64,000 nt of DNA from assembly GCA_017468935.1 (NCBI GenBank), contig JAFUHJ010000120.1, forward strand, positions 4,567 to 68,566, given 5' to 3'. Both the position numbers and the translations under genes were made by a program. This document shows, one piece after another, positions 1-64,000 of this stretch. Below the pieces are notes generated by a model. That model was given only the letters and a program-made list of their open reading frames with translations, was not told the origin of the DNA and ran no database searches. Numbering within the stretch: the first letter of the stretch is position 1; each line of letters begins with the position of its first letter. This stretch comes from Candidatus Methanomethylophilaceae archaeon. Its GTDB lineage: Archaea; Thermoplasmatota; Thermoplasmata; Methanomassiliicoccales; Methanomethylophilaceae.

Positions 1-21
1 GAATATGCCAAGGGACAGGGT

Positions 22-573
22 ATGAACACCATTGCCATGGAACCCCTGTACGGGAATATGAAGGGCCTGGTGGACCCGTGGCTCAACAGATACATGTTCG
101 CAGCGTTCATGGTGCTGATGACAGCCAATATCGTGCAATCCATCATGTGGTTCGGAGAGCATCTGGCGGTCCTCGAATTGATCGTGATCTTCTTCGTCCT
201 GATCAACCTCTGCATCGCCGACATATACGTCCTCCACAAGATGCGCGCAATAGATTCCATCCAGATCAGGTTCATGCATTCGTTCTGCGATTCGTTCCTG
301 AGTGAACAGCCCGTACTGGAGGACATGGTCACGGGAATTGAGATGCGCAGTCTGTGGCCCCATGTGCTCCTGATGACGATCAGTATTGGGACCTATTCGC
401 TGTTATTCTCCATGTGGTGCACGCACGTGATGAACGTCCATATCAAAGAACAATGGCGCTATGAGGAAAAGGTCATCAGATGGATGATGGCCAGACACGA
501 TCTGGATTCCATCACGGTCAGAGAGTACCCGTTCAAGCCCAGCCTGTTCTATACAATATATCGTATAATCTGA
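22..573 (+). CDS. hypothetical multi-pass membrane protein
   Basis: 183-aa ORF with long hydrophobic segments (FAAFMVLMTANIVQSIMWF, LELIVIFFVLINLCIADIYVL, VLLMTISIGTYSLLFSMW). No family recognised. Its last 171 nt overlap the convergent dinB ORF. Confidence 0.5.
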   Translation: MNTIAMEPLYGNMKGLVDPWLNRYMFAAFMVLMTANIVQSIMWFGEHLAVLELIVIFFVLINLCIADIYVLHKMRAIDSIQIRFMHSFCDSFLSEQPVLEDMVTGIEMRSLWPHVLLMTISIGTYSLLFSMWCTHVMNVHIKEQWRYEEKVIRWMMARHDLDSITVREYPFKPSLFYTIYRII

Positions 574-1785
574 CCCTCGCTGGCCCCTGTGGGTGCGCAT
601 GTGTTCGGCTAAGGAATGCAGGTTGTCCCATCCGATGTCCCCGCCCTTCACTAGATCCATCTTATAGCGCTTGCTCAGGACCTCAAAGGCCTTGTCCAAT
701 TCCGTGTCGCTGTCCTTACCGCCTGCCATCTGATCCAAGGTCATCTGCTTGGCCCTTGCCGGCGTTACGTTGTAGACACCTACTCCAATAAGTCTGATCG
801 GTCTTGTGGAGACCTCTTCCAGCATGGATACTGCCTCCCTGTGGACCGTTAGGGGATCGTCACAATACTTGACCACCTTGGACCTGGTCACTCCTTTCAT
901 ATCCGAATAGGTGACCTTCAGACTCACACCGTTACCGCACAGCCCGTACGATCTGGCCCTGTTTACCACGCTGACCGACAGAAGGAGCAGGACATCGGCC
1001 AGGAGCCAGAAATCGAAGACATCCTCCTGGAATGTCAGTTCCCTGCTGATGGATTTTGCATCCTCCGGCCTGTATGCGACGACCCTGCTGTCATCATGAC
1101 CGTATGCGAGGTCCACGATCATCTGCCCATGCTTACCCAGCATGCTGATGACATCCGAACTGTTCTCGCGGATATCCCTCATCGTATGGATCCCGGCCGC
1201 GTGAAGCTTCTCGGCAGTCTTGACCCCTACCGTATAGATGTCTCTGACATCCCGATCCATCATCAGGTTGACGAAATCCTCAGCTGTGAGGATCTCGAAA
1301 TAACCGTTGGGTTTGTTCTCCTCGCTGGCGGTCTTCGCAGCTATCTTGGAATAGGCCAATCCAACGGAACAGCTGAGACCGGTCTCGTCCAAGACCCTCT
1401 TCTTGATCTCGTGGGCGAATCCCCTCGCCCTGTCGAATGTCCCTGCGGTCTCGGTGACATCCAGATACGCCTCGTCGAGAGCGATCGCCTCCATCGCACC
1501 AGCATACTCCTCCCAGATGGCATGGATCTGATCCGAGACCGCATGGTACTTCCGGAAATCCGGTGTAAGGAACACCCCGTCAGGGCAAAGCCTGTAGGCC
1601 TCCTTGATGTTCATCGCAGAATGGACGCCGTACTTCCTGGCCTCGTAATTGCAGGTGGATACGACGCCTCTCGTGTCCGGAGGAGCACCGATTATGACGG
1701 GCTTACCGATGAGACTGGGATCGTCCCTCATCTCTACCGAGGCGTAGAACGCATCCATGTCGACGTGAATGATGATCTGTTCCAA
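403..1785 (-). CDS. dinB: Y-family DNA polymerase IV (DinB/Dpo4-like)
   Basis: N-terminus MEQIIIHVDMDAFYASVEMRDDP... and SCSVGLAYSKIAAKTAS are Y-family signatures. TTG start is required because the next ATG lies inside the conserved DMDAF motif. A ~100-aa C-terminal tail has no recognisable similarity. Confidence 0.88.
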   Translation of the reverse strand: MEQIIIHVDMDAFYASVEMRDDPSLIGKPVIIGAPPDTRGVVSTCNYEARKYGVHSAMNIKEAYRLCPDGVFLTPDFRKYHAVSDQIHAIWEEYAGAMEAIALDEAYLDVTETAGTFDRARGFAHEIKKRVLDETGLSCSVGLAYSKIAAKTASEENKPNGYFEILTAEDFVNLMMDRDVRDIYTVGVKTAEKLHAAGIHTMRDIRENSSDVISMLGKHGQMIVDLAYGHDDSRVVAYRPEDAKSISRELTFQEDVFDFWLLADVLLLLSVSVVNRARSYGLCGNGVSLKVTYSDMKGVTRSKVVKYCDDPLTVHREAVSMLEEVSTRPIRLIGVGVYNVTPARAKQMTLDQMAGGKDSDTELDKAFEVLSKRYKMDLVKGGDIGWDNLHSLAEHMRTHRGQRGSDYTIYCIEQAGLERVLSDRDGIQIVSGHHPSDDLFLIAPLFFDMDVHHVRAPHGE

Positions 1786-1926
1786 ACCTGTGCCTCCTCA
1801 GCCCGCTGTCCGCGACAGAGAAGGGAATGCATCCCATGTATTTGTATGCACGAACGACACGCTACCGCTGTTTGCACAAAACTTTCGACATCAATCGAAC
1901 ATTATAAAGGAACGCTCCTTATTCAG

Positions 1927-2895
1927 ATGGATATGAAGATCTACGATGCCTACAGGTTAGGCATAGAAGCAGGAATGGCAAGGGACCTTCGCCACAGGTC
2001 GGAAGTCCAGAGGATCCTGGCGGATGCCAAGGAACGGTTCGAGTCTCTACCGGAGGATCAAAGGGAACTGTTCGATATGGAGGATCTCTGGAACCCGTAT
2101 GCAGATTCCAGGTTCTCTGTCGGTTTGGAGGAGGCGATGAAGCAGGATGCTGTCCGCTTCATGTGGGGTATCGACATCTCCTCTGCCGAGATCCTTCTGG
2201 CAGACAGGCTCAGGGAGAAGGGCGAGAGGATCGATGCTGTAGTCGCCCATCACCCTCTTGGATCCTCGAAGACACGCTTCCCCGAGGTCATGATGCAGAT
2301 GACCGCCATGTTCGAGAACATGGGTGTCAAGAAGGACAAGGCATACGAGCTTGTCAAGAACAGGATGGACGAGGTGTTGAGAGGCATGCAAGGCTACAAC
2401 TACAATCAGGCCGCCGATGCCGCACGCATGCTGGACATCCCCCTCTTCAACATCCATGCACCTGCGGACAACATGGTAGAGGAATTCATGGTCAACAAGA
2501 TGAAGGAGGATGGACCCGAGACCCTGCAGGACATCATAGACTCGCTGATGAAAGAACCCGAACAGAGGGCAGCGGCGAAGTGCAACAGTCCGCCCATAAT
2601 CCTCTCTGGCGATCCTTCCGACGAATGCGGGAAGATCATGGTCAAGATGAACGGGGGCACCTCGTTCTCCAAGGAGACCTATGCGGCACTTGCCGAAGCG
2701 GGAGTGAGGACGATCGTTGCCATGCACTATCCCGACAGCCATTACGAGGCGGCCAAGGAAGCAGGGATCAATCTTGTCATATCAGGCCACATGTGCTCCG
2801 ATTCCATCGGGGTCAACCTTATCTGCGACCTCTGGGAAAGGGAAGGCATCGAGGTCATCCCGTGCTCAGGATTCACCCGTTACAGCAGAAACTGA
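1927..2895 (+). CDS. NIF3 (NGG1p-interacting factor 3)/DUF34 family metal-binding protein
   Basis: MDMKIYDAY..., IDAVVAHHPLG and the C-terminal VISGHMCSDSIG motif are typical of NIF3/YbgI. The ORF-track start at 1096 is an antisense shadow of dinB. ATG at 1927 chosen. Confidence 0.75.
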   Translation: MDMKIYDAYRLGIEAGMARDLRHRSEVQRILADAKERFESLPEDQRELFDMEDLWNPYADSRFSVGLEEAMKQDAVRFMWGIDISSAEILLADRLREKGERIDAVVAHHPLGSSKTRFPEVMMQMTAMFENMGVKKDKAYELVKNRMDEVLRGMQGYNYNQAADAARMLDIPLFNIHAPADNMVEEFMVNKMKEDGPETLQDIIDSLMKEPEQRAAAKCNSPPIILSGDPSDECGKIMVKMNGGTSFSKETYAALAEAGVRTIVAMHYPDSHYEAAKEAGINLVISGHMCSDSIGVNLICDLWEREGIEVIPCSGFTRYSRN

Positions 2896-2899
2896 TACG

Positions 2900-3922
2900 A
2901 TGGTCTGGAATATCGGTCCGATAAAGGTGGATGGCCCGGTCGTTCTGGGGCCGATGTCGGGTTACACCTCCAGGGGTTACCGCGACTTCATGAAACCGTT
3001 CGGAGTGGCCGTATCCGTGACGGAGATGACGTCTGCCGTGGGAATCAAAAATGCTGATTTCAAGACGGTGGATTACGTCTCATTCGACAGGAACTATCCC
3101 ACCGGGCTGCAGCTGTTCGGCCATTCGGCCGAAGATATATCGGAAGCCGCGACGAAGGCCCTGGCATCCAATCCGAACATAGACTTCTTCGACATTAACA
3201 TGGGTTGTCCGGTACACAAGATACTGAGGAGCGGCGCAGGTTCGGTACTGATGAAGGACCCGGAGCTTTGCGAGAGGATCGTCTCCATGGTCAAGGAGAA
3301 CACCGGACTGCCTGTGACCGCAAAGATCCGTCTAGGGTCGGACAGGAACCACATGAACTACATGGACGTCATCGAACACCTTCAGTCGGCTGGGGTTGAT
3401 GCCATAACGGTACATGCAAGGACCAAGGACCAGGGGTACAGCGGATATCCGGATTTCGAGGAGGTAAGGGACCTCCGCGACAGGATGGATGTGCCTCTCA
3501 TTATCTCAGGGAACATCTACTCCCTGGACAACGCGATCGATGCCATGGACATAACCGGAGCTGATGCGGTCATGGTGGCCCGCGGAGGTGTCGGGAATCC
3601 GTTCCTTGTCACCCAGATAGATGAGTACTACAGGTCCGGGGAGAGGCTTCCTAATCCGACCGTGCATCAGCAGATAGAATGGTGCATCCAGCTGGCGGAC
3701 ATGCTCATCGATGAGAAAGGGGAGGAATGCGCCGTGAGGAAGCTTCGCAGTATAGCCCCTAAATTCGTCTCCGGATGCCACAGGTGCCGCGAGTACAGAC
3801 TCCGTCTTGCGACCGAGACCGATGACAGGCAAAGCATGGTCGGGATCCTCGAGGAGATCGACGCCAGGATGGGCCTGGAGCAGATCAACACGGATGGCAG
3901 AAGGACCTATTACAACATCTGA
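2900..3922 (+). CDS. dus: tRNA-dihydrouridine synthase
   Basis: VVLGPMSGYTSRGYRDF, FFDINMGCPVHKILRSGAGSVLM, PVTAKIRLG and ITVHARTKDQGYSG are Dus TIM-barrel/FMN motifs. ATG at 2900 sits 5 nt after the NIF3 stop. Confidence 0.9.
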   Translation: MVWNIGPIKVDGPVVLGPMSGYTSRGYRDFMKPFGVAVSVTEMTSAVGIKNADFKTVDYVSFDRNYPTGLQLFGHSAEDISEAATKALASNPNIDFFDINMGCPVHKILRSGAGSVLMKDPELCERIVSMVKENTGLPVTAKIRLGSDRNHMNYMDVIEHLQSAGVDAITVHARTKDQGYSGYPDFEEVRDLRDRMDVPLIISGNIYSLDNAIDAMDITGADAVMVARGGVGNPFLVTQIDEYYRSGERLPNPTVHQQIEWCIQLADMLIDEKGEECAVRKLRSIAPKFVSGCHRCREYRLRLATETDDRQSMVGILEEIDARMGLEQINTDGRRTYYNI

Positions 3923-3970
3923 AGGTCGAACCATAAAGTCTAAAAAACCACCCATATGTTATGACATCCG

Positions 3971-4990
3971 ATGTTCCTTCTCGCTAAGAAACCCAGCACG
4001 GTCCAGAAGATAGTCGATATCAACATCCATTGGTCGGGTGACGATCCGTTCACATTCATATCGCACCACCATGACACATATCCCAAAGGGAACGCCCAGA
4101 TGGCACCTCCGCTCGAGACCATCCGCGGCAGGAACCTGGGCAGGGACTATCAGGAGAGGATGGGTTTCAGGATGTACCACGGACGCGTGGTACCCGGATT
4201 CCCCATGCACGCGCACTGGGGATATGAAACGGTAACTATAGCCGAGAAGGGATTCGTGGACCACTTCGATACCGAAGGCAACAACGGAAGGTTCGGTAAC
4301 GGGGACATGCAATGGACATTGGCCTCCAGCAGGTACGAGCACTGCGAGATGTATCCTCTCCTGGACCAGGAGAACGAGAACCCTGTCCATATCACGCAGA
4401 TAGCCATCAACCTCCCCCTTGACAGGAAGAACGGCGACATACACGTCAACAATGTTTGGGCCGAGAGCATCCCCGTCATCTCCACCGAGACATCCGAGGT
4501 GACCCTTTATTGCGGGAGATACGAAGGAAGGGAGATCTACTCTCCCAATCCGTCCTCATGGGCAGCACCCGAGAATTCCGTCAGGATAATGAAGATCGTC
4601 CTCAAACCAGGGGCGATATTCACACTTGATCCTCTGGATGACGGGGTGGACAGGAACCTGTACTACGTATCCGGAAAGGGTGCGACCCTCGAAGGGACCA
4701 AAATAAAGACTTGGCTCAGATACAAGATGAAGCGCTGCACGCCGGTGAACATCGTCAACGGTCCCGAGGAGTCCGAGTTCTGGATCCTGGAAGGAAAGCC
4801 GATAGGCGAGAGGCAGGCAAGCTTCGGACCTGTCATCCTGAAGGATATTGACGAGGTGAGGAGTTCCATGGACGAGATCAGGATCAAGGAGTTCCAGGAA
4901 TGGCCATGGGGAGTCATGGATGTCACCAACCCCATCGATATGGGACGGGAGCTCCACCGCAAGGACGGTTCTGTCGAAAGACCCATGTAA
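3971..4990 (+). CDS. pirin-family bicupin protein
   Basis: GFPMHAHWGYETVTIAEKGFVDHFDTEGNNGRFGNGDMQWTLA resembles the pirin N-terminal cupin metal site (HPHRGFETVTY...GDVQWM). Length ~340 aa. Confidence 0.72.
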   Translation: MFLLAKKPSTVQKIVDINIHWSGDDPFTFISHHHDTYPKGNAQMAPPLETIRGRNLGRDYQERMGFRMYHGRVVPGFPMHAHWGYETVTIAEKGFVDHFDTEGNNGRFGNGDMQWTLASSRYEHCEMYPLLDQENENPVHITQIAINLPLDRKNGDIHVNNVWAESIPVISTETSEVTLYCGRYEGREIYSPNPSSWAAPENSVRIMKIVLKPGAIFTLDPLDDGVDRNLYYVSGKGATLEGTKIKTWLRYKMKRCTPVNIVNGPEESEFWILEGKPIGERQASFGPVILKDIDEVRSSMDEIRIKEFQEWPWGVMDVTNPIDMGRELHRKDGSVERPM

Positions 4991-5010
4991 AATATATTTG
5001 GAAGGCCCAT

Positions 5011-6594
5011 ATGGGGCTCATGAATGGGATAAACAAGACGATCATGGCGGTCGTCTCGTCAATTGCACTCGTGTACTCGGGGCTATGCTTCTTCTTGACG
5101 CTCCACGGGTACATCAGCGGAGAAGGGGACCCTATACACTTCTATGTCTTCTTCCCAACGGATCTCTCCAACATCAACCTGGAGACATTGGGATTCGACA
5201 TCACCGCATGGATGATGTCCACGATACCGGCGCTCTATGACAGCATAGGCGACATCGGACTCTTCCAATGGATGTACGATAAAATCTTTGATCTGATCAC
5301 AGACATCGATTCCAAGATGAAATTCTACAGCGTCATGGTCATGCTCCTCATCGGTTTCATCCTCGCAGCGGCAGGTTTCATCTCCAAACCCGCTTCCGAC
5401 TGTACCGGACAGACCAATCCGGCAGAATATCTCTGGACCCACAGGCCGAATGCGTTCGCCAAGTGCCTTGCTATGCCCTGGGGGATCATCCTCGGAGCCT
5501 GGAACAAGAACAAGGTCCTAGTCATCGTACCGATCCTGCTCCTGCCCCTGTACGCCCCGTGGGCCCTGATGATCACCATCGCGCTGATCATCCCCTTCCT
5601 TCTTGTGAAGCTCGTTATCGGCTCAAAGATAACTTCTGCCGCCAAGAAGGAGAGCATCGAATACCAGAAGAACACGGATTTCGGAGTCTGTCCCCACTGT
5701 AAGATGAGCTTCGAGAGACCGAAGATCAAATGCAAATGCGGACTCATACTGGATTACCCCGTGCCCAACATCTACGGATACACGGTGCACTACTGCAACA
5801 AGGGACACGAGATCCCCTGTACCAGCGGAAAGAGGGCCAACCTCACCACCATCTGCCCCCACTGTGCGAAACAGATCCAGACCAGGGAGGCCCGCCCGAT
5901 CACCATCTCCATGGTAGGAGGAACGAACACGGGAAAGACATCGCTCATGCTCTCCGCCGTGGACACGATCACCCGCTGCGCCAGGACGGTGGATGTCACT
6001 GTGGACAGCCCCTCATCGGGACTGTCGAAGGAGGCCATCGCCGCCAAAGACTATGCTCCGAGGACCGTTCCCGGTGAGACCGAATCTCAGATCCTGTTCC
6101 TCAGGTCAATGAAACTCCAGGACAGGGAAATAGTCTTCAACGACGTGTCCGGAGTGGAATTCCAGCCTGCCGTGGACAAGGTGCTCTTCGAAGAGTACTA
6201 CAACTACACCGACGGGTTCATCTTCACCTTCGATCCGCTCGCGTTCAACAGAGAGTACCTCAGGGAGACGCCTCACGAGGTGTTCGAGAGCTTCCACTAC
6301 ATGTACACCACCATCAGGGGGATCGGACCATCTGCAAAGACCGATGTACCTTTCGCCGTCGTCGCCACGAAGAACGACCTAATGAACCTCAAGCTCAAGG
6401 ATGAGGACGTCAGGCAGTACCTTGTGGATAACGGCGAGGAGAACTTCGTCGCCGTGGTGGAATCGCTGTTCAGCGAAGTGAGATACTTCGCCGTAACCGC
6501 ACACGGATCGGACTGCGGATCGTCGATGAGACCTGTATGGTGGATCGTCGAGCACGTTGACAGGAAACTGACGGAACTCATACCTTCCGCATAA
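5011..6594 (+). CDS. membrane-anchored zinc-ribbon P-loop GTPase (uncharacterised family)
   Basis: N-terminal ~240 aa have about five hydrophobic helices. CxxC pairs follow (CPHCKMSF..CKCG; ICPHCAKQI). Then GTPase motifs: G1 GGTNTGKTS, G3 DVSG, G4 TKND. A TATA-like AAAATATATTT at 4989-4999 makes the ATG at 5011 or 5020 possibly leaderless. Confidence 0.7.
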   Translation: MGLMNGINKTIMAVVSSIALVYSGLCFFLTLHGYISGEGDPIHFYVFFPTDLSNINLETLGFDITAWMMSTIPALYDSIGDIGLFQWMYDKIFDLITDIDSKMKFYSVMVMLLIGFILAAAGFISKPASDCTGQTNPAEYLWTHRPNAFAKCLAMPWGIILGAWNKNKVLVIVPILLLPLYAPWALMITIALIIPFLLVKLVIGSKITSAAKKESIEYQKNTDFGVCPHCKMSFERPKIKCKCGLILDYPVPNIYGYTVHYCNKGHEIPCTSGKRANLTTICPHCAKQIQTREARPITISMVGGTNTGKTSLMLSAVDTITRCARTVDVTVDSPSSGLSKEAIAAKDYAPRTVPGETESQILFLRSMKLQDREIVFNDVSGVEFQPAVDKVLFEEYYNYTDGFIFTFDPLAFNREYLRETPHEVFESFHYMYTTIRGIGPSAKTDVPFAVVATKNDLMNLKLKDEDVRQYLVDNGEENFVAVVESLFSEVRYFAVTAHGSDCGSSMRPVWWIVEHVDRKLTELIPSA

Positions 6595-6619
6595 ATATGA
6601 GAAGACGGTTGGTACGGCT

Positions 6620-6901
6620 ATGGTCAAATCAGTCAACGCATCTCACATCCTGGTGTCCAACGCTAGGGATGCCGAAGGTATCATGATCCGCCTCTCCAAA
6701 GGAGAGGAATTCGCACAGCTCGCAAAGAGGTTCTCCAAGTGCCCCAGCAAATCTAAGGGCGGTAACCTCGGATGGTTCAGCAAGGGCGAGATGGTCCCCG
6801 AGTTCGAGAAAGCATGCTTCGAAGGACAGAAAGGACAGATCGTCGGACCCGTGAAGACGGAGTTCGGATACCATATAATAATGATCAACGATCAGAAATG
6901 A
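6620..6901 (+). CDS. parvulin-type peptidyl-prolyl cis-trans isomerase (PpiC/PinA-like)
   Basis: 93 aa. ASHILV...FAQLAKRFSKCPSKSKGGNLGWFSKGEMVPEFEKA...GPVKTEFGYHII is a single-domain parvulin signature. Confidence 0.92.
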   Translation: MVKSVNASHILVSNARDAEGIMIRLSKGEEFAQLAKRFSKCPSKSKGGNLGWFSKGEMVPEFEKACFEGQKGQIVGPVKTEFGYHIIMINDQK

Positions 6902-6910
6902 ACCTTCTTA

Positions 6911-6929
6911 CCGGCCCATTGTGGGCCGG
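6911..6929 (+). terminator. hairpin CCGGCCCA-TTG-TGGGCCGG after the parvulin gene
   Basis: Perfect 8-bp GC-rich stem, 10 nt after the stop. Confidence 0.55.
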
Positions 6930-7398
6930 ATCCAAACCCATTTCCTTGATTCTTTTGTAATGCAAATACGTCTGGGGGCTCTATCCCCATCATCTGAAGT
7001 ATAAAAAGAATTGAAGACATATTACCGTAGCCCCACCTCTGTGGATTATAATCTGCATCAGGCCCTATAGAAAAGTGGCAGTATTGTGGGTCGGTCTGGA
7101 AAAATGCAAGGACTCAAGAGTCGGCCTGATTGCCTCTGGCAACAGGGTCACGAGGGCCCTGATGATCCCCTGAAAAACCGGGGTACCATTCACTCATCTT
7201 CGGCATATACGAATCTATACCTGTCCGCCCTGTGGTCGATGCATGGTTTCAACACGCACATGAGAGGGCAATGGTCATACGAGGCCAAGATCCTGGCTGG
7301 ATGTCAGAAAAAAAGGGTGCTGTGAAGCTCGAGAGGGCCCATGAGAAGGAGAGCAATGCGATCGAGCATCTGAGACGTGTTGTCTTACCATCCACCCA

Positions 7399-7767
7399 TC
7401 AATATGTCGACGTACTGGCCTCTTTTATCTTCCAGGACTCCCCGATCCTGACGGCGACCATATCCATGCGGAGTCTCCATTCATGTCTCCCTCCGCCGTA
7501 TACGGCGGCGGTGACCCTGGAATAGCCGATGATCTTCGCACGATCCCCGCTGAGTTCGACATCGAATCTATCGGTGATGACCTTGTAATAGTTCAATGTC
7601 CCGTCCAGGACCGACGATACGAAACTCTCCGGGGTTTGGACCATCCCGGTCATGTGGATCATGGCCGCGTCTTCCGTCATGCATGACAGTATGGCCTCGC
7701 CATCCTTTTCCAGCATTCCGGTGTAGAGCTTCTCATAAAGGGCCTTCAACTGCACCTCTTCATCCAT
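7399..7767 (-). CDS. NTF2-like / SnoaL-like (DUF4440-type) small protein
   Basis: 122 aa with the pattern typical of SnoaL/DUF4440 cone-fold proteins (LYEKLYTGMLEKDGEAILSCMTEDAAMIHMTG...WRLRMDMVAVRIGESWKI). Confidence 0.6.
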   Translation of the reverse strand: MDEEVQLKALYEKLYTGMLEKDGEAILSCMTEDAAMIHMTGMVQTPESFVSSVLDGTLNYYKVITDRFDVELSGDRAKIIGYSRVTAAVYGGGRHEWRLRMDMVAVRIGESWKIKEASTSTY

Positions 7768-7771
7768 GCAT

Positions 7772-8326
7772 TCACTCCTTGCTTGGAGGGAATCTCTCCC
7801 CGTCCAGGGTCTTGATGGGTCTGGCCGGGGACCCTACGACCACCTCGTAGTCAGCAACATCGTGAGTGACCACTGAGGCCGCACCTACCACTGCGTATCT
7901 TCCTATGGTGACACCAGGCAATATGGTCGCATTGGCGCCGATCCAGGCACCCTCTTTGATGGTCACAGGCTTGCACAGCAGGAGATTCCTATTGTAGAGA
8001 TCGTGATTGTTGGACAGCACAGATACATTGGCGGCCACCATCACATTGTCCTCTATGGTGATCCCTCCGCGACACATGCCCAAGAAGTTGCCACCGATGT
8101 ACACGTTGTTGCCTATCCTCAGATTCTGGGAGGCTACCAGGTTGAATGGAGGGGTGAATCTCGTCCCTGTTCCGATACGGTCCTCCATGAGCTCCTTGAT
8201 GAGTGCGGAGTTCTCTTCCGTTAGAGGCATGGTGTTGTTGATCCTGTAGATCAACTGTGTCTCGCGGACGGCCTCTTTTATCCCATCTTCGATGACCTCG
8301 TTCATATCTACAACGAATTCTTCCAT
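7772..8326 (-). CDS. sugar O-acetyltransferase (maltose/galactoside acetyltransferase-like, left-handed beta-helix)
   Basis: Mac-type N-terminal region followed by hexapeptide repeats (IGNNVYIGGNF, ITIEDNVMVAANVSV, GAWIGANATILPGVTIGRYAVVGAASVV). Confidence 0.85.
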   Translation of the reverse strand: MEEFVVDMNEVIEDGIKEAVRETQLIYRINNTMPLTEENSALIKELMEDRIGTGTRFTPPFNLVASQNLRIGNNVYIGGNFLGMCRGGITIEDNVMVAANVSVLSNNHDLYNRNLLLCKPVTIKEGAWIGANATILPGVTIGRYAVVGAASVVTHDVADYEVVVGSPARPIKTLDGERFPPSKE

Positions 8327-8357
8327 AGTCTCACCTTCGGATGATCATCGTGTACGA

Positions 8358-8885
8358 TCACTCGACGCATCCCTTGGCCCACTTGGAGACCTTTGCAGAG
8401 GAACCTGCGGCGGAACTTCCTTCGATAGCCAGATCGGAATCGACTGATGCTCCTTTGCAAGCATTCCTGAGATCGCGTACAGAGGATCCGAGGCCGCTAC
8501 CCTCATGGGTCATTACGGGGAAAACCTTCTTTCCAGTCCAGTCGATCTTCTCGATCTGTGAGAACACGGCCATGGGATAAGTGCCCCACCAGCAAGGTCC
8601 GCAGATGAAGACGTTATCGTACCCGTCGATACTGTCCAGATACCTCTTCAATTCTGGCCTGGCCTTGTTCGACAGCTCGTCCTTGGCCTCTCTGGTGCAC
8701 TCCATATAATCCTTGGAGTACTCCCTTACGGTCTCTATCTCGAAGAGATCCCCTCCAACAGCCTCGGAGATATATTCCGCCACATACTCGGTGTTCCCTT
8801 TAGGGACGCTACGGATGTCTCCGCCGAAGTAGTTCTCTCCTTTGCGCGAGTAATAGATGATCAAATTCTTTGACATGCTTTTCAC
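8358..8885 (-). CDS. flavodoxin-family protein
   Basis: NLIIYYSRKGENY... and FICGPCWWGTYPMAV are typical of the flavodoxin_4-like family. An AT-rich promoter region lies upstream at 8886-9030. Confidence 0.8.
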   Translation of the reverse strand: MKSMSKNLIIYYSRKGENYFGGDIRSVPKGNTEYVAEYISEAVGGDLFEIETVREYSKDYMECTREAKDELSNKARPELKRYLDSIDGYDNVFICGPCWWGTYPMAVFSQIEKIDWTGKKVFPVMTHEGSGLGSSVRDLRNACKGASVDSDLAIEGSSAAGSSAKVSKWAKGCVE

Positions 8886-9059
8886 TGAAACTTGAAAAAC
8901 CAGATACTTATTAAGTATTTTTATATAAATATTCTATTATTGATTTAATTTTTTAATTGGATATAATAATCATTCTATTGATTGCTAAATACCAATTGGT
9001 ATAGGGCCCTTGATGGCTGATCGATGAATGGATGTAAAAATTAAGAATACAAGAAGGAT

Positions 9060-9077
9060 GACCGGCCGAGGCCGGTC
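9060..9077 (-). terminator. hairpin GACCGGC-CGAG-GCCGGTC downstream of the DUF308 gene
   Basis: 7-bp GC stem, 14 nt after the minus-strand stop at 9091. Confidence 0.5.
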
Positions 9078-9090
9078 GTGGTTGAAACGT

Positions 9091-9582
9091 TTACTTCTTC
9101 AGCAGTGCGACGATGTTGACGACACCGGCGACGACGAGCATTACTCCGAAGATGAGGAATGCGATGTCATTGCCCATGAAGATCAGGATACCTGCAAGTG
9201 CGATGAGGATACCGACGACGATTGTGAATGCGCTGGGGGATCCCTCTGCCTTGACTCCGCCGAATGCGATGAGTGCTCCGACGATGATGGCAACGACTCC
9301 AATGATCACTGTGGTTATGTCCGCCATAAGGTTGGGGACGAGCAGCAATACTATTCCCAAGATGATCATGACGATTCCCATCGCGTCGACATTCTTGACC
9401 ATGATCATGGGGATGAGTCCCGCGATGATCAGACAGATACCCGCAACTATGAATCCCAGCTCGAGGGCCAGGTCCTTGTCGATGATGAACAGTACACCGA
9501 CGATCACCATGAGAATTGTGTTGATGATCATGGATGTCTTGTTCTGAACATAGTAAACTTCCATGTAGATTACCTCTGACAC
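9091..9582 (-). CDS. DUF308/HdeD-like membrane protein
   Basis: 163 aa, almost entirely repeated G/A/I/V-rich TM helices (LLIIAGLIPMIMV, IIGVVAIIVGALIAFGG, LVVAGVVNIVALL). All overlapping plus-strand ORFs are shadows. Confidence 0.7.
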   Translation of the reverse strand: MSEVIYMEVYYVQNKTSMIINTILMVIVGVLFIIDKDLALELGFIVAGICLIIAGLIPMIMVKNVDAMGIVMIILGIVLLLVPNLMADITTVIIGVVAIIVGALIAFGGVKAEGSPSAFTIVVGILIALAGILIFMGNDIAFLIFGVMLVVAGVVNIVALLKK

Positions 9583-9714
9583 GGTAATTGATTAAACAAC
9601 AATTTAAGACTAACGTCAAACAAGTGCCAGAATAGCATCTTCGAACGAAGTTTTGGATATGAATGCCATGTTCCTTGCAGTGAGATAATCCCCTGCATCC
9701 CCGATCGCCATCAG

Positions 9715-10029
9715 CTACACGCCCGAGATTATCGAGTCCGCCTTCTCTTTGCCATAGTATGTCCCGATGTTCGAAAAGAAGATCTCCGCCTCCTCCGAGG
9801 ATTGGAAAAGGAGATGCGTGACGTTGCCCCTCTTCAGTTGCATGAAGAGATGGAGCTGTGCGTTGCTGGCGGTAACCTTGTCATGCTTGCCGTCTGCATC
9901 ATCGATGACGGTCACTCCGAAAGTCTCTATACCTTTGCTCTTTGCAAGCTCAGTCTGATCCTTCAGAAGACTTCCCACTGTGGTGAATCCCAATACGGCC
10001 ATGATATCAGAACCTGTATCCTTCATCAT
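9715..10029 (-). CDS. hypothetical small protein (only TAG-terminated ORF seen in the window)
   Basis: ORF 9715-10068. Candidate starts are at 10068, 10029/10026 and 10002, and the upstream gene stops at 10007. No family recognised. The stop codon is TAG. Confidence 0.45.
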   Translation of the reverse strand: MMKDTGSDIMAVLGFTTVGSLLKDQTELAKSKGIETFGVTVIDDADGKHDKVTASNAQLHLFMQLKRGNVTHLLFQSSEEAEIFFSNIGTYYGKEKADSIISGV

Positions 10030-10834
10030 ACTTTTTGAAATCTTCGTATTTGTACGGAGGTTTGACACCCAGACTCCAGAAGTAGTATTCCGGGTGGAAG
10101 TATCTGCCGCGGTCCTGGGTCAGGTCGGAGATCTGTATGGCCTTCTTCGGGCACATGTTGATGCAGCTCATGCACATGGAGCACTGGAGCTCATCCCATA
10201 CCGGCTTCCTGTGATACACCTTGATGATCTCTTCGGGACAGACATGTTCGCATATCCTGCATTCAATGCACTTCTCGTCTATCGTGAACTGCTCCGTGTT
10301 CCTGAAATCGAAGTACTGCTCCCTGGCCTCGTCGAAGGAATCGCATCCGGCCATCGTGCGGAAATCGCCTTTCTCCTTCTTGCCGAGCGATTCGATTATC
10401 CCACTAATCGTGACATCCGCGGCATCGTTTATCCTCTTGGCCTCATCCTTGTCGGGAACATCCTCGTAGTAGACTGCGTTCTCCGGCATCAGCACATCAT
10501 AGAACGCATCGACCTTCAGCCTCTTACCGAGTATCTCCTGGAGCTGTTCGCATGCCTTGCCTGATTCCCCAGCACAGGTTGATACCGCATACACATGCCC
10601 GGGCTTGACTATCTCCACCATCTCCAAGAACTCCTCGACCACCGAAGGCAGCCCGTGATAGTAAACGGGGAACACGAATCCGACATCGTTCCCTTCCGCG
10701 TTGTAGAATTTGCGCTTATACTTCACTGCAGCGGCCATCTCGACCATGTCCGATTTGAATGCGGTTGCGATCATTTTCGCTGCATGGTACGAGTTACCGG
10801 TCCCGGAGAACACGAAGATCATGATAAACCGCAT
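10007..10834 (-). CDS. flavodoxin-domain + 2x[4Fe-4S] ferredoxin fusion (EFR1-family-like)
   Basis: MRFIMIFVFSGTGNSYHAAK is a flavodoxin-like start. The C-terminus carries two CxxCxxCxxxCP motifs (CIECRICEHVCP, CSMCMSCINMCP). Confidence 0.8.
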   Translation of the reverse strand: MRFIMIFVFSGTGNSYHAAKMIATAFKSDMVEMAAAVKYKRKFYNAEGNDVGFVFPVYYHGLPSVVEEFLEMVEIVKPGHVYAVSTCAGESGKACEQLQEILGKRLKVDAFYDVLMPENAVYYEDVPDKDEAKRINDAADVTISGIIESLGKKEKGDFRTMAGCDSFDEAREQYFDFRNTEQFTIDEKCIECRICEHVCPEEIIKVYHRKPVWDELQCSMCMSCINMCPKKAIQISDLTQDRGRYFHPEYYFWSLGVKPPYKYEDFKKYDEGYRF

Positions 10835-10961
10835 CAGATACTCGGATATAACCGATGTGCCCTCGATCAATCCAGAAGGGCGAACAGGACCTGGTGTGGG
10901 ACGCATTCTTGTTCGGAATCCTCTGAAATAGATTAATTACTGCAAATGCCATTGCCCGGAC

Positions 10962-12176
10962 ATGGCAATCGCGAACGAGACCGAAATCAGGATCAAGGAT
11001 GACATCTATTGGATAGGCGGGGACGACAGGACGGCAGGACTGTTCGAAGGATCCTTTCCCATACCCGAAGGTGTCTCATACAACTCGTACGTGATCACCG
11101 ACGAGAAGACGTGTCTGCTGGACACATGCGATGCATCCATTTTGTCGAAGTTCTGGAAGAACTTCAGGCACGTTATGGACGGTCGCGAACTCGATTACTT
11201 CGTCATCAACCACATGGAACCGGACCACGGTGCAGCCATCATCCAGGTCCTCGATGCGTACCCCAATGTGACCGTTGTGGGCAACAGCAAGACGTTCGAT
11301 ATGCTCGACAACTTCTACCAGATCAAACCGGCGAACAGGCTGGAGGTCAAGGAGGGCGATGAGCTATGCCTCGGAAAGCACACACTGAAATTCTACTTCG
11401 CAGTCATGGTCCACTGGCCTGAGGTCATGTTCACCTACGACATGAAGGACAGGATACTATTCTCGGCAGATGCCTTCGGAACGTTCAAGACACTATCCGG
11501 TGCCCTCTATGCGGATGAGGTGGATTTCGACAGGGACTACCTGAGCGAGGCCAGAAGGTACTATGCCAACATCGTAGGCAAGTACGGTTCCAAGGTACAA
11601 TCGATCTTCGGCAAACTGGAAGGAGTGCAGATCGACATGGTCTGTCCCCTTCACGGACCCATTTGGAGAGGGGAACAGATCGGATACATCATGGAGAAGT
11701 ACATCACCTGGAGCCTCTATGAGCCCGAGGAGAAGGGGGTCGTCATCGCATACACCTCCATGTATGGCAACACCGCCGCTGTGGCCGACAAATTGGCTCT
11801 CCTCCTCAAGAGCAAGGGCGTGGAGAAGGTCACCATGTACGATGTCACAAGGACTCACCCCTCGTATGTTGTGGGTGATGCCTTCAGGTTCAGCAACATC
11901 GTGCTGGCTGCACCCACATACAACAACAACCTCCATCCTACCATGTCCGCCGTCATCGAGGATATGGAAATAATGACCGTCCAGAACAGGAAATACTCCC
12001 TGATCGGCAACGGATCGTGGGCGCCCCAGTCGCCCAAGATAATGGAGGATAGGATGTCGTCATTGAAGGGCATGACCAAGGTCGGCGAGACATTCGTCAT
12101 CAAATCCTCCATGCGCCCGGAGCAGATGGCAGATCTCGAAAGGTTGGCAGACGACATCGTCGGATCGATGAACTGA
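10962..12176 (+). CDS. fprA: flavodiiron protein (FprA-type O2/NO reductase)
   Basis: Metallo-beta-lactamase-like domain with NHMEPDHGAAI di-iron motif, plus a C-terminal flavodoxin domain (VVIAYTSMYGNTAAVADKLA). Confidence 0.9.
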   Translation: MAIANETEIRIKDDIYWIGGDDRTAGLFEGSFPIPEGVSYNSYVITDEKTCLLDTCDASILSKFWKNFRHVMDGRELDYFVINHMEPDHGAAIIQVLDAYPNVTVVGNSKTFDMLDNFYQIKPANRLEVKEGDELCLGKHTLKFYFAVMVHWPEVMFTYDMKDRILFSADAFGTFKTLSGALYADEVDFDRDYLSEARRYYANIVGKYGSKVQSIFGKLEGVQIDMVCPLHGPIWRGEQIGYIMEKYITWSLYEPEEKGVVIAYTSMYGNTAAVADKLALLLKSKGVEKVTMYDVTRTHPSYVVGDAFRFSNIVLAAPTYNNNLHPTMSAVIEDMEIMTVQNRKYSLIGNGSWAPQSPKIMEDRMSSLKGMTKVGETFVIKSSMRPEQMADLERLADDIVGSMN

Positions 12177-12252
12177 TGTCAGCACCAAAGGTCAATCGTC
12201 AAGGTCATAATTAACCGCCAAGTAATTATAACTCCGATTGGATTAGACGGGC

Positions 12253-13257
12253 ATGGCCTTTACCATAAGACTCTGCCCCTATTGCGGCGGAGCCATCTCC
12301 TCGGATGAGGCAGGATACTATGTCTGTTCTGAATGTGAGAAACGCACATTCAGATCCAGGTCCAATGCGAAGGCATTCCTGCTCAACAAACCATACGAGA
12401 ATGAATATCTCCAGATAATCAACCAGATTGACAGCGACCCTGAGAAATCCGTGGATGCGATGGACGATATCATCAACAACTCCGAGGAAGAACCCGAAGC
12501 CGACATGTTCTTCGTGCGCGGCATAGCCTATGCGGCCATGGGGGAGGAAGGTAAGGCACACTCGGATTGGAAGAAGGGCCTGGATCTCATCACGGACCTT
12601 CGTTTTATCGATTCATACATCATAGCCGTGTGCAAACGCATCGTCGACATGACATGTATGAAGGAGCGCGAATACATAGCATTCAATCCGATCGAATACA
12701 TCGATGCCATCTCGACGGAATTCGGGGTGAAGGCAGAGGTCTCGTGCAAAGGCATCTTCTACATCACAGTCTACAGGAACTTCAGGATGAAGCACCAGTC
12801 GGGTGAACTGGATGACGATCCGGAGATCTACCCTACGATCATTCCGAAACTGCTGACCAAGATTCTTTCTTACGGTCGTGACTTCCGTACGGTCAACAAC
12901 ATCATCGAAGAGATCCTCGAGGACTTCCATTACGATCCCGACACATATGTGGAGGACGACAATCTGAAACTCCATATGTGCAGCCTTCTGAAATCGGAAT
13001 ACGAATCCCTGACGGAGAACTTCAGCGATGAGCACAAGGCCCGCATCTTCAAGCATTGGAACGATGCCAACATGTTCGACCTGGAGTACTGGATGGATGA
13101 ACTCATGAAATCTGTGAAGGACGACAACATCCTTCAGAAGCTGCGTTCGTTCGGTGCCCCCAGAGAGGACTTCGACCTCAACAACGCCGTAGAGGATTAC
13201 GCCAGGAAGTTCCTTCTTCTATCCGAAGACGGAAAGGACCTCTCAGAGGAATCCTGA
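12253..13257 (+). CDS. hypothetical protein with N-terminal zinc ribbon and helical body
   Basis: CPYCGG...-x-CSECEK zinc ribbon at the N-terminus, one TPR-like segment (FFVRGIAYAAMGEEGKAHSDWKKGLDL), and an acidic helical remainder. No family recognised. Confidence 0.55.
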   Translation: MAFTIRLCPYCGGAISSDEAGYYVCSECEKRTFRSRSNAKAFLLNKPYENEYLQIINQIDSDPEKSVDAMDDIINNSEEEPEADMFFVRGIAYAAMGEEGKAHSDWKKGLDLITDLRFIDSYIIAVCKRIVDMTCMKEREYIAFNPIEYIDAISTEFGVKAEVSCKGIFYITVYRNFRMKHQSGELDDDPEIYPTIIPKLLTKILSYGRDFRTVNNIIEEILEDFHYDPDTYVEDDNLKLHMCSLLKSEYESLTENFSDEHKARIFKHWNDANMFDLEYWMDELMKSVKDDNILQKLRSFGAPREDFDLNNAVEDYARKFLLLSEDGKDLSEES

Positions 13258-13803
13258 GTGTTCCAGCAAGATCTTCACTCCTATCAGGATCAATATCGCT
13301 CCGCCGACGAATTTGGCCTTGTTGCTGAATCTGTCACCGACTATGCTACCCATCTTGACTCCGACCACGGAGATCAGGAATGTTATCGCACCGATCATAG
13401 CGGCGTCCAGCCAGATGTTGGAACCGTCCATCGCCATCGATATCCCAGCGGCCAGAGCATCTATGCTCGTGGCAACTGCAAGGAGGAACATTATACGTAA
13501 GCTTATGCTGTCGTCCACATCCTCCTCGTCATCAGAAACGGACTCCCGGATCATGTTGATACCTATCAGGGCCAACAATCCGAAGGCGACCCAATGGTCC
13601 ACATCTGCGATGTACTGGTAGAATGACTCCCCGAGATAGAATCCGATCAATGGCATGATCATCTGGAAGCTTCCGAACCAGATACCGACTATCACCATCG
13701 CTTTCAGGCCTGGTGTCCTCATGGCCAATCCTTTGCATATGGATACTGCGAAGGCATCCATGGCGAGGCCTATTCCCAGTAGGATGATGGATATCGGATC
13801 CAT
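13243..13803 (-). CDS. mntP: manganese efflux pump MntP
   Basis: 186 aa. GLAMDAFAVSICKG and VATSIDALAAGISM are the duplicated MntP/YebN signature. 15-nt convergent overlap with the previous gene. Confidence 0.9.
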   Translation of the reverse strand: MDPISIILLGIGLAMDAFAVSICKGLAMRTPGLKAMVIVGIWFGSFQMIMPLIGFYLGESFYQYIADVDHWVAFGLLALIGINMIRESVSDDEEDVDDSISLRIMFLLAVATSIDALAAGISMAMDGSNIWLDAAMIGAITFLISVVGVKMGSIVGDRFSNKAKFVGGAILILIGVKILLEHSGFL

Positions 13804-13805
13804 GG

Positions 13806-13822
13806 GGCTAAGTGCATTAGCC
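13806..13822. promoter_or_regulatory. inverted repeat GGCTAA-N5-TTAGCC immediately upstream of the mntP start
   Basis: Perfect 6-5-6 inverted repeat starting 3 nt upstream of the mntP ATG (minus strand). Confidence 0.45.
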
Positions 13823-13931
13823 TTGCTAAAAACATATCGCAGGCATCTATGTCAATATCCAGGCATCCAGTGTTAGCACATGCATAGTAGGAAAGTATTA
13901 CCATAACGACTGCAGAATGGTAGACTGTTGA

Positions 13932-13950
13932 ATAATTTAGCCTAAATGAT
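13932..13950. promoter_or_regulatory. 19-bp near-palindrome ATAATTTAGCCTAAATGAT (DtxR/MntR-box-like core TTAGCCTAA)
   Basis: 8 of 9 arm positions are complementary. The centre is identical to the core of the DtxR consensus TTAGGTTAGCCTAACCTAA. Lies in the mntP / zinc-ribbon-gene divergent intergenic region. Confidence 0.5.
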
Positions 13951-14015
13951 GTTCCATTTTTGACTGGTTTAGATACGATTGGACGATTATCTTAAATACG
14001 TTAAAGCGATGTTGG

Positions 14016-14438
14016 ATGTATAATCCAAGTGATAACATGCAGACGAAAACCCTCAGCGAGAAAAGGTGCGGCAGATGCGGCCACGAATGGACGAGCAGCA
14101 TTGATATGCCTGCCAGATGCCCGCACTGCGGAACCTATCACTGGTACGGGGAATCCACATCGTATTCCTGTTTCGTCTGCGGTCACACATGGTTCTCACG
14201 TTCCACAAGGACCCCGATGAGGTGCCCTAAGTGCAAAACACGTTCCTGGCAGAACGGTCCGCGCCGCTTCAATCCTAAAGGGATCGATACCGAGGATGAC
14301 AACGTCCACACGATCATAGACATGTATCTGCATGGAAAGGGCTGTGTCGCTATCGCTATGTCCACAGGAGTGGCCCTCTCGAGCGTCATCGATGTTGTGA
14401 AGATCGCCGTGAGCGACGGACGTCAACCCAGAATGTAA
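14016..14438 (+). CDS. tandem zinc-ribbon protein with C-terminal HTH-like segment
   Basis: Two repeats, CGRCGHEW-x12-CPHCGTYHW and CFVCGHTWF-x11-CPKCKTRSW, then IIDMYLHGKGCVAIAMSTGVALSSVIDVVK (resolvase/sigma-like HTH pattern). Alternative ATG at 14037. Confidence 0.55.
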   Translation: MYNPSDNMQTKTLSEKRCGRCGHEWTSSIDMPARCPHCGTYHWYGESTSYSCFVCGHTWFSRSTRTPMRCPKCKTRSWQNGPRRFNPKGIDTEDDNVHTIIDMYLHGKGCVAIAMSTGVALSSVIDVVKIAVSDGRQPRM

Positions 14439-14490
14439 ATCCTTTTAGAACGAGTGATAAAAAGGGCGGAATATACCGCCCTGATGGTTT

Positions 14491-14901
14491 TCACTCCAGT
14501 CTCTGGAGCATCTTGACGACAGTATCGACGACATCCCTGCCTTTCTCGATCCTGTCCATTGCCTGAAGCTCAGTCATGCCGGGGCCGGTGATACCGAATC
14601 CGACAGGCTTGCCGTAATCCAGTGAGAGGTCCATGATCTTCCTTGATGCCTGTGCGATGACGACCTCGTCGTGCCTGGTCTCGCCAGTGATGACCGCACC
14701 CAGTGTAATGACGGCATCGATGTTCTTGTCCTCGAGAAGTTTCTTGGTGGCCATAGGAATCTCGAAGCATCCGGGGACCTTGATCTCCTTGGTTATCTCG
14801 ACTCCGAGGAATTCTGCTTCAGCCTTGGCCCTCTCCATCATGAGCATGGTGACCTCGTAATTGAACTCTGCCACTACCGCTCCGATCTTGTATTTCTTCA
14901 T
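14491..14901 (-). CDS. ribH: 6,7-dimethyl-8-ribityllumazine synthase
   Basis: MKKYKIGAVVAEFNYEVT..VPGCFEIP..ITLGAVITGETRHDE is a RibH signature. ATG at 14901 chosen; the longer ORF start overlaps ribC. Confidence 0.9.
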   Translation of the reverse strand: MKKYKIGAVVAEFNYEVTMLMMERAKAEAEFLGVEITKEIKVPGCFEIPMATKKLLEDKNIDAVITLGAVITGETRHDEVVIAQASRKIMDLSLDYGKPVGFGITGPGMTELQAMDRIEKGRDVVDTVVKMLQRLE

Positions 14902-14905
14902 TTTA

Positions 14906-15798
<893 letters not shown>

Positions 15799-15799
15799 T

Positions 15800-16507
15800 T
15801 CATAGCTCCGGGTGGGTCTTCTTGAACTCTTTCCACTGGGCGATGACCTCGTCACCGTCGACGATCTTGATGCCCTGTTCCGCAGCATACTCTGCTACAC
15901 TGGACTTGGGTCTGGATCCAAAGTCGTCACCCATCATCTCACAGATGGTGGCCGAAGGCATGACGCCTGCCATGTACATCAGTGCGGTGCACAGTTCGGT
16001 ATGTCCGAAACGGGTCTCCAGGATCTTCTCCGAGGTGTTGAGCAGGTGGATGTGACCGGGAGCTCTGAAATTGGTACCCAGGTCCTTCTTGATCTCATCT
16101 GCGGGTTTATCGGCGAAAATGACCTTCGCATATTCGCTGGCGGTGAGGGCACGGTCCTTGTCGGTGATTCCAGTGTAGGTCTTCCTGTGGTTTATTGTCA
16201 CTCCGAACGAGGATTTGGTCCTGTCGTATGGGATGTCCGTGGGGGCCATGGCCTTGAGAAGGGGGAACTTCTCGCAGTCATCCCAGTAAACATCGGACAT
16301 GAAAGGCAGACCCAGTTCCATCGCCTTGGAATACGGTGTGGTGACGCATATGAGTCCTCCGGCCTCCTTCCTCATCTTCTGGATGATCTCGGGGGTCACG
16401 AATTGGGAAGCGACTGTGAGGTCACATTCCCTCTCCCTGTCATCGAAATCGTATACAAGAACGGGCTTTCCATTTCTAATGTCCTCAAGGACTTCATCGA
16501 ATTTCAT
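15800..16507 (-). CDS. ribB: 3,4-dihydroxy-2-butanone-4-phosphate synthase
   Basis: VLVYDFDDRERECDLTVASQ, AGGLICV and RFGHTELCTALM are DHBP synthase motifs. Confidence 0.9.
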   Translation of the reverse strand: MKFDEVLEDIRNGKPVLVYDFDDRERECDLTVASQFVTPEIIQKMRKEAGGLICVTTPYSKAMELGLPFMSDVYWDDCEKFPLLKAMAPTDIPYDRTKSSFGVTINHRKTYTGITDKDRALTASEYAKVIFADKPADEIKKDLGTNFRAPGHIHLLNTSEKILETRFGHTELCTALMYMAGVMPSATICEMMGDDFGSRPKSSVAEYAAEQGIKIVDGDEVIAQWKEFKKTHPEL

Positions 16508-16556
16508 TTGAACACTGATGTTTGAATCCTAGGAGAATATAATATAAGGTAAGAAT

Positions 16557-16574
16557 CTACCAAATATTTGGTAG
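16557..16574. promoter_or_regulatory. perfect 18-bp palindrome CTACCAAATATTTGGTAG between ribB and glyA
   Basis: Sits just upstream of the AT-rich TATA-like region of the rib operon (ribB ATG at 16507), in a 189-bp divergent spacer. Confidence 0.5.
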
Positions 16575-16696
16575 AAAAATACCGATTAACCCGATTTCTT
16601 TAACCTTGTGAATAGGGCCCGTCTAGCCAGATCGACTATAGAGTTTTCCCCTCTTTTTAACAGCGCGCAAAACAGTATTTATATACGAAATCTTAC

Positions 16697-17998
16697 ATGA
16701 AAAACGATAACATGGCCAAAGAGGACGCCAAATTCATCAGAGAAAATGTCAAGGCCCATAACAAGTGGTTCGAGGAATGCATCCCTATGATCGCATCGGA
16801 GAACCTCATGAGCCCCCTTGCCAAAGAGATGCTCATCTCCGATTTCGCCGACAGGTACGCCGAGGGACTTCCCGGGAAGCGCTACTATCAGGGAAACATC
16901 TACGTTGATAAGGTCGAGCTCAAAGCTATCGAACTTGCAAAGAAGGTCTTCGACTGCGAGTTCGCGGACCTCAGGCCCATCTCCGGAACCGTTGCCAACA
17001 TGGCCGTCCTGATGGCCTTCGCCAAACCCGGCGATATCATCACCACCTGTGCCCTGGACCAGGGAGCGCACATCTCCACATGCGAGTTCGGTGCATTCGG
17101 ACAGAGAGGAGTCAACTCAGTGAATTACCCCTGGAACGAGTCCAATATGAACCTGGATATCGACGGTACCATCAAGGTCCTGAAGGCAGCAAAGCCCAAG
17201 GTAGCACAGTTTGGTCTCTCCGTTTTCCTGTTCCCTCCGCCACTCAAGGAGCTGCAGGACACATTCAACGAGATAGGATGTCTCGTCTGGGAAGACTGCG
17301 CGCACGTTCTCGGTCTGATCGCCGGAAAACAGTTCCAGGACCCCCTCAGGGAAGGAGTCAACATCGTCTCCGCATCGACACACAAGACATTCCCCGGACC
17401 CAACCACGGAATCCTCTTGGGACAGAACCTCACCGAGGAACAGGAGAAGAAGCTCCAGCATGCAGCATTCCCCGGAGTCACATCCAGCCACCACCTCCAC
17501 GCGATGGCAGCATTGGGAATTACCCTCGCCGAGATGGATGTCTTCGGAAAGGAATACGCTGCCCAGGCCTGCAAGAACTCACGCGCACTCGGAGAGGCCC
17601 TCTATGAGCTCGGAGTCCCTGTGCTTTGTCCCGACCTCGGATTCACCAGATCCCACGCGATCGCTGTCGATGTCTCCCAGTTCGGAGGAGGAAAGCAGTG
17701 CGCACAGCTGCTCGAGGACGCCAACATCATCTGTAACAAGAACATGCTCCCCAGGGACACCAGCTCCGTCAACCCGTCCGGACTCAGGCTCGGATCGCAG
17801 GAGATGACCCGTCTCGGAATGAAGGAGAGTGAGATGAAGGAGGTCGCAGAGCTCATCGCAAGGGTCGTCAAGAAGAAGGAGGACCCTGCCAAGGTCAAAG
17901 AGGATGTCAAGGAGCTCAAGAAGAACTTCGCGACCATCCAGTACTGCTTCAACGCTGGCGAACCCGCATACGAGTACCACGATCTCGTGGACTTCTGA
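16697..17998 (+). CDS. glyA: serine hydroxymethyltransferase
   Basis: MIASENLMSPL, YAEGLPGKRYYQG and VSASTHKTFPGP (PLP lysine motif). TATA-like TATTTATATA ~20 nt upstream suggests a leaderless or short-leader mRNA. Confidence 0.93.
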   Translation: MKNDNMAKEDAKFIRENVKAHNKWFEECIPMIASENLMSPLAKEMLISDFADRYAEGLPGKRYYQGNIYVDKVELKAIELAKKVFDCEFADLRPISGTVANMAVLMAFAKPGDIITTCALDQGAHISTCEFGAFGQRGVNSVNYPWNESNMNLDIDGTIKVLKAAKPKVAQFGLSVFLFPPPLKELQDTFNEIGCLVWEDCAHVLGLIAGKQFQDPLREGVNIVSASTHKTFPGPNHGILLGQNLTEEQEKKLQHAAFPGVTSSHHLHAMAALGITLAEMDVFGKEYAAQACKNSRALGEALYELGVPVLCPDLGFTRSHAIAVDVSQFGGGKQCAQLLEDANIICNKNMLPRDTSSVNPSGLRLGSQEMTRLGMKESEMKEVAELIARVVKKKEDPAKVKEDVKELKKNFATIQYCFNAGEPAYEYHDLVDF

Positions 17999-18009
17999 AA
18001 ACAATACAA

Positions 18010-18025
18010 GGGGGAGTGATCCCCC
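18010..18025. terminator. hairpin GGGGGA-GTGA-TCCCCC + T-tract between convergent glyA and bcp
   Basis: 6-bp stem followed by TGATTTTT. Lies between two convergent stops. Confidence 0.55.
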
Positions 18026-18045
18026 TGATTTTTCATTGAATCGAT

Positions 18046-18507
18046 TTAAGAAAGTGATCTTGCCTTTTCAAGGACCTTGTCCACGTGACCGTCGACCTTG
18101 ACCTTCTTCCAGGCGGCTTCGACCTTGCCATCCTTTCCGACGATGAATGTCGATCTGATGGTCCCTGTGGTCTCCTTCCCGTACATGATCTTCGTACCCC
18201 AGGCACCTGATGCCTCGAGCAGGATATGATCGGGATCGCTAAGGAGCTTAATCCTCAGTTCCTTGGAATCCACGAACTTCCTGTGGGACGCCACCGTATC
18301 CTTGCTTACTCCGATGACCTGGATACCGAGCGCCTCGAAATCGTCCAGCTTCTCGCTGAAACCGATGGCCTCCCTGGTGCAACCGGATGTGTTGTCCTTC
18401 GGATAGAAGTAGATGACATATCTCTTGCCTTTCAGTTGCTTGCTGTCGAATTCATCGCCGTTCTCGTCCTGGAGAACGAAATCCGGGAAAGTCTCTCCTG
18501 TCTCCAT
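18046..18507 (-). CDS. bcp: peroxiredoxin (Bcp/thiol peroxidase family)
   Basis: FPDFVLQDENG..KRYVIYFYPKDNTSGCTREA contains the PxxxTxxC peroxidatic Cys motif. Confidence 0.9.
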   Translation of the reverse strand: METGETFPDFVLQDENGDEFDSKQLKGKRYVIYFYPKDNTSGCTREAIGFSEKLDDFEALGIQVIGVSKDTVASHRKFVDSKELRIKLLSDPDHILLEASGAWGTKIMYGKETTGTIRSTFIVGKDGKVEAAWKKVKVDGHVDKVLEKARSLS

Positions 18508-18516
18508 TTCATCACC

Positions 18517-20175
18517 TCAGAACATGGTACCCTTGCGGTCGTTGATGATGGGATCGAGATTCAATTCCATGAACGCAACGGGGTGTGTTATCTCGTAACC
18601 AGTGACGACATCGATGGCCATCTCTCCGAACATGCCTATGGGTTCGCCCTTGTAATAGATCTCTGCTCCGCGTCCTTCGATGAACGTCTTGATATCCGTG
18701 TTCCTGAGCTCGTACTCGCATCCCATCTCCCTGAGGACAGATTCCGTGATGGATTTGATCTCAGTGAAGGAGACCTTAGATGCCGTGTACATGGCGCAGA
18801 GACGGACCTGTATGAGATTGTCCCTGACCACATTTCCGACCTCGAATATCCTCTGGGGGAGATCGCGGTGCTTGTTGTGCCTCAGGATGTTCATCAGACT
18901 GGGCATAAGATAGGACCTCAGGCATGTGACATCCTCTGTTATGGGGTTGAGGACCCTGACGTTCTCCACATGAGGGAGCTTTGAGATCTCGAACTCGTCC
19001 TTGTCGTTGATCAAGGTGAGGGTCATGACCTCCATGAACCCGAGCCCTACCATTATATCCCTGACATCCTCGGAGAATGCGTTGGCCGGCTCGAGACCTC
19101 CGAACGTCTGTTTGAGCGAGTATTCTCCTCCGAAGTTCTCGAATCCGTATCCGATACCGACATCCTCGAAGAGATCGACCTTATGCATGATGTCGAGCCT
19201 GTATGCGGGGACCACAACGTTGACGGTGTCCCCTTTGGCATCCGCATCCATTCCCATCTTCTTCAATGCCGTGACCATGTCCTCCGGGATCAGTTTCGTT
19301 CCTAGGTACTTGTTGCACTCCTCTGCTGAGATGCTGTACTTAGAAGGTGTGAGATCGGGCGACTGGAATGACTCCTTGCCCTCATGCATGGTGACGGATT
19401 CGATCTTTCCTCCGCGCTCGGCCAGGGATGTGCAGACCAGGTCCAATGCCCCTTTCACGGCCTTGCGGTCGAATCCGGTGACATCGATGAACAGATTGTG
19501 CGTCTCGGTGGTGACTGTTGTCAACGCACCGTTTATGATCGGAGGGAACGACAGGACCTGATTGTCCCTGTCGAGAATGATCGGGTACTGTTTGTATCCT
19601 TCCAAGAGATGAGCGTAATCGCGACCCTTCTCGTGTTTGGTGAGAATCTCCTCCATGTCCATCTCCTCCGTCTTCGCGAGAGGGACGAATCTTATGGAGT
19701 GCGGGTCCGCTAGCCTGTACGTGAACGGACCGTTCACCTTGTCGAGATCATGGATACCGATCGCGAGCTTCTTCCTCTTCCTTCCGATGGTCGTGTGCAG
19801 CTTCTCCTGCATCTCCATGATCGATTTCAGCATGTTGTCGCTGATGTTGACTCCCCTCACGACACCGCAAAGGAAGTATGGTCTGACGTTCTTGACCGAA
19901 TCGTCGATATATACGTCGATATCGGATTTGGAAACATCGTATGTCTTGAGACCGGTCTCTATACCGAGGAAGGCCCTGAGTCCCCTTGCCGTGCCTTCGA
20001 CGCTGTAAAGGTCTGGACGGTCCGGGAAGAATTCGACTGACATATCGTCGGAGCCGGCCTCGGCGTGTTCGATATCGGCCCCGATCATGGGGATCCTCTC
20101 AGCGAGAGTGTCCATGGGGATCTCCTGTCCGATGATGGAGCACAGGTCGCTGTACTTGAAGTTTATTACAGGCAT
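18517..20175 (-). CDS. pheT: phenylalanine--tRNA ligase beta subunit (archaeal type)
   Basis: 552 aa. MPVINFKYSDL... with B3/4 and B5 domain pattern and an archaeal/eukaryal-type C-terminal catalytic-like domain. Confidence 0.9.
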   Translation of the reverse strand: MPVINFKYSDLCSIIGQEIPMDTLAERIPMIGADIEHAEAGSDDMSVEFFPDRPDLYSVEGTARGLRAFLGIETGLKTYDVSKSDIDVYIDDSVKNVRPYFLCGVVRGVNISDNMLKSIMEMQEKLHTTIGRKRKKLAIGIHDLDKVNGPFTYRLADPHSIRFVPLAKTEEMDMEEILTKHEKGRDYAHLLEGYKQYPIILDRDNQVLSFPPIINGALTTVTTETHNLFIDVTGFDRKAVKGALDLVCTSLAERGGKIESVTMHEGKESFQSPDLTPSKYSISAEECNKYLGTKLIPEDMVTALKKMGMDADAKGDTVNVVVPAYRLDIMHKVDLFEDVGIGYGFENFGGEYSLKQTFGGLEPANAFSEDVRDIMVGLGFMEVMTLTLINDKDEFEISKLPHVENVRVLNPITEDVTCLRSYLMPSLMNILRHNKHRDLPQRIFEVGNVVRDNLIQVRLCAMYTASKVSFTEIKSITESVLREMGCEYELRNTDIKTFIEGRGAEIYYKGEPIGMFGEMAIDVVTGYEITHPVAFMELNLDPIINDRKGTMF

Positions 20176-20235
20176 GAATCCTCGATAATAAATCCCCGAT
20201 TTATATTATCGCGCACGCCTACCGCGCATCGGAAC

Positions 20236-21579
20236 TCAAATATCGATATCCAGAACGAATTCCAGGGTGTAGTAGGGATACTTCTCTTGTACCTCGGCCT
20301 TTATCTGCTCGAATATGGAATCACGATCCTTGGCGTTGTAATCGATGATCATGTCAAGATTCATGACCCTCTTTACCGGATCCAGTCTGAATCCGTGGGC
20401 CTGGATGACCTCAGGGTGTGAAAATACGATGTCCAGAACGGTGTCACGGATCGCTTTGGCACGCGGGTTGTTGTCTATGGTGTATATCCCCACTGCGGCG
20501 ATCAGCACTTTATGCTTCTCGGCCACCCTCCTCACGATCCTGCGCTGCATCGTGTCCAATTCCACTGCGGTCATATCCCCGGGGACCTCGACATGCACGG
20601 AACCGACGATCCTGTTGGGGCCGTAGCTGTGAAGGATCAGATCGTACGCACCGTTGACATTCTCCTCCTCGCAGATCGTCTTCTTGATCTCTTCCACCAG
20701 CTCGTTGTCGGCACGGCGTCCGAGGATGTCATCCAATGCCTCGAATATCAATTCGAGACCTGCCTTCGCAATGAATATGGCGATGAGTATTCCCACATAT
20801 GCCTCAAGACTTATTCCGAATGCCATGAATATGATGGCGGATAACAGGACTGATGTGGACAGCAGCGAATCGTAGTATGCATCCTTTCCCGATGCCACCA
20901 GAGCGCTAGAGTTGACCTTCTTTCCGACTGATTGGAAATGGTTCCCCAGAGCGATCTTCATTAGGATGGCGACGAACATGATCCCCAAGGACAATGCTGA
21001 ATATGTCGCCTCTTCCGGTTCTAGGATCTTTTCCACCGAATCGATCAGGGCGGTTATACCGGCATACACGATGATGGCCGAGATGATCATCGTTGTCAGA
21101 TACTCTATCCTGCCGTACCCGAACGGATGATTCTTGTCAGGCTCCTTACCTGCGAGCTTCGTTCCGATGATGGTCACGACCGAGGACAGGGCATCCGTGA
21201 AGTTGTTGACCGCATCCAAAGTAATTGCTATAGAGTTGGTGAGCAGACCGAGCAGCGCCTTGACCGCCGCCAGCAATATGTTGGCGATTATCCCTACCAG
21301 ACTTGTCCTGACGACGATCTTCTCCCTGTATTCCATGTCTATCTTGTCAGGGATATCATCGGCAGACTTGCTTCCGGTGAGGAACCTGATGGGCATTATC
21401 GTCCCATCGGCCAGACGGTTGACGGGCTCCAGATTGTCATCTACAAAATTACGAACTGGTTCGATGGTCCCATCCGCTATACGGCGGACCTGCTCCGTCG
21501 TGTCGTCAGCGATACGCTTTACGGGTTCTATCGCCCCACTGGCCACCTTCTTGAATGACTTAATCGTGTCACCTACCAA
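20236..21579 (-). CDS. cation diffusion facilitator (CDF) transporter with N-terminal 11-residue repeat extension
   Basis: Six-TM core with LLTNSIAITLDAVNNFTDALSS and HPFGYGRIEY, plus a C-terminal cytoplasmic domain. TTG start. Five tandem 11-aa repeats lie at the N-terminus. Confidence 0.85.
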   Translation of the reverse strand: MVGDTIKSFKKVASGAIEPVKRIADDTTEQVRRIADGTIEPVRNFVDDNLEPVNRLADGTIMPIRFLTGSKSADDIPDKIDMEYREKIVVRTSLVGIIANILLAAVKALLGLLTNSIAITLDAVNNFTDALSSVVTIIGTKLAGKEPDKNHPFGYGRIEYLTTMIISAIIVYAGITALIDSVEKILEPEEATYSALSLGIMFVAILMKIALGNHFQSVGKKVNSSALVASGKDAYYDSLLSTSVLLSAIIFMAFGISLEAYVGILIAIFIAKAGLELIFEALDDILGRRADNELVEEIKKTICEEENVNGAYDLILHSYGPNRIVGSVHVEVPGDMTAVELDTMQRRIVRRVAEKHKVLIAAVGIYTIDNNPRAKAIRDTVLDIVFSHPEVIQAHGFRLDPVKRVMNLDMIIDYNAKDRDSIFEQIKAEVQEKYPYYTLEFVLDIDI

Positions 21580-22723
21580 GCGTCTTATGGGCCTGACCGA
21601 GCTGACCCGCGGCCTGAGCGGCCAATGTGGATAGTTCCCCGGCGAGAACGGTGGAGGCGACTATCTCCGATAGCTTCTTGGCCTTCCCGGCCCCGCTGCA
21701 TCCGATCATCTGAAGGGCCTCCTTTTGACATGGGAGTGCCGTTCCTCCTCCGACCGTGCCGACCTCGACCGTGGGCATGCGCACACATATGTACAGGTCC
21801 CCGTCGACGTCCTCGCATGTGGTGATGGTCATACTGCCTCCGACTACCTGCGCCGGATCCTGTCCGGTCGCGATATAGAGTGCCGCAACCATGTTAGCGG
21901 CGTGAGCATTGGCACCCAATGTGCCTGCGATGCTACTGCCTACCAGATTCTTCCTGTAGTTGGTTTCCACTATGGCGGAAGTGGTCGTGTGCAGCTTCTC
22001 CTTGACGATGTCCGACGGGATCGTGGCCTCTGCCACTACTGTCTTTCCCCTTCCGGAGATCATGTTGATCGCCGCCGGCTTCTTGTCAGAGCACATGTTC
22101 CCTGATACTGAGATCATCACGGCCCCGGTCTCCTTCTCGACCAGCCTGCAGACCGCTTCGGAGGCGATGGTGGCCATGTTCATACCCATGGCATCCGCTG
22201 TGTCGAAGGAGAGCCTCATGTACAGGCTCCTTCCGTCCGGGAAGAATTCCATATCGACCAGTCTTCCGTGGCTAGTCGTCTTAGAGACTTCTGCATCGAC
22301 GAGATCCATGTTGGCCTCTATCCAGTCCATTACCTTCTTGGAATGTTCGATGCCCTCCACCCTGAATACTGGTGCACGGGTCATGGCATCTGCAAAAACA
22401 GCGGACCTCACCCCTCCGGATGCATTGATGACGGACATCCCTCTGGATATGGAGGCCACCAGAGCACCCTCGGTAGTAGCCAACGGGATGAGGAACTCGC
22501 CTTTGGCGTATTCCCCTTCGATCCTGACCGGTCCCGCATACCCTAACGGTATCTGGACGGTACCGATCATATTCTCGATATTCTTCGAGGCCAATTCGGG
22601 ATCGAATCCGTAATTAGAGATAGTCTCGAGTTTCACTCCCGTGTACTCTTCTGCAGCGGAACGGCGTTCATCCGCATCCGCCTTCGTCTTTCCGCGGTTC
22701 TTGAGACCGACGATATCAGCCAT
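21569..22723 (-). CDS. hmgA: hydroxymethylglutaryl-CoA reductase
   Basis: PLATTEGALVASISRG, DAMGMNM, GNMCSDKKPAAIN and GTVGGGT are HMGR catalytic motifs. Confidence 0.92.
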   Translation of the reverse strand: MADIVGLKNRGKTKADADERRSAAEEYTGVKLETISNYGFDPELASKNIENMIGTVQIPLGYAGPVRIEGEYAKGEFLIPLATTEGALVASISRGMSVINASGGVRSAVFADAMTRAPVFRVEGIEHSKKVMDWIEANMDLVDAEVSKTTSHGRLVDMEFFPDGRSLYMRLSFDTADAMGMNMATIASEAVCRLVEKETGAVMISVSGNMCSDKKPAAINMISGRGKTVVAEATIPSDIVKEKLHTTTSAIVETNYRKNLVGSSIAGTLGANAHAANMVAALYIATGQDPAQVVGGSMTITTCEDVDGDLYICVRMPTVEVGTVGGGTALPCQKEALQMIGCSGAGKAKKLSEIVASTVLAGELSTLAAQAAGQLGQAHKTLGR

Positions 22724-22782
22724 GATACCATGCCGTATGCTCTTTGATTAAATTAAAGCATGTCCGATCCACTAGGACAGGA

Positions 22783-23187
22783 TCAGGATTTTGCTGTCTT
22801 CCCCGCCTTCTTTTTCTCCTTTCTCTTGCGGAGAAGGGTGAATATCAGCCAAACGATTACTATCGAGACCAACGGGATGATCGCACGGGTCACGTCACCC
22901 AGGATGTAATAGGCGACTATCATACCCAGGATCCCGAATACCCCGAACCATCTGAATACCGCACCGCCGCCCAACAGGAACATGAATCCTACCATGACCA
23001 TGAATATCAGGATCTGTATCAGGGTCTGGGAGCTTATGAACAGGAATCCGCTGTCACCTACGGCCTCTTTGATGTAGGGTATGATGTACGTGTCCGTTAT
23101 GTACGGCACCACTATGACGAACAGCAGGGTCATTGCCACGCCTGCCGAGAATTTGACTACTACTCCCATACGGCCCCGTAGAAGCAT
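22783..23187 (-). CDS. hypothetical membrane protein
   Basis: 134 aa with four hydrophobic helices and a lysine-rich C-terminal tail (RKRKEKKKAGKTAKS). No family recognised. Confidence 0.55.
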   Translation of the reverse strand: MLLRGRMGVVVKFSAGVAMTLLFVIVVPYITDTYIIPYIKEAVGDSGFLFISSQTLIQILIFMVMVGFMFLLGGGAVFRWFGVFGILGMIVAYYILGDVTRAIIPLVSIVIVWLIFTLLRKRKEKKKAGKTAKS

Positions 23188-23229
23188 CGGACATAAGACA
23201 TTTTACCTAGTTACGTCTACTCTGTTGCG

Positions 23230-23859
23230 ATGAGTTCGGACCCAGCGTTTGATGCGTGCAGCAAAGCGAAGAGACAGTATGACAGCGGCAACATTGAAGG
23301 TGCCGTGAACACCCTTGAGGATTATCTCAAGACTGACCCGCACAACTGCAAGGTCAGACTGCAGCTCGCCCAGCACATCCTATACGGCCTCAAGGATGAG
23401 AAGTACGGGCTCATGCAGTTGGATGCTGTCATGGATATCGACCCGGACTACGTGGATGGCCTGAAGGCCCAGATATCATACCTGGCCGAGAACAAGAAGT
23501 ATAACAAGGAGACCAACGAGAAATTCCAAAGGCTCCTTGAACTTGAACCCACGTCAGACATATACAACACTTATGCCAGATTCCTCAGGAATCAGATGAT
23601 CGACTTCCCCAAGGCGCAGGAATACTACGAGAAGGCGATCGCCATGAATCCCAACAAATTCGAATACCACCAGAATTACGCGGCACTGCTCCTAAACGAC
23701 ATCAAGGATTACCAGAAGGCCAAGGAGGAGCTCGAGATCCTGATGGAACTCAAGCCCGGCGACTGGAAGATCAAGGACAACTACAACCGTCTCCTCAGGG
23801 AAAAGTTCGACAAGAACGGCAACGTGAAGAAATCCAGATTCTCCTTCCTCAAGCGCTGA
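23230..23859 (+). CDS. TPR-repeat protein
   Basis: Repeated 34-aa A/Y/L patterns (AVNTLEDYLKTDPHN, AQEYYEKAIAMNPNK, AKEELEILMELKPGD). Confidence 0.75.
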   Translation: MSSDPAFDACSKAKRQYDSGNIEGAVNTLEDYLKTDPHNCKVRLQLAQHILYGLKDEKYGLMQLDAVMDIDPDYVDGLKAQISYLAENKKYNKETNEKFQRLLELEPTSDIYNTYARFLRNQMIDFPKAQEYYEKAIAMNPNKFEYHQNYAALLLNDIKDYQKAKEELEILMELKPGDWKIKDNYNRLLREKFDKNGNVKKSRFSFLKR

Positions 23860-23860
23860 A

Positions 23861-24361
23861 TCACAGTTTCTTGCCGCAGTGGATGCACTTCTTGACCTTG
23901 CGGTTGATGTATCCGCAGTGAGCGCACTGAGGCATACCCTCTATGGATAGGGCGTTGATGCCGTCCCCTCTCCATCCGGACCTGACGATGGCGGAATCGA
24001 TCTTCTCCCTGTCCGTGCTGAGCTCGTTGTTGTATCTCAGCATATCCTCGTTGAACATCAGGATGGCATCATCCCTCTCGTGGGCGATAACATCCTCCTT
24101 GTCGTAGATGTCCTGGATCTTGTCCAGTTTCTTCTGTGTCTTGACCCTGACCATCTCCACAGGCTGGGTCCTGAGGACACGGGACAGCTTCTTGATCTCC
24201 AGATCCATGGCGGAATGGAGTTGTTCGATCGTATAATCCTCGAAAGGACTGTATCCTAGAAGCCAATAGATGTTGAACCTGCGGTCGACATACAGTTCGT
24301 TACCGCCCTGCGGCATCTCGACCTGCTCCTTTTCCTCTTTCTTTCTTGAGAAGAATCCCAT
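23861..24361 (-). CDS. hypothetical protein with C-terminal zinc ribbon
   Basis: The C-terminus CAHCGYINRKVKKCIHCGKKL is a CxxC-x9-CxxC ribbon. ATG at 24361 (MGFFSRKKEEKE) chosen over the longer ORF. Divergent from the next gene. Confidence 0.5.
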   Translation of the reverse strand: MGFFSRKKEEKEQVEMPQGGNELYVDRRFNIYWLLGYSPFEDYTIEQLHSAMDLEIKKLSRVLRTQPVEMVRVKTQKKLDKIQDIYDKEDVIAHERDDAILMFNEDMLRYNNELSTDREKIDSAIVRSGWRGDGINALSIEGMPQCAHCGYINRKVKKCIHCGKKL

Positions 24362-24488
24362 GGATGGTGCAAGGCAGTTCCCCAAGTAAAAAGATATCAT
24401 CGGCTCCGCCAGACATAAAATGTCAAATAGGGCCTAACCCTAATTGTCCGTATCGACGGGGCATGTTCCGTCCGTTGGGGTATCATCG

Positions 24489-26213
24489 ATGGCCTACGAA
24501 AAGAAAGAGCGCAAGAGCGGTTCGAAGCATTTCGAGAAGAAGGACGCCGACAGGCCATACCGGAAGAACGATCAGGGTGACCACAGACCCCGCAGGGACG
24601 GAAAGGATTTTGGTAAAGGTCCTAAGAAGGACTTCGATAGAAGACCTCACGGAAGATCCGATGACCGCAGAAGAGGGAACGATCACGGCGGCCGTCCACG
24701 CAGGGAGTTCTCCGACAGGAAGGGAGAACGCCCGAGAAGGGAGGGTTTCGATAAGAGACGTCCCGAACCCAGGGATGAACCGCAGGAACCGAAGAAGATC
24801 CTACTCCCCCAGGACGCCTCGAGACTCCTTTACAGAGGTATCGACTGCTTGGAGAACGGGAATCCGGACCTGGCCATGGTAATGTTCCTTCACGGATCGG
24901 TCATGATGAGCGAGGGCTGCGAGAACAATGCGGACCGTATACTCAAGGAGACCGGCAAGACTGGATTCCAGGATCTCAGGGCAAGGATCGGCCCGCAGTG
25001 CAGCGAGGATGCCCTCATAGAGTATGAATATCTCTGCATATGCAGGGACAAGGGATTCGACCGCACATTCTTCGATAATGAGTATGGCAAAGGGAACATG
25101 CACGCCATCTACCGCAGGATATGCCTCGAAGAGATCGAGGCCGACGATCCGATCATCGACGATTTCGCATCCAGATACCCTGATGACGGCAAGAAGGTCA
25201 TGAAGGGCCTGGAACTGCTGAAGAGGAAGAAGGATTCCGAAATGGCGGCCGGACATCTCGAAAGGATCGAAGAGGGCATTAGGCTCAAACAGTCGGTATA
25301 TGTCATGTTCACGCGTGCGATGAACGGCGATGCCAGAGCGGTGAAGGAACTGAAACAGAACTCCAAGACCGTTCCCGAGGCAGCGTTCTTCAGTGAGTTC
25401 CTGTCCGCCAAGGCGGAAGGCAACCAGGTCGAATGGCTGAAGGCCAAGTACCCCCAGTACAGGGACCTCATCATCTCGAGGCAGGGCGAGTTCAAGATCC
25501 AGGACGATCCGTTCGGGATGTTCCTCAAGGCCAAGAACCTGGAGATGAAGAAGGAAGAGTACATGTCCGTCATGATGAACGCCGCAAGGGCGGGAAGTCC
25601 CGAGGCGATGGACGAACTCTCGAACAAGATGTTCAGGAACGATGTCAGGAAATGCCTTGCCGGGATCCACCTGAAGAACGGTGACCTCACCAACCTCATC
25701 ATAGTATACCAGGCCGGATTGGATGACATGTATTACCTGGACCAATACTGCGGCAGCGATCCCGATAGGATCCTGGAGGTCGGGAGGGAACTGGGCAAGC
25801 AGAGTGTGGCCAAGGAGATAGATTGGCTCAAGGACCACTACGACAAGGGCCTGGAGTTCTGCAGACAGGCGCTCGTGGATAAGTCGCTCGATGACTTCTA
25901 CCGCTCTAAGAAGATGATCTACGCCCTACATGACGTGGGTGCCGACAGGGAAGCCGCCGAACTGTATTTCGAGATGGAGGGCGACCCAGAAGTACCTTCG
26001 GTCAAATGGCTGAAAAAGGTCTGTGGATCCGACGACGTGAAGGAATACGTACGCAATCATTACGAAGCGAAGGGTGATATCGCTACGTTCGATTCCATAT
26101 TCGAGGACGACGGATATGAGAGGCGTCCTAAAAGATCGTCTGGCGGCCCTCGCAGATCCTTCGGGAAACCATCTGGTAAGAGACCTTTCAAAGGTCGCAG
26201 GGACCGTGACTGA
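24489..26213 (+). CDS. hypothetical helical-repeat protein with highly basic R/K/D/G-rich N- and C-terminal tails
   Basis: First ~100 aa: KKERKSGSKHFEKKDADRPYRKNDQGDHRPRRDGKDFGKGPKK...RRPEPRDEPQEPKK. Last ~35 aa: RRPKRSSGGPRRSFGKPSGKRPFKGRRDRD. The core is alpha-helical with degenerate Sel1/TPR-like segments. Confidence 0.6.
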   Translation: MAYEKKERKSGSKHFEKKDADRPYRKNDQGDHRPRRDGKDFGKGPKKDFDRRPHGRSDDRRRGNDHGGRPRREFSDRKGERPRREGFDKRRPEPRDEPQEPKKILLPQDASRLLYRGIDCLENGNPDLAMVMFLHGSVMMSEGCENNADRILKETGKTGFQDLRARIGPQCSEDALIEYEYLCICRDKGFDRTFFDNEYGKGNMHAIYRRICLEEIEADDPIIDDFASRYPDDGKKVMKGLELLKRKKDSEMAAGHLERIEEGIRLKQSVYVMFTRAMNGDARAVKELKQNSKTVPEAAFFSEFLSAKAEGNQVEWLKAKYPQYRDLIISRQGEFKIQDDPFGMFLKAKNLEMKKEEYMSVMMNAARAGSPEAMDELSNKMFRNDVRKCLAGIHLKNGDLTNLIIVYQAGLDDMYYLDQYCGSDPDRILEVGRELGKQSVAKEIDWLKDHYDKGLEFCRQALVDKSLDDFYRSKKMIYALHDVGADREAAELYFEMEGDPEVPSVKWLKKVCGSDDVKEYVRNHYEAKGDIATFDSIFEDDGYERRPKRSSGGPRRSFGKPSGKRPFKGRRDRD

Positions 26214-26252
26214 ACCTAATCAAAGGCGATAGCATTTATATACTGCTTATAA

Positions 26253-26813
26253 ATGCCTAGGAATATGTGGGACCTTCACGTACAGAACATTGTAGCATCA
26301 ACGCAACTTTCCGATGGATTCGATCTCAACAAGATCATGGAGGGTCTTACCGATTCAAAATACGACCCCCACACATTCCCGGGACTCGTTTACAGGGTCA
26401 AGGACCCCAAGACATCAGTCCTGCTGTTCAGATCCGGAAAGGCTGTCTTCACCGGTTCCACCGACCTGAAGATGCTTGAGGCCTCGGTCAACAAGGTCCT
26501 CACGGATCTCAGAGCGATCGGCCAGGACGTCTACGAGAACCCCAAAACCGAGATCCAGAACATGGTCTCATCGGCGGACCTCGGAAACGAGGTCAACCTC
26601 AACACCACTGCGATCACACTCGGACTTGAGAAGGTCGAATATGAGCCCGAGCAGTTCCCTGGTCTCGTGTACAGGATCAACGACCCCAAGGTCGTCATCC
26701 TTCTCTTCGGATCTGGTAAAATCGTCATCGCCGGTGCAAAGAGGATCGAGGAGGCAGGAAGAGCCGTCGACAACCTTGCCGAAGAGCTCAGAAGCGCCGG
26801 ACTCCTTCCGTGA
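26253..26813 (+). CDS. tbp: TATA-box binding protein
   Basis: Two direct repeats, each with FPGLVYR..P...LLF.SGK.V.TG. TATA-like ATTTATATA lies upstream at ~26233. Confidence 0.95.
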   Translation: MPRNMWDLHVQNIVASTQLSDGFDLNKIMEGLTDSKYDPHTFPGLVYRVKDPKTSVLLFRSGKAVFTGSTDLKMLEASVNKVLTDLRAIGQDVYENPKTEIQNMVSSADLGNEVNLNTTAITLGLEKVEYEPEQFPGLVYRINDPKVVILLFGSGKIVIAGAKRIEEAGRAVDNLAEELRSAGLLP

Positions 26814-26829
26814 AAAGAAACTACAATCC

Positions 26830-26852
26830 AAGGGCTGCCAAGAGCAGCCCTT
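26830..26852 (+). terminator. hairpin AAGGGCTGC-CAAGA-GCAGCCCTT + T-tract after tbp
   Basis: Perfect 9-bp stem followed by TCATTTTT. Confidence 0.6.
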
Positions 26853-27240
26853 TCATTTTTAACACAATTTGATTTTTTACCTTCAAAGTGCAGTGAGTCC
26901 GCATTAATTGGATGATATATCCATGTATTGATTCAGTCAATTTATGTGTCGTTTCTCTTCTTTAAGCAGAAATATATAATAATAAAGTAATCAGCTAAAT
27001 TTATAGCATAACGATTATATACTCGCTTTGATAATAAGATTCCTACAGGGATTCGGTCAGGCTGTAGAGTGCATCCCATCCCTTCTTATTGCTGACCGGT
27101 CCCCCAACCTTCATCATCTGCTCTTACAAGCAATATTATGCCGGCAATGTGACGTTTTGAGGCTTTTGTGATCTTTCATTTTCACCGACAAACACCCAAT
27201 ATCCTTTTTTACGCGTGCGCGTATAGACGGCTTGTTTACC

Positions 27241-28602
27241 ATGGTCATGGAAGGATTAGGAAAATCCCTCAGGAACGTTCTCGGCCGCATCGGAAAGGCC
27301 TCGGTCATAGACGAGGAACTCGTCAAGGACCTTTGCAAGGACCTACAGCGCGCACTGCTGGAAGCCGATGTCAATGTCAAGCTCGTCCTAGAGGTCACCA
27401 ACAACGTGAAGGATCGTGCGCTCAACGAGCCCCCAGAGGCCGGAAAGAGCATGAAGGATCACGTCTCTAAGATAATCTACGAGGAACTAGTCAGACTCGT
27501 CAACAACGGCGAAGGACTCAAACTGACGCCTCAGACGATCATGATGGTCGGATTGTACGGTCAGGGTAAGACCACGACCACAGGAAAACTCGCGCTCTAC
27601 TTCACCAAGAAGGGATTCTCTGTCGGACTCATCGGGGCTGATGTGTACAGGCCCGCCGCCCTCGAACAACTGAAGCAACTGGGAGAGAAGGTAAATGTCG
27701 AGGTCTACGGAGAACCCGGAGAATCCGATGCAGCAGGCATCGTGAAGAGAGGAAAGGAGCACTTCAAGCACAAGCAGATCGTCATAATCGATACATCCGG
27801 ACGCCATGCTCTGGAGGACGATCTGATCGATGAGATCAAACGCATCGCCGCTGTTGCCAAACCCGAGGAGAGGATCCTGGTCCTTGATTCCCAGGTGGGA
27901 CAGCAGGCCGGACCCCAGGCAGAGGCATTCCACAAGGCCGTCGGCGTGACGGGCGTCATCCTGACCAAGATGGACGGTACCTCGAAGGGAGGAGGAGCAA
28001 TATCCGCCATCCAGAAGACCAACGCCAGGATAGTGTTCCTGGGAACCGGTGAGCACATCCGCGACCTGGAGCCCTTCGATGCGAAGAGATTCATCTCAAG
28101 GCTTCTGGGAATGGGAGACCTCTCCGCACTGATGGAGCTGGCATCCCAGGAGATCGACGATCAGGAAGCGATGGAACAGGTTGCCCGCAACATGATAACG
28201 GGCCGTTTCACCCTCAACGACATGTACTACCAGATGACCGCCATGAGCAAGATGGGTACGCTGGAGAAGATCATGAGCCTCCTGCCCGGAATGAGCGACA
28301 TGAGCGACAAGGTGGATTACGAGGGCACCCAGAAGAAACTGGGAGTGTTCAAGGTCATCATGGATTCGATGACCCCCGAGGAGAAGGAGGAGCCTTCCCT
28401 GATCAAGTCCAAGCGTATCGACAGGATCGCAGCCGGTGCCGGAGTATCAACACACGACGTCAAGGAACTGTTGAAACAGTACTCCAACAGCAAGAAGATG
28501 ATGTCATCCGTCGGTAAGGACCGTAAGATGCGTAAGCAGATCATGAAGCAGATGGGCGGCATCGACATGGATGCGCTCAAGGACCTCCAGGGATCCGAAT
28601 GA
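27241..28602 (+). CDS. srp54: signal recognition particle protein SRP54
   Basis: N domain followed by a GTPase domain (GLYGQGKTTTTGKLA, DTSGR, TKMDG) and a Met-rich M domain. ATG at 27241 chosen; the track start at 27232 is TTG. Confidence 0.95.
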   Translation: MVMEGLGKSLRNVLGRIGKASVIDEELVKDLCKDLQRALLEADVNVKLVLEVTNNVKDRALNEPPEAGKSMKDHVSKIIYEELVRLVNNGEGLKLTPQTIMMVGLYGQGKTTTTGKLALYFTKKGFSVGLIGADVYRPAALEQLKQLGEKVNVEVYGEPGESDAAGIVKRGKEHFKHKQIVIIDTSGRHALEDDLIDEIKRIAAVAKPEERILVLDSQVGQQAGPQAEAFHKAVGVTGVILTKMDGTSKGGGAISAIQKTNARIVFLGTGEHIRDLEPFDAKRFISRLLGMGDLSALMELASQEIDDQEAMEQVARNMITGRFTLNDMYYQMTAMSKMGTLEKIMSLLPGMSDMSDKVDYEGTQKKLGVFKVIMDSMTPEEKEEPSLIKSKRIDRIAAGAGVSTHDVKELLKQYSNSKKMMSSVGKDRKMRKQIMKQMGGIDMDALKDLQGSE

Positions 28603-29192
28603 GATACTTCGTGATTACCGGCCATAAGGCGGTCACGACAGGCGATTTCAAACTGGATGACATTGCAGGCGGAGCCGGCAGGCTGGACATACTGGTAAGA
28701 TGCGTCAACTCCGCATTCTTCCTGAGCCACGATCTCCGCAAGGACGTGGAGATCTATCTGGTGCTCGAAGGAGGCGACGATGCCCCTAAGACCGTGGTAT
28801 TCAAGGGGCAGGAGCTCAGGTATCTTAATCCGGACGAGAGGAGCACCGCATCCCTCATCCGCAACGCCCTTCTGAAAAAGGTCGGCCCGGGCGAGGAGAT
28901 AAGGTCATCACCTGGAGTGTACAACACCAGGATGTCCTTCGAAGATGTACTGGAGAAGCTATCCAAACTGGGCAGTTTCGTTTACCTCAAGGAGGACGGA
29001 GTGGACTGCAGGGATTATGACTTCCCCGAGAACCCCATCTTCGTGTTAGGGGACAACCGCGACCTCAGCGAAGAGGAGGAGCAGCTCCTGATATCATATT
29101 CACCTGACAGGATCTGCATCGGACCCCACAGTCTGCATGCGGACCACTGCATGATCATAGTTCACAACGAGGCCGACCGCAGGTCGGTATGA
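28599..29192 (+). CDS. trmY: tRNA (pseudouridine54-N1)-methyltransferase TrmY (SPOUT, DUF358)
   Basis: MRYFVITGHKAVTTGDFKLDDIAGGAGRLDILVRCVNSAFFLSH closely follows the TrmY N-terminal signature. ATGA overlap with the srp54 stop. Confidence 0.85.
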   Translation: MRYFVITGHKAVTTGDFKLDDIAGGAGRLDILVRCVNSAFFLSHDLRKDVEIYLVLEGGDDAPKTVVFKGQELRYLNPDERSTASLIRNALLKKVGPGEEIRSSPGVYNTRMSFEDVLEKLSKLGSFVYLKEDGVDCRDYDFPENPIFVLGDNRDLSEEEEQLLISYSPDRICIGPHSLHADHCMIIVHNEADRRSV

Positions 29193-29404
29193 GGGATACC
29201 ATGGCAGAGTATACAGAGAAGATTCCGCAGCACAGACACTGTGTGTCCTGCGGCAAGGCATTCGTGGGAGAAGGGAAATTCTGCAGCGAGGAATGCCAGA
29301 GAACGTCAGGGGACGAGGTAAAGAGCAAACTGCGCAAGTACCTGATCCTCGAGGTCATCCTTGTGGGCGTCGTGGTCGTCGCCCTCTGGTTAGGTTGGAA
29401 ATGA
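29189..29404 (+). CDS. small zinc-ribbon protein with C-terminal TM helix (DUF2116-like)
   Basis: HCVSCGKAF..GKFCSEECQ followed by LILEVILVGVVVVALWLGW. ATGA overlaps on both sides indicate translational coupling. Confidence 0.6.
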   Translation: MRDTMAEYTEKIPQHRHCVSCGKAFVGEGKFCSEECQRTSGDEVKSKLRKYLILEVILVGVVVVALWLGWK

Positions 29405-30345
29405 TATCGGCAGTGGCTGGGACCTTCAATATCCTCCATGATGGGCACAGGGCCCTTCTGGACAGGGCATTCGAAGTTGGAGAGCAGGTGTACATAGGCC
29501 TGACATCGGACAGGATGGCCAGCGAGAACAGGTCAAACACCGTGAGCTTCGAGGTAAGGAAGAAGGCATTGGAGAACTACCTGCGCTCCAGGGATAATTT
29601 CACCATCTTCGAGATCGATGACATCTACGGGCCCAACGAGATCATGGACACCGTGGACATCCTCGTTGTCTCCGAGGAGACGCTGGACAACGGGATGAAG
29701 GTCAATGAGTACAGGATCAGGCGCGGACTGAATCCTCTTGATATATCAGTCGTCCCGCTCGTCATGTCCGACGACGGGAAGAAGATCAGCGCATCATCGA
29801 TACTGGAAGGACGGTACGGACGCTCCGGTAGGGAGGATGTCATGGATATCGCTGTCGGATCGACCAACCCTGTGAAGATAGCCGCAGTCCGTGCCGTGAT
29901 GGAAAGGATATACGGCGATGTGAAGGTGGTCGGAGTGGATGTCCCCAGCGGGGTACCCCCGCAGCCACATGAGGAACAGACGCATCAGGGCTCGGTGAAC
30001 CGCGCAAAGGCGGCCCTCGGGGCCCATGATATGGCCGTCGGTATCGAAGCAGGCGTCTTCGAAATGCTCGACGGGCTGTACGATATCCAGCACTGCACAG
30101 TTATCTCCAAGGACGGCCGGATGACTTACGGTCAGGGATCCGGATTCAGATATCCCGACTCGATAGCGGACCTCGTAAGGAAGGGTGCGACCGTTGGGGA
30201 TGCCGTCAAACAGATCTACGGCAACACCGAGATCGGGAAGAAACAGGGGGCCATCGGTCTCCTCAGCAACGGACTGCTTGATCGCCAGAGCCTCACGGAA
30301 CAGTCTGTCATGGCGGCGATGATACCGCGTCTCAGAGGTGATTGA
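29401..30345 (+). CDS. fusion: archaeal phosphopantetheine adenylyltransferase (N) + inosine/xanthosine triphosphatase-like NTPase, YjjX/DUF84 family (C)
   Basis: N-terminal AVAGTFNILHDGHRALLDRAF (T/HxGH nucleotidyltransferase). C-terminal IAVGSTNPVKIAAV...VPSGVPPQPHEEQTHQGSVNRA matches the YjjX signature. Confidence 0.8.
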   Translation: MISAVAGTFNILHDGHRALLDRAFEVGEQVYIGLTSDRMASENRSNTVSFEVRKKALENYLRSRDNFTIFEIDDIYGPNEIMDTVDILVVSEETLDNGMKVNEYRIRRGLNPLDISVVPLVMSDDGKKISASSILEGRYGRSGREDVMDIAVGSTNPVKIAAVRAVMERIYGDVKVVGVDVPSGVPPQPHEEQTHQGSVNRAKAALGAHDMAVGIEAGVFEMLDGLYDIQHCTVISKDGRMTYGQGSGFRYPDSIADLVRKGATVGDAVKQIYGNTEIGKKQGAIGLLSNGLLDRQSLTEQSVMAAMIPRLRGD

Positions 30346-31194
30346 ATGTTCCTGAGAGAAAGGATAAAGGATGATTCGAAGTATCTGAACGACAGGTCCA
30401 GCCTGAAAGGCCATGCCAAGAATGTCATCCTTCCCAATGATGAGACCGAACTACGCGAAGGTATCCGCTATTCCAGCAAAGGGAACACGAAGGTCACCAT
30501 CTCGGGAAGCCGTATGGGCGACCAGGGAGGTGCGGTCCCCTGCGGAGGGGACATTATGTCCATGGAGCATCTCACCGGGGTCATCGGTGCAGGAAAGGAC
30601 GATAAGGGCGTCTACCTCAGGGTCCTTCCATACACGACAGTGTCCTTCTTCAACAATTCGATCAAGAGCGGACGCATACAGAGCATCGACGGATCGGATG
30701 TTTCTCTGGACGGCCTGGTGTTCCCGGTCAAAGCACAGCTCGAGAACACGGTTGGGGGCTGCATCGCGGTGAACCGCTACGGCATCCGCCCCTATGTAAG
30801 AAGACTCAGGGTCGTATTCTCGGACAGTACATTCATGTCGATGGAAAGGGGCGAGTACCTTGCGAACGGCAGGAAGATGACATTCCCTGCCGGAAGGAAC
30901 TTCTTCGCATTCGACCTCCCCTCTTACGACTCCAAGGACGATTCCGGCCCGAAGATCTCCGAGAACATGGATCTCCTTGACCTGTTCATCGGATCCGAAG
31001 GAATATTCGGCATAATAATCGAGGCGGATATCTATCTCAGTGCCACCGTATCCGATTCACAGACGGAAGAATCCGGGAAGATGAGGAATTCCCTCATCAA
31101 GGACAAGTACGGACAGGAAGCCGTTGAGGACCTGAAAAAGATCAAGTCCATCCTCGATCCGAACTACATCCTGAATATCGGCAACATGTTCTGA
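30346..31194 (+). CDS. short FAD-binding PCMH-type (GlcD-like) oxidase-domain protein
   Basis: N-terminal FAD_binding_4-like region (VILPNDETELREGIRY..KVTISGSRMG, FIGSEGIFGIIIEADIYL) joins directly to the family's extreme C-terminal motif (LKKIKSILDPNYILNIGN). The cap/substrate domain appears to be absent. Confidence 0.55.
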   Translation: MFLRERIKDDSKYLNDRSSLKGHAKNVILPNDETELREGIRYSSKGNTKVTISGSRMGDQGGAVPCGGDIMSMEHLTGVIGAGKDDKGVYLRVLPYTTVSFFNNSIKSGRIQSIDGSDVSLDGLVFPVKAQLENTVGGCIAVNRYGIRPYVRRLRVVFSDSTFMSMERGEYLANGRKMTFPAGRNFFAFDLPSYDSKDDSGPKISENMDLLDLFIGSEGIFGIIIEADIYLSATVSDSQTEESGKMRNSLIKDKYGQEAVEDLKKIKSILDPNYILNIGNMF

Positions 31195-31232
31195 GTCGGT
31201 TTTTATATACGCCTAAAATATACACTAATTTG

Positions 31233-31889
31233 ATGACTTCTGATAGCCGCGAAGACTACCTAATCAGCATCCTGAGACTCAGCGACGGAGAAAAGAACGT
31301 AAAGACGACCGAACTAGCTGAGTTCATGAATGTCTCACCCGCCAGTGTCACTGAGATGACAAAGACATTGGCTGCCGAGGGGCTCGTTATCTATGAGAGG
31401 TACAGAGGCATCAGGCTTTCCGAGGAGGGTATGTCGATCGCACGTCAGCTCCGTAAGAAGCACCACGTCATCGAACATCTTTTGGTCGACTGTCTCGGAA
31501 TGGACCATCAGGACGCCCATGAGGAGGCCCATAAGATCGAGCACTCCATATCCGATGATACCAGCATCAGGATCTGCAACATGGTCGGGAACCCTGTTGA
31601 CGAGGACTGTGCTTATTGCTCCGACCCTTGCAAGCGCTATAACCAGGGCTCCATGAACATAGTTCAGCTCAACACCATGGCCAAGAACAAGGGTGGTATC
31701 ATCGCCTACATCAAATCTGACAGTAGCGATGACATCCGCAAACTGAACTCCATCGGATTCGTACCCGGCAGAGAGGTCAAGATCGAATCCATTCTCATGG
31801 ATGGCGGTGACAGGATCATCAAGATCGGCGACAACATGATCGCACTCAGCTACGATCTAGCCTCCACAGTGTTCGTGGATGTGTCCTGA
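31233..31889 (+). CDS. DtxR/MntR-family metal-dependent transcriptional regulator with C-terminal FeoA/SH3-like domain
   Basis: EDYLISILRL...ELAEFMNVSPASVTEMTKTLAAEGLV (wHTH), HHVIEHLL..HEEAHKIEH (metal site helices), and a C-terminal FeoA-like GREVKIESI..IKIGDNMIALS. Confidence 0.9.
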   Translation: MTSDSREDYLISILRLSDGEKNVKTTELAEFMNVSPASVTEMTKTLAAEGLVIYERYRGIRLSEEGMSIARQLRKKHHVIEHLLVDCLGMDHQDAHEEAHKIEHSISDDTSIRICNMVGNPVDEDCAYCSDPCKRYNQGSMNIVQLNTMAKNKGGIIAYIKSDSSDDIRKLNSIGFVPGREVKIESILMDGGDRIIKIGDNMIALSYDLASTVFVDVS

Positions 31890-31944
31890 TATAGATCGGG
31901 GCCTTGCAGCAACTGTCCGGATTATCGGATTATCCTAGTACCGA

Positions 31945-33624
31945 TCAGCGGTGAGCGAAGATCATAGATACGGATTTGTCGTCCTTCTTCTCCACCCTGA
32001 CGAATCCTATCCTCTCGAGCTGGACCATATCGTTGGTCTCGGCCTTTATCGAAGGCTCTATCTTACCGGAGACCACGGACCCGTCAGGCATGACGAGCGT
32101 CGCGTCCATTGCATCGGATCCGACCCACTGGACCGCACGGACACCTTTCTTGAGGATCGAGACATCATTCCCGATGTACTTGGCAGGCTTTCCGTATTCC
32201 AGGTTGCACAGGTCCTTGAGCCTGATCTTCCCGTCGTTCTCGAAAAGTTTGGAATCCTCGTCCGCCAGGAACACTGTCCTGGGGGCCTCGAGCTTGAACT
32301 TCCTGTCCCCTCTCTCGGGATGATCCGGGTGTTTGGGTGCGGCACCCTCGATGACATCGACCCCATCGATATCGTATGAGACAGGGTTCCCGACACAGAA
32401 GTACCTGTTGGCATCGGTATCGATGATGTCCCTGTTCATTCCGTAGAGGTTCTGCCAAGAGAACTCGATGTCCACAGGTTTGATACCTGACTCGACCCAG
32501 TATCTCCTGATAGCAGCAGGCCTGATTCCGCGCCTCTTCATCGCCCTGACAGTTCCGGTCCTGACATCGTCCCATCCTGTGTACTCCCCGTCCTTGATAC
32601 TCTGCTTGATGATCGAGGTCTTGAGGACCGTGTCGGGGATGTTAACGAGACCGTAGTGGTAGTACTCGGGCTTCTTCCATCCGAAGTAGTCGAAGATGTA
32701 TTCCTGCCTGAATGTGTTGTTCAGATGATCCTTTCCCCTGATGACATGGGTCATTCCCATCTCATGGTCGTCGATTGCGACCGAGAGATTCATCATGGGG
32801 TATGCGATGTACTTCTCACCGGTCCTGGGGTGAGGTGTCCTTACGAGCCTGAGTGCTACGAAGTCCCTGACAGCAGGATTCGGGTGACAGATATCCGTCT
32901 TGACGACGACGACCGCCTCCCCATCCTGATAGTCCCCGGCGAGGAACTTGTCGTACCTGTCGAGCTGTGTCTCGACGGGAAGGTCGTGACAGGGACATTT
33001 CTGCTTGTTCTCCTTGAGTTTCCTCCAATCGTCACCGTTGCATGTGCAGACGTATGCATGGCCCATCTCCAGGAGTTTCCTGGTATAATCGTAGTACATC
33101 TCGAACCTGTCCGACTGGATGTATGTCCTGTTGCATTTGACTCCGAGCCAATCGAGATCCTCCGGGATCATATCATATGCGTCGGGATCTATCTTCTCAG
33201 GGTTCGTGTCCTCGAACCTGAGGATGAGGTCTCCGCCGTATCTCTTGACGTATTCGTCGTTGAGGATGGATACACGGGTGTGACCGATATGGAGAGGTCC
33301 GGATGGTCCGGGCGCGATACGCATGACGACCTTGCCGTTGACATTCTCGAGGTCCGGAAGCTCGTACTTCCTCTCCTTCTTCTCCTTCACGAGCAGCGAG
33401 GAATCTATCTCCTCGAGGGCCTTCGTCTGCGCCTCGAGACCCATAGCGTTGACCTCTTCAACGATCTGATTGATCAATGGGGTGATCTCTGCCGCTTTCG
33501 GTCTGAGGTCCGGACAGCTGCCAAGTATCTTACCAACAACTGCTTTCGGATTGGCTGTACCCTTGAAGAACACTGCGTTCTGCAATGCGAATTTTCTGAT
33601 CGTCTGCTCGATCTCGTCGGACAT
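31945..33624 (-). CDS. gltX: glutamate--tRNA ligase (archaeal type)
   Basis: RIAPGPSGPLHIGHTRV (HIGH) and VLKTSIIK (KMSKS-like). 559 aa, archaeal/eukaryal GluRS architecture. Confidence 0.93.
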   Translation of the reverse strand: MSDEIEQTIRKFALQNAVFFKGTANPKAVVGKILGSCPDLRPKAAEITPLINQIVEEVNAMGLEAQTKALEEIDSSLLVKEKKERKYELPDLENVNGKVVMRIAPGPSGPLHIGHTRVSILNDEYVKRYGGDLILRFEDTNPEKIDPDAYDMIPEDLDWLGVKCNRTYIQSDRFEMYYDYTRKLLEMGHAYVCTCNGDDWRKLKENKQKCPCHDLPVETQLDRYDKFLAGDYQDGEAVVVVKTDICHPNPAVRDFVALRLVRTPHPRTGEKYIAYPMMNLSVAIDDHEMGMTHVIRGKDHLNNTFRQEYIFDYFGWKKPEYYHYGLVNIPDTVLKTSIIKQSIKDGEYTGWDDVRTGTVRAMKRRGIRPAAIRRYWVESGIKPVDIEFSWQNLYGMNRDIIDTDANRYFCVGNPVSYDIDGVDVIEGAAPKHPDHPERGDRKFKLEAPRTVFLADEDSKLFENDGKIRLKDLCNLEYGKPAKYIGNDVSILKKGVRAVQWVGSDAMDATLVMPDGSVVSGKIEPSIKAETNDMVQLERIGFVRVEKKDDKSVSMIFAHR

Positions 33625-33724
33625 AGGTGTTCCGAATCTGTAAGCAGTATTTATGGGATTATGCGCGCATGCGCATGGATTGTATCGAAAAGGAAGGGAA
33701 GGTCCCCCAAGGGACCGTTTTTGA

Positions 33725-34153
33725 TCAGAAGCAAATGGTAGAGATCCACTCGGATTCCTTGGCCGATACTATCGAGTCGACGCTGGCGAAGCAGATCAGC
33801 ATCATGACGATGTCGTCCCTTACATACTCCGGGAGCATAGAGAATGCTACCTCTGCGATCTTGGTGTCCGCTCCTTCCTTCGCGAACTGTCCCAGCCTCT
33901 GTGTGAACTCTTCAGGATCGAAGGGAGCCCCATGACGGTGGATCGCAAGTCCCTGGATGACCGCATACTCGGAGATGTCCAGTTTTCCGTCCAATACCGC
34001 TGTCTTGCAGATGAATGTCTCCACGAGCTCCCATATCATGGGGAATGCCCTACTGTAACCATCCATCGTCTGGACCTTGGCCAGGAAGAATCCTCCGCGG
34101 TCCGAGGGATCAATCGATACGTACTCTTTAAGCAAATCTTCGAATTTAGACAT
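33725..34153 (-). CDS. hypothetical protein (possibly TerB-like helical domain)
   Basis: 142 aa, helical. LDGKLDISEYAVIQGL and C-terminal ASVDSIVSAKESEWI resemble TerB/DjlA_N-type motifs. Weak call. Confidence 0.35.
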   Translation of the reverse strand: MSKFEDLLKEYVSIDPSDRGGFFLAKVQTMDGYSRAFPMIWELVETFICKTAVLDGKLDISEYAVIQGLAIHRHGAPFDPEEFTQRLGQFAKEGADTKIAEVAFSMLPEYVRDDIVMMLICFASVDSIVSAKESEWISTICF

Positions 34154-34276
34154 AAAGAATGAATTTCATTCCAAGTATATAATGGAGAATACATCCAACT
34201 CATTTTGGAGTTATTGGATGATATTCGACAGAAAACGTACTCTACATTATTATTTCAAAAACACATCCCGGACCCT

Positions 34277-35590
34277 ATGTCAGTAAAGGATTCGCTCTTC
34301 GGCGAAATCGTCACAATCAATTCTCACATCGAATCGGATGCCAAGGATGTGTCCGCAGAGCTTATGAAGGATCAGAGCAAGACTGTGGTCTTCGAGGATC
34401 TGAACGGAGGAAAGGCAGCCGGAAACATTTTCTCCACAAGGGAGAAGATTGCCAAGGCGCTCAACATACCGAAAGAGGACATTGTCAACCACCTACTTGA
34501 TGCCATCAACTCCCCCAAGGAGTACGAGATCGTGGAGAAACCGGCATTCCGTCAATGCTCCCAGGATGTTGACCTTATGAAGCTCCCCATCCCGAAATAC
34601 TTCCCCGAGGACGGAGGACGTTACATCACATCGGGAGTCATCATCGCGGATTACAACGGAAAGAAGAACGTATCCTTCCACCGCATGATGATCATGGATT
34701 CCAAGCATATCGCAGTCAGACTCGTTCCTAGACATCTGTTCACCATCTTCAACATGGCAAAGGAGAAGGGCGAGGAACTGAACATCTCCATATGCATCGG
34801 AGCGCAAGCCGAAGTACTTCTGGCCGCGGCCACGTCGATGGATTTCGGCGCTGACGAGTTGGAAGTGGCATCGGCCATGTCCATCAAAGGACACGGACAC
34901 CCTCTCAGGATCGGAAAATGCGACAACGGCATCAATGTCCCCGCGGATACCGATTATGTACTGGAGGGAAGGATCACCCTCAAGGAGACCACGGAGGGAC
35001 CCTTCGTCGACATCACTGGAACATACGACTTCGAGAGACAGCAACCCGTGATCGAGATCGACAAGATCTGGACCTGCAAGGACCCTGTTTTCCACCTGCT
35101 CCTCCCCGGAGGATACGAGCACTTCATGCTCATGGGACTTCCGAGGGAGCCCATGATACTCAAGACCGTCAGGCAGGCGGTCCCCAGGGTGAAGAACGTC
35201 CGCCTCACGGAAGGCGGATGCTGCTGGCTCAACGGCGTCGTGTCCATAAAGAAGAACAAGGAAGGGGACGGGGTCAATGCCATAATGGCCGCGTTCACCG
35301 GACATCCCTCCATGAAGAACGTGATAATCGTCGATGACGACATAGATATATTCAACGACCGCGAGGTGGAATGGGCCGTCGCCACAAGGATGCAGGCGGA
35401 CAGGATCATAAAGATCCCGGGTGCTGCGGGCTCCTCGCTCGACCCTAGCTCACATGGCAAGACCACATGGAAGGTCGGATACGATGCCACCATCCCTGTC
35501 GATGCTGACAGGTCACTTTACGAGAAAGCAAGGCTGCGATCGCGAAAACCCTTCGTTCTGCAGACCTTAGAAAATCGGCAACGTATCTAA
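34277..35590 (+). CDS. UbiD-family decarboxylase (candidate anhydromevalonate-phosphate decarboxylase of the archaeal mevalonate pathway)
   Basis: PEDGGRYITSGVIIA, VSFHRMMI and EGPFVDITGTYD are UbiD prFMN-enzyme motifs. ATG at 34277 chosen downstream of TATA-like TATATAAT. The specific function is inferred. Confidence 0.8.
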   Translation: MSVKDSLFGEIVTINSHIESDAKDVSAELMKDQSKTVVFEDLNGGKAAGNIFSTREKIAKALNIPKEDIVNHLLDAINSPKEYEIVEKPAFRQCSQDVDLMKLPIPKYFPEDGGRYITSGVIIADYNGKKNVSFHRMMIMDSKHIAVRLVPRHLFTIFNMAKEKGEELNISICIGAQAEVLLAAATSMDFGADELEVASAMSIKGHGHPLRIGKCDNGINVPADTDYVLEGRITLKETTEGPFVDITGTYDFERQQPVIEIDKIWTCKDPVFHLLLPGGYEHFMLMGLPREPMILKTVRQAVPRVKNVRLTEGGCCWLNGVVSIKKNKEGDGVNAIMAAFTGHPSMKNVIIVDDDIDIFNDREVEWAVATRMQADRIIKIPGAAGSSLDPSSHGKTTWKVGYDATIPVDADRSLYEKARLRSRKPFVLQTLENRQRI

Positions 35591-35650
35591 TATTCACACT
35601 TGTACTCACTCCTGCGGACCGTGAAAACGGCCCGCATAGGGTGATGCAAA

Positions 35651-38434
35651 ATGAATAAGACGATGACCGTGTTCGCCGTGATCCTCAGTGTGATCACAGC
35701 GTTCTTCCTGGTCAACATTACCGACGGCACCGACGGTGCCCTTCCGGAGGGATATAAGGTCATATCCGATGCTGATACCGTATGCTATACGGACAGCACC
35801 CTGCCCGGAGACAAACTATACATAACCTCTTCTTCGATAGGAGCGGATGCGTTCAAAGGATGCACCACGATAACCTATGTGTTGCTGGACAAAGACGTGA
35901 AGACTGTCGGGAACAATGCATTCGAAGGGTGCACGAAACTGGTGAGCTTCAGAGCACCGAGTGTCACGTCCATAGGGGACGGATGTTTCAAGAACACCGG
36001 TAAGACCACTTTCGAGTTCACTTCCGCTCTGAGGACGGTCGGCGCCAATGCGTTCGAAGGTTGTCAGGGATTCGGACCTTATCTTATGGGTACGGAAGTT
36101 AATGAAATTAAATCAGAGACATTCAAGGGAAGCAAGGTAAGATTCGAGGACCTCAGAGGAGTCACGAATATCGCGATCAATGCATTCTCTGATTGCAACC
36201 TTAGAGGCCAGATAGTGGAAGAGAACCAATCTGTAAAGATATCCGGAGTGCCTGAGATCACGTTTGACAATGCATTCATCTCCGGCATGGTTGTAACTGT
36301 ATTGACCAGCGGAGCCTACAAGCTGTACTTCATCACAGAAAGTTCGGATGCTGCACTAAGATTCACAGAATCCAGTGGAACAAATACTATCACTTCCAAG
36401 TATGGCGTTTATGGATTCTACTGCGAATACAAGTTCAACAACACGGACCTCAAGGTCGAAGGGGACAAGTGGACCGTCCATTTCCCCTCGGACTCGGGTC
36501 TCAAAGACATGGTGCGCGTCACTGGAGAAGGCAGCTTCTTCATCCCCAAACCGACTGTGGCCACAGACCTGTTCAAATCATGGAACATAAAAGGGGAGAC
36601 CGGTACCAGAACAGAGATCACCGAAAAGGAGTTCGCACAGTTGGATCCGGACATCTATCTGGAATCCACTTACAACACGATGACGGTCACATACGACCAT
36701 TCGGCCCTTCCGAATGCATCTGGATTACCAACATCCGGAACGTTCTCAGTTGGCGATTCGTATCCGACCATGCCTGACACTGCCGGATACTTATTCACAG
36801 GCTGGTCCGTAGGATACAAATCCTTCGCCGGAGGGGATAGGATAACGACATATCAGGACCATGTCGCAGTCAGCAAATGGACAGCGGCCACATTCGATGT
36901 GTCGGTCGTATCCCAAGGAAAGGTCGTGTCAACGAAAACCGTTGAGGCGAACACTGCTCTGAAACTATACCAATTGTCTGTGACCGTGCCGGAATCCAAG
37001 GTGCTCAAGGGATGGAGCCTCCAGGAGAACGGCAGTGTTCTGACTTCCGATCCGATCATAGACCATGATTGCAGCATATACGCGATCTTCGGTGACAAGA
37101 TACAGTACACGGTCAGATATCTGGACGGTCAGACCGTCCTAGAATCGATGAAAGTGAATGACGGTTCGGTCCTCACGATCGGACAGGACAATCCGGTGAA
37201 GGAAGGCAAATCATTCCAGAACTGGGAGTTGGGGGACACGGGAAAGAAATACTACAAAGGAGAGAGTCTGACCGTCAACGGCGATCTGGATCTGAAGGCC
37301 GTCTGGCTAAACATACAGCACACGGTCACTTATTCCTTAGGAGAACATACACAAACCTCGTCATACGACTACGGTACCGAGATCACGATCGGATCGGATG
37401 ATGCCGTCAAAGAGGGTCACGAACTTCAGGGATGGTCCCTCTCATCTGTCGGCGAGGTCCAATATCACAACGGCGACAAGATCGTTCTGAAGGGGGACCT
37501 GATGCTATACCCTGTCTGGAAGGAGATACCTGAACCGACATCTCCCGCTACTGAACCAGAACAGTCTACGGATTCGCCAGATGCACCGGTAACCACACCA
37601 GAGACTACGCCCACGACCACACCTGACACCCCTTCAACACCTACCGTAACCCCGTCAACACCGACTCAGACAACGACACCGTCTTCGGATCAGGATAAGA
37701 CAACTCCGGGGTCATCCTCAGGAACAGTGCCGAAGACTGAAGATGACTCACCATCCGCCCCTTCCAGGACTGTGACACCTGTTGTACAGACAAGCTACAG
37801 CCTGAAGCTGATGAACGGTTCCTCCGAATTCGACACATACTCGGTGAACGACGGTAGATTCGCGCTGTCTGCGGCCGGGACACCCGTACAGACCGGTTAC
37901 AAGTTCCTCGGCTGGAGCAAGACGAGCACCGCCAAGATCCCCGAATACACATCCTCGAGTACCGTGCCGGTGCGCTCGGATACCACGCTCTATGCCATAT
38001 GGGAGAAGCTCGTATGCGTCACATTCCATGACGATACAGGCACCTTCAGCGATACCACGTACTGCGAGAATAACGGTTCGATAGTTCTGAAGGATATGAA
38101 CAGAGAAGGTTACATCTTCAAGGGATGGTCTGAGAACAACTCGACCGCGGTACTGAAAGGAACTATGACCGTCACAAGGGATCTCGATCTCTATCCTCAA
38201 TGGGAACCTATCAAGACCGAGGAGGAGACGACACCTCAGGCCACCGATCCCGATACCTCTGCTCAGACACCAGCGGATAAGACCGACACCACGGAACCAA
38301 CTACTCCTGTGACTCCTGCGTCGACCAAGACCTCTGGCGGGAGCGACAACTCCAACGCCATTATGATAACCGTTGGTGCAGCATTGGCGGCTGCCATCAC
38401 AGCGATCGTCTTCATACAGTTCAGGAGAGCTTGA
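35651..38434 (+). CDS. adhesin-like surface protein: signal/anchor + BspA-type LRR + Listeria-Bacteroides (Flg_new) repeats + Thr/Pro linkers + C-terminal TM anchor
   Basis: N-terminal hydrophobic signal (MTVFAVILSVITAFFLV). LRR_5-like units (GADAFKGCTTITYV, GNNAFEGCTKLVSF, GANAFEGCQGF). About five G(Y/H/K)xFxGWS repeats. PT-rich linkers and a terminal AIMITVGAALAAAITAIVFIQFRRA. Confidence 0.85.
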   Translation: MNKTMTVFAVILSVITAFFLVNITDGTDGALPEGYKVISDADTVCYTDSTLPGDKLYITSSSIGADAFKGCTTITYVLLDKDVKTVGNNAFEGCTKLVSFRAPSVTSIGDGCFKNTGKTTFEFTSALRTVGANAFEGCQGFGPYLMGTEVNEIKSETFKGSKVRFEDLRGVTNIAINAFSDCNLRGQIVEENQSVKISGVPEITFDNAFISGMVVTVLTSGAYKLYFITESSDAALRFTESSGTNTITSKYGVYGFYCEYKFNNTDLKVEGDKWTVHFPSDSGLKDMVRVTGEGSFFIPKPTVATDLFKSWNIKGETGTRTEITEKEFAQLDPDIYLESTYNTMTVTYDHSALPNASGLPTSGTFSVGDSYPTMPDTAGYLFTGWSVGYKSFAGGDRITTYQDHVAVSKWTAATFDVSVVSQGKVVSTKTVEANTALKLYQLSVTVPESKVLKGWSLQENGSVLTSDPIIDHDCSIYAIFGDKIQYTVRYLDGQTVLESMKVNDGSVLTIGQDNPVKEGKSFQNWELGDTGKKYYKGESLTVNGDLDLKAVWLNIQHTVTYSLGEHTQTSSYDYGTEITIGSDDAVKEGHELQGWSLSSVGEVQYHNGDKIVLKGDLMLYPVWKEIPEPTSPATEPEQSTDSPDAPVTTPETTPTTTPDTPSTPTVTPSTPTQTTTPSSDQDKTTPGSSSGTVPKTEDDSPSAPSRTVTPVVQTSYSLKLMNGSSEFDTYSVNDGRFALSAAGTPVQTGYKFLGWSKTSTAKIPEYTSSSTVPVRSDTTLYAIWEKLVCVTFHDDTGTFSDTTYCENNGSIVLKDMNREGYIFKGWSENNSTAVLKGTMTVTRDLDLYPQWEPIKTEEETTPQATDPDTSAQTPADKTDTTEPTTPVTPASTKTSGGSDNSNAIMITVGAALAAAITAIVFIQFRRA

Positions 38435-38551
38435 CATGACGGTCAGGAAGAACAAAAAGAACCACTTCCGGCGGCGGTAGGCCGACGAGACCGTCGGCAC
38501 CGCATCATCAAACCATTTATACAGCCCCGACCGTAAGGAGGTGTGAGTCAG

Positions 38552-40483
38552 ATGGCAGCGATAAGACTGGGGAAGAATCATCTAAGATGGTGTTACGAAT
38601 GCAACCTTCCTATATTGGAGAAGGAGCAGTGTCCGGTCTGCGCCAGACCTACCGAGGAAGTCGTGCTCACACCTCCGGGGGACTCCAGGCCAGCTTTCGA
38701 ACACGATATCGAACTGCTCAGGAGCATCCTCGACCGCGATTACGGAGAGGGTGCAGGAAAAGCCGTCATACCGGACAATCACGTGGTCATACTCAACAAG
38801 GCCCCGTCCCTCGACAGGATGGACGAGGTCATCATCGACGGTGCGGTCATCGCATCGTTCAGATACGACATGGGATCCGGATGGAAGTTCGTTGCCAGAA
38901 TGCAGGGCGCGTACCGCATAGGGAAGCACTTCTCCAAGGGATACGTGGTCTGCGACCCAGAGGCCGTCAAGTTCGTCAGGGAGAGCAAGAACCTCATGGC
39001 ACCCGGTGTTGTCGATGCCGACCCGGATATTAAGCTCGGGGACGAGATTATCATAGTCACTCCCGACAGGGAGGTCGTCGCCACCGGTATGGCCAAGATG
39101 ACAGGTCCCGAGATGGTGGAATCCACAAAGGGTGTCGCCGTCAGGACCCGTTGGTACAGACCCGAGGAATTCAGGGATCTGACCGATAAGAATAACTCAT
39201 GGGACGAGGCCGTCAAGGCCAACGAGGGAGTCATCAAGAGAAGGGTCGATGAGGCCGTCGGCTTCATCAAGAAGACCATGGAGAAGCAGGATCTCCCCAC
39301 CATCGTTTCGTTCTCCGGAGGCAAGGACAGCCTTGCCTCGCTTCTGCTCACATTGGATGCAGGTCTTAAACTGCCTGTCCTCTTCGTCGATACAGGATTG
39401 GAGTTCGACGAGACCGTACAGCACGTCCACGATGTCTGCGATAGGCACGGGCTCCAGCTCATAGAGGAGAAGGCCCCCACGGATGCCTTCTTCGGGAACC
39501 TGGTCTACTTCGGGCCCCCTGCCAAGGATTACAGGTGGTGCTGCAAGACCAACAAGCTGGGTCCGACCGTGGGTGCCATCAATAAGCACTTCCCGGACGG
39601 GGTGCTCTCGTTCATCGGACAAAGGAAGTACGAGTCCGAACAGAGGAACTCCAAGCCCCGCGTTTGGAAGAACCCCTGGACGCCGGGACAGATAGGAGCC
39701 TCACCCATCCAGAGCTGGTGCGCCATGCACGTCTGGATGTACATATTCTACAAGAAGGAGCCTTACAACGTCTGGTACACGAGAGGTCTGGACAGGATAG
39801 GCTGCTTCCTATGTCCCGCATCGGATCTTGCCGAATTCGACGCCATAGCCGGAAAGAGCAGGAGATGGGACGAATGGGACAAGTACCTTGACAGCTATAT
39901 GCAGGACCGCGGTCTTCCGAAGGAATGGAAGGAGTACAGCCTTTGGAGATGGAAGAGCGCACCGAACTCCATCAAGGAGGAGGTCCAGAGAGTGTCCGGA
40001 AAAGAGGTGTCGGAACTTACCAAACAGACGAAGGCCCCGGAGAAGGGGCCGATCACGATCAAGGTGCAGGACGGATACTCGCCCTGTACGGTCGGATACA
40101 GCATCGAGGCCGCACTGTCCAGGCCAGTGGATCTTGAGAAGGTCAGGCCGTTCTGCCACGCCATCACGTGGATCGTGCCCGACAAGGTCGAGGATGACTA
40201 TCTCGAGCTGGGAGGAGCCACGCTCTACGCAGCTGGATCCATCATCAGCAAGTCCGGTTCTGAGCTTGATGCCAGGAGGACTATCGACCATATCTTCCAA
40301 CTCATAATGCGTGCCGAGCAGTGCGTTGGATGCGGGTTGTGTGCCGCCAGATGCAGGCCACACGCCCTGTACATGGAGGACGGGAAGGTCCATATCCATG
40401 AGGACGAATGCATATTCTGCAGAGAATGCTTCGGGCCCTGCCCCTCTGTCAACTTCGCAAGAGGCGAGGAATTCGAGCAGTAA
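38552..40483 (+). CDS. Zn-ribbon + PUA + PAPS-reductase-family PP-loop ATPase + 2x[4Fe-4S] ferredoxin multidomain protein
   Basis: CYECNLP..CPVC; PUA-like KGYVVCDPEAVKFV..GDEIIIVTPDREVVATGMAKM; FSGGKDSLASL PP-loop; C-terminal CVGCGLCAARCRP and CIFCRECFGPCP. SD-like AGGAGGTG sits 8 nt upstream of ATG 38552. Confidence 0.8.
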   Translation: MAAIRLGKNHLRWCYECNLPILEKEQCPVCARPTEEVVLTPPGDSRPAFEHDIELLRSILDRDYGEGAGKAVIPDNHVVILNKAPSLDRMDEVIIDGAVIASFRYDMGSGWKFVARMQGAYRIGKHFSKGYVVCDPEAVKFVRESKNLMAPGVVDADPDIKLGDEIIIVTPDREVVATGMAKMTGPEMVESTKGVAVRTRWYRPEEFRDLTDKNNSWDEAVKANEGVIKRRVDEAVGFIKKTMEKQDLPTIVSFSGGKDSLASLLLTLDAGLKLPVLFVDTGLEFDETVQHVHDVCDRHGLQLIEEKAPTDAFFGNLVYFGPPAKDYRWCCKTNKLGPTVGAINKHFPDGVLSFIGQRKYESEQRNSKPRVWKNPWTPGQIGASPIQSWCAMHVWMYIFYKKEPYNVWYTRGLDRIGCFLCPASDLAEFDAIAGKSRRWDEWDKYLDSYMQDRGLPKEWKEYSLWRWKSAPNSIKEEVQRVSGKEVSELTKQTKAPEKGPITIKVQDGYSPCTVGYSIEAALSRPVDLEKVRPFCHAITWIVPDKVEDDYLELGGATLYAAGSIISKSGSELDARRTIDHIFQLIMRAEQCVGCGLCAARCRPHALYMEDGKVHIHEDECIFCRECFGPCPSVNFARGEEFEQ

Positions 40484-40515
40484 TCGATTATAACACTGTC
40501 CGCGATTCCCCTGTC

Positions 40516-42078
40516 ATGAAACTGATTGTCCAGCCATCGGACGTTGCTATGTCCGAACCAGTGGTCATGCTCAACAGAGACGACTGTTTGCAATTGGGCG
40601 TAGGCCCGACTGACAGGATCCTGATCACATCGGTGCGTTCCATAGTCACATCCATAGTGACGACCGACAACGAGGTCGGGAAAGGATCCATAGGGATGCC
40701 CGCCTATGTTCTCGAGAGGTGCGGGGCGACCGATGGCGGACTGGTCGATGTTGTATACTCCCCGATGCCCGAATCCGTCAAATCAATCCGCAAGAAGATC
40801 AACGGCAATACGCTTAACGGGGAGGAGATCGGATCCATCGTCGAGGACATCATGGAAGGGAATCTGGCCGAAAAGGAGATCCTCGCATTCGTATCCGCGT
40901 TCAATGTTAACAACGCTACGATATCCGAGATAGCCCAGCTCACCAGATCCATGGCGTCCACCGGCATCATGGTGGACTTCGGCACGATGCCCGTGATGGA
41001 CTTCCACAGCCTGGGCGGTGTCCCCGGCAACAAGATAACGCCCATTGTCGTATCCATAGTGGCATCCGAAGGATTGCTCATCCCCAAGATGTCCTCCCGC
41101 GCCATCAGCAGCGCCTGCGGTACATCCGATTTCGTCGATACATTCTGCGATGTCGAACTGGACAGGGAACAGCTCATGTCGGCAATAAAGAGGGCCAACG
41201 GGGTGTTCGCCTGCGGCAACGAGGACTATGCCCCCGTAGGCAGGAAGATCATCAGGGCGGAACGTCCCATGGGCATCGACCCCAGACCGACCATGCTGGC
41301 CTCCATCATGAGCAAGAAGGTCGCTATAGGTACCACACATCTGCTCATCGACATCCCCATGGGCGAGGGTTCCAAGATACCTGATATCGCCACTGCAAGG
41401 GATTACGCGAAGGACCTTACCGAACTAGGCACCCTGCTGGGAATACATGTGGAATGCGGCGTCTCCCGTGCCGATGAACCAATAGGGCATATGATCGGAC
41501 CCATCCTTGAGGCCAAGGAATGCATAGAAGTTCTCGAGAGAGGTGACGGCGACCCGGAAGTCGTGGACAAGGCTTGCAGCATGGCAGGCATACTCCTTGA
41601 GATGGCGGGAGAACAGGACGGGAAGGAGCGCGCGTTGAAGATCCTCGGATCCGGAGCCGCACACCGCAAGTTCCTGGAGATAGTCGAAGCCCAGAACGGG
41701 GACCCCGGATTGAGGTCCGAACATCTGGTCCCGGGATCTTTCGTCAAGGATGTCCACGCCAAAAGGACTGGGTTCGTACAGTACATAGATAATGCGGGTA
41801 TGGTCGCCATCGCCAAGGGTGCCGGGGCGCCTTCTGATCTTGGTGCAGGACTCGAGATGCTGCATAAGAAGGGCGACAGGGTCGAGGAAGGAGACGTGCT
41901 GTTCAGGATATATGCCGAGAACCAGGCCAAGCTGGACCGTGCGGTGGAATCGGCCAGATCCCGCCGTCCTATGTACGTTCAGGACACCCCGGTGCAGGAT
42001 TCCGGTCCCATGATGCTGGAAAGGATCCCTTCCAAGAAGTTGTTGGACCTCATCAGGTTCGCCAGGAGCACAAAGTGA
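40516..42078 (+). CDS. AMP phosphorylase (archaeal thymidine-phosphorylase-family, DeoA-type)
   Basis: ~84-aa archaeal N-terminal domain (MKLIVQPSDV...VVMLNRDDCLQLGV) followed by glycosyltransferase family-3 motifs (HSLGGVPGNKITP, TSDF) and a C-terminal PYNP domain. Confidence 0.85.
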   Translation: MKLIVQPSDVAMSEPVVMLNRDDCLQLGVGPTDRILITSVRSIVTSIVTTDNEVGKGSIGMPAYVLERCGATDGGLVDVVYSPMPESVKSIRKKINGNTLNGEEIGSIVEDIMEGNLAEKEILAFVSAFNVNNATISEIAQLTRSMASTGIMVDFGTMPVMDFHSLGGVPGNKITPIVVSIVASEGLLIPKMSSRAISSACGTSDFVDTFCDVELDREQLMSAIKRANGVFACGNEDYAPVGRKIIRAERPMGIDPRPTMLASIMSKKVAIGTTHLLIDIPMGEGSKIPDIATARDYAKDLTELGTLLGIHVECGVSRADEPIGHMIGPILEAKECIEVLERGDGDPEVVDKACSMAGILLEMAGEQDGKERALKILGSGAAHRKFLEIVEAQNGDPGLRSEHLVPGSFVKDVHAKRTGFVQYIDNAGMVAIAKGAGAPSDLGAGLEMLHKKGDRVEEGDVLFRIYAENQAKLDRAVESARSRRPMYVQDTPVQDSGPMMLERIPSKKLLDLIRFARSTK

Positions 42079-42140
42079 TACACCCGTATCCGGTATCGGC
42101 CAACTCTTTTATCCTTCATGCTGATACGATAGCGATTAAG

Positions 42141-42773
42141 ATGAAGGTAGATCCCGACGATCTCACAGCGGCTATGGAGAAAGACCCCGCTCTCATTGAT
42201 GAGAACGACGCCATCAAATACCATACTGGGCTGCAGGCAGTCAGCATGTACAGGGAAAGCCACGAGCTGTGGCTGAAGGGCGATAAGGAGAAGGCCAGGG
42301 AGATCAACTACAAGGCACATCAGCTCACCGGCTGTGACATTCATCCCGGAGCGACCATCGGCAAGAGATTCTTCATCGACCATGCCACTGGCGTCGTCAT
42401 AGGGGAGACCACCATAATCGGAGAGGATGTCTCGCTCTATCAGGGAGTCACCCTCGGAGGCGTGTCGACCAGCAAGGGAAAGAGGCACCCCACCCTTGGG
42501 AACAACATCGTGGTAGGCTGTAACGCATCGATATTGGGCAACATCACCATCGGTGACAATGTGCGCGTGGGAGCAGGCTCCGTCGTACTCAAGGACGTCC
42601 CCCGCGATTGTACGGTAGTCGGAGTGCCCGGAAGGATCGTCAAATGCGGCGGGGTCAGGGTGAAGGACTGCCTGAACCATGCGGACCTGCCGGATCCCGA
42701 AGAGGATGAGATCACGAAGCTCCGCAATGAAATCGAGCTCCTGAAGAAGCAGATCTCAGAGCTCAAACACTGA
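42141..42773 (+). CDS. cysE: serine O-acetyltransferase
   Basis: DIHPGATIGKRFFIDHATGVVIGETTIIGEDVSLYQGVTLGG is the CysE hexapeptide signature. ATG at 42141 chosen. Confidence 0.9.
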   Translation: MKVDPDDLTAAMEKDPALIDENDAIKYHTGLQAVSMYRESHELWLKGDKEKAREINYKAHQLTGCDIHPGATIGKRFFIDHATGVVIGETTIIGEDVSLYQGVTLGGVSTSKGKRHPTLGNNIVVGCNASILGNITIGDNVRVGAGSVVLKDVPRDCTVVGVPGRIVKCGGVRVKDCLNHADLPDPEEDEITKLRNEIELLKKQISELKH

Positions 42774-42782
42774 TTATCAACA

Positions 42783-42805
42783 GATGCCGTCCGATGGACG
42801 GCATC
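42783..42805 (+). terminator. hairpin GATGCCGTCC-GAT-GGACGGCATC after cysE
   Basis: Perfect 10-bp stem, 10 nt after the stop. Confidence 0.6.
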
Positions 42806-42893
42806 ATCCTCCACATACCATCGATATCTGGGATGTCGGATACTGCCCGCCCCTATTCCTTATTTATCTCCTTTAGGATACGACATCGATCAA

Positions 42894-44324
42894 ATGTCTC
42901 TGATGATCCATAACACCCTGACGAATTCCAAAGAGGAATTCAGGACGATCGAGCCCGGAAAAGTGAAGATGTACGTATGCGGGGTCACCGTATACGATGA
43001 CATACACATGGGGCACGCCAGATGCATGATAGTGTTCGACACCGTAGTCCGCTACCTGAGGTATCTGGGCTACCAGGTCACCCACGTGACGAACTTCACG
43101 GATGTGGATGACAAGATCATCACCAGGGCAGCGAAGGAGGGCATCGAACCCCTCGAGCTCTCGGCAAGATACATAGACAAGTACTTCGAGGATGCCGCCA
43201 AACTGGGAATCAACAAGGCGGACATCTATCCCAAGGCCAGTGAATGCATCGGAGACATCATCGCAATGGTCCAGAAGATCATAGACAAGGGATTCGGATA
43301 CGTCACCAGCGACGGCAGCGTCTATTTCTCCATCGACAAGGTCGAGAACTACGGGAGACTTGTGAAATCCAAACTGGAGGACATGTCCTCATCCGGACGT
43401 GTCCAGATGGACGGCGAGAAGAAGAATCCCATGGACTTCGCCATCTGGAAAGCGGCCAAACCCGGCGAGTGCTCCTGGGATTCCCCCTGGGGAAAGGGAA
43501 GGCCCGGATGGCATATCGAATGCTCCGCTATGATCGACAGATATCTGGGAGAGCAGATAGATATCCACGGAGGAGGGAACGACCTCATCTTCCCCCACCA
43601 CGAGAACGAGATTCTGCAGACGGAGGCCGTTACAGGCAAACCTCTGGCCAACTACTGGATGCACAACGGTATGCTGCAGGTCAAGGGACACGGCATGACC
43701 AAGGAGGAGAAGATGTCCAAATCACTCGGCAACTTCTTCACGGTCAAGGATGTCACTGCCAAATACGATCCCCAGACCATCAGGTTCTACTTCCTCAACA
43801 CACATTACATGAGTCCCCTCCTGTACGGAGAGGACATGCTGGAGGAGGCCAAGGCTGCCGATTCCAGGATCATCAACAACTACAAGGACCTCAGGTCCTA
43901 CGTGAAGAATGCTCCCGAAGGGGATGCTGATGCCAATGACTGCTGTGATGTGATCGAATCCTACAGGCAGGCCTTCAGGGATGCCATGGATGACGATTTC
44001 AACACCCGTCAGGCGATAGAGGTCATCTTCCAGATGGTCAGGGCCACGAACAAGGCCATGAACGAAAAGACACTCTGCAAGAAGGCCGCACAGAAGCACA
44101 TCGATCTGATGGACGAGTTCAACGGCATCCTCAACATAATCCCTGCTGACGACGGAACCGACGACGGAACACTAGATGACGTGATGGACATCCTCATCGA
44201 CCTGCGCGCAGAGCTCAGGAAGAACAAGATGTACGATCTCGCCGACATGATCCGTGACAGGCTCAAGGAAGCAGGTGTCGTGCTCGAGGACTCCAAGGAC
44301 GGCGCAAAATGGAAGAAGATCTGA
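42894..44324 (+). CDS. cysS: cysteine--tRNA ligase
   Basis: MYVCGVTVYDDIHMGHARC (HIGH), GWHIECSAM and KMSKSLGN (KMSKS). Confidence 0.95.
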   Translation: MSLMIHNTLTNSKEEFRTIEPGKVKMYVCGVTVYDDIHMGHARCMIVFDTVVRYLRYLGYQVTHVTNFTDVDDKIITRAAKEGIEPLELSARYIDKYFEDAAKLGINKADIYPKASECIGDIIAMVQKIIDKGFGYVTSDGSVYFSIDKVENYGRLVKSKLEDMSSSGRVQMDGEKKNPMDFAIWKAAKPGECSWDSPWGKGRPGWHIECSAMIDRYLGEQIDIHGGGNDLIFPHHENEILQTEAVTGKPLANYWMHNGMLQVKGHGMTKEEKMSKSLGNFFTVKDVTAKYDPQTIRFYFLNTHYMSPLLYGEDMLEEAKAADSRIINNYKDLRSYVKNAPEGDADANDCCDVIESYRQAFRDAMDDDFNTRQAIEVIFQMVRATNKAMNEKTLCKKAAQKHIDLMDEFNGILNIIPADDGTDDGTLDDVMDILIDLRAELRKNKMYDLADMIRDRLKEAGVVLEDSKDGAKWKKI

Positions 44325-45238
44325 TTTTAAAATCCCAACTGATACTTGACGGGGGCGGGATGAAGGTCCCGCAGGGATTCGATCACCCCTATGCCGACCC
44401 CAAAGGGGACGGCACTGGATCCATAATCGCCTCCTTCGGAGGCACCAGATTCAGGATGAGGTATTCCCCGGACAAAGGCGAGCTAGAACTGTGCTCCGGA
44501 CCAGAAGGATACTATCTTACCCGCAACGGGGAACCGTTCATAGACCGCATCGAGTTCGTCCAGGCGTTCTGTCATTCACCGGAACAGGCGAACGTGAATC
44601 TCGGGAAGTTCTCCTCCGTCGAAGAAATCCTAGCCTATGTGGACAGGATAGTCTCCACAGGCACGGTCAAAGGGATACCTGTGAGCCTGGGTCCGGACTC
44701 GACATTAGATGATTGCATCGAGGTCATAGGAAAGATTCGTTCCAGATACCCAACGATACCCATCGGACTCAGTTATGGGGCCGCTGATAGGGAAACAATG
44801 ATGGCCTTGAAGAATGCGGGACTCACGGAATTCAAGGTCTCGGTCGGTTCCACGGTACCGCGCATCTTCGATGCCCTGCACGAGAACGGCGATATGCAAT
44901 CCATCATGAGGTGCCTGGAAGAAGCGGTGGACATCTTCGGCAAGGGGAAGGTCTGCTCAGGCCTGTTCGCCGGACTCGGAGAAACGGATGACGAGATGGA
45001 GAAGTCCATCAGGGATCTCAGCAGCATCGGTGTGCTGACGGACCTCAAAGTGAAGAAGAACCGCAAGGCATTCGAAGAGAAGCTCGGCAGGATCGAACCC
45101 CTCTCCGTCGAAAGATTATCCATGCTCGGAAGGGTGCTGAAGGATATAGAAGCGGAATACGGCCTCGATCCAAGGACGATGGACACGCTCTGTCTGGCCT
45201 GCAGATGCTGCAACCTTGTGGCGTTCAGAGATTACTGA
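44309..45238 (+). CDS. radical-SAM-like TIM-barrel protein lacking the canonical CX3CX2C, with C-terminal Cys cluster
   Basis: BioB/HydE-like segments (NAGLTEFKVSVGST, SGLFAGLGETDDEM). Only one Cys sits where CX3CX2C is expected (AFCHSPEQAN). The C-terminus reads CLACRCCN. Alternative ATG at 44360. Confidence 0.4.
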   Translation: MEEDLILKSQLILDGGGMKVPQGFDHPYADPKGDGTGSIIASFGGTRFRMRYSPDKGELELCSGPEGYYLTRNGEPFIDRIEFVQAFCHSPEQANVNLGKFSSVEEILAYVDRIVSTGTVKGIPVSLGPDSTLDDCIEVIGKIRSRYPTIPIGLSYGAADRETMMALKNAGLTEFKVSVGSTVPRIFDALHENGDMQSIMRCLEEAVDIFGKGKVCSGLFAGLGETDDEMEKSIRDLSSIGVLTDLKVKKNRKAFEEKLGRIEPLSVERLSMLGRVLKDIEAEYGLDPRTMDTLCLACRCCNLVAFRDY

Positions 45239-46145
45239 GCTTCTTCTGCGCATCGGCAAGGAGGTCGCACGACTTGCACCTCTTGCCGACCGTAGGCTCT
45301 CCGCACTTGCAGAGGTGGAGGTTCGATGTCGTGTATTCCTTGTACAGCATCGGACGCAGTGTATCGTAAGATGAGACTATGCTGTGCCTTGAACCCGGGG
45401 ACCTGTCCTCGAGCTCGTCGACGATGGACCTGTACTGGTTCCTGAGGGCCTCTGTCCAATAAGGGCATTCCCCGTCCCAGAACTCTATTCCGTTGACTAT
45501 GGCATATAGCAACGTCTCCTTCTCCGGGATCAGTCTCAAAGGAAGGAATCTGGGGATGAGTCCCGGCTGCACCCTCTCATGGGGCCCGAGCCTGGCCAGC
45601 CTCTCCACGTCGCCTCTGACGAAGTTCATCATTATCGACTGCGCCATGTCATCGAGATTATGTCCTGTCGCCAGGTACTTGGCCCCGATCAACCTGGCCT
45701 CGTCGTTCATGAGTCTCCTGCGGAAAACTCCGCAGTATGTGCAGGGACTGCTGTCCCTGGACAATGGCGCTATTGAATCCATCGTAACGCCAAGTTCTTT
45801 GAACGAGCGGAGATGGAACTGTATGTCGTTCTTCTCGCAGAATCTTCTCACGATGTCCACGCTGGGAGGACGGTACCCTTCGATACCTTCGTCTATTGTG
45901 ATGGCGTGTACCCCAACCCTGTTGCGCTCTCCGAACACATCGCTGATGAGCTTCAGAAGGACCATGCTGTCCTTCCCTCCTGAGACCGCTACGGCGATCT
46001 GTTCCCCTGGATAGACCTTGATCTGTTTCCTGATCTCCCTCTTGACCCTCTTCTCCACGAACCTCGAGAAATCCTCGGCACACAGGTGCATGCCGTTGTA
46101 GCGGATGAACGTGACCGCCTCTGCCCCGCAATGGTCACATTTCAT
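45225..46145 (-). CDS. tRNA 2-thiolation PP-loop ATPase (NcsA/TtuA/Ctu1 family)
   Basis: N-terminal CDHC..C Zn finger, AVAVSGGKDSMVLL PP-loop, ATGHNLDD, and C-terminal CKCGEP..CKSC. ATG at 46145 chosen, 7 nt after the cdc6 stop. Confidence 0.85.
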   Translation of the reverse strand: MKCDHCGAEAVTFIRYNGMHLCAEDFSRFVEKRVKREIRKQIKVYPGEQIAVAVSGGKDSMVLLKLISDVFGERNRVGVHAITIDEGIEGYRPPSVDIVRRFCEKNDIQFHLRSFKELGVTMDSIAPLSRDSSPCTYCGVFRRRLMNDEARLIGAKYLATGHNLDDMAQSIMMNFVRGDVERLARLGPHERVQPGLIPRFLPLRLIPEKETLLYAIVNGIEFWDGECPYWTEALRNQYRSIVDELEDRSPGSRHSIVSSYDTLRPMLYKEYTTSNLHLCKCGEPTVGKRCKSCDLLADAQKKLSNL

Positions 46146-47325
46146 CGATATCCTCTCTTCCTGTGAGTTCCGAATCAAGCATGTCCGCGACCTTGGATGC
46201 CAACACCTTGGAGGGTATGTCAGGGAGCGATACCGTCGTGGTCCTTCCTCCCTTTCCGGACGATGAGACGCGGGTCTTCACCAGTCCGACCTTCTCCAGG
46301 TCCTGTACGTATCCCCAGAACTGAGTGTGCTTGCGTGCGGGAACATCGTATTCCTCGCAAGCGATCGCGTAGGTCTTCTCCGCGGCCGAGATTGGTATCA
46401 TGACGTTCTGCTTCATGGCACGGGCTATAGCGAGAAGGGTGAGCTTCCTGTTCAGATCCAGTGCTTCGATCTTCGATTCGGACACGATGCTGTATATCCC
46501 TGCTTTCGCGGCACGGACGTTCTCCACAGTAACCTCGCCTACAGATTCCTCCTCTGCGAGATTTGCCGCCCTCTCCAGCAGCTCTATTGCCATCCTGGCA
46601 TCCCCGAACTCCTCGGAACTGTCAGCGATCTGATCCAATACCTCGTCACCGACCTTTCCCGGAAGCAGTGCCTCTTCGGCCCTCTCCTTGGCTATCTGTC
46701 TCAGTTCCTCGCGAGAATACCTATCGAATCTGACCATGGTGGTGCGTCTGAACGTTGATGCGGTAGCATCGTCCATCATACTGTAGATGGACTGCTGCGA
46801 GATCAGGATGATCGATACCGGGGCGGGCTTGCTCGTATCGTCGGACAATCTGGTGATCTGATAGATGATGTCCACGGTGGACTTCTTCAGTAACACGTCC
46901 ACCTCATCAAGTATCACGACAAGTGGCTTCTTGTTCTTCACCAGATGGTTCTTCAGGACACGTGCCATGTCCTCGACCGAGAATCCCCTTTCCGGATATC
47001 CCTTGTCGAAATATCTGATCAGATTGAGGATGACGGAGTTCTCGGAACTGTTGTTCCTGCAGTTGATATAGATGATATCCAGCGCCATGCCCCTTCCGGC
47101 ACAGTAATCCTTCATATCCTGACAGAACCTCTTGGCCGTGACCGTCTTACCCGTACCTACCGGACCCATAAGGAACGCATTGCAGGTACGGTCGTATTCC
47201 ACAAGAGGGCGGAAAAGGACCTCCAGATCATGCATCTGGTCCTGCCTGTTGACAAGGTTCTTCGGTACGTAGTCGTACTCGAACCTGCTCGGATCCTTGA
47301 TGATACTGGACGCTTTCTCGAACAT
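46135..47325 (-). CDS. cdc6: Orc1/Cdc6 replication initiator
   Basis: VPKNLVNRQDQM, Walker A GPVGTGKT, VILDEVD, and a C-terminal winged helix. ATG at 47325 (MFEKASSIIKDP) chosen over the longer ORF. Confidence 0.93.
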   Translation of the reverse strand: MFEKASSIIKDPSRFEYDYVPKNLVNRQDQMHDLEVLFRPLVEYDRTCNAFLMGPVGTGKTVTAKRFCQDMKDYCAGRGMALDIIYINCRNNSSENSVILNLIRYFDKGYPERGFSVEDMARVLKNHLVKNKKPLVVILDEVDVLLKKSTVDIIYQITRLSDDTSKPAPVSIILISQQSIYSMMDDATASTFRRTTMVRFDRYSREELRQIAKERAEEALLPGKVGDEVLDQIADSSEEFGDARMAIELLERAANLAEEESVGEVTVENVRAAKAGIYSIVSESKIEALDLNRKLTLLAIARAMKQNVMIPISAAEKTYAIACEEYDVPARKHTQFWGYVQDLEKVGLVKTRVSSSGKGGRTTTVSLPDIPSKVLASKVADMLDSELTGREDIDEM

Positions 47326-47396
47326 CTGAATTCCTCTCGTGGTCTGTTGTTGGTATGGATATCCACGTTTCTGGCGATTCGACCATGTATTCGCCC

Positions 47397-47412
47397 AATA
47401 AAATCTTTTATT
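47397..47412. promoter_or_regulatory. 16-bp AT palindrome AATAAAATCTTTTATT in the cdc6/rfcS divergent spacer
   Basis: Only AT-rich element in the 113-bp spacer. Probably a shared or bidirectional TATA region. Confidence 0.4.
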
Positions 47413-47438
47413 ACAACGGACATCGCTGACCGATTCCA

Positions 47439-48398
47439 ATGAATGAGATTTGGACAGAGAAGTACAGGCCCAAGAATCTGGATGATGTCGTGGGTCAGAA
47501 GCATGTGACCGAGAGACTCAAGGCATACGTCTCGTCAAGGAACATGCCGCATCTGCTCTTCACGGGACCCGCGGGTACCGGTAAGACCACATGCTCGCTC
47601 GCACTGGCCAAATCCATGTTCGGGGATGAATGGAAGGGCAACTTCATCGAGCTCAACGCATCTGACGAAAGGGGAATCGATGTGGTCCGCGGAAAGATCA
47701 AGGAATTCGCAAGGACCGCACCCTTGGGGGGCGCCGAGTTCAAGATCATCTTCATGGATGAGGCCGACGCGCTCACTTCCGATGCCCAGGCCGCTCTGAG
47801 AAGGACCATGGAGAAATTCTCAGGGATCTGCCGTTTCATCCTGTCTTGCAACTATTCATCGAAGATCATCGATCCCATACAGTCCAGATGTGCCGTTTTC
47901 AGGTTCAAGCCACTCAGTGCCGATGAGGTCAGGGAGTTCCTGCAGACGATCATCGACAAAGAGAACGTGGACATCGACGAGGATGCCATGAACGGGCTCG
48001 TCCATGTGGCAAGAGGAGATATGAGGCGTGCGGTCAACTCCCTGCAGGTCGCTGCATCCCTCGGAAAGAAGATCGACCTGGACGTGATCTACCAGACCAC
48101 CGGTATGGCGAATCCTCAGGCAGTCAAGGAGATGATCGAGACCGCTCTCAACGGGAACTTCATCAAGGCCCGCGATATGCTGGACGACATCATGATAACA
48201 TTCGGACTGTCCGGTCAGGATATCATAAAACAGATCCATGCCACATTCTTCGACCTGAGCATCACCGATGCGGAGAAGGTCAGGTTCATGGATAAGACCG
48301 GTGAAATCGAGTTCCGTATCGTGGAAGGAAGCAACGAGAGGATCCAACTGGAAGCGTTGCTCGCATATCTCGTCATGCTCGGCGGAAAATCGAGATGA
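47439..48398 (+). CDS. rfcS: replication factor C small subunit
   Basis: WTEKYRPKNLDDVVGQ, GPAGTGKTT, FMDEADALT and the SRC motif (IQSRCAVFRF). Confidence 0.95.
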   Translation: MNEIWTEKYRPKNLDDVVGQKHVTERLKAYVSSRNMPHLLFTGPAGTGKTTCSLALAKSMFGDEWKGNFIELNASDERGIDVVRGKIKEFARTAPLGGAEFKIIFMDEADALTSDAQAALRRTMEKFSGICRFILSCNYSSKIIDPIQSRCAVFRFKPLSADEVREFLQTIIDKENVDIDEDAMNGLVHVARGDMRRAVNSLQVAASLGKKIDLDVIYQTTGMANPQAVKEMIETALNGNFIKARDMLDDIMITFGLSGQDIIKQIHATFFDLSITDAEKVRFMDKTGEIEFRIVEGSNERIQLEALLAYLVMLGGKSR

Positions 48399-49161
48399 AC
48401 TTCGGGATCAGGACCTTCTTGGCCTCCTCGAGCACCTCTTCACTGGAGCACATCACGAGTATACCGTATTTGTCAACGAGTTCGTGATCGTATACAGCAC
48501 CCGCTTTCTCGGCGATGTGCATACCGGGCTTGAAATCCCAGATCTTGTTGAGGAACCTTATGTGTATGTCCACCCTTCCTGCGGCCAGATATGTGTAATC
48601 GACGGACGATGCGCCGAAGACCTTGAACCTTGCCACATCGCTGTAGCAGTCATGGAAAATCACGGCCTGAGCATCCCTGAACTGCTGAGACCTCCTGCTG
48701 AAGTCACCTGTCGATACGAGACATTGTTTCAAAGGTCTCGGCCCGCAAGTGTGTATCGGTCTGCCGTTCAGGAACGCACCTTCATCCGTCGCCGTGAACA
48801 TCTCGTCGAACACGGGAAGATAGATAGCGGAGGCCTTGGCCTCGCCATCGATCATGAAACAGCCTTGGATTCCGAAGAATGGTATCCCTCTGGAGTAGTT
48901 CATCGTTCCGTCAATCGGGTCGAGTGTCCAGCAGCGTTCCGATACCTTGTCGTCGGGGTTGGTCTCCTCGGATATTATCGTATCATCCGGGAACTCCTTC
49001 CTGATGTCGGCTATGATAGATTCCTCTGCGAGTATATCGGAACCCGTGACGACATCGTACATTCCGATGACGGTGGACTTGTCCCTCGCGGAACGGTCGC
49101 CCTTCATCACGATCTCCGATGCTTTGCGCATCGCCGCTGTCAGAACATCCAACTCTCTCAT
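48373..49161 (-). CDS. suhB: inositol monophosphatase / fructose-1,6-bisphosphatase family protein
   Basis: ISEETNPD, WTLDPIDGTMNYSRG and a WDxxAG-like WDFKPG. 26-nt convergent overlap with rfcS. Confidence 0.88.
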   Translation of the reverse strand: MRELDVLTAAMRKASEIVMKGDRSARDKSTVIGMYDVVTGSDILAEESIIADIRKEFPDDTIISEETNPDDKVSERCWTLDPIDGTMNYSRGIPFFGIQGCFMIDGEAKASAIYLPVFDEMFTATDEGAFLNGRPIHTCGPRPLKQCLVSTGDFSRRSQQFRDAQAVIFHDCYSDVARFKVFGASSVDYTYLAAGRVDIHIRFLNKIWDFKPGMHIAEKAGAVYDHELVDKYGILVMCSSEEVLEEAKKVLIPKFISIFRRA

Positions 49162-49165
49162 GGGA

Positions 49166-50395
49166 TCAGTAACGGTTGTCGAAGATACGGTTGGTCTTCT
49201 TCTCGCTCCTCGGGAGGTATCCGATATCCACCGCCTTGGGTACGATGGTCACTCCGATCTTGGACTTCACCTTCTCCATGAGCTCCTTCTCCGCCGCTTC
49301 GCGCACGTCGCCAACGGCATTGGTCTCGAAATAGACCGTTATGATGTCCTTGCCTTCCAGGTGGTCGATCATGATCTGATACTCGCTGGTGGCGTCCTTC
49401 ATCGTGGCCAGGATCTCCTCGAACTGGGCGGGGAACATGTTGACCCCTTTGACCTTGATCATATCGTCGGTACGTCCTACGATGATGTCGATCCTCGGGA
49501 ACCTGGATCCGCACGGACATTCTCCCGGAATGATCCTTGTGAGGTCATGGGTCCTGTACCTGATGAGCGGTGCACCTTCCTTCCTGAGGGTGGTGATGAC
49601 CAGCTCTCCGATCTCCCCGTCGGGGAGGTTCTTACCGGTCTTCGGATCGATGATCTCGAAATAGATGTAATCGTCCCACATGTGGATACCGTTGCGGTAG
49701 TCACAGCTGATACCTATACCGGGCCCGTATATCTCGGTCAGTCCGTAGATGTCGTAGAAATCGACACCGAGTTCGTTGGCGATGCTGTTACGCATCTTGT
49801 CCCCCCAGCGCTCGGATCCGATGATACCTTTCTTGAGACAGAGCTTGTCCCTGATTCCACGCTTCTTTATCTCCTCTGAGAGCAGGAGCGCGTACGATGA
49901 TGTCGCACAGAGAACGGTGGACTTCAGATCCTCCATCATGCGGAGCTGCTTATCGGTGTTCCCGGGTCCCATTGGGATCGCCATCGCGCCGAGCCTCTCG
50001 CACCCTGCCTGGAAACCGATTCCGGCGGTCCAGAGTCCGTATCCGGGAGTGATGTGTATGCGATCTTTGTCCGTGACCCCTGCCATGACATAGCAGCGTT
50101 CGAAGATGATCGCCCAATCCTCCACATCCTTCTTGGTGTAAGGGATGACGACGGGAGTTCCGGTGGTCCCGGAGGATGAGTGGATCCTGACGATGTCCTT
50201 CTCAGGTACCGCGGCCAATCCCAGGGGGTATGCCTCGCGGAGGTCGGCCTTGTCTGTGAACGGAAGCTTCTCGAATTCCTCTTGCGTCTTGATGTTCTCG
50301 ACTTCGATATCCTTGTACTTCTGAGCGTAGAAGGGGCTGTGCGACTTGAGGGTGGAAAGCTCCCTCATGATCATCTCCTTCTGATACTCGTTCAT
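49166..50395 (-). CDS. phenylacetate-CoA ligase family adenylate-forming enzyme (PaaK / coenzyme F390 synthetase-like)
   Basis: FTDKADLREAYP, IHSSSGTTGTPVV, YGLTE and the C-terminal RSEKKTNRIFD. ATG at 50395 chosen; a GTG lies at 50401. Confidence 0.88.
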   Translation of the reverse strand: MNEYQKEMIMRELSTLKSHSPFYAQKYKDIEVENIKTQEEFEKLPFTDKADLREAYPLGLAAVPEKDIVRIHSSSGTTGTPVVIPYTKKDVEDWAIIFERCYVMAGVTDKDRIHITPGYGLWTAGIGFQAGCERLGAMAIPMGPGNTDKQLRMMEDLKSTVLCATSSYALLLSEEIKKRGIRDKLCLKKGIIGSERWGDKMRNSIANELGVDFYDIYGLTEIYGPGIGISCDYRNGIHMWDDYIYFEIIDPKTGKNLPDGEIGELVITTLRKEGAPLIRYRTHDLTRIIPGECPCGSRFPRIDIIVGRTDDMIKVKGVNMFPAQFEEILATMKDATSEYQIMIDHLEGKDIITVYFETNAVGDVREAAEKELMEKVKSKIGVTIVPKAVDIGYLPRSEKKTNRIFDNRY

Positions 50396-50397
50396 CT

Positions 50398-51147
50398 TCA
50401 CTTCAGTTCACCCCTTTCAATCCTCTCCAACAGTTCGGCGGCCTCAGAGGAACCGCGATTGGAGGCTTTTGTGAGCCACTTCTTGGCATTAGATAAACTA
50501 TGTGTCATTCCTTGTCCATTAATGTGCATTTTTCCAAGCTCACACATGGCGTCCTCCGAACCCATATTGGCAGCTTTGATCATGAACTTCGCAGCCTTGT
50601 CCGGATTCTTCGGTACACCTCTGCCTTCGAGATGGATCAGGCCCAGGCGGTAACCGGCCTTCTCGTATCCGGCTTTGAAGCATTTGGTGTACAGTTCGAT
50701 GGCCCTCGGGATGTCCTGGGGTATCCCGCGTCCCTCGTCGTTCATCACGGCCATCCTGTAGAGCGATACGATGTTGCCCTCCTCGGCGGCCCTTGAATAC
50801 CAATAATATGCTTTCTCCCAATCCTGAGGGATGCCTTCTACATCAGAATACATGAAACCAAGATTGAACATGGCCCTGGCGTCCCCGAGTTCGGCGGACT
50901 TGAGGTAAAGGTCCATGGCCTTCTCGAGATTGCAACTCATGCCGATTCCGTGCGCACGCATGTGGCCCAGATTGCACATGGCCTCTGCATTGCCTTGGTC
51001 GGCAGCGAGACCGAACCATCTGGCAGCCTCCCTCCTGTCCTGCACCACTCCGTCCCCTCTATAGAACAGGTAGCCCATGGCGACCTGCGCATCCGGGTCG
51101 CCGTCCTGGGCCTTCCTGAGGACTTCTTCGAATCCCAAAGGATTCAC
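50398..51147 (-). CDS. Sel1-like repeat (SLR) protein, no signal peptide
   Basis: About six SLR units (A..WY..AA.QG...A...LG.MY..G.G...D). GTG start overlaps the upstream gene's stop. Confidence 0.85.
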   Translation of the reverse strand: MNPLGFEEVLRKAQDGDPDAQVAMGYLFYRGDGVVQDRREAARWFGLAADQGNAEAMCNLGHMRAHGIGMSCNLEKAMDLYLKSAELGDARAMFNLGFMYSDVEGIPQDWEKAYYWYSRAAEEGNIVSLYRMAVMNDEGRGIPQDIPRAIELYTKCFKAGYEKAGYRLGLIHLEGRGVPKNPDKAAKFMIKAANMGSEDAMCELGKMHINGQGMTHSLSNAKKWLTKASNRGSSEAAELLERIERGELK

Positions 51148-52589
51148 CTCCTGGACTTCATGAGGTTCAACAATGCGGCAGCGTCGGGATCACCCTGCTT
51201 GGCCGCCATGTTGAGGTACTTCTTGGCGCGGATGTCGTTCTTCTTGACGTACTTGCCCTCGTAGTAGAGCTTTCCGAGATAGAACTGAGCTTCATAATAA
51301 CCGTCATCTGCGGATTCCTGGAGCAGTTTGAGACCCTCCTCCACATCCTGTTTCACGCCGGATCCCGTGACCTTGAACATTCCGAGGAACGCCTTCGCCG
51401 AAGGGTGTCCCTGCTCGGCGGCCTCGTTGTACCACATCGCGGCCTCCTCCAGGTTCCTCTCCGTTCCCCTTCCTTCGTAATAGAAGCATCCGAGACAGTA
51501 CTGGGAGTTGACCTCTCCCATCTCTGCAGCCTCCTTAAACCATTTCAGGGCCATCTCGTCGCTCTGTTCGTAATAGTAACCGTTGCCGTACATGCAGGCC
51601 AGCGCATACTGCGCATAACCATTGCACCTGTTCGCCGCCTCGGTGAACCAGTGTGCGGCCTTCTTGTAATCCTTGGGGATGACCTGACCTTCGAAGCACA
51701 TGTTGGCGAAGTCGACCATACCTTGCTGGTAACCATTCTCACAGCTCTTCTCCAGCCATTTCACCGCTATCGACGGATCCCTGCTCACTCCCTGACCGTA
51801 TGCATAGCACATCCCGATCTGGTATTGAGCCTCGGCATGACCCTGTTCGGCGGCCTTCTCGAAAAGACTGGCGGCCCTCTTGACATCTGTATGGAACTTC
51901 TTGGGCACCATGCACATGCATCCAAGCGCGAACTGGGCGTCCTTATTCCCGGCCTCGGCGGCACGCTCGTACCATTTGAAGGCCATCTTCTCATCCGGAT
52001 CGGTGTTGCACAGACCCTGGTCGTACATCTGTCCGATACGGTACATCGCTGTACCGTCCCCGCTGTCAGCCGCTCTTGATAGCCATTTTAGGGCAAGGTC
52101 TCTGTCCTTGGGTATTCCCTTCCCCATGAGGTACATGAAACCGATCTTCGCCTGTGCCTCTGCATCTCCATCGGATGCACAGGCCAGGTAGAATCTGACG
52201 GCCTCGGCATGATTCTTCTTGACCTTGTCGTTACCCTTATCGTACATCGCGAACAGCTCGGCCGATGCGACCGTATCCCTCTGTTCCCCGAGGAACCTCT
52301 TCGCGATGAGATCGTCCATGACCGCCTCGGTGTTCCTCTCGAACTCCTTCGCGACGATACCGGCTTCAGTGGATCCTGCATCCTCGGCCTCCGAGAATCC
52401 TCTCTTGGCCGCCTCCTTGTCCTGCTGGATTCCTCCCTCCCCCAGGTACTGGAAGAGCGAATAGAGGTACTTCGCATCCGAATTGGATGATGCCGCTCCT
52501 TTGGCCTCCTGTGCCGCTTTGGAGAGATCGAAATCCTGCGAATGCCGATCCATAAGAGTACGTGCTGAAACAAAAGGTTCCGAAACCAT
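51144..52589 (-). CDS. Sel1-like repeat (SLR) protein, no signal peptide
   Basis: About ten SLR units (e.g. AVRFYLACASDGDAEAQAKIGFMYLMGKGIPKD). ATG at 52589 chosen ~33 nt downstream of a TATA-like element; the ORF extends to a TTG at 52643. Confidence 0.82.
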   Translation of the reverse strand: MVSEPFVSARTLMDRHSQDFDLSKAAQEAKGAASSNSDAKYLYSLFQYLGEGGIQQDKEAAKRGFSEAEDAGSTEAGIVAKEFERNTEAVMDDLIAKRFLGEQRDTVASAELFAMYDKGNDKVKKNHAEAVRFYLACASDGDAEAQAKIGFMYLMGKGIPKDRDLALKWLSRAADSGDGTAMYRIGQMYDQGLCNTDPDEKMAFKWYERAAEAGNKDAQFALGCMCMVPKKFHTDVKRAASLFEKAAEQGHAEAQYQIGMCYAYGQGVSRDPSIAVKWLEKSCENGYQQGMVDFANMCFEGQVIPKDYKKAAHWFTEAANRCNGYAQYALACMYGNGYYYEQSDEMALKWFKEAAEMGEVNSQYCLGCFYYEGRGTERNLEEAAMWYNEAAEQGHPSAKAFLGMFKVTGSGVKQDVEEGLKLLQESADDGYYEAQFYLGKLYYEGKYVKKNDIRAKKYLNMAAKQGDPDAAALLNLMKSRR

Positions 52590-52734
52590 ATGACTGACCT
52601 TCTTCTCCCTATTCACGCGGAATATATGACGCTTTTTATCCAAGACCGACGATCGTCCGAAAGACCTGCGAAATGGTAAGATAACAGGGTTTCAATCAGA
52701 ACGCCTTTTATTCTCGGCACTATATCGGAGTAAT

Positions 52735-53400
52735 ATGTATTCCGACTCGGATATGATGGAGCCTCTCGAAAAGGCGAAATTCATCATACGTAACAATGTC
52801 GATTCGGGATACTTGGAAGCGTACAACACCTTTATGCGCGAATCCAAAAAGAACAGTGCGGAATCCAATTATTATCTCGGACTCATGTATGCACGCGGGC
52901 AGGGCGTACCGAAGAACTACGAGACCGCCCTGATATGGTTCGAGAAGGGTTTCGAGGGAGGGCATCCCGGATGCGCCTACTACCTTGGGATCATAAACCT
53001 CAAGGGGCTTAGCGTCGAACAGAATTCCAAGAAGGCCAAGGAATACTTCCTCATGGCCGCCGGCAGGGGAGATGTCCGTGCGGAGTACGAACTCGGTCTT
53101 CTGCACTTCAAGGATGTCGACATCCCAAGGGATCTCGAGGTATCGGCCAGCTGGATGAAGCTGGCTGCCGAGCACGGACACATAGAGGCGCAGTTCATCC
53201 TGGGCCAGTACTACAAATCCGGTGCCGGTGTGGACAGGGACATACCTCTTGCCGTCAGATGGTTGATGACCGCGGCACTCAACGGCCACTTGGGAGCTCA
53301 GATCCTCCTCGGTAACATGTACAGAAACGGAGACGGCGTCCCGCAGAACCTGGACGAGGCCGAACGCTGGTACGACATGGCCGACGCCAACAGGAACTGA
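52735..53400 (+). CDS. Sel1-like repeat (SLR) protein, no signal peptide
   Basis: About five SLR units (NYYLGLMYARGQGVPKNYETALIWFEKG...). Divergent from the previous two SLR genes. Confidence 0.85.
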   Translation: MYSDSDMMEPLEKAKFIIRNNVDSGYLEAYNTFMRESKKNSAESNYYLGLMYARGQGVPKNYETALIWFEKGFEGGHPGCAYYLGIINLKGLSVEQNSKKAKEYFLMAAGRGDVRAEYELGLLHFKDVDIPRDLEVSASWMKLAAEHGHIEAQFILGQYYKSGAGVDRDIPLAVRWLMTAALNGHLGAQILLGNMYRNGDGVPQNLDEAERWYDMADANRN

Positions 53401-53421
53401 TCCGATTTTTTAGTTTTAAAA

Positions 53422-53436
53422 GGGGGAAGATCCCCC
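53422..53436. terminator. hairpin GGGGGA-AGA-TCCCCC between the convergent SLR gene and fhs
   Basis: 6-bp stem flanked by T/A tracts in a 45-bp convergent spacer. Confidence 0.5.
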
Positions 53437-53445
53437 TGAAATGTT

Positions 53446-55134
53446 TCACTTGAGTCCGACGATCTTTCCGTCGTCCATGAGGTCCATCCTCATCGCTGCG
53501 GGGACCTTGGGCAGACCGGGCATGAGCGTCAGTGTACCGCATTCTGGGACGATGAATCCGGCTCCGGCGGAGATGTTGATCTCCCTGACATGGAGCTTCC
53601 ATCCCTTGGGCACACCCTTCATAGTCGAGACATCGGACAATGATGCCTGGGTCTTGGCGATACAGATGGGGAGGTTTCCGAATCCGTCCTTCTCGTACCC
53701 CTCGATCCTCTTGTCAACCAAGGGGTCGTAGGTGACTCCGTCCGCTCCGTAGATCTTCTTCGCAATGATCTCGATCTTGGACTTGATGGGTTGGTCGAGG
53801 TCGTAGAGGAACTTGAAGTCAGTCTTGGTGCTGTCGATGGTGTCGATAACGGTCTGAGCGAGCTGCTTCGCTCCCTCTCCACCCTTGATGAATCCGTCGT
53901 TGAATGCCACGGGGATTCCCATCTTCTTGCAGTGGTCGCGGATGTAGTCCATCTGCTCCTGTGTATCCTGTGCGAAGTGATTGATACCGACTACCACGGG
54001 GACGCCGTATGAGCTCATGTTCTCGATGTGCTTGTCGAGGTTGCACATTCCCTTCTCGAGGGCCTCGATCGTGAGTGTGGACTCGTCGTCGAGGACTCCT
54101 CCTCCGTGAGTCATCAGGGCCTTGACGGTAGCGACGATCACGACACAGGAGGGCCTGAGACCGGATTCCCTGCAGACGATGTCCATGAACTTCTCTCCTC
54201 CCAGATCGGAAGCGAAACCGGATTCCGTCACGACATAGTCGGCCAGCTTCAAGGCCGTCCTCGTGGCGATTATCGAGTTGTTCCCGTGAGCGATGTTAGC
54301 GAACGGGAATCCGTGGATGAACACGGGCTGTCCCTCGAGGGTCTGCACGAGGTTGGGGTTGATGGCGTCCTTGAGGATGACCATCATTGCACCGACGCAT
54401 TTGAGGTCCTTGACGGTGACGGGTTTGTTGTCGTATGTGTATGCGACAACGATCCTCTCGAGCCTTGCCCTGAGGTCGGCACGGTCCTTGGCCAGACAGA
54501 GGATGGCCGCGATCTCGGATGCCGATGTGATGATGAATCCAGACTCATGTGGGACTCCGCCCTTGATCTTGTCCTTTCCAAGACCTGTGACGATGTTCCT
54601 GAGTTCACGGACGTTCATGTCGACGGTCTTTCTCCACACGACACGTGCGGGATCGATTTGCAGAGGGTTGTCCCTGACGAGCTCGTTGTCCACGATGGCG
54701 GACAGGAGGTTGTGAGCCGCTGCGACTGCGTGGATGTCTCCTGTGAAGTGGAGGTCTATATCCCACATGGGGTACACCTGGGCATATCCTCCGCCGGTCG
54801 CTCCTCCCTTGATTCCGAAGGTGGGTCCAAGCGAAGGCTCCCTGAGTGCTCCGACGACGTTCTTTCCGAGTGCACCGAGTCCCTGCATCAGACCGATGGA
54901 TGTGACCGTCTTACCCTCCCCTGCGGGAGTGGGGGTGATGGCAGTGACCATGACGAGCTTTCCGTCCTTCTTGTCCTTGAGTTTCTCCAGGTTCTCGATG
55001 GGGACCTTTGCGATGTACTTTCCGTAAGGGCTGATGTCGTCCTCTGTGAGACCGATCTTAGCTGCAATTTCCTTGATTGGTTTGGGATTCGCCTCATAGG
55101 CGATCTCGATGTCAGATAACATGATGGGTGCCAT
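53446..55134 (-). CDS. fhs: formate--tetrahydrofolate ligase
   Basis: SDIEIA, TPTPAGEGKTVTSIGL, PSLGPTFGIKGGATGGGY and FANIAHG are FTHFS signatures. An alternative Met at 55122 fits the TATA-like element at ~55146-55154. Confidence 0.95.
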   Translation of the reverse strand: MAPIMLSDIEIAYEANPKPIKEIAAKIGLTEDDISPYGKYIAKVPIENLEKLKDKKDGKLVMVTAITPTPAGEGKTVTSIGLMQGLGALGKNVVGALREPSLGPTFGIKGGATGGGYAQVYPMWDIDLHFTGDIHAVAAAHNLLSAIVDNELVRDNPLQIDPARVVWRKTVDMNVRELRNIVTGLGKDKIKGGVPHESGFIITSASEIAAILCLAKDRADLRARLERIVVAYTYDNKPVTVKDLKCVGAMMVILKDAINPNLVQTLEGQPVFIHGFPFANIAHGNNSIIATRTALKLADYVVTESGFASDLGGEKFMDIVCRESGLRPSCVVIVATVKALMTHGGGVLDDESTLTIEALEKGMCNLDKHIENMSSYGVPVVVGINHFAQDTQEQMDYIRDHCKKMGIPVAFNDGFIKGGEGAKQLAQTVIDTIDSTKTDFKFLYDLDQPIKSKIEIIAKKIYGADGVTYDPLVDKRIEGYEKDGFGNLPICIAKTQASLSDVSTMKGVPKGWKLHVREINISAGAGFIVPECGTLTLMPGLPKVPAAMRMDLMDDGKIVGLK

Positions 55135-55190
55135 TCATTATGCATAAATAATAGTAGTTGCGAGCGCCACCTGAAATAGTTCTAGATTTG

Positions 55191-55231
55191 TTAGGCTACC
55201 CTAAATTTATATATTATTTAGTTGTTCCTAA
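55191..55231 (+). promoter_or_regulatory. operator-TATA-operator module 1: TTAGGCTACCCTAA - ATTTATATATTAT - TTAGTTGTTCCTAA
   Basis: Two 14-nt TTAG(G/T)-N4-CCTAA inverted-repeat boxes (55191-55204, 55218-55231) flank a TATA element. The half-sites equal those of the DtxR box. No ORF lies downstream on the plus strand. Confidence 0.6.
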
Positions 55232-55271
55232 ATTTGTCAAGTTCCGACCCAAAAGTCGGTTGACGCAGAGA

Positions 55272-55293
55272 CCGGGGATCGGGGGGTCTCCGG
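55272..55293. repeat. 22-nt G-rich repeat copy A (CCGGGGATCGGGGGGTCTCCGG)
   Basis: Matches copy B at 20 of 22 positions. The two copies fall in different reading frames of the minus-strand 68-aa ORF. Confidence 0.8.
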
Positions 55294-55404
55294 ATCTGCA
55301 AACCGTTTAGTGTAGCAAGAAGTCGGAGGACCGTCAATAGCCTCATGGATGTAACCGATAATCATTCGGTTCTGCGATGACTGATACATCATTAGTAACC
55401 TCAG

Positions 55405-55426
55405 CCGGGGGTCGGGGGGCCTCCGG
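55405..55426. repeat. 22-nt G-rich repeat copy B (CCGGGGGTCGGGGGGCCTCCGG)
   Basis: Direct repeat of copy A, 133 nt downstream. Confidence 0.8.
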
Positions 55427-55497
55427 CAATATTCTTTCTCCAATCGATTGTACCAGTACAGCAGGGGTCATCGGAAATTTAACACATGGAAAATTTT

Positions 55498-55541
55498 TTA
55501 GTTTCTCCTAAACTATATATATCGTTTTTAGGTATTCCTAA
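55498..55541 (+). promoter_or_regulatory. operator-TATA-operator module 2 (feoA promoter): TTAGTTTCTCCTAA - ACTATATATATCGTTT - TTAGGTATTCCTAA
   Basis: Same 14-nt box twice (55498-55511, 55528-55541) around a TATA. Box 4 ends 2 nt before the feoA ATG, which implies a leaderless feoA mRNA and promoter occlusion by a repressor. Confidence 0.65.
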
Positions 55542-55543
55542 TC

Positions 55544-55831
55544 ATGAGTCAAATAGATCCTGTGCCCGTTTCAATGCAAGCGGACAATGGGGCAAGCAAG
55601 ATGCCGACCATTCCAAGTTCGTTCCTCAGAGTGGGTCAGATAGCAACAATCGACAAAATCTCTGGATCGGAAGAGGTCAGGAAATTCCTTGCAGGACTCG
55701 GATTTGTGCGTGGCACGCCGATCAAAGCAGTCAGCAACAACAACACTGGACTAATTTTTGAAGTCAAAGGTTCCAGGGTTGCGGTTGACTTGAAAATGGC
55801 TACCAAGATCCACGTTGCCAGCGAGAGCTGA
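55544..55831 (+). CDS. feoA: FeoA-domain protein
   Basis: LRVGQIATIDKISGSEEVRKFLAGLGFVRGTPIKAV...GSRVAVDLKMATKIHV is the FeoA SH3-like pattern. Confidence 0.8.
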   Translation: MSQIDPVPVSMQADNGASKMPTIPSSFLRVGQIATIDKISGSEEVRKFLAGLGFVRGTPIKAVSNNNTGLIFEVKGSRVAVDLKMATKIHVASES

Positions 55832-55835
55832 TAGT

Positions 55836-56057
55836 ATGACTACTTTGAAGGAAACTTCCATTGGCTCGACCGTCAAGGTCAAGAAGGTCAACGGAGAAGG
55901 AAACCTGAAGAGACACATCATGGACATGGGCATCACCAAAGGTGTCGAAATCTATGTCCGTAAGGTCGCCCCTCTCGGAGATCCCGTGGAGATCACCGTG
56001 CGCGGCTATGAGCTGAGTCTCAGAAAGGAATATGCGGAGATGATCGAGGTCGAATGA
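55836..56057 (+). CDS. feoA: FeoA-domain protein
   Basis: GSTVKVKKVNGEGNLKRHIMDMGITKGVEIYVRKVAPLGDPVEITVRGYELSLRKEYAEMIEV. ATG at 55836 chosen. Confidence 0.85.
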   Translation: MTTLKETSIGSTVKVKKVNGEGNLKRHIMDMGITKGVEIYVRKVAPLGDPVEITVRGYELSLRKEYAEMIEVE

Positions 56058-56107
56058 CCCAGTGATCCCCGGGCCGCCGTTTATGGCACGGCGGCTTGAA
56101 GGAGTGT

Positions 56108-58276
56108 ATGAACATGAGTTTCACAATAGCATTGGCCGGAAACCCGAACTGCGGTAAGACCACCTTGTTCAACGCATTGACAGGTGCTTCCCAGCGTGTC
56201 GGAAACTGGCCCGGAGTTACTATTGATAAGAAGGTCGGAAAGATCAAAGGAACTGACTCCGAACTCGTCGACCTTCCCGGTATCTACTCCCTGTCACCCT
56301 ACTCCCCTGAGGAGATCGTGTCAAGGAACTACATAGTGAATGATAACCCTGACGGTATCATTAACATTGTTGACGCTACGAACCTCGAGAGGAACCTCTT
56401 CCTCACGCTTCAGATCATCGATATGGGTAAACCCGTTGTCATCGCCCTCAACATGATGGATGAGGTCGAGAAACAGGGCGACAAGATCGATGCAGAGAAA
56501 CTGTCGGCAAGACTCGGTGTCCCGGTCATCCCCATCTCCGCAAAGGAGAAGAGGAACATCGACAAACTGGTCAGTGCCATTACAGACGCAGCCGAGAAGA
56601 AGACCGAGCCCAAGTACGTCAGGTACAACGATTCCATCGAGGCAGCCGTCGACGCCGCGGAGAAGGCGCTCGAGGGCAAGATTCCCGGAAGCCCCAGATT
56701 CTATGCATTCAAGCTCGTCGAGGGCGATGATGCGGTCATGCAGGCCGTTCCCGGTGCCAGGGAATCCATCTCGGAAGCAATCAACAATCTGGAGAAGGAG
56801 TTCGACGACACCGCCGACTCCGTCATCACAGACAGCAGGTACGAGACCATCACTGACATCGTCTCTTCAGCCTACGAGAGGGCACCCAGGGACGAGAGGG
56901 GAACACTCTCCGACCGTGTCGACAGGATCGTCACCAACAGGATCCTCGGACTGCCTATCTTCATCCTGATCATCGGATTCGTCTATTTCGTCGCCATGTA
57001 CGACGGAGACCTCGGTACATCCCCTGGAGCATGGGCCACCGGATGGCTTAACGACTTCATCAGCGAAACTGTCATCCCTGCAGCACAGGAATGGTGCGAG
57101 AGTGCCGGTGTCAGCGAAGCCCTAACAGGATTGCTATGTGACGGAATTCTTTCAGGAGTCGGTGCAGTCATCGGATTCCTGCCTCAGATGATCGTTCTGT
57201 TCATCTGTCTGGTCATCCTCGAAGAAGTAGGATACATGGCCCGTGTCGCATTCGTCATGGACCGTATCTTCAGATACTTCAACCTCTCGGGAAAATCATT
57301 CATTCCCCTTATCGTCAGTACCGGATGCGGTGTGCCCGGAGTCATGGCCACCAGGACCATCGAAAGCGAATCGGACCGCCGTATCACTGCCATGACATGC
57401 ACATTCATGCCCTGCGGTGCGAAGCTGCCTGTCATCTCAGCCATCGCCGGAGCCCTAGCAGGAAGCGTCTGGGTCGCCGTCTTCGCATATGTGATGGGTA
57501 TCGTCCTGGTCATCATCTCCGGTATCATCATCAAGAAATTCCACGCGGTATCCGGAGCTCCCGCACCTTTCATCATGGAGCTTCCGCCCTACCACATGCC
57601 CGGATTCGTGACCTGTGCCAAGACCGTCTTCGACAGATCATGGGCGTTCGTGAAGAAAGCAGGTACCATCATCCTGCTCGCTATGATCCTCGTATGGTTC
57701 CTCAAGTCATTCAGCTGGTCCTTCACACTCCTCTCAGAGGAAGAGATGGGCGATTCTATCCTTGCCAGCATCGGAGGCGTACTGAGCTATCTGTTCATGC
57801 CTCTCGGATGGGGCGACAGTTGGGAGCTCCCCGCAGCATCCATTACCGGTCTCATCGCCAAAGAAGACCTCATCGGAACCCTTGAGCTCCTGATCGCAGC
57901 ACCCTTCGACATGGATGTATCCGAAGCACTCGATCTGCTCGGAACCAAGATGGCCGGAGCCGCTGGTCATGCAATGATCCTCTCGTTCTTCACCTTCAAC
58001 ATGTTCTGCGCACCCTGTTTCGCGGCTGTAGGAGCGATTCACAGGGAACTTGGAACCTGGAAGGCGACCGGATTCGCATTCCTGTACCAGTGTCTGCTCG
58101 CATACTTCGTTGCGGTCATCGTATTCGTGGTCTCGGCAGCCGTTATGGGCGCAATGTCGGATGTCCCGTGGTATTCGATAATGTTCGCAATCATCGACGC
58201 CGTCATCCTGGTCTACTTCCTGGTAGTCAAGGATCCGTTCAAGCCCTTCCGCAAGAACACCGAGGTGGCCGAATGA
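56108..58276 (+). CDS. feoB: ferrous iron transporter FeoB
   Basis: G domain (IALAGNPNCGKTTLFNALTG, DLPGIYSL, ALNMMD) followed by a polytopic membrane domain with gate motifs. Candidate ATG at 56108 or 56114 after the SD-like AAGGAG. Confidence 0.93.
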   Translation: MNMSFTIALAGNPNCGKTTLFNALTGASQRVGNWPGVTIDKKVGKIKGTDSELVDLPGIYSLSPYSPEEIVSRNYIVNDNPDGIINIVDATNLERNLFLTLQIIDMGKPVVIALNMMDEVEKQGDKIDAEKLSARLGVPVIPISAKEKRNIDKLVSAITDAAEKKTEPKYVRYNDSIEAAVDAAEKALEGKIPGSPRFYAFKLVEGDDAVMQAVPGARESISEAINNLEKEFDDTADSVITDSRYETITDIVSSAYERAPRDERGTLSDRVDRIVTNRILGLPIFILIIGFVYFVAMYDGDLGTSPGAWATGWLNDFISETVIPAAQEWCESAGVSEALTGLLCDGILSGVGAVIGFLPQMIVLFICLVILEEVGYMARVAFVMDRIFRYFNLSGKSFIPLIVSTGCGVPGVMATRTIESESDRRITAMTCTFMPCGAKLPVISAIAGALAGSVWVAVFAYVMGIVLVIISGIIIKKFHAVSGAPAPFIMELPPYHMPGFVTCAKTVFDRSWAFVKKAGTIILLAMILVWFLKSFSWSFTLLSEEEMGDSILASIGGVLSYLFMPLGWGDSWELPAASITGLIAKEDLIGTLELLIAAPFDMDVSEALDLLGTKMAGAAGHAMILSFFTFNMFCAPCFAAVGAIHRELGTWKATGFAFLYQCLLAYFVAVIVFVVSAAVMGAMSDVPWYSIMFAIIDAVILVYFLVVKDPFKPFRKNTEVAE

Positions 58277-58473
58277 GTACCGGCGACCTCGTTGTTGGAG
58301 CGATCATCGCGTTGCTTGCGATCGGAGCGATCTATGTCCTTTGGAACAACCACCGCAAGGGCAAGAGCAGCTGCGGATGCAACTGTTCCGGATGCTCTAA
58401 GACGGGGTCGTGCAGCTCATGCAACGTCACGATCGATGAGAACGAGACTTGCGATTGCTGCAAGAAGGACTGA
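58273..58473 (+). CDS. FeoB-associated Cys-rich small membrane protein
   Basis: One TM helix (LVVGAIIALLAIGAIYVLW) followed by SSCGCNCSGCSKTGSCSSCN..CDCC. ATGA overlap with the feoB stop. Confidence 0.75.
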   Translation: MSTGDLVVGAIIALLAIGAIYVLWNNHRKGKSSCGCNCSGCSKTGSCSSCNVTIDENETCDCCKKD

Positions 58474-58482
58474 AACTCTAAA

Positions 58483-58527
58483 GGGGGTTACACCCCCTGT
58501 TAAAACCTTCAGGCGGTCATCCGCCTG
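58483..58527 (+). terminator. two hairpins (GGGGGT-TAC-ACCCCC and CAGGCGG-TCAT-CCGCCTG) after the feo operon
   Basis: Consecutive GC stems, 10 and 37 nt after the stop of the Cys-rich gene. Confidence 0.55.
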
Positions 58528-58587
58528 CCTTTATCCGACTATTATTAACATATCTGGATTTTATATGGGCAACTCTTTCTTCATTCC

Positions 58588-58725
58588 ATGAAATACAGAT
58601 GCCCTATGTGCGGATACATCTACGACGAAGAGAAGACTGGCGTTAAATTCGCGGACCTTCCAGATGACTGGGAGTGCCCTGTCTGCGGAGAGCCCAAGTC
58701 CGAATTCGTCCCCATGGACGACTGA
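58588..58725 (+). CDS. rubredoxin (45 aa; below the ORF-track length cut-off)
   Basis: Hand translation gives [45 protein letters not shown], with CPxCG twice and the DDW.CP.CG signature. Its stop abuts the convergent SLR gene's stop. Confidence 0.88.
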
Positions 58726-59655
58726 TCACAGACCGTCTATCTTTATGAATTGGGTGTTCTGTTTCCTGCGGAGATCGTCAAGGAACTGCTTGGCTAGCTG
58801 ATTCCCTGCGTTGGCGGAACGCCCGAACCTTCTCATAGCCTCCTCAACATTCTGCGCAGCCCCAAGGCCCTCGAACAGCATCCTTGCGGTCATGAACAAG
58901 GCATCGCCATCCTCGGTGCTGGATACCCTATCGTATAACTCGAATGCCTTGTTGAAATCCCTATTCACACCCCTTCCCTCGTAATACATGGTGCCGAGGT
59001 TGAACATCGCGGGTGCAAAGCCTTGCTCCACCGCTTTCTCATACCATTGCAGTGCGACCTTGTCCCCGCCGGGGATCGCCCCTGACTCGGCCATCCTGGC
59101 CATCCTGAACTGTGCCTCCGGGATCCCGGCCTCTGCGGACTTCCTGAACCATTCCGCTGCCTTCTTCTCATCCTTGGTCATCCCGACACCTTCAGATGCC
59201 AGATAGCCCATCATGAACATGGACTGTGCGTTACCTGAATCGGCTGATAGCTTGTAGTAATGGAGCGCCTTGTCGGCATCTGCTGCTACGCCGTACCCGT
59301 ACAGGTATATCGCTGCGATCTCGGGATATGCCAATTCCACCCCGTTCTCTGCCGCCTTCTCGAACCAGTATCTGCATTGTTCCTGATCCTCCGGATACCC
59401 GTAGGAACCTGTGAAGATGCTTCCGAGCCTGAACATGGCCGGAGAGTTACCGGCCTCTGCGGACCTCTTGTAGAGCTCCACGGCACCCTCGACATCCTTC
59501 GGTGTCCCCATGCCGTTTATCTTCATCTCCGCAAGGCCGAACCAGCCTTCCGGCGATCCCAATTCACCGGCGCGGGTGAAGAGAGCGACTGCCCTCTCGG
59601 GATTCCTCTCGTAGCAATTGACGGCCTGCATGCAGTACTCCGACGGGTCTTCCAT
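58726..59655 (-). CDS. Sel1-like repeat (SLR) protein, no signal peptide
   Basis: About seven SLR units (AVELYKRSAEAGNSPAMFRLGSIF..., AAEWFRKSAEAGIPEAQFRMARM...). ATG at 59655 chosen; a TTG lies at 59688. Confidence 0.82.
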   Translation of the reverse strand: MEDPSEYCMQAVNCYERNPERAVALFTRAGELGSPEGWFGLAEMKINGMGTPKDVEGAVELYKRSAEAGNSPAMFRLGSIFTGSYGYPEDQEQCRYWFEKAAENGVELAYPEIAAIYLYGYGVAADADKALHYYKLSADSGNAQSMFMMGYLASEGVGMTKDEKKAAEWFRKSAEAGIPEAQFRMARMAESGAIPGGDKVALQWYEKAVEQGFAPAMFNLGTMYYEGRGVNRDFNKAFELYDRVSSTEDGDALFMTARMLFEGLGAAQNVEEAMRRFGRSANAGNQLAKQFLDDLRRKQNTQFIKIDGL

Positions 59656-59722
59656 GACCCCTGGATAGACGTGGTCAGATAAATGCAATCGGTATATCTA
59701 CGATGAATGCCATCCATCGGTC

Positions 59723-59920
59723 ATGATAAAAGGGCCTTTGGTCTATGCCGCGATGATCCTCGCCGCACTTCTGATGATCATCTCGGCGGTCGTGATCCTG
59801 AACAGGGACCTGTTCGTAGAGAACTCGGACCTGATCATGATCGTTTCGGGAGTCATCGCTCTCGGAGTCATAATCGTCCTCGTGATGATGCTGATTCGCA
59901 CGTGGAATCGCAACCCTTGA
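59723..59920 (+). CDS. small two-TM membrane protein
   Basis: 65 aa. LVYAAMILAALLMIISAVVIL and IMIVSGVIALGVIIVLVMMLI. No family recognised. Confidence 0.5.
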   Translation: MIKGPLVYAAMILAALLMIISAVVILNRDLFVENSDLIMIVSGVIALGVIIVLVMMLIRTWNRNP

Positions 59921-60033
59921 AACCCTTTATTTCCGCCTTTTCCAGAGTTTACGAAAATCGTTAAACGATAGTACACGTTTACAAAGTAAAGCCGTCACCT
60001 TTTATACTCTACGAATTTCGCAGAACCGAATCC

Positions 60034-60066
60034 TTTATATTTTATAGGGAAAAAACGATAGCGTTT
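60034..60066 (+). promoter_or_regulatory. Hsp70-vWA promoter: TATA-like TTTATATTTTATAGG followed by palindrome AAACG-ATAG-CGTTT
   Basis: The TATA element lies ~30-40 nt upstream of ATG 60078, and a 14-nt palindrome (60053-60066) sits between the TATA and the ATG. Confidence 0.45.
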
Positions 60067-60077
60067 CCGATGGGATT

Positions 60078-62108
60078 ATGAAGGTAGGTATAGACCTCGG
60101 AACAACATACTCTGCAGTAGCAAGATATGATAAGGCGTCGAACAAACCGGTCATGCTGAACAACTCGTTCGGTAAGGAGATCACCCCCTCGGTCATCTGT
60201 TTCCTTGATGACGGGGACATCCTGGTCGGAGAGGACGCCAAGGATATGCAGTCGAACGGAACTGGTGTCAACGCTGCGGCTTTCAAGCGCAACATGGGTG
60301 ACGGATCCATCGTTGTCAGCTTCAACGGCAAGGACTATACGGCGGAAGACCTCTCAGCCATGCTCCTCAAGCACCTGATCGAGGATGCTGAGAAAGCAGC
60401 GGGCGAGAAGATCGATGAAGCGGTCATCACGGTCCCCGCATACTTCGAGGACGCTCAGAGAACCGCTACGAAGCGCGCGGGAGAGGCTTGCGGGATCAAG
60501 GTCCCCAAGATCATCAACGAGCCCACGGCGGCCGCCATCTCATACGGATACAAGCACTCGGCCGACAAGACCCTCCTGGTCTATGACCTGGGAGGAGGAA
60601 CGTTCGATGTCACGATTGTTAGGGTCACAAAAGGAAGCATAGAGGTCATCGGTACGAACGGAAACCACATCCTCGGAGGAAAGGACTGGGACGCGGCCAT
60701 CGTCAAGTTCGTATGCGACAGGTTCGTCAACGAGTTCGATGTGGACCCCAGGGATGACCTTCCCACCAAGAACGAGCTCATCGTGGCGGCAGAGGGATAC
60801 AAGAAGACACTGTCCATCGCCGAGAGCGTTACGATCCCGATAAACTACGAGGGATGCAGCGAGAAGTACACCCTCACCAGGGATGAATTCGAATCAATGA
60901 CCGAGCACCTGATGAATGCGACCAAAGAGGTCTGCGAGGATCTGATGGATTCGCTCGGAATGCAGTGGACAGACATCGACGAGATCCTCCTGTGCGGTGG
61001 ATCCACAAGGATGCCGGGCGTCGCGAAGTTCCTGAAGAGCTTCACCGGACGCGAGGTCGTCACACACAGCGATACCGACCTGGCCGTCGCGAAGGGAGCA
61101 GCCATCACAGCCGAGCTCTACAGCAGCAACGCCACCGGAATGAGGGCCGCCATGCAGGTGTCCGATGTCACTGCGCACAGTCTCGGAGCACTCTCAGTCA
61201 GTCAGGACGGGAAGAAGTACGTCAACGAGATCATGATCAAGAGGAACTCCAAGGTCCCCAGCACATGCAAGAAGCAGTTCTCCATCAAACCGGGCAACAT
61301 GACCGACAAGATCGAGGTCTACACCCTGCAGGGAGAATCGAGGATCCCGCTGGACTGTAACGTCCTTGCAAAAGTGGTCATCACAGGCTTCTACAACGAC
61401 GGAAAAGGAGTCATCATCGATATAGAATACAATTACGACGAGAACGGAATCGTCAACATCAGGGCATCGCAGGGCGAGGAGCCCCTCGACGTCAAGTCCG
61501 AGCCCGTTCCCGACGACATAAGGTGGATGGGCGGAGACCCGCACGACAAGCCTTCAGACGTGAAGATCGCCAAGAACATAGCGATCTGCGTCGACCTCTC
61601 CAGGAGTATGGAGGGAGAACCCATCGAGGCCGCAAAGGATTCGATCCGCAGCTTCGTACGCACCCTGTCCGACGAACAGACCAAGTTCTCGCTCATCGGA
61701 TTCGGGGACAAGGTCAAGGTCGTCCAGGAACTCACCAATGACACCGACGTCATCATCAACTCCATCGAGGAGCTCAAAGTCAAGATGCTCGGAAGGGGAA
61801 CCGACGCCAGCCCGCTGGACACAGCGAGGATGGTCATCGGAGGCCAGCCCGGAGTGGGCATCATCGTCGTACTCACGGACGGAATCTGGGGTAAGAGGGA
61901 CAATGCAGTGGACCAGGCTCTCGGCTGCAGGACCGATGGAATAACCATAATCGCCATCGGACTCGGAGAGGCGGACACATCGTTCCTCAGGCAGATCGCC
62001 ACCGTCGATGACGGTGCCCTGTTCACGACCATCGACAAGCTCGGTGACACCTTCGGAACCATCGCAACCGCGATCTCTGCAGGAAACATGGGTCTCGCTG
62101 TCCGCTGA
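60078..62108 (+). CDS. non-canonical Hsp70 (actin-fold ATPase + SBD-beta) fused to a C-terminal von Willebrand factor A domain
   Basis: Hsp70 motifs: VGIDLGTTYSAVA, INEPTAAAISYG, VYDLGGGTFDVTIV, LLCGGSTRMPGV. An SBD-beta-like region follows (AHSLGALSV...), with no helical lid or EEVD. The last ~165 aa form a vWA domain with an intact MIDAS (DLSRS, GTD, LTDG). Confidence 0.88.
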   Translation: MKVGIDLGTTYSAVARYDKASNKPVMLNNSFGKEITPSVICFLDDGDILVGEDAKDMQSNGTGVNAAAFKRNMGDGSIVVSFNGKDYTAEDLSAMLLKHLIEDAEKAAGEKIDEAVITVPAYFEDAQRTATKRAGEACGIKVPKIINEPTAAAISYGYKHSADKTLLVYDLGGGTFDVTIVRVTKGSIEVIGTNGNHILGGKDWDAAIVKFVCDRFVNEFDVDPRDDLPTKNELIVAAEGYKKTLSIAESVTIPINYEGCSEKYTLTRDEFESMTEHLMNATKEVCEDLMDSLGMQWTDIDEILLCGGSTRMPGVAKFLKSFTGREVVTHSDTDLAVAKGAAITAELYSSNATGMRAAMQVSDVTAHSLGALSVSQDGKKYVNEIMIKRNSKVPSTCKKQFSIKPGNMTDKIEVYTLQGESRIPLDCNVLAKVVITGFYNDGKGVIIDIEYNYDENGIVNIRASQGEEPLDVKSEPVPDDIRWMGGDPHDKPSDVKIAKNIAICVDLSRSMEGEPIEAAKDSIRSFVRTLSDEQTKFSLIGFGDKVKVVQELTNDTDVIINSIEELKVKMLGRGTDASPLDTARMVIGGQPGVGIIVVLTDGIWGKRDNAVDQALGCRTDGITIIAIGLGEADTSFLRQIATVDDGALFTTIDKLGDTFGTIATAISAGNMGLAVR

Positions 62109-62118
62109 AGGAGTTAAC

Positions 62119-64000
62119 ATGGCTAGTAAGACAGACAACTACTGTCAACTCCTGGGTCTCGACCCTTACAACGAAAGCAAGTACTCCCTAGACAAGATCA
62201 ACGAGAAGATAGACAAGATGGAAGTCAAATGGGCCAACGAGTTCAGGAACAAGCAGAACGACACTGGCCAGCGCTTCAAGTACCACAAATTGGTGGATGA
62301 AGTGCCGGAGATGAAACGCTGCATGGCCGACCCGATGCTCAGGAGAAAGGTCTTCTCGGAAGGAAAGAAGAGCCTCGAGGGCAAGGTCCAGAGACTCAAG
62401 CTCGACTGCGTCATACTCACGGACGGCAGATACATCATCCTGCCGGGATTCCTGGACAACTTCGTCAAGAGGCTGCACTGGGACGGAGTGGACAAGAAGC
62501 AGATCCTGAAGATCGCGGGCATCAGCGAAGGCACCGTCCCCAAGATCGTCAGCGAGAAGGTCGTCAACGCCTTCACCAACCTGACTACAGTGGACGCCTA
62601 CACTCCTGTCGAAGTACTCAATGTCCTCATCACGAATCCGGACCTGGAGATCAGGTGCGACCCCCTGACGGAGGCCAGCTCACTCGCCCAGGTCAGGAAC
62701 GCGTTCGAACTGTGCGAGAAGAGGGTCAACAGCGTCAGGCAGGACATCCTGCCCGACCAGGATTCCTACATATCGGTGCTCAGGAGCCTCAAGCTCATCA
62801 TCGATTCGGACAAGGAGATGAAGGACCTCATCAACTACGGAAGATGCTACAAGGCCCTCGTCCCCGTCATGGAGATGATCGACAAGGAATACACAGGACA
62901 GCAGCTCTCCAGGAACTACATCGACGACCTGATGAACATCTATGTCAGGGGACTCGACCAGGACATGTGCATCAACATCCTCCAGGCCTACTGCCACAAG
63001 AAGAGGATCGCTGCCAACTTCTCTAAGCTGGACAGCACCATGATCAGATGCCCCGAGTGTAACAACATGGTCCCCGGCGGGAAGAACACGATGTTCTGCC
63101 CCTACTGCGGTAAGAACTTCAAGATAGTCTGCCCGCAGTGTAACACGGCACAGCAGTCCAGCAACGGCATCTGTATCAAGTGCGGTTTCAACTTCAAGGA
63201 CGGAGAGACCAAGGCCCAGAACCTCGCCTTAGGATTCCGCATGGACATCCAGAAGGGTAACCTGACCAAGGCGGAGAAGGACCTGTCGATGCTGAAGACC
63301 ACCTACGCGACCTTTGCCGGCATCGCCGGCATGGAGGTCCAACTCCGCAAGGAACAGGGTACGTTGAACACCCTGAAGAACATGGTCAACGACAACCATA
63401 GGAACAACAAGTACTACGCCGCGAAGAGCGCCGGAGACACCATCGTCAGCAGATATCCGAGCGAGATGGTCAACTATCCGGATGTCAAGCAGAGGTACGA
63501 TGAATCCCTGCAGCGCGTCCAGCATGCGGATGTGTTCGTCCATCAGGCTGAGGCCACGGAGGACAGGAACCAGATGCTCTCGCTGTATGTGAGTGCCGCA
63601 GAGGAATGTCCCGACCATCCGTCGGCAAAGGGTGTGCTGAAGCAGTATCCTCCAGCAGGACCTGCTGATCCCGTTGCACAGATCAAGGACGGACGCCTCG
63701 TCATCAAGTACGAGCCCCCCAGCGACAGCAGTGGAGTCACATACGCCATCTACAGGGAGAAGAACTCCCTTCCAAACGTTACCGAGGAGACACGTCCCCT
63801 GACGGAGATACCCGGTACGGTATACACCGATAAAACCCTCGAGCCCGGTATAGAATACTACTATTCCGTATACTCTAAGCGCTGGGGCATCCTATCCAGG
63901 GAAGCGGCCCACTTCGGACCGGTCATATTCCTTGCGGAGGTCGAGAGGGTCACCATCGACCAGATCGACGGAGGACTTCGCCTCATGTACGAGAAGCCCC
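62119..64000 (+). CDS. large multidomain protein, 3' end outside window: degenerate J-like N-terminus + helical region + double zinc ribbon + FN3-like domain
   Basis: Hand translation is open from ATG 62119 to the window end (627 codons, no stop), which is why it is absent from the ORF track. N-terminal DNYCQLLGLDPYNESKYSLDKINEKIDKMEVKW resembles J-domain helices I-II without HPD. Zinc ribbons: CPECNN..CPYCG..CPQCN..CIKCG. A later segment GVTYAIYRE...YTDKTLEPGIEYYYSVYS is FN3-like. Confidence 0.8.
   Translation, partial: MASKTDNYCQLLGLDPYNESKYSLDKINEKIDKMEVKWANEFRNKQNDTGQRFKYHKLVDEVPEMKRCMADPMLRRKVFSEGKKSLEGKVQRLKLDCVILTDGRYIILPGFLDNFVKRLHWDGVDKKQILKIAGISEGTVPKIVSEKVVNAFTNLTTVDAYTPVEVLNVLITNPDLEIRCDPLTEASSLAQVRNAFELCEKRVNSVRQDILPDQDSYISVLRSLKLIIDSDKEMKDLINYGRCYKALVPVMEMIDKEYTGQQLSRNYIDDLMNIYVRGLDQDMCINILQAYCHKKRIAANFSKLDSTMIRCPECNNMVPGGKNTMFCPYCGKNFKIVCPQCNTAQQSSNGICIKCGFNFKDGETKAQNLALGFRMDIQKGNLTKAEKDLSMLKTTYATFAGIAGMEVQLRKEQGTLNTLKNMVNDNHRNNKYYAAKSAGDTIVSRYPSEMVNYPDVKQRYDESLQRVQHADVFVHQAEATEDRNQMLSLYVSAAEECPDHPSAKGVLKQYPPAGPADPVAQIKDGRLVIKYEPPSDSSGVTYAIYREKNSLPNVTEETRPLTEIPGTVYTDKTLEPGIEYYYSVYSKRWGILSREAAHFGPVIFLAEVERVTIDQIDGGLRLMYEKP

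Follow-up and report, generated by a model that had tools for sequence, protein, structure and literature searches.

A gene near one end of the 64,000-nt stretch of DNA analyzed here (the window; positions 4,567 to 68,566 of the forward strand of contig JAFUHJ010000120.1, assembly GCA_017468935.1, from a Candidatus Methanomethylophilaceae archaeon) encodes a protein that joins membrane helices and zinc ribbons to a GTPase domain. To which family does this protein belong, and with what does it work? The results described below point to a membrane GTPase that is most likely the partner of a private Hsp70 chaperone operon located 55 kb away. The gene (5020-6594) and its 524-amino-acid product are both referred to here as the membrane GTPase; the parts of this gene and of the operon that are given window coordinates below lie on the forward strand.

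Gene Start and Genomic Context

The open reading frame (ORF) ends with a stop codon at 6594 and offers candidate start codons at 4900, 5011, and 5020; a first-pass annotation of this DNA had begun the gene at 5011. The Met equivalent to 5020 (M-N-G-x-N-K) is the first residue in all 104 of 104 full-length relatives, and neither upstream start (5011 or 4900) is conserved among homologs. The conserved Met of the relatives, together with an upstream TATA-like element, makes 5020 the likely start. The assignment of 5020-6594 draws on the ORF list, its translation, the conserved start, a match to Pfam PF19993, and dN/dS values. The TATA-like element, AAATATATTT (4989-4998), was read from the sequence and is found just 3′ of the stop codon of a pirin gene, ~26 nt before the ATG at 5020. 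Judged by the usual archaeal TATA-to-start spacing, it is possibly the gene's own promoter, giving a leaderless mRNA. The neighboring genes encode pirin, Dus, and a parvulin peptidyl-prolyl isomerase (PPIase). Orthologs are present in 85 of the 173 genomes of the taxonomic family, and most of these 85 have an unbroken reading frame, the exceptions being two in-frame TAG codons and some matches split between contigs. Comparison with the closest ortholog gave a dN/dS of 0.08, indicating strong purifying selection. The membrane GTPase is a real, well-conserved gene of a gut methanogen.

Membrane Region and Zinc Ribbons

The first predicted transmembrane (TM) helix spans residues 7-29 (5038-5106), where hydropathy (19-residue sliding average) stays at or above 1.6 from residue 6 to residue 29 and AlphaFold places a helix at residues 2-33. 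It is followed by a variable acidic loop (residues 30-98; 5107-5313) with one Lys/Arg against 11 Asp/Glu, which is predicted by the positive-inside rule to face the outside of the cell. No other part of the protein changes as fast in sequence and length: the mean identity of relatives to the protein encoded in the window is 0.14 and loop length varies from 27 to 70 amino acids among them. TM helix 2 (residues 99-121; 5314-5382) corresponds to a hydropathy segment at 98-126 and an AlphaFold helix at 98-121. The basic juxtamembrane segment after it (residues 122-163; 5383-5508) is predicted to be cytoplasmic and contains the motif N-P-A-E-Y-L-W-T-H-R-P and an amphipathic helix, with four Lys/Arg against two Asp/Glu. 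Among 27 relatives, P134, L138, and T140 of this segment do not vary, and R142, P143, P153, and W161 are kept in at least 90%. A hydrophobic stretch of about 37-44 residues then forms a helical hairpin in the AlphaFold model, assigned to TM helices 3 and 4 (residues 164-200; 5509-5619; hydropathy 165-208; AlphaFold helices 165-173 and 175-218). From hydropathy and the AlphaFold model, the count is thus four predicted membrane helices, with an amphipathic helix beside the membrane in addition, which comes near the "about five" helices of the first-pass annotation. Neither method revealed a hydrophobic segment past residue 208 that could form a C-terminal TM helix, and the protein ends in an amphipathic helix. 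In this topology the N terminus, juxtamembrane motif, zinc ribbons, and GTPase domain would all be on the cytoplasmic side.

Zinc ribbon 1 (residues 222-245; 5683-5754) is built on C224, C227, C238, and C240, all invariant in the 27 relatives. These Cys residues align with the CPxC...CxxCG pattern of bacterial TM-type DO-GTPases. The following segment (residues 246-290; 5755-5889) comprises a linker, Y-P-V-P-N-x-Y-G, and zinc ribbon 2, a module also present in the bacterial relatives. In the same relatives (34-80% identity), its C259, C279, and C282 never vary, and C267 is kept in at least 90%.

Modeling of the C-Terminal Domain

The remainder of the protein (residues 291-524; 5890-6591) was assigned as a DO-GTPase2 domain using Pfam PF19993, AlphaFold/Foldseek, and invariant motifs, and it closes with a C-terminal P..WWI helix. 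The motifs named in the first-pass annotation are all present, with key residues that are invariant or at least 90% conserved: G1 is GGTNTGKT (5917-5940; G300, G305, K306, and T307 invariant), G3/Walker B is D-V-S-G-V-E (6142-6159; D375, G378, and E380 invariant), and G4 is T-K-N-D (6367-6378; D453 at least 90% conserved). T349, invariant in the relatives, is a candidate switch-I Thr. The AlphaFold model of the protein has a pLDDT of 85.7, and Foldseek matched the C-terminal domain to Arl13B, Ral, Rab, Ran, and EF-Tu at a probability of 1.00. By this model, the domain belongs to the TRAFAC GTPases, and its G1-G4 motifs are all intact. The structural check proposed with the first-pass annotation therefore gave the predicted outcome, and the overall architecture that it described (membrane helices, two zinc ribbons, and a C-terminal small-GTPase-like domain) is borne out by hydropathy, the conserved Cys residues, and the structural comparisons. 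A profile search of PDB sequences identified no relative (best E 0.11).

The Walker-B motif of this clade is D-[VI]-S-G-x-E, in which the invariant E380 lies one residue later than the Glu of the D-x-A-G-E motif in bacterial relatives. The displacement of the family's catalytic Glu, and the separation of the gene from the Hsp70 operon described below, could be taken as signs that the protein is a pseudo-GTPase or a decaying relic of a system since broken up. We regard this as very improbable: all of the G motifs, the eight Cys residues, and E380 are kept across relatives of 34-99% identity, most of the 85 genomes keep an open frame, and the low overall dN/dS falls to 0.06 in the G domain.

Assignment to the DO-GTPase2 Family

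The membrane GTPase scores 28.0 bits with Pfam PF19993 (DO-GTPase2), marginally above the curated cut-off of 27 (E 2e-6), and the match covers positions 2-209 of the 226 in the profile. The same family is precomputed for most of the 104 orthologs, and distant TM-type relatives score 31-39 bits, several of them passing. A profile built on the membrane GTPase and searched against a library of 1.84 billion proteins retrieved 1659 cluster representatives at E<=1e-3 (877 at E<=1e-10), most of them aligning from the hairpin (residue ~164) onward. Of the best 150 of these relatives, nearly all combine hydrophobic segments near the N terminus with a P-loop and about four CxxC/CxC motifs. A contig scan with one relative fused to leucine-rich repeats (LRR), P0114, gave only an LRR match, in a Bacteroidaceae metagenome-assembled genome.

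On these sequence comparisons, the protein is a member of the DO-GTPase2 family and not the founder of a new one. Kaur, Burroughs, Iyer, and Aravind (eLife 2020; PMC7159879) established this family by computational prediction. The first-pass annotation had called the family unrecognized; the protein passes the Pfam cut-off, though by a single bit (28 vs. 27), and the architecture is one described in PMC7159879. The annotation had named membership in a well-characterized family as grounds for refutation, which applies only in part: the family is recognized, but a literature search and the PDB sequence search found no structure, biochemistry, or genetics for it. In the account given in PMC7159879, the DO-GTPase name reflects working in pairs, and one or two N-terminal zinc ribbons occur in 60% of members. 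The second GTPase of GAP1-N2 systems is described there as having four N-terminal TM helices and two zinc ribbons, followed by one C-terminal TM helix and often an extracellular domain. The relatives of the membrane GTPase are the TM-type second GTPases of GAP1-N2-type systems. Models of housekeeping GTPases (FeoB, Era, Obg, HflX, and SRP54/FtsY) gave nothing over threshold and matched only at the level of the P-loop (12 bits with MMR_HSR1; 10 bits with HflX, whose cut-off is 217), in keeping with the exclusion of FeoB, Era, Obg, and HflX made from the sequence at first reading, and NCBIfam returned nothing useful. The annotation "DO-GTPase2-family membrane GTPase" would be better than "hypothetical" or "SAR1 family".

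The Hsp70 Operon and Related Loci

The operon at the far end of the window continues beyond its edge and occupies positions 4645-13340 of locus L009 (window coordinate = L009 coordinate + 55433). Its first gene encodes an Hsp70-vWA protein (60078-62108; Pfam HSP70 371 bits, VWA 67 bits). The second (62008-64000, cut by the window edge), assigned from the ORFs and Pfam, encodes a 1035-amino-acid putative zinc-ribbon/FNIII-type scaffold, in which Pfam detects a double zinc ribbon only. It is homologous to the scaffold of a GAP1-containing system in another genome of the same genus, G139. Outside the window, the scaffold gene is followed by genes for a soluble zinc-ribbon DO-GTPase2 (L009 9683-10936; 30.8 bits), a GrpE-like protein (L009 10840-11772; 29.5 bits), and a second Hsp70 (L009 11769-13340). 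The membrane GTPase and the soluble operon GTPase, whose Walker B is DTAGE against DxxGxE in the membrane protein, are the only two DO-GTPase2-like genes in the genome. The HSP70/GrpE theme of GTPase-centric systems, as set out in PMC7159879, comprises an FNIII-repeat protein with Hsp70 and GrpE, and sometimes a second, lid-less Hsp70; Hsp70 plus GrpE are carried by 14% according to that source.

No GAP1, the protein supposed to link the two GTPases as an adaptor, was detected in this 96.8%-complete genome: PF20013 and PF20014 gave nothing at E<=10, and the GAP1 of G139 gave nothing at E<=1. The Pfam models did find GAP1 in G139 and in locus L055. Two candidates for a concealed GAP1 were considered and rejected. 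The 1035-amino-acid scaffold has no similarity to the G139 GAP1 and instead matches the G139 scaffold, and the ORF at 1096-2895, upstream of the membrane GTPase, matches no Pfam family, with neither the GAP1 models nor the G139 protein finding anything in the genome.

G139 has a second system (locus L031), in which a single operon contains two TM-type paralogs, a soluble GTPase (G139:C44:87743-88699), GAP1 (GAP1-N2 43 bits; GAP1-M 32 bits), Hsp70-vWA, a scaffold, and GrpE. The scaffold of this GAP1-containing system is 26% identical over ~800 amino acids to that of the L009 operon. L055, a bacterial-like contig, encodes a soluble GTPase, GAP1 (128 bits), a TM-type GTPase, vWA, and tubulin. Its TM-type GTPase is identical to library protein P0276 and falls in the 90%-identity cluster of P0117, which matches the membrane GTPase profile at E 3e-44.

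Relationship of the Membrane GTPase to the Operon

The membrane GTPase is probably the membrane-anchored member of a paralogous double-GTPase pair that works with the Hsp70-vWA, scaffold, GrpE-like, and Hsp70 proteins of the operon. In 20 genomes of the sister genera g7, g11, g12, and g14, the two GTPase genes lie 4-7 kb apart and are convergent; one such region, in G069, was read directly. The operon GTPase is also present in 83 of the 85 other genomes that have the membrane GTPase, and TM-type relatives are found inside canonical GAP1-N2 operons (G139 and L055). The link to the Hsp70-associated ORF raised in the first-pass annotation fits these linked and co-occurring genes. The 4-7 kb linkage could be inherited synteny, and because the genomes are related, the co-occurrence represents few independent events.

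The opposing reading is a stand-alone membrane GTPase that has lost its working tie to the operon or never had one. It would act by itself or with the products of its neighbors (pirin and the parvulin-type prolyl isomerase), perhaps as a switch that signals the state of the envelope, redox, or folding. Within the genus, the gene is 51-60 kb from the operon in three genomes and ~390-500 kb away in two, and it has an apparent TATA-like element of its own. Pirin adjoins it here and in g11 and g14 despite a change in orientation, although in G124 pirin is 13 kb away. Even where the gene and the operon are closely linked, two unrelated genes, one for pirin and one for a pseudouridine synthase, separate them. 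Complete genomes of g12 and g19, as well as G150, have the operon but not the membrane GTPase, with at least three losses of the membrane GTPase in which the operon was kept, and the membrane GTPase is therefore not needed for the core activity of the operon. The two GTPases also have very low similarity (BLASTP E 0.005 over 55 residues), and the absence of a detectable GAP1 likewise speaks against a partnership. Against the stand-alone reading, only two of the 85 genomes have the membrane GTPase without the operon GTPase, and both are incomplete (60% and 78%). In addition, every identified relative with readable context sits in an operon with a soluble paralog, and the family is named for working in pairs. 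We consider a GTPase independent of the operon unlikely and favor the partnership.

Inheritance and Possible Purpose

The purpose of the system may be defense, as the authors of the family predicted, or general envelope/proteostasis surveillance. PMC7159879 places DO-GTPase systems in mobile, effector-rich neighborhoods, mainly in multicellular bacteria, and predicts a role in defense against invaders; the suggestion of a signaling or conflict module in the first-pass annotation agrees with that prediction. An alternative concerning purpose alone is that the GTPase pair and Hsp70 proteins serve proteostasis of the membrane or envelope, as a housekeeping device passed down vertically, with no antiviral or conflict function. 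Within the genus, the soluble operon GTPase is found in 61 of 61 genomes and the membrane GTPase in 56 of 61, and the identities and the tree (a quick IQ-TREE analysis with SH-aLRT support only) follow taxonomy. Searches of plasmids and phages with tblastn produced no match. PADLOC-DB 2.0 yielded a sole match for the membrane GTPase (LeoA; 13 bits, E 0.0075, 33 residues), and for the operon proteins and the G139 system its defense models gave weak, chance-level matches at most. GAP1 and the usual variable effectors are absent. The dN/dS of the outer loop is 0.20, equal to that of the linker/zinc-ribbon region and the highest of the regions with substitutions, and no positive selection in the loop was evident from pairwise dN/dS (maximum 0.44), a blunt test for it in which dS is saturated in the deeper pairs. 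Set against the housekeeping reading are the rapid divergence of that loop in sequence and length, the mobile, effector-rich, predicted conflict neighborhoods of other family members, and the additional, patchy paralogous systems in seven genomes of the same genus. A housekeeping role is quite possible, though less likely than not.

Proposed Mechanism

In the partnership favored here, the acidic loop between TM1 and TM2 would serve as the outside input. A change in the envelope would be relayed through the juxtamembrane motif and the long helix joining TM4 to the linker to the G domain, which in its GTP-bound form would pair with the soluble GTPase. At the membrane, such pairing would recruit or release the private Hsp70 machine, and the system would be reset once GTP is hydrolyzed. 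The one-residue displacement of the Walker-B Glu, read from the alignments, suggests that the pair is asymmetric, its membrane half perhaps being slower and regulatory. A more specific proposal is that the Methanomethylophilaceae have a domesticated, vertically inherited, GAP1-less, split core machine, in which the membrane GTPase acts as a slow envelope sensor gating Hsp70-vWA through an asymmetric heterodimer. This is offered tentatively, as it is rather unlikely to hold in full. If true, a single-celled archaeon would have turned a predicted conflict system to housekeeping use, in surveillance of its envelope.

DO-GTPase systems are widespread, judging from the 1659 representatives retrieved, and a single comparative-genomics paper is all that describes them. 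The archaeal version is stripped down: a single membrane GTPase, a single soluble one, and its own set of Hsp70 proteins, with neither GAP1 nor variable effectors. Stably inherited across a whole genus of gut methanogens, this reduced version offers a simple case for learning how a GTPase pair controls an Hsp70 machine at the membrane, and the archaeal lineage allows a test of whether DO-GTPase systems always concern defense.

Comparison with Known Systems

The fold of the G domain is similar to those of eukaryotic and bacterial small GTPases (Arf/Arl, Ras/Ral, Rab, and Ran) and of domain 1 of EF-Tu (Foldseek TM-score 0.51-0.71, normalized to the small-GTPase target), with which it has in common G1, the switch-I Thr, DxxG, and a G4 of the [NT]KxD type. 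It differs from the small GTPases in having Thr for Asn in G4 and in lacking a conserved Gln at the position of Ras Gln61; it is embedded in the membrane, carries zinc ribbons, and is not one of them at the sequence level. FeoB also joins a G domain to a polytopic membrane part, but in the reverse order, with the G domain N-terminal, and it possesses Gate and FeoB_C domains. A true FeoB at the far end of the window scores 231 bits, and the membrane GTPase gives no FeoB match.

The G139 system is closer. Its TM-type paralogs have four TM helices, two zinc ribbons, and a P-loop and are 25-31% identical to the membrane GTPase over residues ~160-500, and its Hsp70-vWA, scaffold, and GrpE parts are as in the operon described here. 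It differs in that its TM GTPases are within the operon, in tandem and next to GAP1, and have no Walker-B Glu at all; systems of this second type are patchy, occurring in seven genomes. The published GAP1-N2 systems of the HSP70/GrpE theme share with the membrane GTPase its four N-terminal TM helices, two zinc ribbons, TRAFAC GTPase domain, and Pfam family, and with its genome a soluble zinc-ribbon paralog beside an FNIII-type scaffold, Hsp70-vWA, a GrpE-like protein, and a second Hsp70. The membrane GTPase departs from the GAP1-N2 systems in its lack of a C-terminal TM helix or extracellular C-terminal domain, its DxxGxE rather than DxxGE Walker-B motif, its genome's lack of a detectable GAP1, and its position 55 kb from the operon. 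Finally, the published systems are described as mobile, whereas inheritance of the membrane GTPase is vertical and near-universal in one archaeal genus.

Architecture of the membrane GTPase

The gene occupies a single long forward-strand ORF that ends at 6594 and has candidate starts at 4900, 5011, and 5020. The methionine equivalent to 5020 (M-N-G-x-N-K) is the start in all full-length relatives, a start at 4900 would create a 90-nt overlap with the upstream pirin gene, and a TATA-like AAATATATTT at 4989–4998 lies ~26 nt upstream of the ATG at 5020. The gene was therefore assigned to 5020–6594 (+), and residues are numbered on the resulting 524-aa protein. Transcription may start at a promoter of its own and yield a leaderless mRNA.

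Hydropathy analysis identified clear transmembrane (TM) helices at residues 6–29 and 98–126, and a hydrophobic stretch at 165–208. The AlphaFold2 model, built from a 27-sequence alignment (mean pLDDT 85.7; pTM 0.70), folds this stretch as a hairpin of helices 165–173 and 175–218, the second of which continues into a presumably cytoplasmic linker. The TM1–TM2 loop (residues 30–98) is acidic (11 Asp/Glu, 1 Lys/Arg), its length varies between 27 and 70 residues in the relatives, and its identity averages only 14%. Conservation and a basic character mark the segment following TM2 (122–163) and the linker beyond the hairpin, the former containing invariant P134, L138, and T140 within an N-P-A-E-Y-L-W-T-H-R-P motif. 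By the positive-inside rule, the loop is predicted to face outward, with everything from residue 201 in the cytoplasm.

Two zinc ribbons follow. All four cysteines of the first (C224, C227, C238, and C240) are invariant, as are C259, C279, and C282 of the second, in which C267 is at least 90% conserved. The C-terminal 234 residues form the GTPase domain, with G1 (G-G-T-N-T-G-K-T; G300, G305, K306, and T307 invariant), a candidate switch-I threonine (T349, invariant), G3 (N-D-V-S-G-V-E; N374, D375, G378, and E380 invariant), G4 (T-K-N-D; D453 at least 90% conserved), and a conserved C-terminal P..WWI helix. Foldseek matched this domain to the small GTPases Arl13B, Ral, Rab, and Ran and to EF-Tu with a probability of 1.00. 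Hydropathy, model, motifs, and fold thus bear out, in substance, the first-pass annotation of a protein combining TM helices, zinc ribbons, and a small-GTPase-like domain.

Family assignment and distribution

The same annotation placed the protein in an unrecognised family, which the searches did not support. It scores 28 bits against Pfam PF19993 ("Double-GTPase 2"), one bit above the curated threshold of 27; this margin is thin on its own, and further results back family membership. Most orthologues carry a precomputed PF19993 assignment. A profile search of 1.84 billion proteins returned 1659 cluster representatives at E≤1e-3 (877 at E≤1e-10), most with alignments that span the hairpin, the zinc ribbons, and the G domain. 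A P-loop was present in 136 of the 146 top matches examined, nearly all 136 also carrying hydrophobic segments at the N-terminus and, directly before the P-loop, three to five CxxC/CxC motifs. Several distant relatives exceed the PF19993 threshold (31–39 bits), one of them with a bacterial SH3 domain C-terminal to the G domain, and the zinc ribbon 1/P-x-x-Y-G/zinc ribbon 2 module can be aligned position by position with that of distant relatives.

The DO-GTPase family goes back to Kaur, Burroughs, Iyer and Aravind (eLife 2020, PMC7159879), who describe its members as TRAFAC GTPases with a conserved Walker B glutamate. Zinc ribbons, one or two at the N-terminus, occur in 60% of members, and N-terminal TM segments in 13%. 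The architecture found here was already described, since the second GTPase of GAP1-N2 systems bears two zinc ribbons behind four N-terminal TM helices. The membrane GTPase is almost certainly a member. The family is recognised yet not characterised: beyond that comparative study, a literature search turned up nothing but brief references to it and hits on unrelated words, and a PDB sequence profile search found no relative of the protein among solved structures.

Of the 173 other genomes in this taxonomic family, 85 encode an orthologue; none was found in 87 genomes from the order's six other families. Compared with the closest orthologue (94% identical), dN/dS was 0.08 over the whole protein; the G domain alone gave 0.06 and the outer loop 0.20. 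The protein is under purifying selection, relaxed in the loop, where pairwise dN/dS gave no signal of positive selection.

A probable soluble partner in a GAP1-less operon

A PF19993 scan of the whole genome (assembly 96.8% complete) found only two credible DO-GTPase genes, the membrane GTPase and a soluble zinc-ribbon protein of 417 aa (30.8 bits) just past the 3' end of the window. The latter is the third gene of a forward-strand operon, preceded by Hsp70-vWA (60078–62108) and a zinc-ribbon scaffold of 1035 aa (starting at 62008 and truncated at the window edge) and followed, beyond the window, by a GrpE-like protein and a 523-aa Hsp70. In published systems, two DO-GTPase paralogues commonly lie beside a GAP1 protein, and 14% of neighbourhoods contain Hsp70 and GrpE, in some cases alongside another Hsp70 lacking the peptide-binding domain (PMC7159879). 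The operon follows this theme without GAP1. Neither the Pfam GAP1-N2 and GAP1-M models (E≤10) nor the GAP1 of the sister genome G139, used as query, matched anything in the genome. Comparison with the G139 GAP1 and scaffold identified the 1035-aa protein as a scaffold and ruled it out as a hidden GAP1. A 599-aa ORF without a Pfam family (1096–2895, +) was likewise rejected, since those searches were empty genome-wide; its first ~690 nt overlap a DinB/ImpB-family polymerase gene (403–1785, −), so its real start is probably an internal methionine.

The membrane GTPase probably works together with this operon, judging from gene content and order and from the related systems described in the next section. 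The two GTPase genes are convergent and 4–7 kb apart in 20 genomes of four genera (g7, g11, g12, and g14); in one of them, G069, the membrane GTPase is followed by pirin (opposite strand), a pseudouridine synthase, and the operon running towards them. Where the membrane GTPase occurs in other genomes (85), the soluble GTPase is present too in 83, the two exceptions being 60% and 78% complete, although these genomes are related and the co-occurrence represents few independent events. Other observations weigh against a strict association. Two unrelated genes separate the pair even in the linked genera, where proximity may be inherited synteny, and linkage is broken in the window's genus (51–60 kb in G000, G119, and G125; ~390–500 kb in G175 and G124). 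Pairwise BLAST shows hardly any similarity between the two GTPases. The soluble GTPase occurs in 119 of 173 genomes of the taxonomic family, and its quick tree follows genera and implies at least three losses of the membrane GTPase with the operon kept (g19, most of g12, and G150 within g1). Profile searches confirmed that the gene is missing from G150 (97% complete) and from five g12 and g19 genomes that are complete or nearly so. The operon is clearly functional without the membrane GTPase in some lineages.

The g19 and g12 loss lineages lie on longer soluble-GTPase branches, and G150, a recent loss, does not; constraint may have changed after partner loss, a pattern that is suggestive only, coming from a quick tree. 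Separately, the pirin-family gene (3971–4990, +) adjoins the membrane GTPase upstream on the same strand, is downstream and convergent in g11 and g14 (4763–5791, −, in locus L028), and is 13 kb away in G124. Its adjacency could reflect inherited synteny or a weak functional link.

Related systems in other genomes

Seven genomes of the same genus (G139, G127, G131, G132, G138, G140, and G141) carry a second, fully clustered DO-GTPase system that is absent from the window's genome. In G139 (locus L031, 6743–18882) it comprises tandem TM-type GTPases, a soluble GTPase, GAP1 (above threshold on both models; GAP1-N2 43 bits, GAP1-M 32 bits), Hsp70-vWA, scaffold, and GrpE. The tandem proteins (6743–8116 and 8247–9578) resemble the membrane GTPase in having four TM helices, two zinc ribbons, and a P-loop, at 25–31% identity. 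They read F-D-I-N-G-[AS]-Y-F and entirely lack the Walker B glutamate, so they may be catalytically impaired partners.

Gene context among distant relatives was read for one protein, P0276, a member of the 90%-identity cluster represented by P0117 (E 3e-44 for P0117 against the profile of the membrane GTPase). Its metagenome contig (L055, Ga0183101_1000540; 30% GC) encodes, in order, a soluble DO-GTPase, GAP1 (GAP1-N2 128 bits), the TM-type DO-GTPase, vWA, a 1135-aa tubulin-like protein, a 781-aa unknown protein, and vWA, a textbook case of the published Firmicutes tubulin theme. Three of the closest relatives outside the orthologue group (P0114, P0116, and P0132; 1100–1500 aa) bear six or seven BspA-type leucine-rich repeats N-terminal to the TM, zinc-ribbon, and GTPase part, which suggests an exchangeable input module at the N-terminus, presumably outside the cell.

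A working model and comparison with known systems

Domain order, conserved motifs, and family and context relationships are established; from these we infer the remainder of a mechanism. The variable outer loop, replaced by a large leucine-rich repeat domain in some relatives, would receive the input, and the juxtamembrane motif and the continuous TM4–linker helix would couple it to the zinc ribbons and G domain. The protein would then pair with the soluble GTPase in a GTP-dependent manner, which would recruit the scaffold and Hsp70-vWA machinery to the membrane, or set it free there, and GTP hydrolysis would reset the switch. Bacterial relatives and the soluble partner read D-x-A-G-E, with the glutamate at the position of Ras Gln61, and the membrane GTPase clade reads D-x-S-G-x-E, its invariant glutamate one residue later. 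This shift would fit, speculatively, an asymmetric pair whose membrane half is slow in hydrolysis or partner-dependent.

The defining paper predicted a conflict (anti-invader) role for DO-GTPase systems (PMC7159879). A housekeeping role in the envelope or in proteostasis would instead suit a system that is near-universal in its genus and vertically inherited, has no matches in plasmid and phage collections, is not known to PADLOC, lacks GAP1 and variable effectors, and shows no pairwise signal of positive selection in its outer loop; we regard such a role as a credible alternative, though less likely than not. The membrane GTPase merits being annotated correctly and offers a good minimal model of a family predicted by comparative genomics. 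Its family and architecture are already described and will not surprise a specialist; the novelty is a variant. It differs from the published TM-type GTPase in belonging to an archaeal clade that spans a single genus, in having no C-terminal TM helix, in its shifted Walker B glutamate, and in being encoded separately from a GAP1-less operon.

Follow-up and report, generated by a model that had tools for sequence, protein, structure and literature searches.

The gene at positions 60078-62108 of the window, by which we mean the whole 64,000-nucleotide stretch of DNA analysed here, encodes an Hsp70 protein that carries a von Willebrand A (vWA) domain where the helical lid would be expected. On balance, we consider it probable that this Hsp70-vWA protein is the characteristic subunit of a remodelling machine with two Hsp70s, which is self-contained and distinct from the housekeeping system, that this machine belongs to the HSP70-GrpE theme of GAP1-N2-type DO-GTPase systems, and that it is tethered through the metal-ion-dependent adhesion site (MIDAS) of the vWA domain and gated by GTPases. 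The theme was predicted by comparative genomics by Kaur, Burroughs, Iyer and Aravind (eLife 2020; PMC7159879). The gene and its parts are arranged as follows.

60034..60046, forward strand: TATA-like element TTTATATTTTATA, read from the sequence, 32-44 nt 5' of the Hsp70-vWA ATG; possible archaeal promoter, of low confidence
60078..62108, forward strand: Hsp70-vWA gene, 676 aa (open reading frame, Pfam, AlphaFold2)
60078..61127, forward strand: nucleotide-binding domain, residues 1-350, with intact ATPase motifs
61164..61505, forward strand: substrate-binding beta-sandwich, residues 363-476 (Pfam HSP70, AlphaFold2 strands)
61572..62081, forward strand: vWA domain, residues 499-668, at the lid position (Pfam, AlphaFold2, family profile)
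61593..61607, forward strand: MIDAS motif D506-x-S508-x-S510 (sequence motif)
61800-61802, forward strand: MIDAS residue T575
61878-61880, forward strand: MIDAS residue D601

All Hsp70 nucleotide-binding signatures quoted in the first-pass annotation are located in the reading frame (GIDLGTTYS at residue 4, NEPTAAA at 147, DLGGGTFD at 170 and GGSTRMP at 307), and the top structural matches of the nucleotide-binding domain are DnaK in its ATP state, BiP and Ssb. The phosphate-1, phosphate-2 and adenosine motifs of this actin-like domain are all in place. The Pfam HSP70 alignment (PF00012, E = 1e-110) ends at profile position 487 of 599 and therefore stops short of the lid. In the AlphaFold2 model, with a mean pLDDT of 82.9, the N-terminal nucleotide-binding domain is accompanied by beta-sandwich strands at 361-475, and the model contains no helical lid, the only helix ahead of the vWA domain being a four-residue one at 482-485. 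Profile and model agree here with the annotation, which had described a beta-sandwich with the lid missing. The canonical hydrophobic VLLL linker is replaced. The interdomain linker shows an alternating hydrophobic pattern followed by D-V-T-x-H-S-L-G, a family signature that forms the start of the beta-sandwich, and VLLLDVTPLSLG is absent. The missing EEVD tail is a correct observation; prokaryotic DnaK lacks this tail as well, so that its absence is uninformative.

The C-terminal region contains DLSRS at residue 506, GTD at 574 and TDG at 600. Pfam VWA (PF00092) matches residues 500-651 with E = 2.7e-18 and 67 bits against a cut-off of 23.8, and VWA, VWA_2 and VWA_3 each score above their own cut-off. 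Residues 499-668 are modelled as an alternating beta/alpha domain of Rossmann-like type (pLDDT 81-94 for residues 501-630), and the C-terminal family profile matches 201 vWA domains of solved structure. Both the vWA fold and the complete MIDAS, consisting of D506, S508, S510, T575 and D601, are confirmed. The vWA MIDAS is predicted to capture an acidic ligand residue in a metal-dependent manner.

Across 88 diverse representatives of the family the ATPase motifs are essentially invariant, and MIDAS DxSxS-M and D601-G602 are invariant in 89 of 89 aligned sequences. The middle MIDAS residue is Asn in 55 and Thr in 23 of the aligned family, and His367, which is Leu at the DnaK counterpart, is kept in 87 of 89. 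Because the ATPase motifs, DxSxS-M and the D-G of TDG are invariant in this alignment, the pattern of conservation indicates that ATPase and MIDAS activities are both under selection. At E < 1e-30 the family comprises 92 representatives of 50%-identity clusters, and more than 100 protein clusters at 50% identity show beta-sandwich and vWA domain in collinear arrangement. This arrangement is found at 155 GTDB species loci, bacterial and archaeal, that belong to about ten phyla, on hundreds of independent contigs and in the complete genomes CP013703 and CP010070. Orthologues are 63-94% identical across the Methanomassiliicoccales. The fusion is absent from the 72,556 plasmids and 50,697 phage records searched. 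Judged from this distribution of sequences, the fusion is ancient and widespread. An iterated 'vWA' profile also drifted onto the ~550-aa second Hsp70 described below; these hits were discounted, Pfam vWA being absent there.

Downstream of the Hsp70-vWA gene lies the gene for a large protein, which is interrupted by the end of the window.

62119..64000, forward strand: large-protein gene, first 627 of 998 codons
62131..62364, forward strand: divergent J-like domain, large-protein residues 5-82, without HPD (profile matches)
63049..63186, forward strand: double zinc ribbon, large-protein residues 311-356, with eight invariant or near-invariant Cys
63685..63918, limits approximate, forward strand: putative first FnIII-like beta module, from a sequence pattern

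This gene begins 10 nt past the Hsp70-vWA stop codon and has its own GGAG ribosome-binding site; the 10-nt spacing indicates an operon. In the part that lies in the window, the J-like domain is followed by a helical region, the double zinc ribbon, a second helical region of variable sequence and FnIII-like repeats. A full-length version of the protein (P0121, contig L005) is listed at 100% identity to the window fragment. For the N-terminus, hhalign against J-domains yields 80% probability with E = 1.4e-5. Eight of the ten top PDB matches of the J-like family HMM are J-domains, collinear over the domain, with a best E of 0.003, and the helix pattern of the AlphaFold2 model fits a J-domain. Foldseek of a confident model (pLDDT 90) of the N-terminal 320 residues finds no J-domain and no significant neighbour, and gives no fold assignment for residues 90-300. 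Pfam DnaJ has no match among 38 individual J-like segments. The domain is called J-like here on sequence profiles only. The HPD motif is absent from 61 of 61 homologues, with W-A-N-E...KQND at its position in the archaeal sequence and H-P-T/Q-K in some bacterial ones, and a J-like domain of this kind may not stimulate ATP hydrolysis. Its Hsp70 partner is ambiguous: the equivalent of DnaK R167 is R/K in 46 of 81 Hsp70-vWA proteins versus 3 of 78 second Hsp70 proteins, and in Microcystis it is the second Hsp70 that bears an N-terminal extension matching the J-like profile, so that the two indications point different ways. For the zinc-ribbon region, the Cys columns are invariant, Pfam DZR matches with E = 8e-6, slightly under its cut-off, and matches to zinc ribbons in the PDB are weak. 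The FnIII-like pattern reads VTYxIYR ... PG.EYYYSVY, and the next repeat has a weak Fn3-like PDB match (E = 0.82).

The continuation of the operon is seen on contig L005, which has 98.3% DNA identity to window positions 57431-64000. Beyond the point where the window ends, it encodes a DO-GTPase2 that carries zinc ribbons, a GrpE-like protein and the second Hsp70, which is again lid-less. The GTPase gene (7686-8939 of that contig) matches DO-GTPase2 PF19993 with 31.3 bits against a cut-off of 27 and carries three CxxC motifs, the GrpE-like protein matches PF01025 with 29.8 bits against 25.8, and the HSP70 profile is matched by the archaeal second Hsp70 to position 510 of 599. The GrpE-like gene and the second Hsp70 are present on contigs L001, L004 and L005. 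The annotation had stated that neither dnaJ nor grpE adjoins the Hsp70-vWA gene. This is wrong; the statement arose because the window ends at 64000, just ahead of the GrpE-like gene and the second Hsp70, and because the J-like domain that starts the next gene is too divergent to be recognised by eye. Two further genes of the window may bear on the composition of the system.

4900..6594, true start perhaps near 5011, forward strand: second DO-GTPase2 paralog (family HMM, Pfam)
58726..59688, reverse strand: divergently transcribed Sel1 (TPR-like) repeat protein (Pfam Sel1, E = 2e-52)

The DO-GTPase2 at 4900..6594 is recognised by the family HMM with E = 3.5e-47 and by Pfam PF19993 with 27.9 bits against 27. 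It has two zinc ribbons (CxxC), the P-loop GGTNTGKT and, at its N-terminus, about four TM helices. In M. termitum-type genomes the orthologue of this GTPase and Pirin lie directly downstream of the operon, and the gene is probably an unlinked member of the Hsp70-vWA system. For the Sel1 protein membership is uncertain. Its gene is found within ~3 kb upstream of the operon in about 10 of 11 GTDB Methanomassiliicoccales loci, with L010 and L017 as exceptions; orthology is not established because Sel1 families are repetitive. An ORF at 1096-2895, in the vicinity of this second GTPase, was considered as a possible divergent GAP1 and rejected. It has no Pfam match, overlaps DinB-like and Dus genes and is probably spurious.

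Synteny was compared over 80 loci, with partner counts taken from the 48 that are well flanked. Among these, the Hsp70-vWA gene is accompanied by the second Hsp70 in 46, by the GrpE-like gene in 45, by the large protein in 40-43, by at least one GTPase in 38 and by GAP1 in 32. A four-gene core of Hsp70-vWA, second Hsp70, GrpE-like protein and large protein thus travels together across Bacteria and Archaea. It is usually joined by one or two zinc-ribbon DO-GTPase2 genes, one of them membrane-anchored, and outside the Methanomassiliicoccales by GAP1-N2. The picture of a lone fusion without co-chaperones gives way to that of a conserved operon. Metabacillus, Methanosarcina and Methanoregula have orthologous cassettes that contain GAP1; in Metabacillus, GAP1-N2 (102 bits) sits between two DO-GTPase2 genes. 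An HMM derived from 47 loci detects no GAP1 in the 64-kb window or in 17 loci of the Methanomassiliicoccales. In about 20% of the well-flanked loci no GTPase gene lies within 10 kb, and with GAP1 missing in the Methanomassiliicoccales it follows that coupling to the GTPase is not obligatory.

In the Methanomassiliicoccales the operon keeps a conserved chromosomal position adjoining FTHFS. Orthologue identities are 63, 68 and 60% for the two Hsp70s and the GTPase versus 67% for FTHFS, while the sequences of the large protein and the GrpE-like protein change faster than those of the ATPases. No hypervariable region is found in the Methanomassiliicoccales operon. Because position and divergence follow FTHFS in this way, these sequences indicate that the operon is vertically inherited with housekeeping-like divergence. 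We therefore describe the locus as an archaeal variant of the HSP70-GrpE theme that lacks GAP1, has a permuted gene order and is vertically inherited.

Several other explanations of the gene have to be weighed against this one. Its unusual architecture, taken by itself, could suggest an assembly, chimeric-join or frameshift artefact of two genes; given the collinear fusion on the independent contigs, complete genomes, clusters and species loci counted above, the chance of this is negligible, and the fusion stands as the annotation had taken it. The presence of the Hsp70 motifs, ~34% identity to E. coli DnaK and the label 'molecular chaperone DnaK' in some sources would fit a variant housekeeping DnaK engaged in general protein folding. 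The scores against NCBIfam equivalogs are, however, far under the cut-offs (DnaK 364 vs 648, TIGR02350 353 vs 823, HscA 322 vs 709), and it follows, in agreement with the annotation, that the protein is not the housekeeping DnaK. The lid is missing, the VLLL linker is replaced, and the name DnaK2 in M. termitum implies a separate DnaK, so that we regard a housekeeping role as highly improbable. A free-standing specialised chaperone that works independently of its neighbours, with a vWA domain that binds a variety of clients or serves as a sensor, would be in keeping with the intact beta-sandwich, the complete MIDAS and the ligand-binding nature of the solved vWA relatives. The gene is, however, almost never alone, as the counts for the second Hsp70, the GrpE-like gene and the large protein among the 48 loci show, and the short gap to the next gene indicates an operon; this explanation is improbable. 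The client capture by the vWA domain proposed in the annotation survives as one possible reading, whereas the conserved partners suggest that the domain anchors the chaperone to one constant part of the complex to which it belongs.

Immunity against viruses or other invaders, as put forward by Kaur et al. (PMC7159879), is a more serious contender. According to this proposal, the FnIII protein senses the invader, the DO-GTPases are switched on, and NTP-dependent Hsp70 multimers act as effectors that lead to dormancy or death. The bacterial and Methanosarcina cassettes fit the published definition (GAP1-N2, DO-GTPase2, HSP70 and GrpE), some loci carry expanded Hsp70 paralogs with up to four in tandem, and the faster evolution of the large protein and the GrpE-like protein would be in line with such a role. 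Against it, a comparison of 5027 PADLOC models (PADLOC-DB v2) with ten system proteins returned nothing meaningful, with either no match or only coiled-coil noise at E > 7e-5. The fusion is missing from the plasmids and phage records searched, a toxic effector domain is absent, and the Methanomassiliicoccales operon keeps its place in the chromosome, diverges as housekeeping genes do and contains no hypervariable region. Its hosts, which we take to be unicellular gut methanogens, run against the claimed link to multicellularity. We consider immunity doubtful as the explanation. The link to prokaryotic conflict systems made in the annotation does apply to the class, by prediction only. A further and bolder proposal goes beyond the preferred reading of a tethered, GTPase-gated machine. 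The four-gene core may represent an Hsp70 machine of a new, autonomous class and not an accessory of conflict systems, in which the MIDAS fixes the target as an Hsp70 counterpart of MoxR-vWA and Midasin, and which in the Methanomassiliicoccales would serve as a vertically inherited, GAP1-independent builder or remodeller of a membrane-proximal complex. We put this forward tentatively, as an unlikely extension.

For the tethered machine the following mechanism can be proposed. By analogy with the separate vWA partner of MoxR AAA+ proteins, the vWA domain at the lid position would act as a built-in adaptor, and its MIDAS metal would grip an acidic residue of a fixed partner. This partner could be the FnIII scaffold protein, one of the GTPases, or the C-terminal tail of the second Hsp70, which is conserved, acidic and then hydrophobic. 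The dedicated GrpE-like factor would reset the ATPase cycle of the Hsp70, and the J-like domain, which lacks HPD, would position it; the cycle would then pull on or release a peptide segment held in the beta-sandwich. In this way one specific membrane-proximal complex would be assembled or remodelled, with the GTPases gating the process, in place of general client folding. As biological output, the sensing of invaders or stress that Kaur et al. predicted is conceivable though below even chances, and a domesticated cellular assembly function in the Methanomassiliicoccales is likewise conceivable at a similar level of confidence.

Hsp70s are commonly viewed as generalist folding machines that obtain their specificity from J-proteins. 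The family described here, with more than 100 clusters in about ten phyla of both prokaryotic domains, has a predicted metal-dependent protein-binding domain in place of the lid and brings with it an exchange factor, a further Hsp70, a J-like scaffold without HPD and GTPases of its own. Should the MIDAS tether model hold, it would show an Hsp70 that is hard-wired to a single target, and it would offer an experimentally tractable entry to DO-GTPase systems via Methanosarcina or Bacillota hosts. The order-wide, vertical and GAP1-less version in gut methanogens challenges the view of these systems as mobile immune modules tied to multicellularity.

The closest known relative is the HSP70-GrpE theme. 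In the literature on the term DO-GTPase the 2020 study (PMC7159879) is the sole relevant paper, and the members are known from prediction alone. The annotation could not assign the fusion to a characterised family. This holds in that none is experimentally characterised; the cassette does, however, match the theme as set out in that study. The cassettes share with it a zinc-ribbon DO-GTPase2 (one paralog with N-terminal TM helices), HSP70, GrpE and a second HSP70, the last being optional in the theme. The FNIII-repeat protein of the theme, fused to DnaJ or TPR repeats (PMC7159879), may correspond to the large protein, whose J-like N-terminus is assigned from sequence profiles and whose FnIII-like modules are assigned from a sequence pattern and a weak PDB match. 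GAP1, treated by Kaur et al. as a core constant component that comprises GAP1-N2, GAP1-M and GAP1-C and is encoded beside the GTPase, is present as GAP1-N2 and GAP1-M in the orthologous bacterial, Methanosarcina and Methanoregula cassettes, which encode GAP1-N2 and therefore match the theme. In contrast, GAP1 is not detected in the Methanomassiliicoccales loci searched, the genes stand in a permuted order, and in this genome the second GTPase lies apart from the operon. The hosts here are presumably unicellular, the locus is vertical and not mobile, and the fusion is absent from the plasmids and phages searched. Kaur et al. link the systems to multicellularity and to mobile neighbourhoods with variable effectors (PMC7159879). 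In the text of their study, the vWA-HSP70 fusion is not mentioned, the second HSP70 is described as lacking the peptide-binding domain, whereas the archaeal one matches the profile to 510 of 599, and the systems are called nearly absent from Cyanobacteria, where the Hsp70-vWA module is present.

The DnaK-DnaJ-GrpE system likewise unites an Hsp70 ATPase and beta-sandwich with an exchange factor of the GrpE family, and its J-type domain also resides on another protein. It differs from the present system, which has a vWA domain with MIDAS instead of the helical lid, two Hsp70 paralogs and scores under the DnaK equivalog cut-offs. Unlike DnaJ, the J-like domain here has no HPD, DnaJ zinc-finger or C-terminal domains and sits on a 1000-aa scaffold. 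An ATP-driven remodeller combined with a MIDAS vWA adaptor that holds the target is also found in the MoxR AAA+ systems (RavA-ViaA, CoxD-CoxE, the MIDAS of Midasin), to which Kaur et al. treat the GTPase/HSP70 systems as analogous (PMC7159879). In our case the motor is an Hsp70 of actin-like fold and the vWA domain is fused in cis, whereas theirs is separately encoded; the motors are not homologous and the resemblance is one of functional analogy only. The CoCoNuT systems, with CnuD and McrB-fused Hsp70-like units (Bell et al., eLife 2024; PMC11090510), are similar in having a non-canonical prokaryotic Hsp70 with nucleotide- and substrate-binding domains, predicted conflict operons and vWA (TerY-like) genes. 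Their Hsp70 is fused to McrB, McrC or HEAT repeats with degenerate ATPase motifs, and their vWA is a separate TerY-P gene, whereas the ATPase here is intact and the vWA fused; an association with CoCoNuT or TerY-P was rejected on the different architecture and the degenerate motifs. StkA and SglK of Myxococcus xanthus are two more specialised Hsp70 paralogs that are not heat-shock proteins and have regulatory roles of their own. StkA, however, has 540 aa with no vWA mentioned and neighbours SCP2-like StkB and the small StkC, and SglK is DnaK-like and complements an E. coli dnaK mutant; neither shares the cassette. The stk and sglK loci, with no vWA and other neighbours, were set aside as relatives, and the published HSP70-GrpE theme is the one that the present cassette matches.

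The open reading frame for Hsp70-vWA, the Hsp70 ATPase carrying a von Willebrand A domain, was recovered with the coordinates and motifs that the first-pass annotation had given it:

60078..62108, + strand: Hsp70-vWA, 676 aa

The Hsp70 signatures GIDLGTTYS, NEPTAAA, DLGGGTFD and GGSTRMP are located at residues 4, 147, 170 and 307, and the MIDAS motifs DLSRS, GTD and TDG at residues 506, 574 and 600. The lid is missing, as had been claimed: the Pfam HSP70 match (E = 1e-110) stops at profile position 487 of 599, short of the lid, and an AlphaFold2 model from an alignment of 34 orthologues (mean pLDDT 82.9) contains no helical lid. The predicted fold comprises a nucleotide-binding domain, a beta-sandwich (361-475) and an alternating beta/alpha domain (499-668), and the closest solved structures are ATP-state DnaK, BiP and Ssb. 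This C-terminal fold, a Pfam VWA match at residues 500-651 (E = 2.7e-18, 67 bits against a cut-off of 23.8) and 201 solved vWA domains matched by a profile of the region, among them BatB, anthrax toxin receptor 2, TRAP, complement C2 and integrin I-domains, bear out the proposed vWA domain with MIDAS. NCBIfam equivalog scores for DnaK and HscA lie far under the cut-offs, so the protein is not the housekeeping DnaK. The EEVD tail is indeed missing, but prokaryotic DnaK also lacks it, so its absence carries no information.

The ATPase motifs are essentially invariant across 88 diverse family proteins. Of 89 aligned sequences, all keep the MIDAS DxSxS-M and the D-G of TDG, and 87 share a family-specific His in D-V-T-x-H-S-L-G, where the DnaK equivalent is Leu. 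Judged from these alignments, ATPase and MIDAS are both under strong purifying selection. The interdomain linker (residues 350-362, window 61125-61163) lacks the VLLL of DnaK and follows a family-wide alternating hydrophobic pattern, [LIM]-x-[IVL]-x-D. It is also the least confident stretch of the model, with pLDDT < 50 at residues 353-358. The two domains may be coupled allosterically in another way than in DnaK.

The best named relative is found in ISO4-G1 (89% identity; source order Methanomassiliicoccales), and all 120 orthologue clusters listed, at 63-94% identity, carry both HSP70 and VWA Pfam domains. An exhaustive search of 1.84 billion cluster representatives with residues 381-676 gave 2332 matches, 92 of them at E < 1e-30. 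In well over 100 of the 50% cluster representatives, substrate-binding domain and vWA are collinear, spanning roughly positions 380-690 of proteins of 680-750 aa, and scanning the GTDB species genomes yielded 155 confirmed loci. An assembly or frameshift artefact is thereby ruled out and the fusion is genuine. The best 80 of the 155 loci include, in archaea, Methanomassiliicoccales, Methanosarcina and Methanoregula and, in bacteria, Bacillota, Bacteroidota, Planctomycetota, Acidobacteriota, Actinomycetota, Chloroflexota, Cyanobacteria and Gammaproteobacteria. Searches of plasmid and phage collections gave no match to the fusion.

Downstream, the operon runs off the window and is continued on contig L005, which is 98.3% identical to window 57431-64000:

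62119 to window end, + strand: 5' part of the big-protein gene, with its own GGAG ribosome-binding site, 10 nt past the Hsp70-vWA stop
L005, after the big protein: zinc-ribbon DO-GTPase2, 417 aa (31.3 bits against 27)
L005, after DO-GTPase2: GrpE-like protein, 279 aa (29.8 bits against 25.8)
L005, after the GrpE-like gene: second Hsp70 (Hsp70#2)

The same five genes occur in the complete genomes of ISO4-G1 and Methanoplasma termitum, where Hsp70#2 has 523-527 aa, intact ATPase motifs and likewise no lid. The first-pass annotation had stated that no dnaJ or grpE lies next to the gene. These missing co-chaperones are the one factual error in an otherwise partly right interpretation, since a J-like gene starts at 62119 and a GrpE-like gene follows on L005.

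The full-length big protein has 998 aa (P0121). Its N-terminus aligns with J-domains in hhalign (80% probability, E = 1.4e-5), and its AlphaFold2 model (pLDDT 90.4) has the helix pattern expected of a J-domain. When a profile built from 38 N-termini, archaeal and bacterial, was run against all PDB sequences, J-domains made up eight of the ten top matches, collinear along the entire domain, with DNAJB8 the best (E = 0.003). Foldseek with this model, which covers 320 residues, gave no significant match, no family member matches Pfam DnaJ, and the catalytic HPD is not present in any of 61 homologues. With positive profile tests set against these negatives, we label the domain J-like; its identification as a divergent J-like domain is moderately supported. 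The rest of the protein consists of a double zinc ribbon, a variable helical stretch and modules that we call FnIII-like from sequence pattern, one weak PDB match and literature.

Profiles of the archaeal operon proteins, iterated on six-frame ORFs from every fetched locus, find these partners again at nearly every locus. The usual order in bacteria, Methanosarcina and Methanoregula is [GTPase], GrpE-like, Hsp70#2, Hsp70-vWA, big protein, GTPase, an ~880-aa gene, GTPase; the core order in Methanomassiliicoccales is a circular permutation of it. The ~880-aa gene of Metabacillus litoralis encodes GAP1-N2 plus GAP1-M (102 and 40 bits), with DO-GTPase2 on both sides.

Partners of Hsp70-vWA in 48 loci with adequate flanks
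Hsp70#2: 46/48
GrpE-like: 45/48
Big protein: 40-43/48
At least one GTPase: 38/48
GAP1: 32/48

By these counts, a four-gene chaperone core is the most tightly linked unit, and the GTPase-GAP1 module is frequent, not obligatory.

Three or four tandem Hsp70 paralogs, not two, precede the big protein in L025, L040, L046, L053 and L070 (Victivallales, Planctomycetota, Prevotellamassilia). Hsp70#2 ends in a conserved tail in L018-L085 (e.g. L043 7148-8803), ...S.EE.E.AK.[KR]S..[IV].V.-COOH, with a short hydrophobic strand after an acidic patch. A cyanobacterial variant occurs in Microcystis sp. BLCC-F210 (L079 3121-5991, 6783-8771, 8867-11035; also L083). The ~1000-aa scaffold gene was not found in these two loci; the Microcystis Hsp70#2 has an N-terminal extension of ~118 residues that matches the J-like profile, and the DO-GTPase-like protein bears a C-terminal ARC6-like IMS domain, whose other known occurrence is in a J-domain protein of cell and plastid division. 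In Metabacillus litoralis, 2 kb upstream of the cassette (L022 285-4175), lies a 1296-aa protein with DUF11, bacterial TSP3 repeats, vWA and lipase-like domains, perhaps a further vWA component, perhaps unrelated.

We found GAP1 at 47 loci, none of them among the 17 from Methanomassiliicoccales, and no GAP1 within the 64-kb window. Other features of the window are:

3971-4990, + strand: Pirin gene, adjoining the membrane-anchored DO-GTPase2
4900-6594, + strand: membrane-anchored DO-GTPase2 paralog, about four N-terminal TM helices, two zinc ribbons
51144-52643, - strand: Sel1 (TPR-like) repeat protein
52735-53400, + strand: Sel1 (TPR-like) repeat protein
within 53446-58473, - strand: formate-tetrahydrofolate ligase (FTHFS)
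within 53446-58473: two FeoA-like ORFs
56096-58276: FeoB
58273-58473: FeoB-associated Cys-rich membrane protein
58726-59688, - strand: Sel1 (TPR-like) repeat protein
59723-59920, + strand: 65-aa ORF with two predicted TM helices, between the Sel1 and Hsp70-vWA genes

A distance of 53 kb separates the membrane-anchored GTPase from the operon. Genomes of the M. termitum type have the Pirin/TM-GTPase pair directly downstream of the operon in convergent orientation, and the adjacency of the pair outlasts rearrangement. The three Sel1 genes lie within 9 kb upstream of Hsp70-vWA, and most Methanomassiliicoccales loci have one within ~3 kb upstream of the operon; in this repetitive family orthology is putative. 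The 65-aa ORF is also annotated in the close relatives L002 and L005, and tblastn detected no homologue in more distant loci. The neighbours at 53446-58473 are ordinary metabolism and transport genes in conserved synteny with ISO4-G1.

The position of the operon beside FTHFS is conserved order-wide. Between ISO4-G1 and M. termitum, Hsp70-vWA is 63% identical, Hsp70#2 68%, the GTPase 60%, the big protein 46% and the GrpE-like protein 43%, with FTHFS as reference at 67%; no hypervariable region was found in the operon proteins compared, and no component matches a PADLOC model. The Methanomassiliicoccales system looks vertically inherited and stably maintained, which is not what a mobile defence island would predict, and the locus is at odds with the claimed link to multicellular hosts. 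We give roughly equal weight to invader or stress sensing and to cellular assembly as its role in this order.

Hsp70-vWA has as partners a dedicated exchange factor, a paralogous Hsp70 and a J-like scaffold. In the mechanism we propose, the vWA domain in the lid position would act as a cis-fused adaptor, in analogy with the vWA protein that partners MoxR ATPases. The MIDAS metal would hold an acidic residue of a fixed partner and the beta-sandwich a peptide segment; cycles of ATP turnover, which the GrpE-like factor would reset, would remodel or assemble one specific membrane-near complex, gated by two GTPases. We speculate that the acidic-then-hydrophobic tail of Hsp70#2 is among the candidate ligands of the MIDAS or the substrate domain. 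Which Hsp70 the J-like domain serves is ambiguous: the equivalent of DnaK R167 is R or K in 46/81 Hsp70-vWA proteins against 3/78 Hsp70#2 proteins, whereas in Microcystis the J-like extension sits on Hsp70#2.

In the literature searched, the terms DO-GTPase and GAP1-N2 led to no experimental work, and the comparative-genomics study of Kaur et al. (2020; PMC7159879) is the only relevant one. Its text describes as a second theme of GAP1-N2-type DO-GTPase systems HSP70, GrpE and sometimes a second HSP70, with an FNIII-repeat protein fused to DnaJ, and mentions TPR fusions. The Metabacillus cassette agrees with this theme as given there, and the GTPase at 4900-6594 has the form given for the second GTPase. 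The first-pass annotation could assign the fusion to no characterised family; the cassette fits this computationally described theme. The same text, which draws the MoxR-vWA parallel for DO-GTPase systems in general, makes no mention of vWA fused to HSP70. It also reports few archaeal occurrences and near-absence from cyanobacteria, in contrast to the module found here order-wide in Methanomassiliicoccales and in Microcystis and Prochloron. Among known systems, the HSP70-GrpE type of DO-GTPase/GAP1-N2 system, defined computationally, comes closest, and we rate the window locus as a new version of this known, uncharacterised system: GAP1-less, permuted and vertically inherited.

Follow-up and report, generated by a model that had tools for sequence, protein, structure and literature searches.

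What can a J-type protein do for an Hsp70 when it carries no HPD motif? This question is raised by the last open reading frame of a 64,000-nucleotide stretch of DNA (the window) from a Methanomethylophilaceae archaeon, which starts shortly behind the gene of an Hsp70 with a vWA domain (Hsp70-vWA) and whose product is here referred to as the partner. Hsp70 biology takes it as a rule that the action of J domains depends on their HPD motif, and canonical J domains require HPD to stimulate Hsp70. From its sequence relationships and structure models we consider it probable, with some reserve, that the partner is a dedicated, non-canonical J-type adaptor and scaffold of a specialised Hsp70 machine.

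The frame itself is real. Translation of the window reproduces the 627 codons reported in the initial annotation, with zero stops up to the window edge, and the frame was missing from the list of open reading frames because frames running off the window had been omitted from it. At full length (998 amino acids) the protein is found in two contigs (L002 and L005), which are identical to the window in 1877 of 1881 nucleotides (99.8%) and run intact to the C-terminus. Orthologues of about 1000 amino acids are present in 67 species-level genomes, close homologues of this length number 109, and the wider partner family comprises 4177 profile matches in a representative library. A frame that is truncated by the window edge and absent from the standard list might be suspected to be open by chance, to belong to a pseudogene or to have arisen from faulty assembly at the end of the contig. 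The probability of this is, however, next to nil: it is ruled out by the intact version in independent, near-identical assemblies and by the orthologues in 67 genomes, and the close homologues, the profile matches and the invariance of cysteines and fold elements also speak against it. The junction to the Hsp70-vWA gene reads CGC TGA AGGAGTTAAC ATG, which is exactly the 10-nucleotide gap described earlier, and we infer that the two genes are translationally coupled across it. The sequence strings quoted at the time were all found again, namely DNYCQLLGLDPYNESKYSLDKINEKIDKMEVKWANEF, the CPEC, CPYC, CPQC and CIKC pairs, and GVTYAIYRE...LEPGIEYYYSVYS.

The partner is cytoplasmic, with neither signal peptide nor transmembrane segment, and consists of a J-like head, a helical middle, a double zinc ribbon, TPR-like helices, a proline linker and five beta-sandwiches, at least two of which are FN3 domains (Table 1). 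Little of this is seen by direct scans of the window protein with Pfam and NCBIfam, which returned DZR alone; of the three models proposed for checking the protein (DnaJ, DZR and fn3), the first and the last had no match to it in Pfam.

Table 1. Positions of the partner, its domains and associated features within the 64,000-nucleotide window.
Feature	Position	Strand	Remarks
DO-GTPase2-family paralogue	5011..6594	+	hydrophobic N-terminal segments, zinc ribbons; unlinked in this genome
65-aa ORF	59723..59920	+	two hydrophobic segments; directly upstream of operon
Upstream intergenic region	59921..60077	+	boxes of TTTATA type, about 30-40 nt ahead of the ATG of Hsp70-vWA
Hsp70-vWA	60078..62108	+	NBD and beta-SBD, vWA replacing the lid; MIDAS DxSxS...T...D intact
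Spacer AGGAGTTAAC	62109..62118	+	10 nt, GGAG preceding the partner ATG (sequence reading)
Partner ORF	62119..64000	+	residues 1-627 (first 63%) of the 998-aa protein; truncated by window edge
J-like head J1 (aa 5-96)	62131..62406	+	short helix I, long helix II, loop, helices III and IV; no HPD
Loop K45-Q46-N47-D48	62251..62262	+	between helices II and III at the HPD site; AF2 model and alignment
Mostly helical middle (aa 97-304)	62407..63030	+	contains the J2 position
J2 position (aa ~158-245)	62590-62853	+	degenerate here; loop R207-Q208-D209
Double zinc ribbon (aa 305-358)	63031..63192	+	four CxxC pairs; Pfam DZR at residues 311-356
TPR-like helical hairpins (aa 359-507)	63193..63639	+	AF2 helix run and family profile
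Pro-rich linker YPPAGPAD (aa 508-515)	63640..63663	+	sequence reading
First FN3 (aa 516-605)	63664..63933	+	GVTYAIYRE...YYYSVYS signature; AF2 beta-sandwich
Second FN3, start (aa 606-695)	63934..64000	+	remainder past window; full-length AF2 model

That the N-terminus is J-like, as had been proposed from the sequence, is borne out by profile-profile comparison. With hhalign the archaeal head scores 71–75% against nine canonical J domains and the family-wide head profile 95.3% (E 2.3e-8), whereas the controls stayed at or below 1% (other partner domains) and at or below 0.6% (reversed or shuffled sequences). In the PDB the family profile matches DNAJB8, DNAJA3, DNAJC3 and Thermus DnaJ2 at 1e-5 to 1e-2 (DNAJB8 at 1.4e-5), J domains being matched at positions 5–70, in J1, and the matches of a small HMM of canonical J domains fall on J1 and on a second position further downstream (J2) alone. 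It should be noted, however, that the J-domain signal in the PDB profile search emerged solely with the family-wide alignment: the archaeal-only head profile yielded no J domain at E ≤ 10, and the full archaeal profile zinc ribbons alone. The Pfam DnaJ model (PF00226) does not match the window or the full-length protein even at E ≤ 1 and finds 3 of 43 distant relatives (best E 1e-3). In a Foldseek search with the AF2 head model (pLDDT 82; helices at residues 8–12, 24–44, 49–70 and 72–87) about 10 of the top 30 matches are J domains with TMq values of 0.36–0.60, every E value being above 0.4 and none significant; J domains stand at the head of this list, which includes HscB (TMq 0.60) and the "pseudo DnaJ" structure 2cug, a structure that is also among the HMM matches. 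The profiles support the view that the head is a genuine, albeit degenerate, J domain devoid of HPD, and the model is compatible with it. In the model the four helices follow each other in the J-domain order, helices II and III being predicted to form the hairpin around the loop. Like a canonical J domain the head starts with [DN]YY.LLG[LV], has a basic helix II and ends in D-P-x-x-R-x-x-[FY]. Unlike a canonical J domain it has K-Q-N-D rather than HPD in the loop, and its helix II is extended by about 1.5 turns, 6 residues separating W from the loop.

The lack of HPD noticed in the initial annotation is a property of the whole family, since not one of 134 family representatives carries the tripeptide. 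In the alignment the KQND loop corresponds to an NHP[TSKR] remnant in about 30 of the 134 distant family members. K45, Q46 and N47 are the same in all of 36 orthologues, D48 is conserved in them to at least 90%, and the head as a whole is conserved to 57% as compared to 41–64% for the rest of the partner protein. Since HPD is absent, the head may give no Hsp70 stimulation at all.

Behind the head the annotation had seen a long helical region. Helices are indeed predicted there, but two points have to be added: those behind the zinc ribbon are TPR-like, and those before it include, at the level of the family, a second J-like domain. The family profile matches the J domains of E. coli DnaJ, CbpA and DNAJC5 at positions ~158–230, and by hhalign J2 scores 89.6% against J domains for the wider family versus 0.6% for the archaeal clade alone. 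A recognisable second J-like domain within the archaeal clade was rejected on the latter value; the small canonical-J HMM matches J2 in distant family members only.

The four CxxC pairs (C311/C314, C327/C330, C338/C341 and C352/C355) form a double zinc ribbon, as had been claimed. Pfam DZR (PF12773, gathering score 27.3) is matched with 26.3 bits by the window fragment and with 27.9 bits by the full-length protein, and none of the eight cysteines varies among 36 close relatives. Among 43 distant ones six are likewise invariant, C314 and C352 being conserved to at least 90%. In the AF2 model this stretch has a pLDDT of about 60. The TPR-like region that follows is the most variable domain of the partner (41% mean pairwise identity); the family profile matches BamD and the TPR repeats of OGT at positions 356–490, and Pfam TPR is found in 4 of 43 relatives. 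In the linker to the beta-sandwiches P511, P512 and P515 are invariant in the orthologue alignment.

For the FN3-like module, structure and family profile agree with the earlier reading. Foldseek aligns the array with four-domain fibronectin FnIII fragments over about 400 columns (E 7e-12), the family profile matches titin and fibronectin at positions 494–709 (4e-9 to 1e-7), and Pfam fn3 (PF00041) matches 11 of 43 distant relatives, not the window protein itself. After the second FN3 domain the AF2 model has three further beta-sandwich domains, up to residue ~990. The C-terminus thus lies past the window, as anticipated; the effector domain for which room had been left does not, the missing part being just four more beta-sandwiches. 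By hhalign the first two sandwiches are related to each other (86%), and domains 3–5 are beta-sandwiches without a sequence link to FN3. As in eukaryotic fibronectin and titin the FN3 folds are in tandem; unlike eukaryotic FN3 arrays, this one is cytoplasmic and archaeal, and only two of its five beta-sandwiches are recognisably related by sequence. The idea that the FN3 domains are hypervariable sensors was rejected, because they are conserved no less than the head. A search of the literature on SaeA, a name contained in the Pfam identifier Fn3_SaeA_2nd, gave nothing relevant.

The pairing of an Hsp70 with a J-like protein suggested earlier is correct as far as it goes, yet the pair is embedded in a larger operon in the order Hsp70-vWA, partner, zinc-ribbon DO-GTPase (ZnR-GTPase), GrpE-like protein and a second Hsp70. 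Operon and full-length protein can be read in their entirety in L001, L002 and L005. In the 67 species-level genomes this five-gene order, and with it the linkage of the partner to Hsp70-vWA, recurs wherever a locus extends far enough to show it, and Sel1 and Usp are likewise conserved as flanking genes. The GTPase gene begins at the base after the partner stop (0-nucleotide spacing in contig L001), and the GrpE-like and lid-less Hsp70 genes each overlap the preceding gene by 4 nucleotides. The ZnR-GTPase (15039–16292 of L001) matches Pfam DO-GTPase2 with 31.3 bits (gathering score 27) and has two Cys-rich ribbons, a DZR match at residues 86–118, the Walker-B glutamate of a DO-GTPase and the motifs GPKGVGKS, DTAGE and TKSD; the GrpE-like protein matches Pfam GrpE with 30.7 bits (gathering score 25.8). 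Hsp70-vWA is matched by Pfam HSP70 (E 1e-110) and VWA (E 3e-18) and the second Hsp70 by HSP70, both paralogues ending before the lid. Aligned to DnaK, both have intact catalytic motifs and degenerate interdomain linkers (VLLLD is replaced by MQVSD or INVHN), for which reason classical allostery may be lost. At the position of DnaK R167 the two Hsp70s have K or T, and among 8 system Hsp70s examined 7 have a residue other than Arg there. In the 64-kb window tRNA genes and Rfam families were not found, and PADLOC had no match for the partner, Hsp70-vWA or the Sel1 protein.

A computational study has already described a system of this type, the Hsp70-GrpE theme of DO-GTPase systems of the GAP1-N2 type; its parts include a protein in which FNIII repeats are fused to a DnaJ domain or to TPR, and actinobacteria and firmicutes are named for it (Kaur et al., 2020, eLife 9:e52696, PMC7159879). 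In the published systems GAP1 (GAP1-N2, -M, -C) is the constant partner of the GTPase, and a role in conflict (immunity) of a threshold type was proposed for them; HPD loss and a second J-like module are not mentioned there (PMC7159879). By its gene content the archaeal system matches a GAP1-less version of this computationally predicted theme. Like the theme it has a partner composed of an FNIII array, an N-terminal DnaJ-like module and TPR-like helices, an operon with Hsp70 and GrpE in which a second Hsp70 is devoid of a normal peptide-binding/lid region, and a GTPase with two N-terminal zinc ribbons beside a second, TM-bearing GTPase in the genome. Distant partner relatives of about 1000 amino acids are indeed found in GAP1-N2/M loci that otherwise share the components of the archaeal operon (L073, L077/78 from Methanoregula, and L080). 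The differences are that the archaeal gene order is rearranged, with GrpE and Hsp70 after the GTPase, that the TM-GTPase is unlinked in this genome, that the archaeal FN3 domains are not hypervariable and that, unlike the mobile systems, whose components vary between close relatives, the locus stays in synteny throughout the whole archaeal family and is inherited vertically. For comparison, the L077 (Methanoregula) and L080 loci are flanked by integrases, L077 also by transposases. GAP1 was found neither by Pfam among the genes of L001 and L002, nor by tblastn with two GAP1 queries, nor with an HMM of 33 GAP1 proteins at E ≤ 10 in the 64-kb window and 68 Methanomassiliicoccales loci (±10 kb), and GAP1 domains hidden in the partner were rejected by hhalign (at most 0.3%). 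What is new here is the GAP1-less, syntenic archaeal variant; the type of system as such is not (PMC7159879).

How could such a machine work? In the mechanism that we favour, the J-like head would dock on one or both of the lid-less Hsp70 paralogues via helix II, which is basic, and via the invariant loop K45-Q46-N47 in place of HPD, in keeping with the fact that these Hsp70s have lost the partner residue DnaK-R167, and would thereby bring them to whatever the TPR/FN3 array holds. The GrpE-like protein would reset the Hsp70s through nucleotide exchange, the MIDAS site of the vWA domain could be a second, metal-dependent peptide grip, and the zinc-ribbon GTPase may serve as the on/off switch, with a membrane-anchored paralogue encoded elsewhere. 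The whole apparatus would descend from the published Hsp70-GrpE theme, having become fixed in the chromosome and devoid of GAP1.

There are two other ways of looking at the partner. Eukaryotic HPD-less J-like proteins such as Pam16/Tim16 tether or restrain Hsp70 or pair with a J-like module and do not stimulate its ATPase. The head, too, could be a pseudo-J domain that does no more than this, the partner being a passive scaffold and the cycle being driven by the GTPase. We regard this as rather unlikely, although the absence of HPD from all 134 family representatives, the appearance of 2cug among the Foldseek matches and the degenerate linkers and R167 position of the Hsp70s are in its favour, and the two tandem J-like modules in the family would permit J-J pairing. 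An invariant K45-Q46-N47 at the HPD site suggests, however, a specific contact rather than a dead relic, both Hsp70s have kept their catalytic motifs intact, and a GrpE-like factor in every locus is sensible only if the Hsp70s cycle nucleotide. The likeness to Pam16/Tim16 and 2cug is that of a J fold without the catalytic tripeptide. No sequence relation beyond the J fold is known, and unlike in these proteins the J module is fused to a scaffold of about 900 amino acids and co-encoded with its own Hsp70s, GrpE and GTPase.

It is very unlikely, on the other hand, that in this GAP1-less clade the partner mainly replaces GAP1 as cognate DO-GTPase partner and that its J resemblance is a leftover without Hsp70 function. 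In favour of this are the missing GAP1, the double zinc ribbons on both proteins and the partner gene always standing directly before that of the ZnR-GTPase. But the partner-then-GTPase order is also found in the GAP1-bearing loci L073, L077 and L080 and is therefore not specific to GAP1 loss, no partner domain resembles GAP1, and the head is as well conserved as the rest of the protein.

A comparable arrangement is known from specialised bacterial pairs such as HscA-HscB, where the gene of a dedicated Hsp70 paralogue likewise adjoins that of its own J-type protein. HscB, however, retains HPD, and HscA retains its lid and is not known to need GrpE; here there are two lid-less Hsp70s, one of them fused to vWA, plus GrpE and GTPases. 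The Hsp70-like modules of CoCoNuT systems are different: their ATPase motifs are degenerate, and they are fused to McrB or McrC.

What makes the partner of general interest is that it belongs to a very large family (the 4177 profile matches) with one or two J-like modules, in which HPD is never seen and the protein is always co-encoded with its own Hsp70s, in the archaeal clade also with a GrpE-like exchange factor. If the heads drive or gate the Hsp70 cycle, there would be a second, HPD-independent mode of coupling between J domain and Hsp70. Of the forms found, that of the archaea is the simplest: its five genes are tightly coupled, GAP1 and variable effectors are lacking, and it has been conserved throughout a family of methanogens from human and animal guts, which makes it practical as a minimal system to reconstitute. 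With it the predicted DO-GTPase "conflict systems" are also extended to a setting that looks fixed and housekeeping-like, which bears on whether these systems really are immune devices. One could go further and assume that a formerly mobile DO-GTPase/Hsp70 conflict system was domesticated into a GAP1-less, fixed, vertically inherited housekeeping machine with HPD-independent coupling (KQN loop, R167-less Hsp70), which we think unlikely but worth stating. One possibility would then be a membrane-proximal, cytoskeleton-near apparatus for assembly or remodelling, made up of the lid-less Hsp70s, the vWA grip and the FN3 scaffold.

With respect to membranes, two further genes should be mentioned. 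The DO-GTPase2-family paralogue at the other end of the window matches its Pfam model with 28 bits (gathering score 27), and in 15 other Methanomassiliicoccales loci the paralogue is encoded on the other strand, at a distance of 2–4 kb downstream from the operon. At the near end the intergenic region with the TTTATA-type boxes is likely to be an archaeal promoter, and the 65-amino-acid ORF before it, which is conserved in this position in 23 loci, may encode an accessory membrane component.

The gene of the Hsp70-vWA partner is cut by the edge of the window, up to which its frame stays open for 627 codons without a stop. The initial annotation had placed its ATG 10 nt behind the stop codon of the Hsp70-vWA gene, as is indeed read at the junction (...CGC TGA AGGAGTTAAC ATG...; GGAG within the 10-nt spacer), and all peptide strings quoted there are found in the translation. 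The gene is missing from the ORF list, as had been noted, because ORFs running off the source go unreported. Longer public contigs were found via exact occurrence of the Hsp70-vWA protein. Two of them (L002 and L005) are identical to the window in 1877 of 1881 nt across the partner ORF, and in both the stop follows at 998 aa, so that the true C-terminus lies beyond the window as supposed. The remainder of the protein past the edge contains no enzymatic or effector domain.

Features of the window, the operon (genes A–E) and the partner protein (nt positions refer to the window unless a locus handle is given; L001 is the reference locus for the full operon)
Feature	Position	Strand	Description
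Second DO-GTPase2 paralogue	5011-6594	+	several hydrophobic N-terminal segments, Zn ribbons
Formate-tetrahydrofolate ligase (-), two FeoA, FeoB	53446-58276		upstream housekeeping genes
Sel1-repeat protein	58726-59688	-	8 repeats; divergent from operon
Two-TM ORF	59723-59920	+	65 aa, two hydrophobic segments
A, Hsp70-vWA fusion	60078-62108		676 aa; Pfam HSP70 E 1e-110, VWA E 3e-18
B, partner	62119-64000	+	998 aa in longer contigs
C, Zn-ribbon DO-GTPase			417 aa; two Cys-rich ribbons + GTPase domain; Pfam DO-GTPase2 31.3 bits (gathering score 27); DZR at 86-118
D, GrpE-like			279 aa; 30.7 bits (gathering score 25.8)
E, Hsp70	L001 17125-18693		523 aa
Further Sel1 paralogues	L001 340-3324		several
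B: J-like head	aa 1-96		AF2
B: mostly helical region	aa 97-304		AF2
B: double zinc ribbon	aa 305-358		AF2, pLDDT about 60
B: helical hairpins	aa 359-507		AF2
B: Pro-rich linker			between hairpins and beta-sandwiches; AF2
B: five beta-sandwich domains	aa 516-605, 612-692, 704-795, 799-892, 896-990		AF2

Pfam DnaJ does not match the partner even at E ≤ 1, and searching the PDB with a profile built from 35 archaeal heads brings up no J domain at E ≤ 10. With hhalign, the archaeal heads align to nine canonical J domains with a probability of 71–75% (E about 3e-5); each of the nine was confirmed as PF00226 at E ≤ 1e-31. As controls, other partner domains gave ≤1% and reversed or column-shuffled J alignments ≤0.6%. 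The heads of 43 diverse family members reached 95.3% (E 2.3e-8), and positions 5–70 of the family-wide profile match solved J domains, e.g., DNAJB8 (1.4e-5), and also DNAJA3, DNAJC3, DNAJB2 and Thermus DnaJ2. A small canonical-J HMM gave 99 weak domain matches in 258 family members, all but one at the first or second J-like position (J1 or J2). The AF2 model of the head (pLDDT 82) has helices at 8–12, 24–44, 49–70 and 72–87; Foldseek returned no significant E-value with it, but J domains prevail among the top-ranked hits (1wjz, DNAJB1 chimeras, the "pseudo DnaJ" 2cug, 4j7z, 5vso, 2qsa, RAC and HscB; TMq up to 0.60). The proposed J-like N-terminus is thus borne out by the hhalign and family-profile matches, and we conclude that the head is a degenerate yet genuine J-domain derivative. 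Compared with canonical J domains, its helix II is extended by about six residues. The HPD tripeptide is absent, as the initial annotation had stated: the inter-helix loop in the AF2 model is K45-Q46-N47-D48, its first three residues being invariant and the fourth nearly so. In the family alignment HPD occurs in none of 134 distant representatives, about 30 of which have an NHP[TSKR] remnant aligned with this loop.

The full-length AF2 model has a pLDDT of 86 with a pTM of 0.37, which means confidently predicted domains in a flexible arrangement. Both the double zinc ribbon and the FN3-like module of the earlier reading are found again: the family profile matches DZANK1 and archaeal Zn-ribbon proteins at 295–355 and titin and fibronectin at 494–709, and the beta-sandwich array resembles four-domain fibronectin FnIII fragments (Foldseek E 7e-12, about 400 columns). 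Profile positions 356–490 match BamD and the TPR repeats of OGT. Beta-sandwiches 1 and 2 are related in sequence (86%), 3–5 are not. In a comparison of 36 orthologues the TPR-like region is the least conserved domain (41%) and the DZR the most conserved (64%); hypervariability is not seen in the FN3 domains. A second set of J domains (E. coli DnaJ, CbpA, DNAJC5, DNAJA1) is matched by profile positions ~158–230. In the wider family this second J-like module (J2) is confirmed by hhalign (89.6%, E 1.9e-6); with the archaeal clade alone the probability is 0.6%, and in the window protein the module can therefore be recognized by position only (aa ~158–245, loop R207-Q208-D209).

Both Hsp70 paralogues of the operon were aligned to E. 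coli DnaK. The ATPase motifs are kept in both and the helical lid is missing from both; in one of them its place is taken by the vWA domain, whose MIDAS motif is intact. The interdomain linkers are degenerate (VLLLD to MQVSD or INVHN). In DnaK, R167 pairs with the Asp of HPD; at the equivalent position one paralogue has K and the other T, and it is not Arg in seven of eight system Hsp70s examined from four loci. This, we infer, agrees with an altered J-Hsp70 contact. In addition, about 24 residues of NBD subdomain IB are missing from the two paralogues.

The genes A to E are spaced by 10 nt, 0 nt and two 4-nt overlaps, and a Usp gene on the opposite strand ends the cluster. A word-indexed search found 109 partner homologues, all of ~1000 aa (44–97% identity), the named sources being Methanomethylophilaceae, Thermoplasmata or Ca. 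Methanoplasma. A one-genome-per-species scan yielded 67 loci, all from Methanomassiliicoccales except four bins titled Lachnospiraceae, Bacteroides ovatus, Bifidobacteriaceae and Ruminococcus (L026, L027, L031, L047), which have the archaeal operon in its archaeal gene context and are probably mis-binned contigs. Local tblastn with the five proteins showed the order A-B-C-D-E in all loci with sufficient flank, so the linkage of partner and Hsp70-vWA holds in related genomes. Identities to L001 are 56–94% (A), 36–88% (B), 47–91% (C), 42–71% (D) and 60–95% (E), the partner being the fastest-evolving. The Sel1-repeat gene upstream and the Usp gene downstream are often kept, and the cluster looks vertically inherited rather than mobile.

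Systems of this type are known from one computational paper on GTPase-centred "conflict systems" in which a GAP1 protein accompanies double GTPases (DO-GTPases) (Kaur et al., 2020; PMC7159879); further papers on them were not found in the literature searched. In the GAP1-N2 type, one GTPase carries two Zn ribbons at its N-terminus, another has TM helices, and an FNIII-repeat protein is present as well; about 14% of its neighbourhoods, in actinobacteria and firmicutes, also encode Hsp70 and GrpE, and some of these loci add a second Hsp70 without peptide-binding domain (PMC7159879). Kaur et al. (2020) do not mention HPD or a degeneracy of J domains, nor that HPD is missing throughout the family and that a second J-like module occurs in it.

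An exhaustive profile search gave 4177 partner-family matches at E ≤ 1e-3, many collinear, ~1000 aa long and about 20% identical. Among the loci of three distant members and of two GAP1 homologues whose genomic context was looked up, three contain the published system in full: L073 (GrpE, Hsp70, Hsp70-vWA, partner, DO-GTPase2, GAP1-N2/M, ..., TM-GTPase), L077/78 (Methanoregula per GAP1 search), with the same gene set flanked by integrase and transposases, and L080, with GAP1, an FtsK-like ATPase and an adjoining integrase. L079 and the contigs L075/76, which are short, gave no further information. The very divergent Methanomassiliicoccales-type locus L074 has the short GAP1-less form again. 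The full GAP1-containing Hsp70-GrpE system also occurs in Methanomicrobiales (Methanoregula, Methanofollis; L077/L078 1–22000), where the flanking integrase and transposases indicate mobility. Some members (P0003, P0013-15, P0019, P0104; L073 10001–12973) match PF25832 (Fn3_SaeA_2nd), PF25833 and PF25835; the name "SaeA" was not traced in the literature searched, and a named relative may exist.

In contrast to the systems of Kaur et al., that of the window is a GAP1-less, vertically inherited archaeal variant. GAP1 was found neither by Pfam annotation of the operon neighbours nor by tblastn, nor at E ≤ 10 with an HMM of 33 GAP1 proteins in all stop-to-stop segments of the window and 68 Methanomassiliicoccales loci; its absence holds for these, a distant GAP1 elsewhere in the genome being conceivable. 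A GAP1 domain hidden in the partner was rejected, none of its domains being GAP1-like. In the window the second DO-GTPase2 paralogue is 56 kb away from the operon; in 15 other Methanomassiliicoccales loci it follows 2–4 kb downstream, on the opposite strand, and it is probably a sixth, loosely linked component. Its start is probably near 5011, since the longest ORF would begin at 4900, still within a pirin-like gene (3971–4990).

With architecture, invariant motifs and obligatory co-encoding established, the TPR/FN3 scaffold would receive one or both of the lid-less Hsp70s through the J-like head, GrpE would reset these Hsp70s, the vWA MIDAS site could provide a second peptide grip, and the Zn-ribbon GTPase with its membrane-anchored paralogue would act as a switch. 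The main rival, to be thought of in view of the missing HPD, is that the head is a pseudo-J tether binding Hsp70 without stimulating it; a lesser one is that the partner substitutes for GAP1. The reading as a J-like partner of Hsp70-vWA is confirmed as an observation and supported as an interpretation. A conflict-system role fits the relatives on mobile islands adjoining toxins, and domestication fits the fixed, syntenic, effector-free version in the window's clade.

PADLOC recognized none of the operon proteins, and tRNA and Rfam families are absent from the window. Upstream of the operon, a FeoB-associated peptide and rubredoxin are also encoded (known from L001). The Sel1-repeat gene is syntenic in most related loci, its paralogues lying a few kb further upstream, and the two-TM ORF is conserved immediately 5′ of Hsp70-vWA in 23 related loci.
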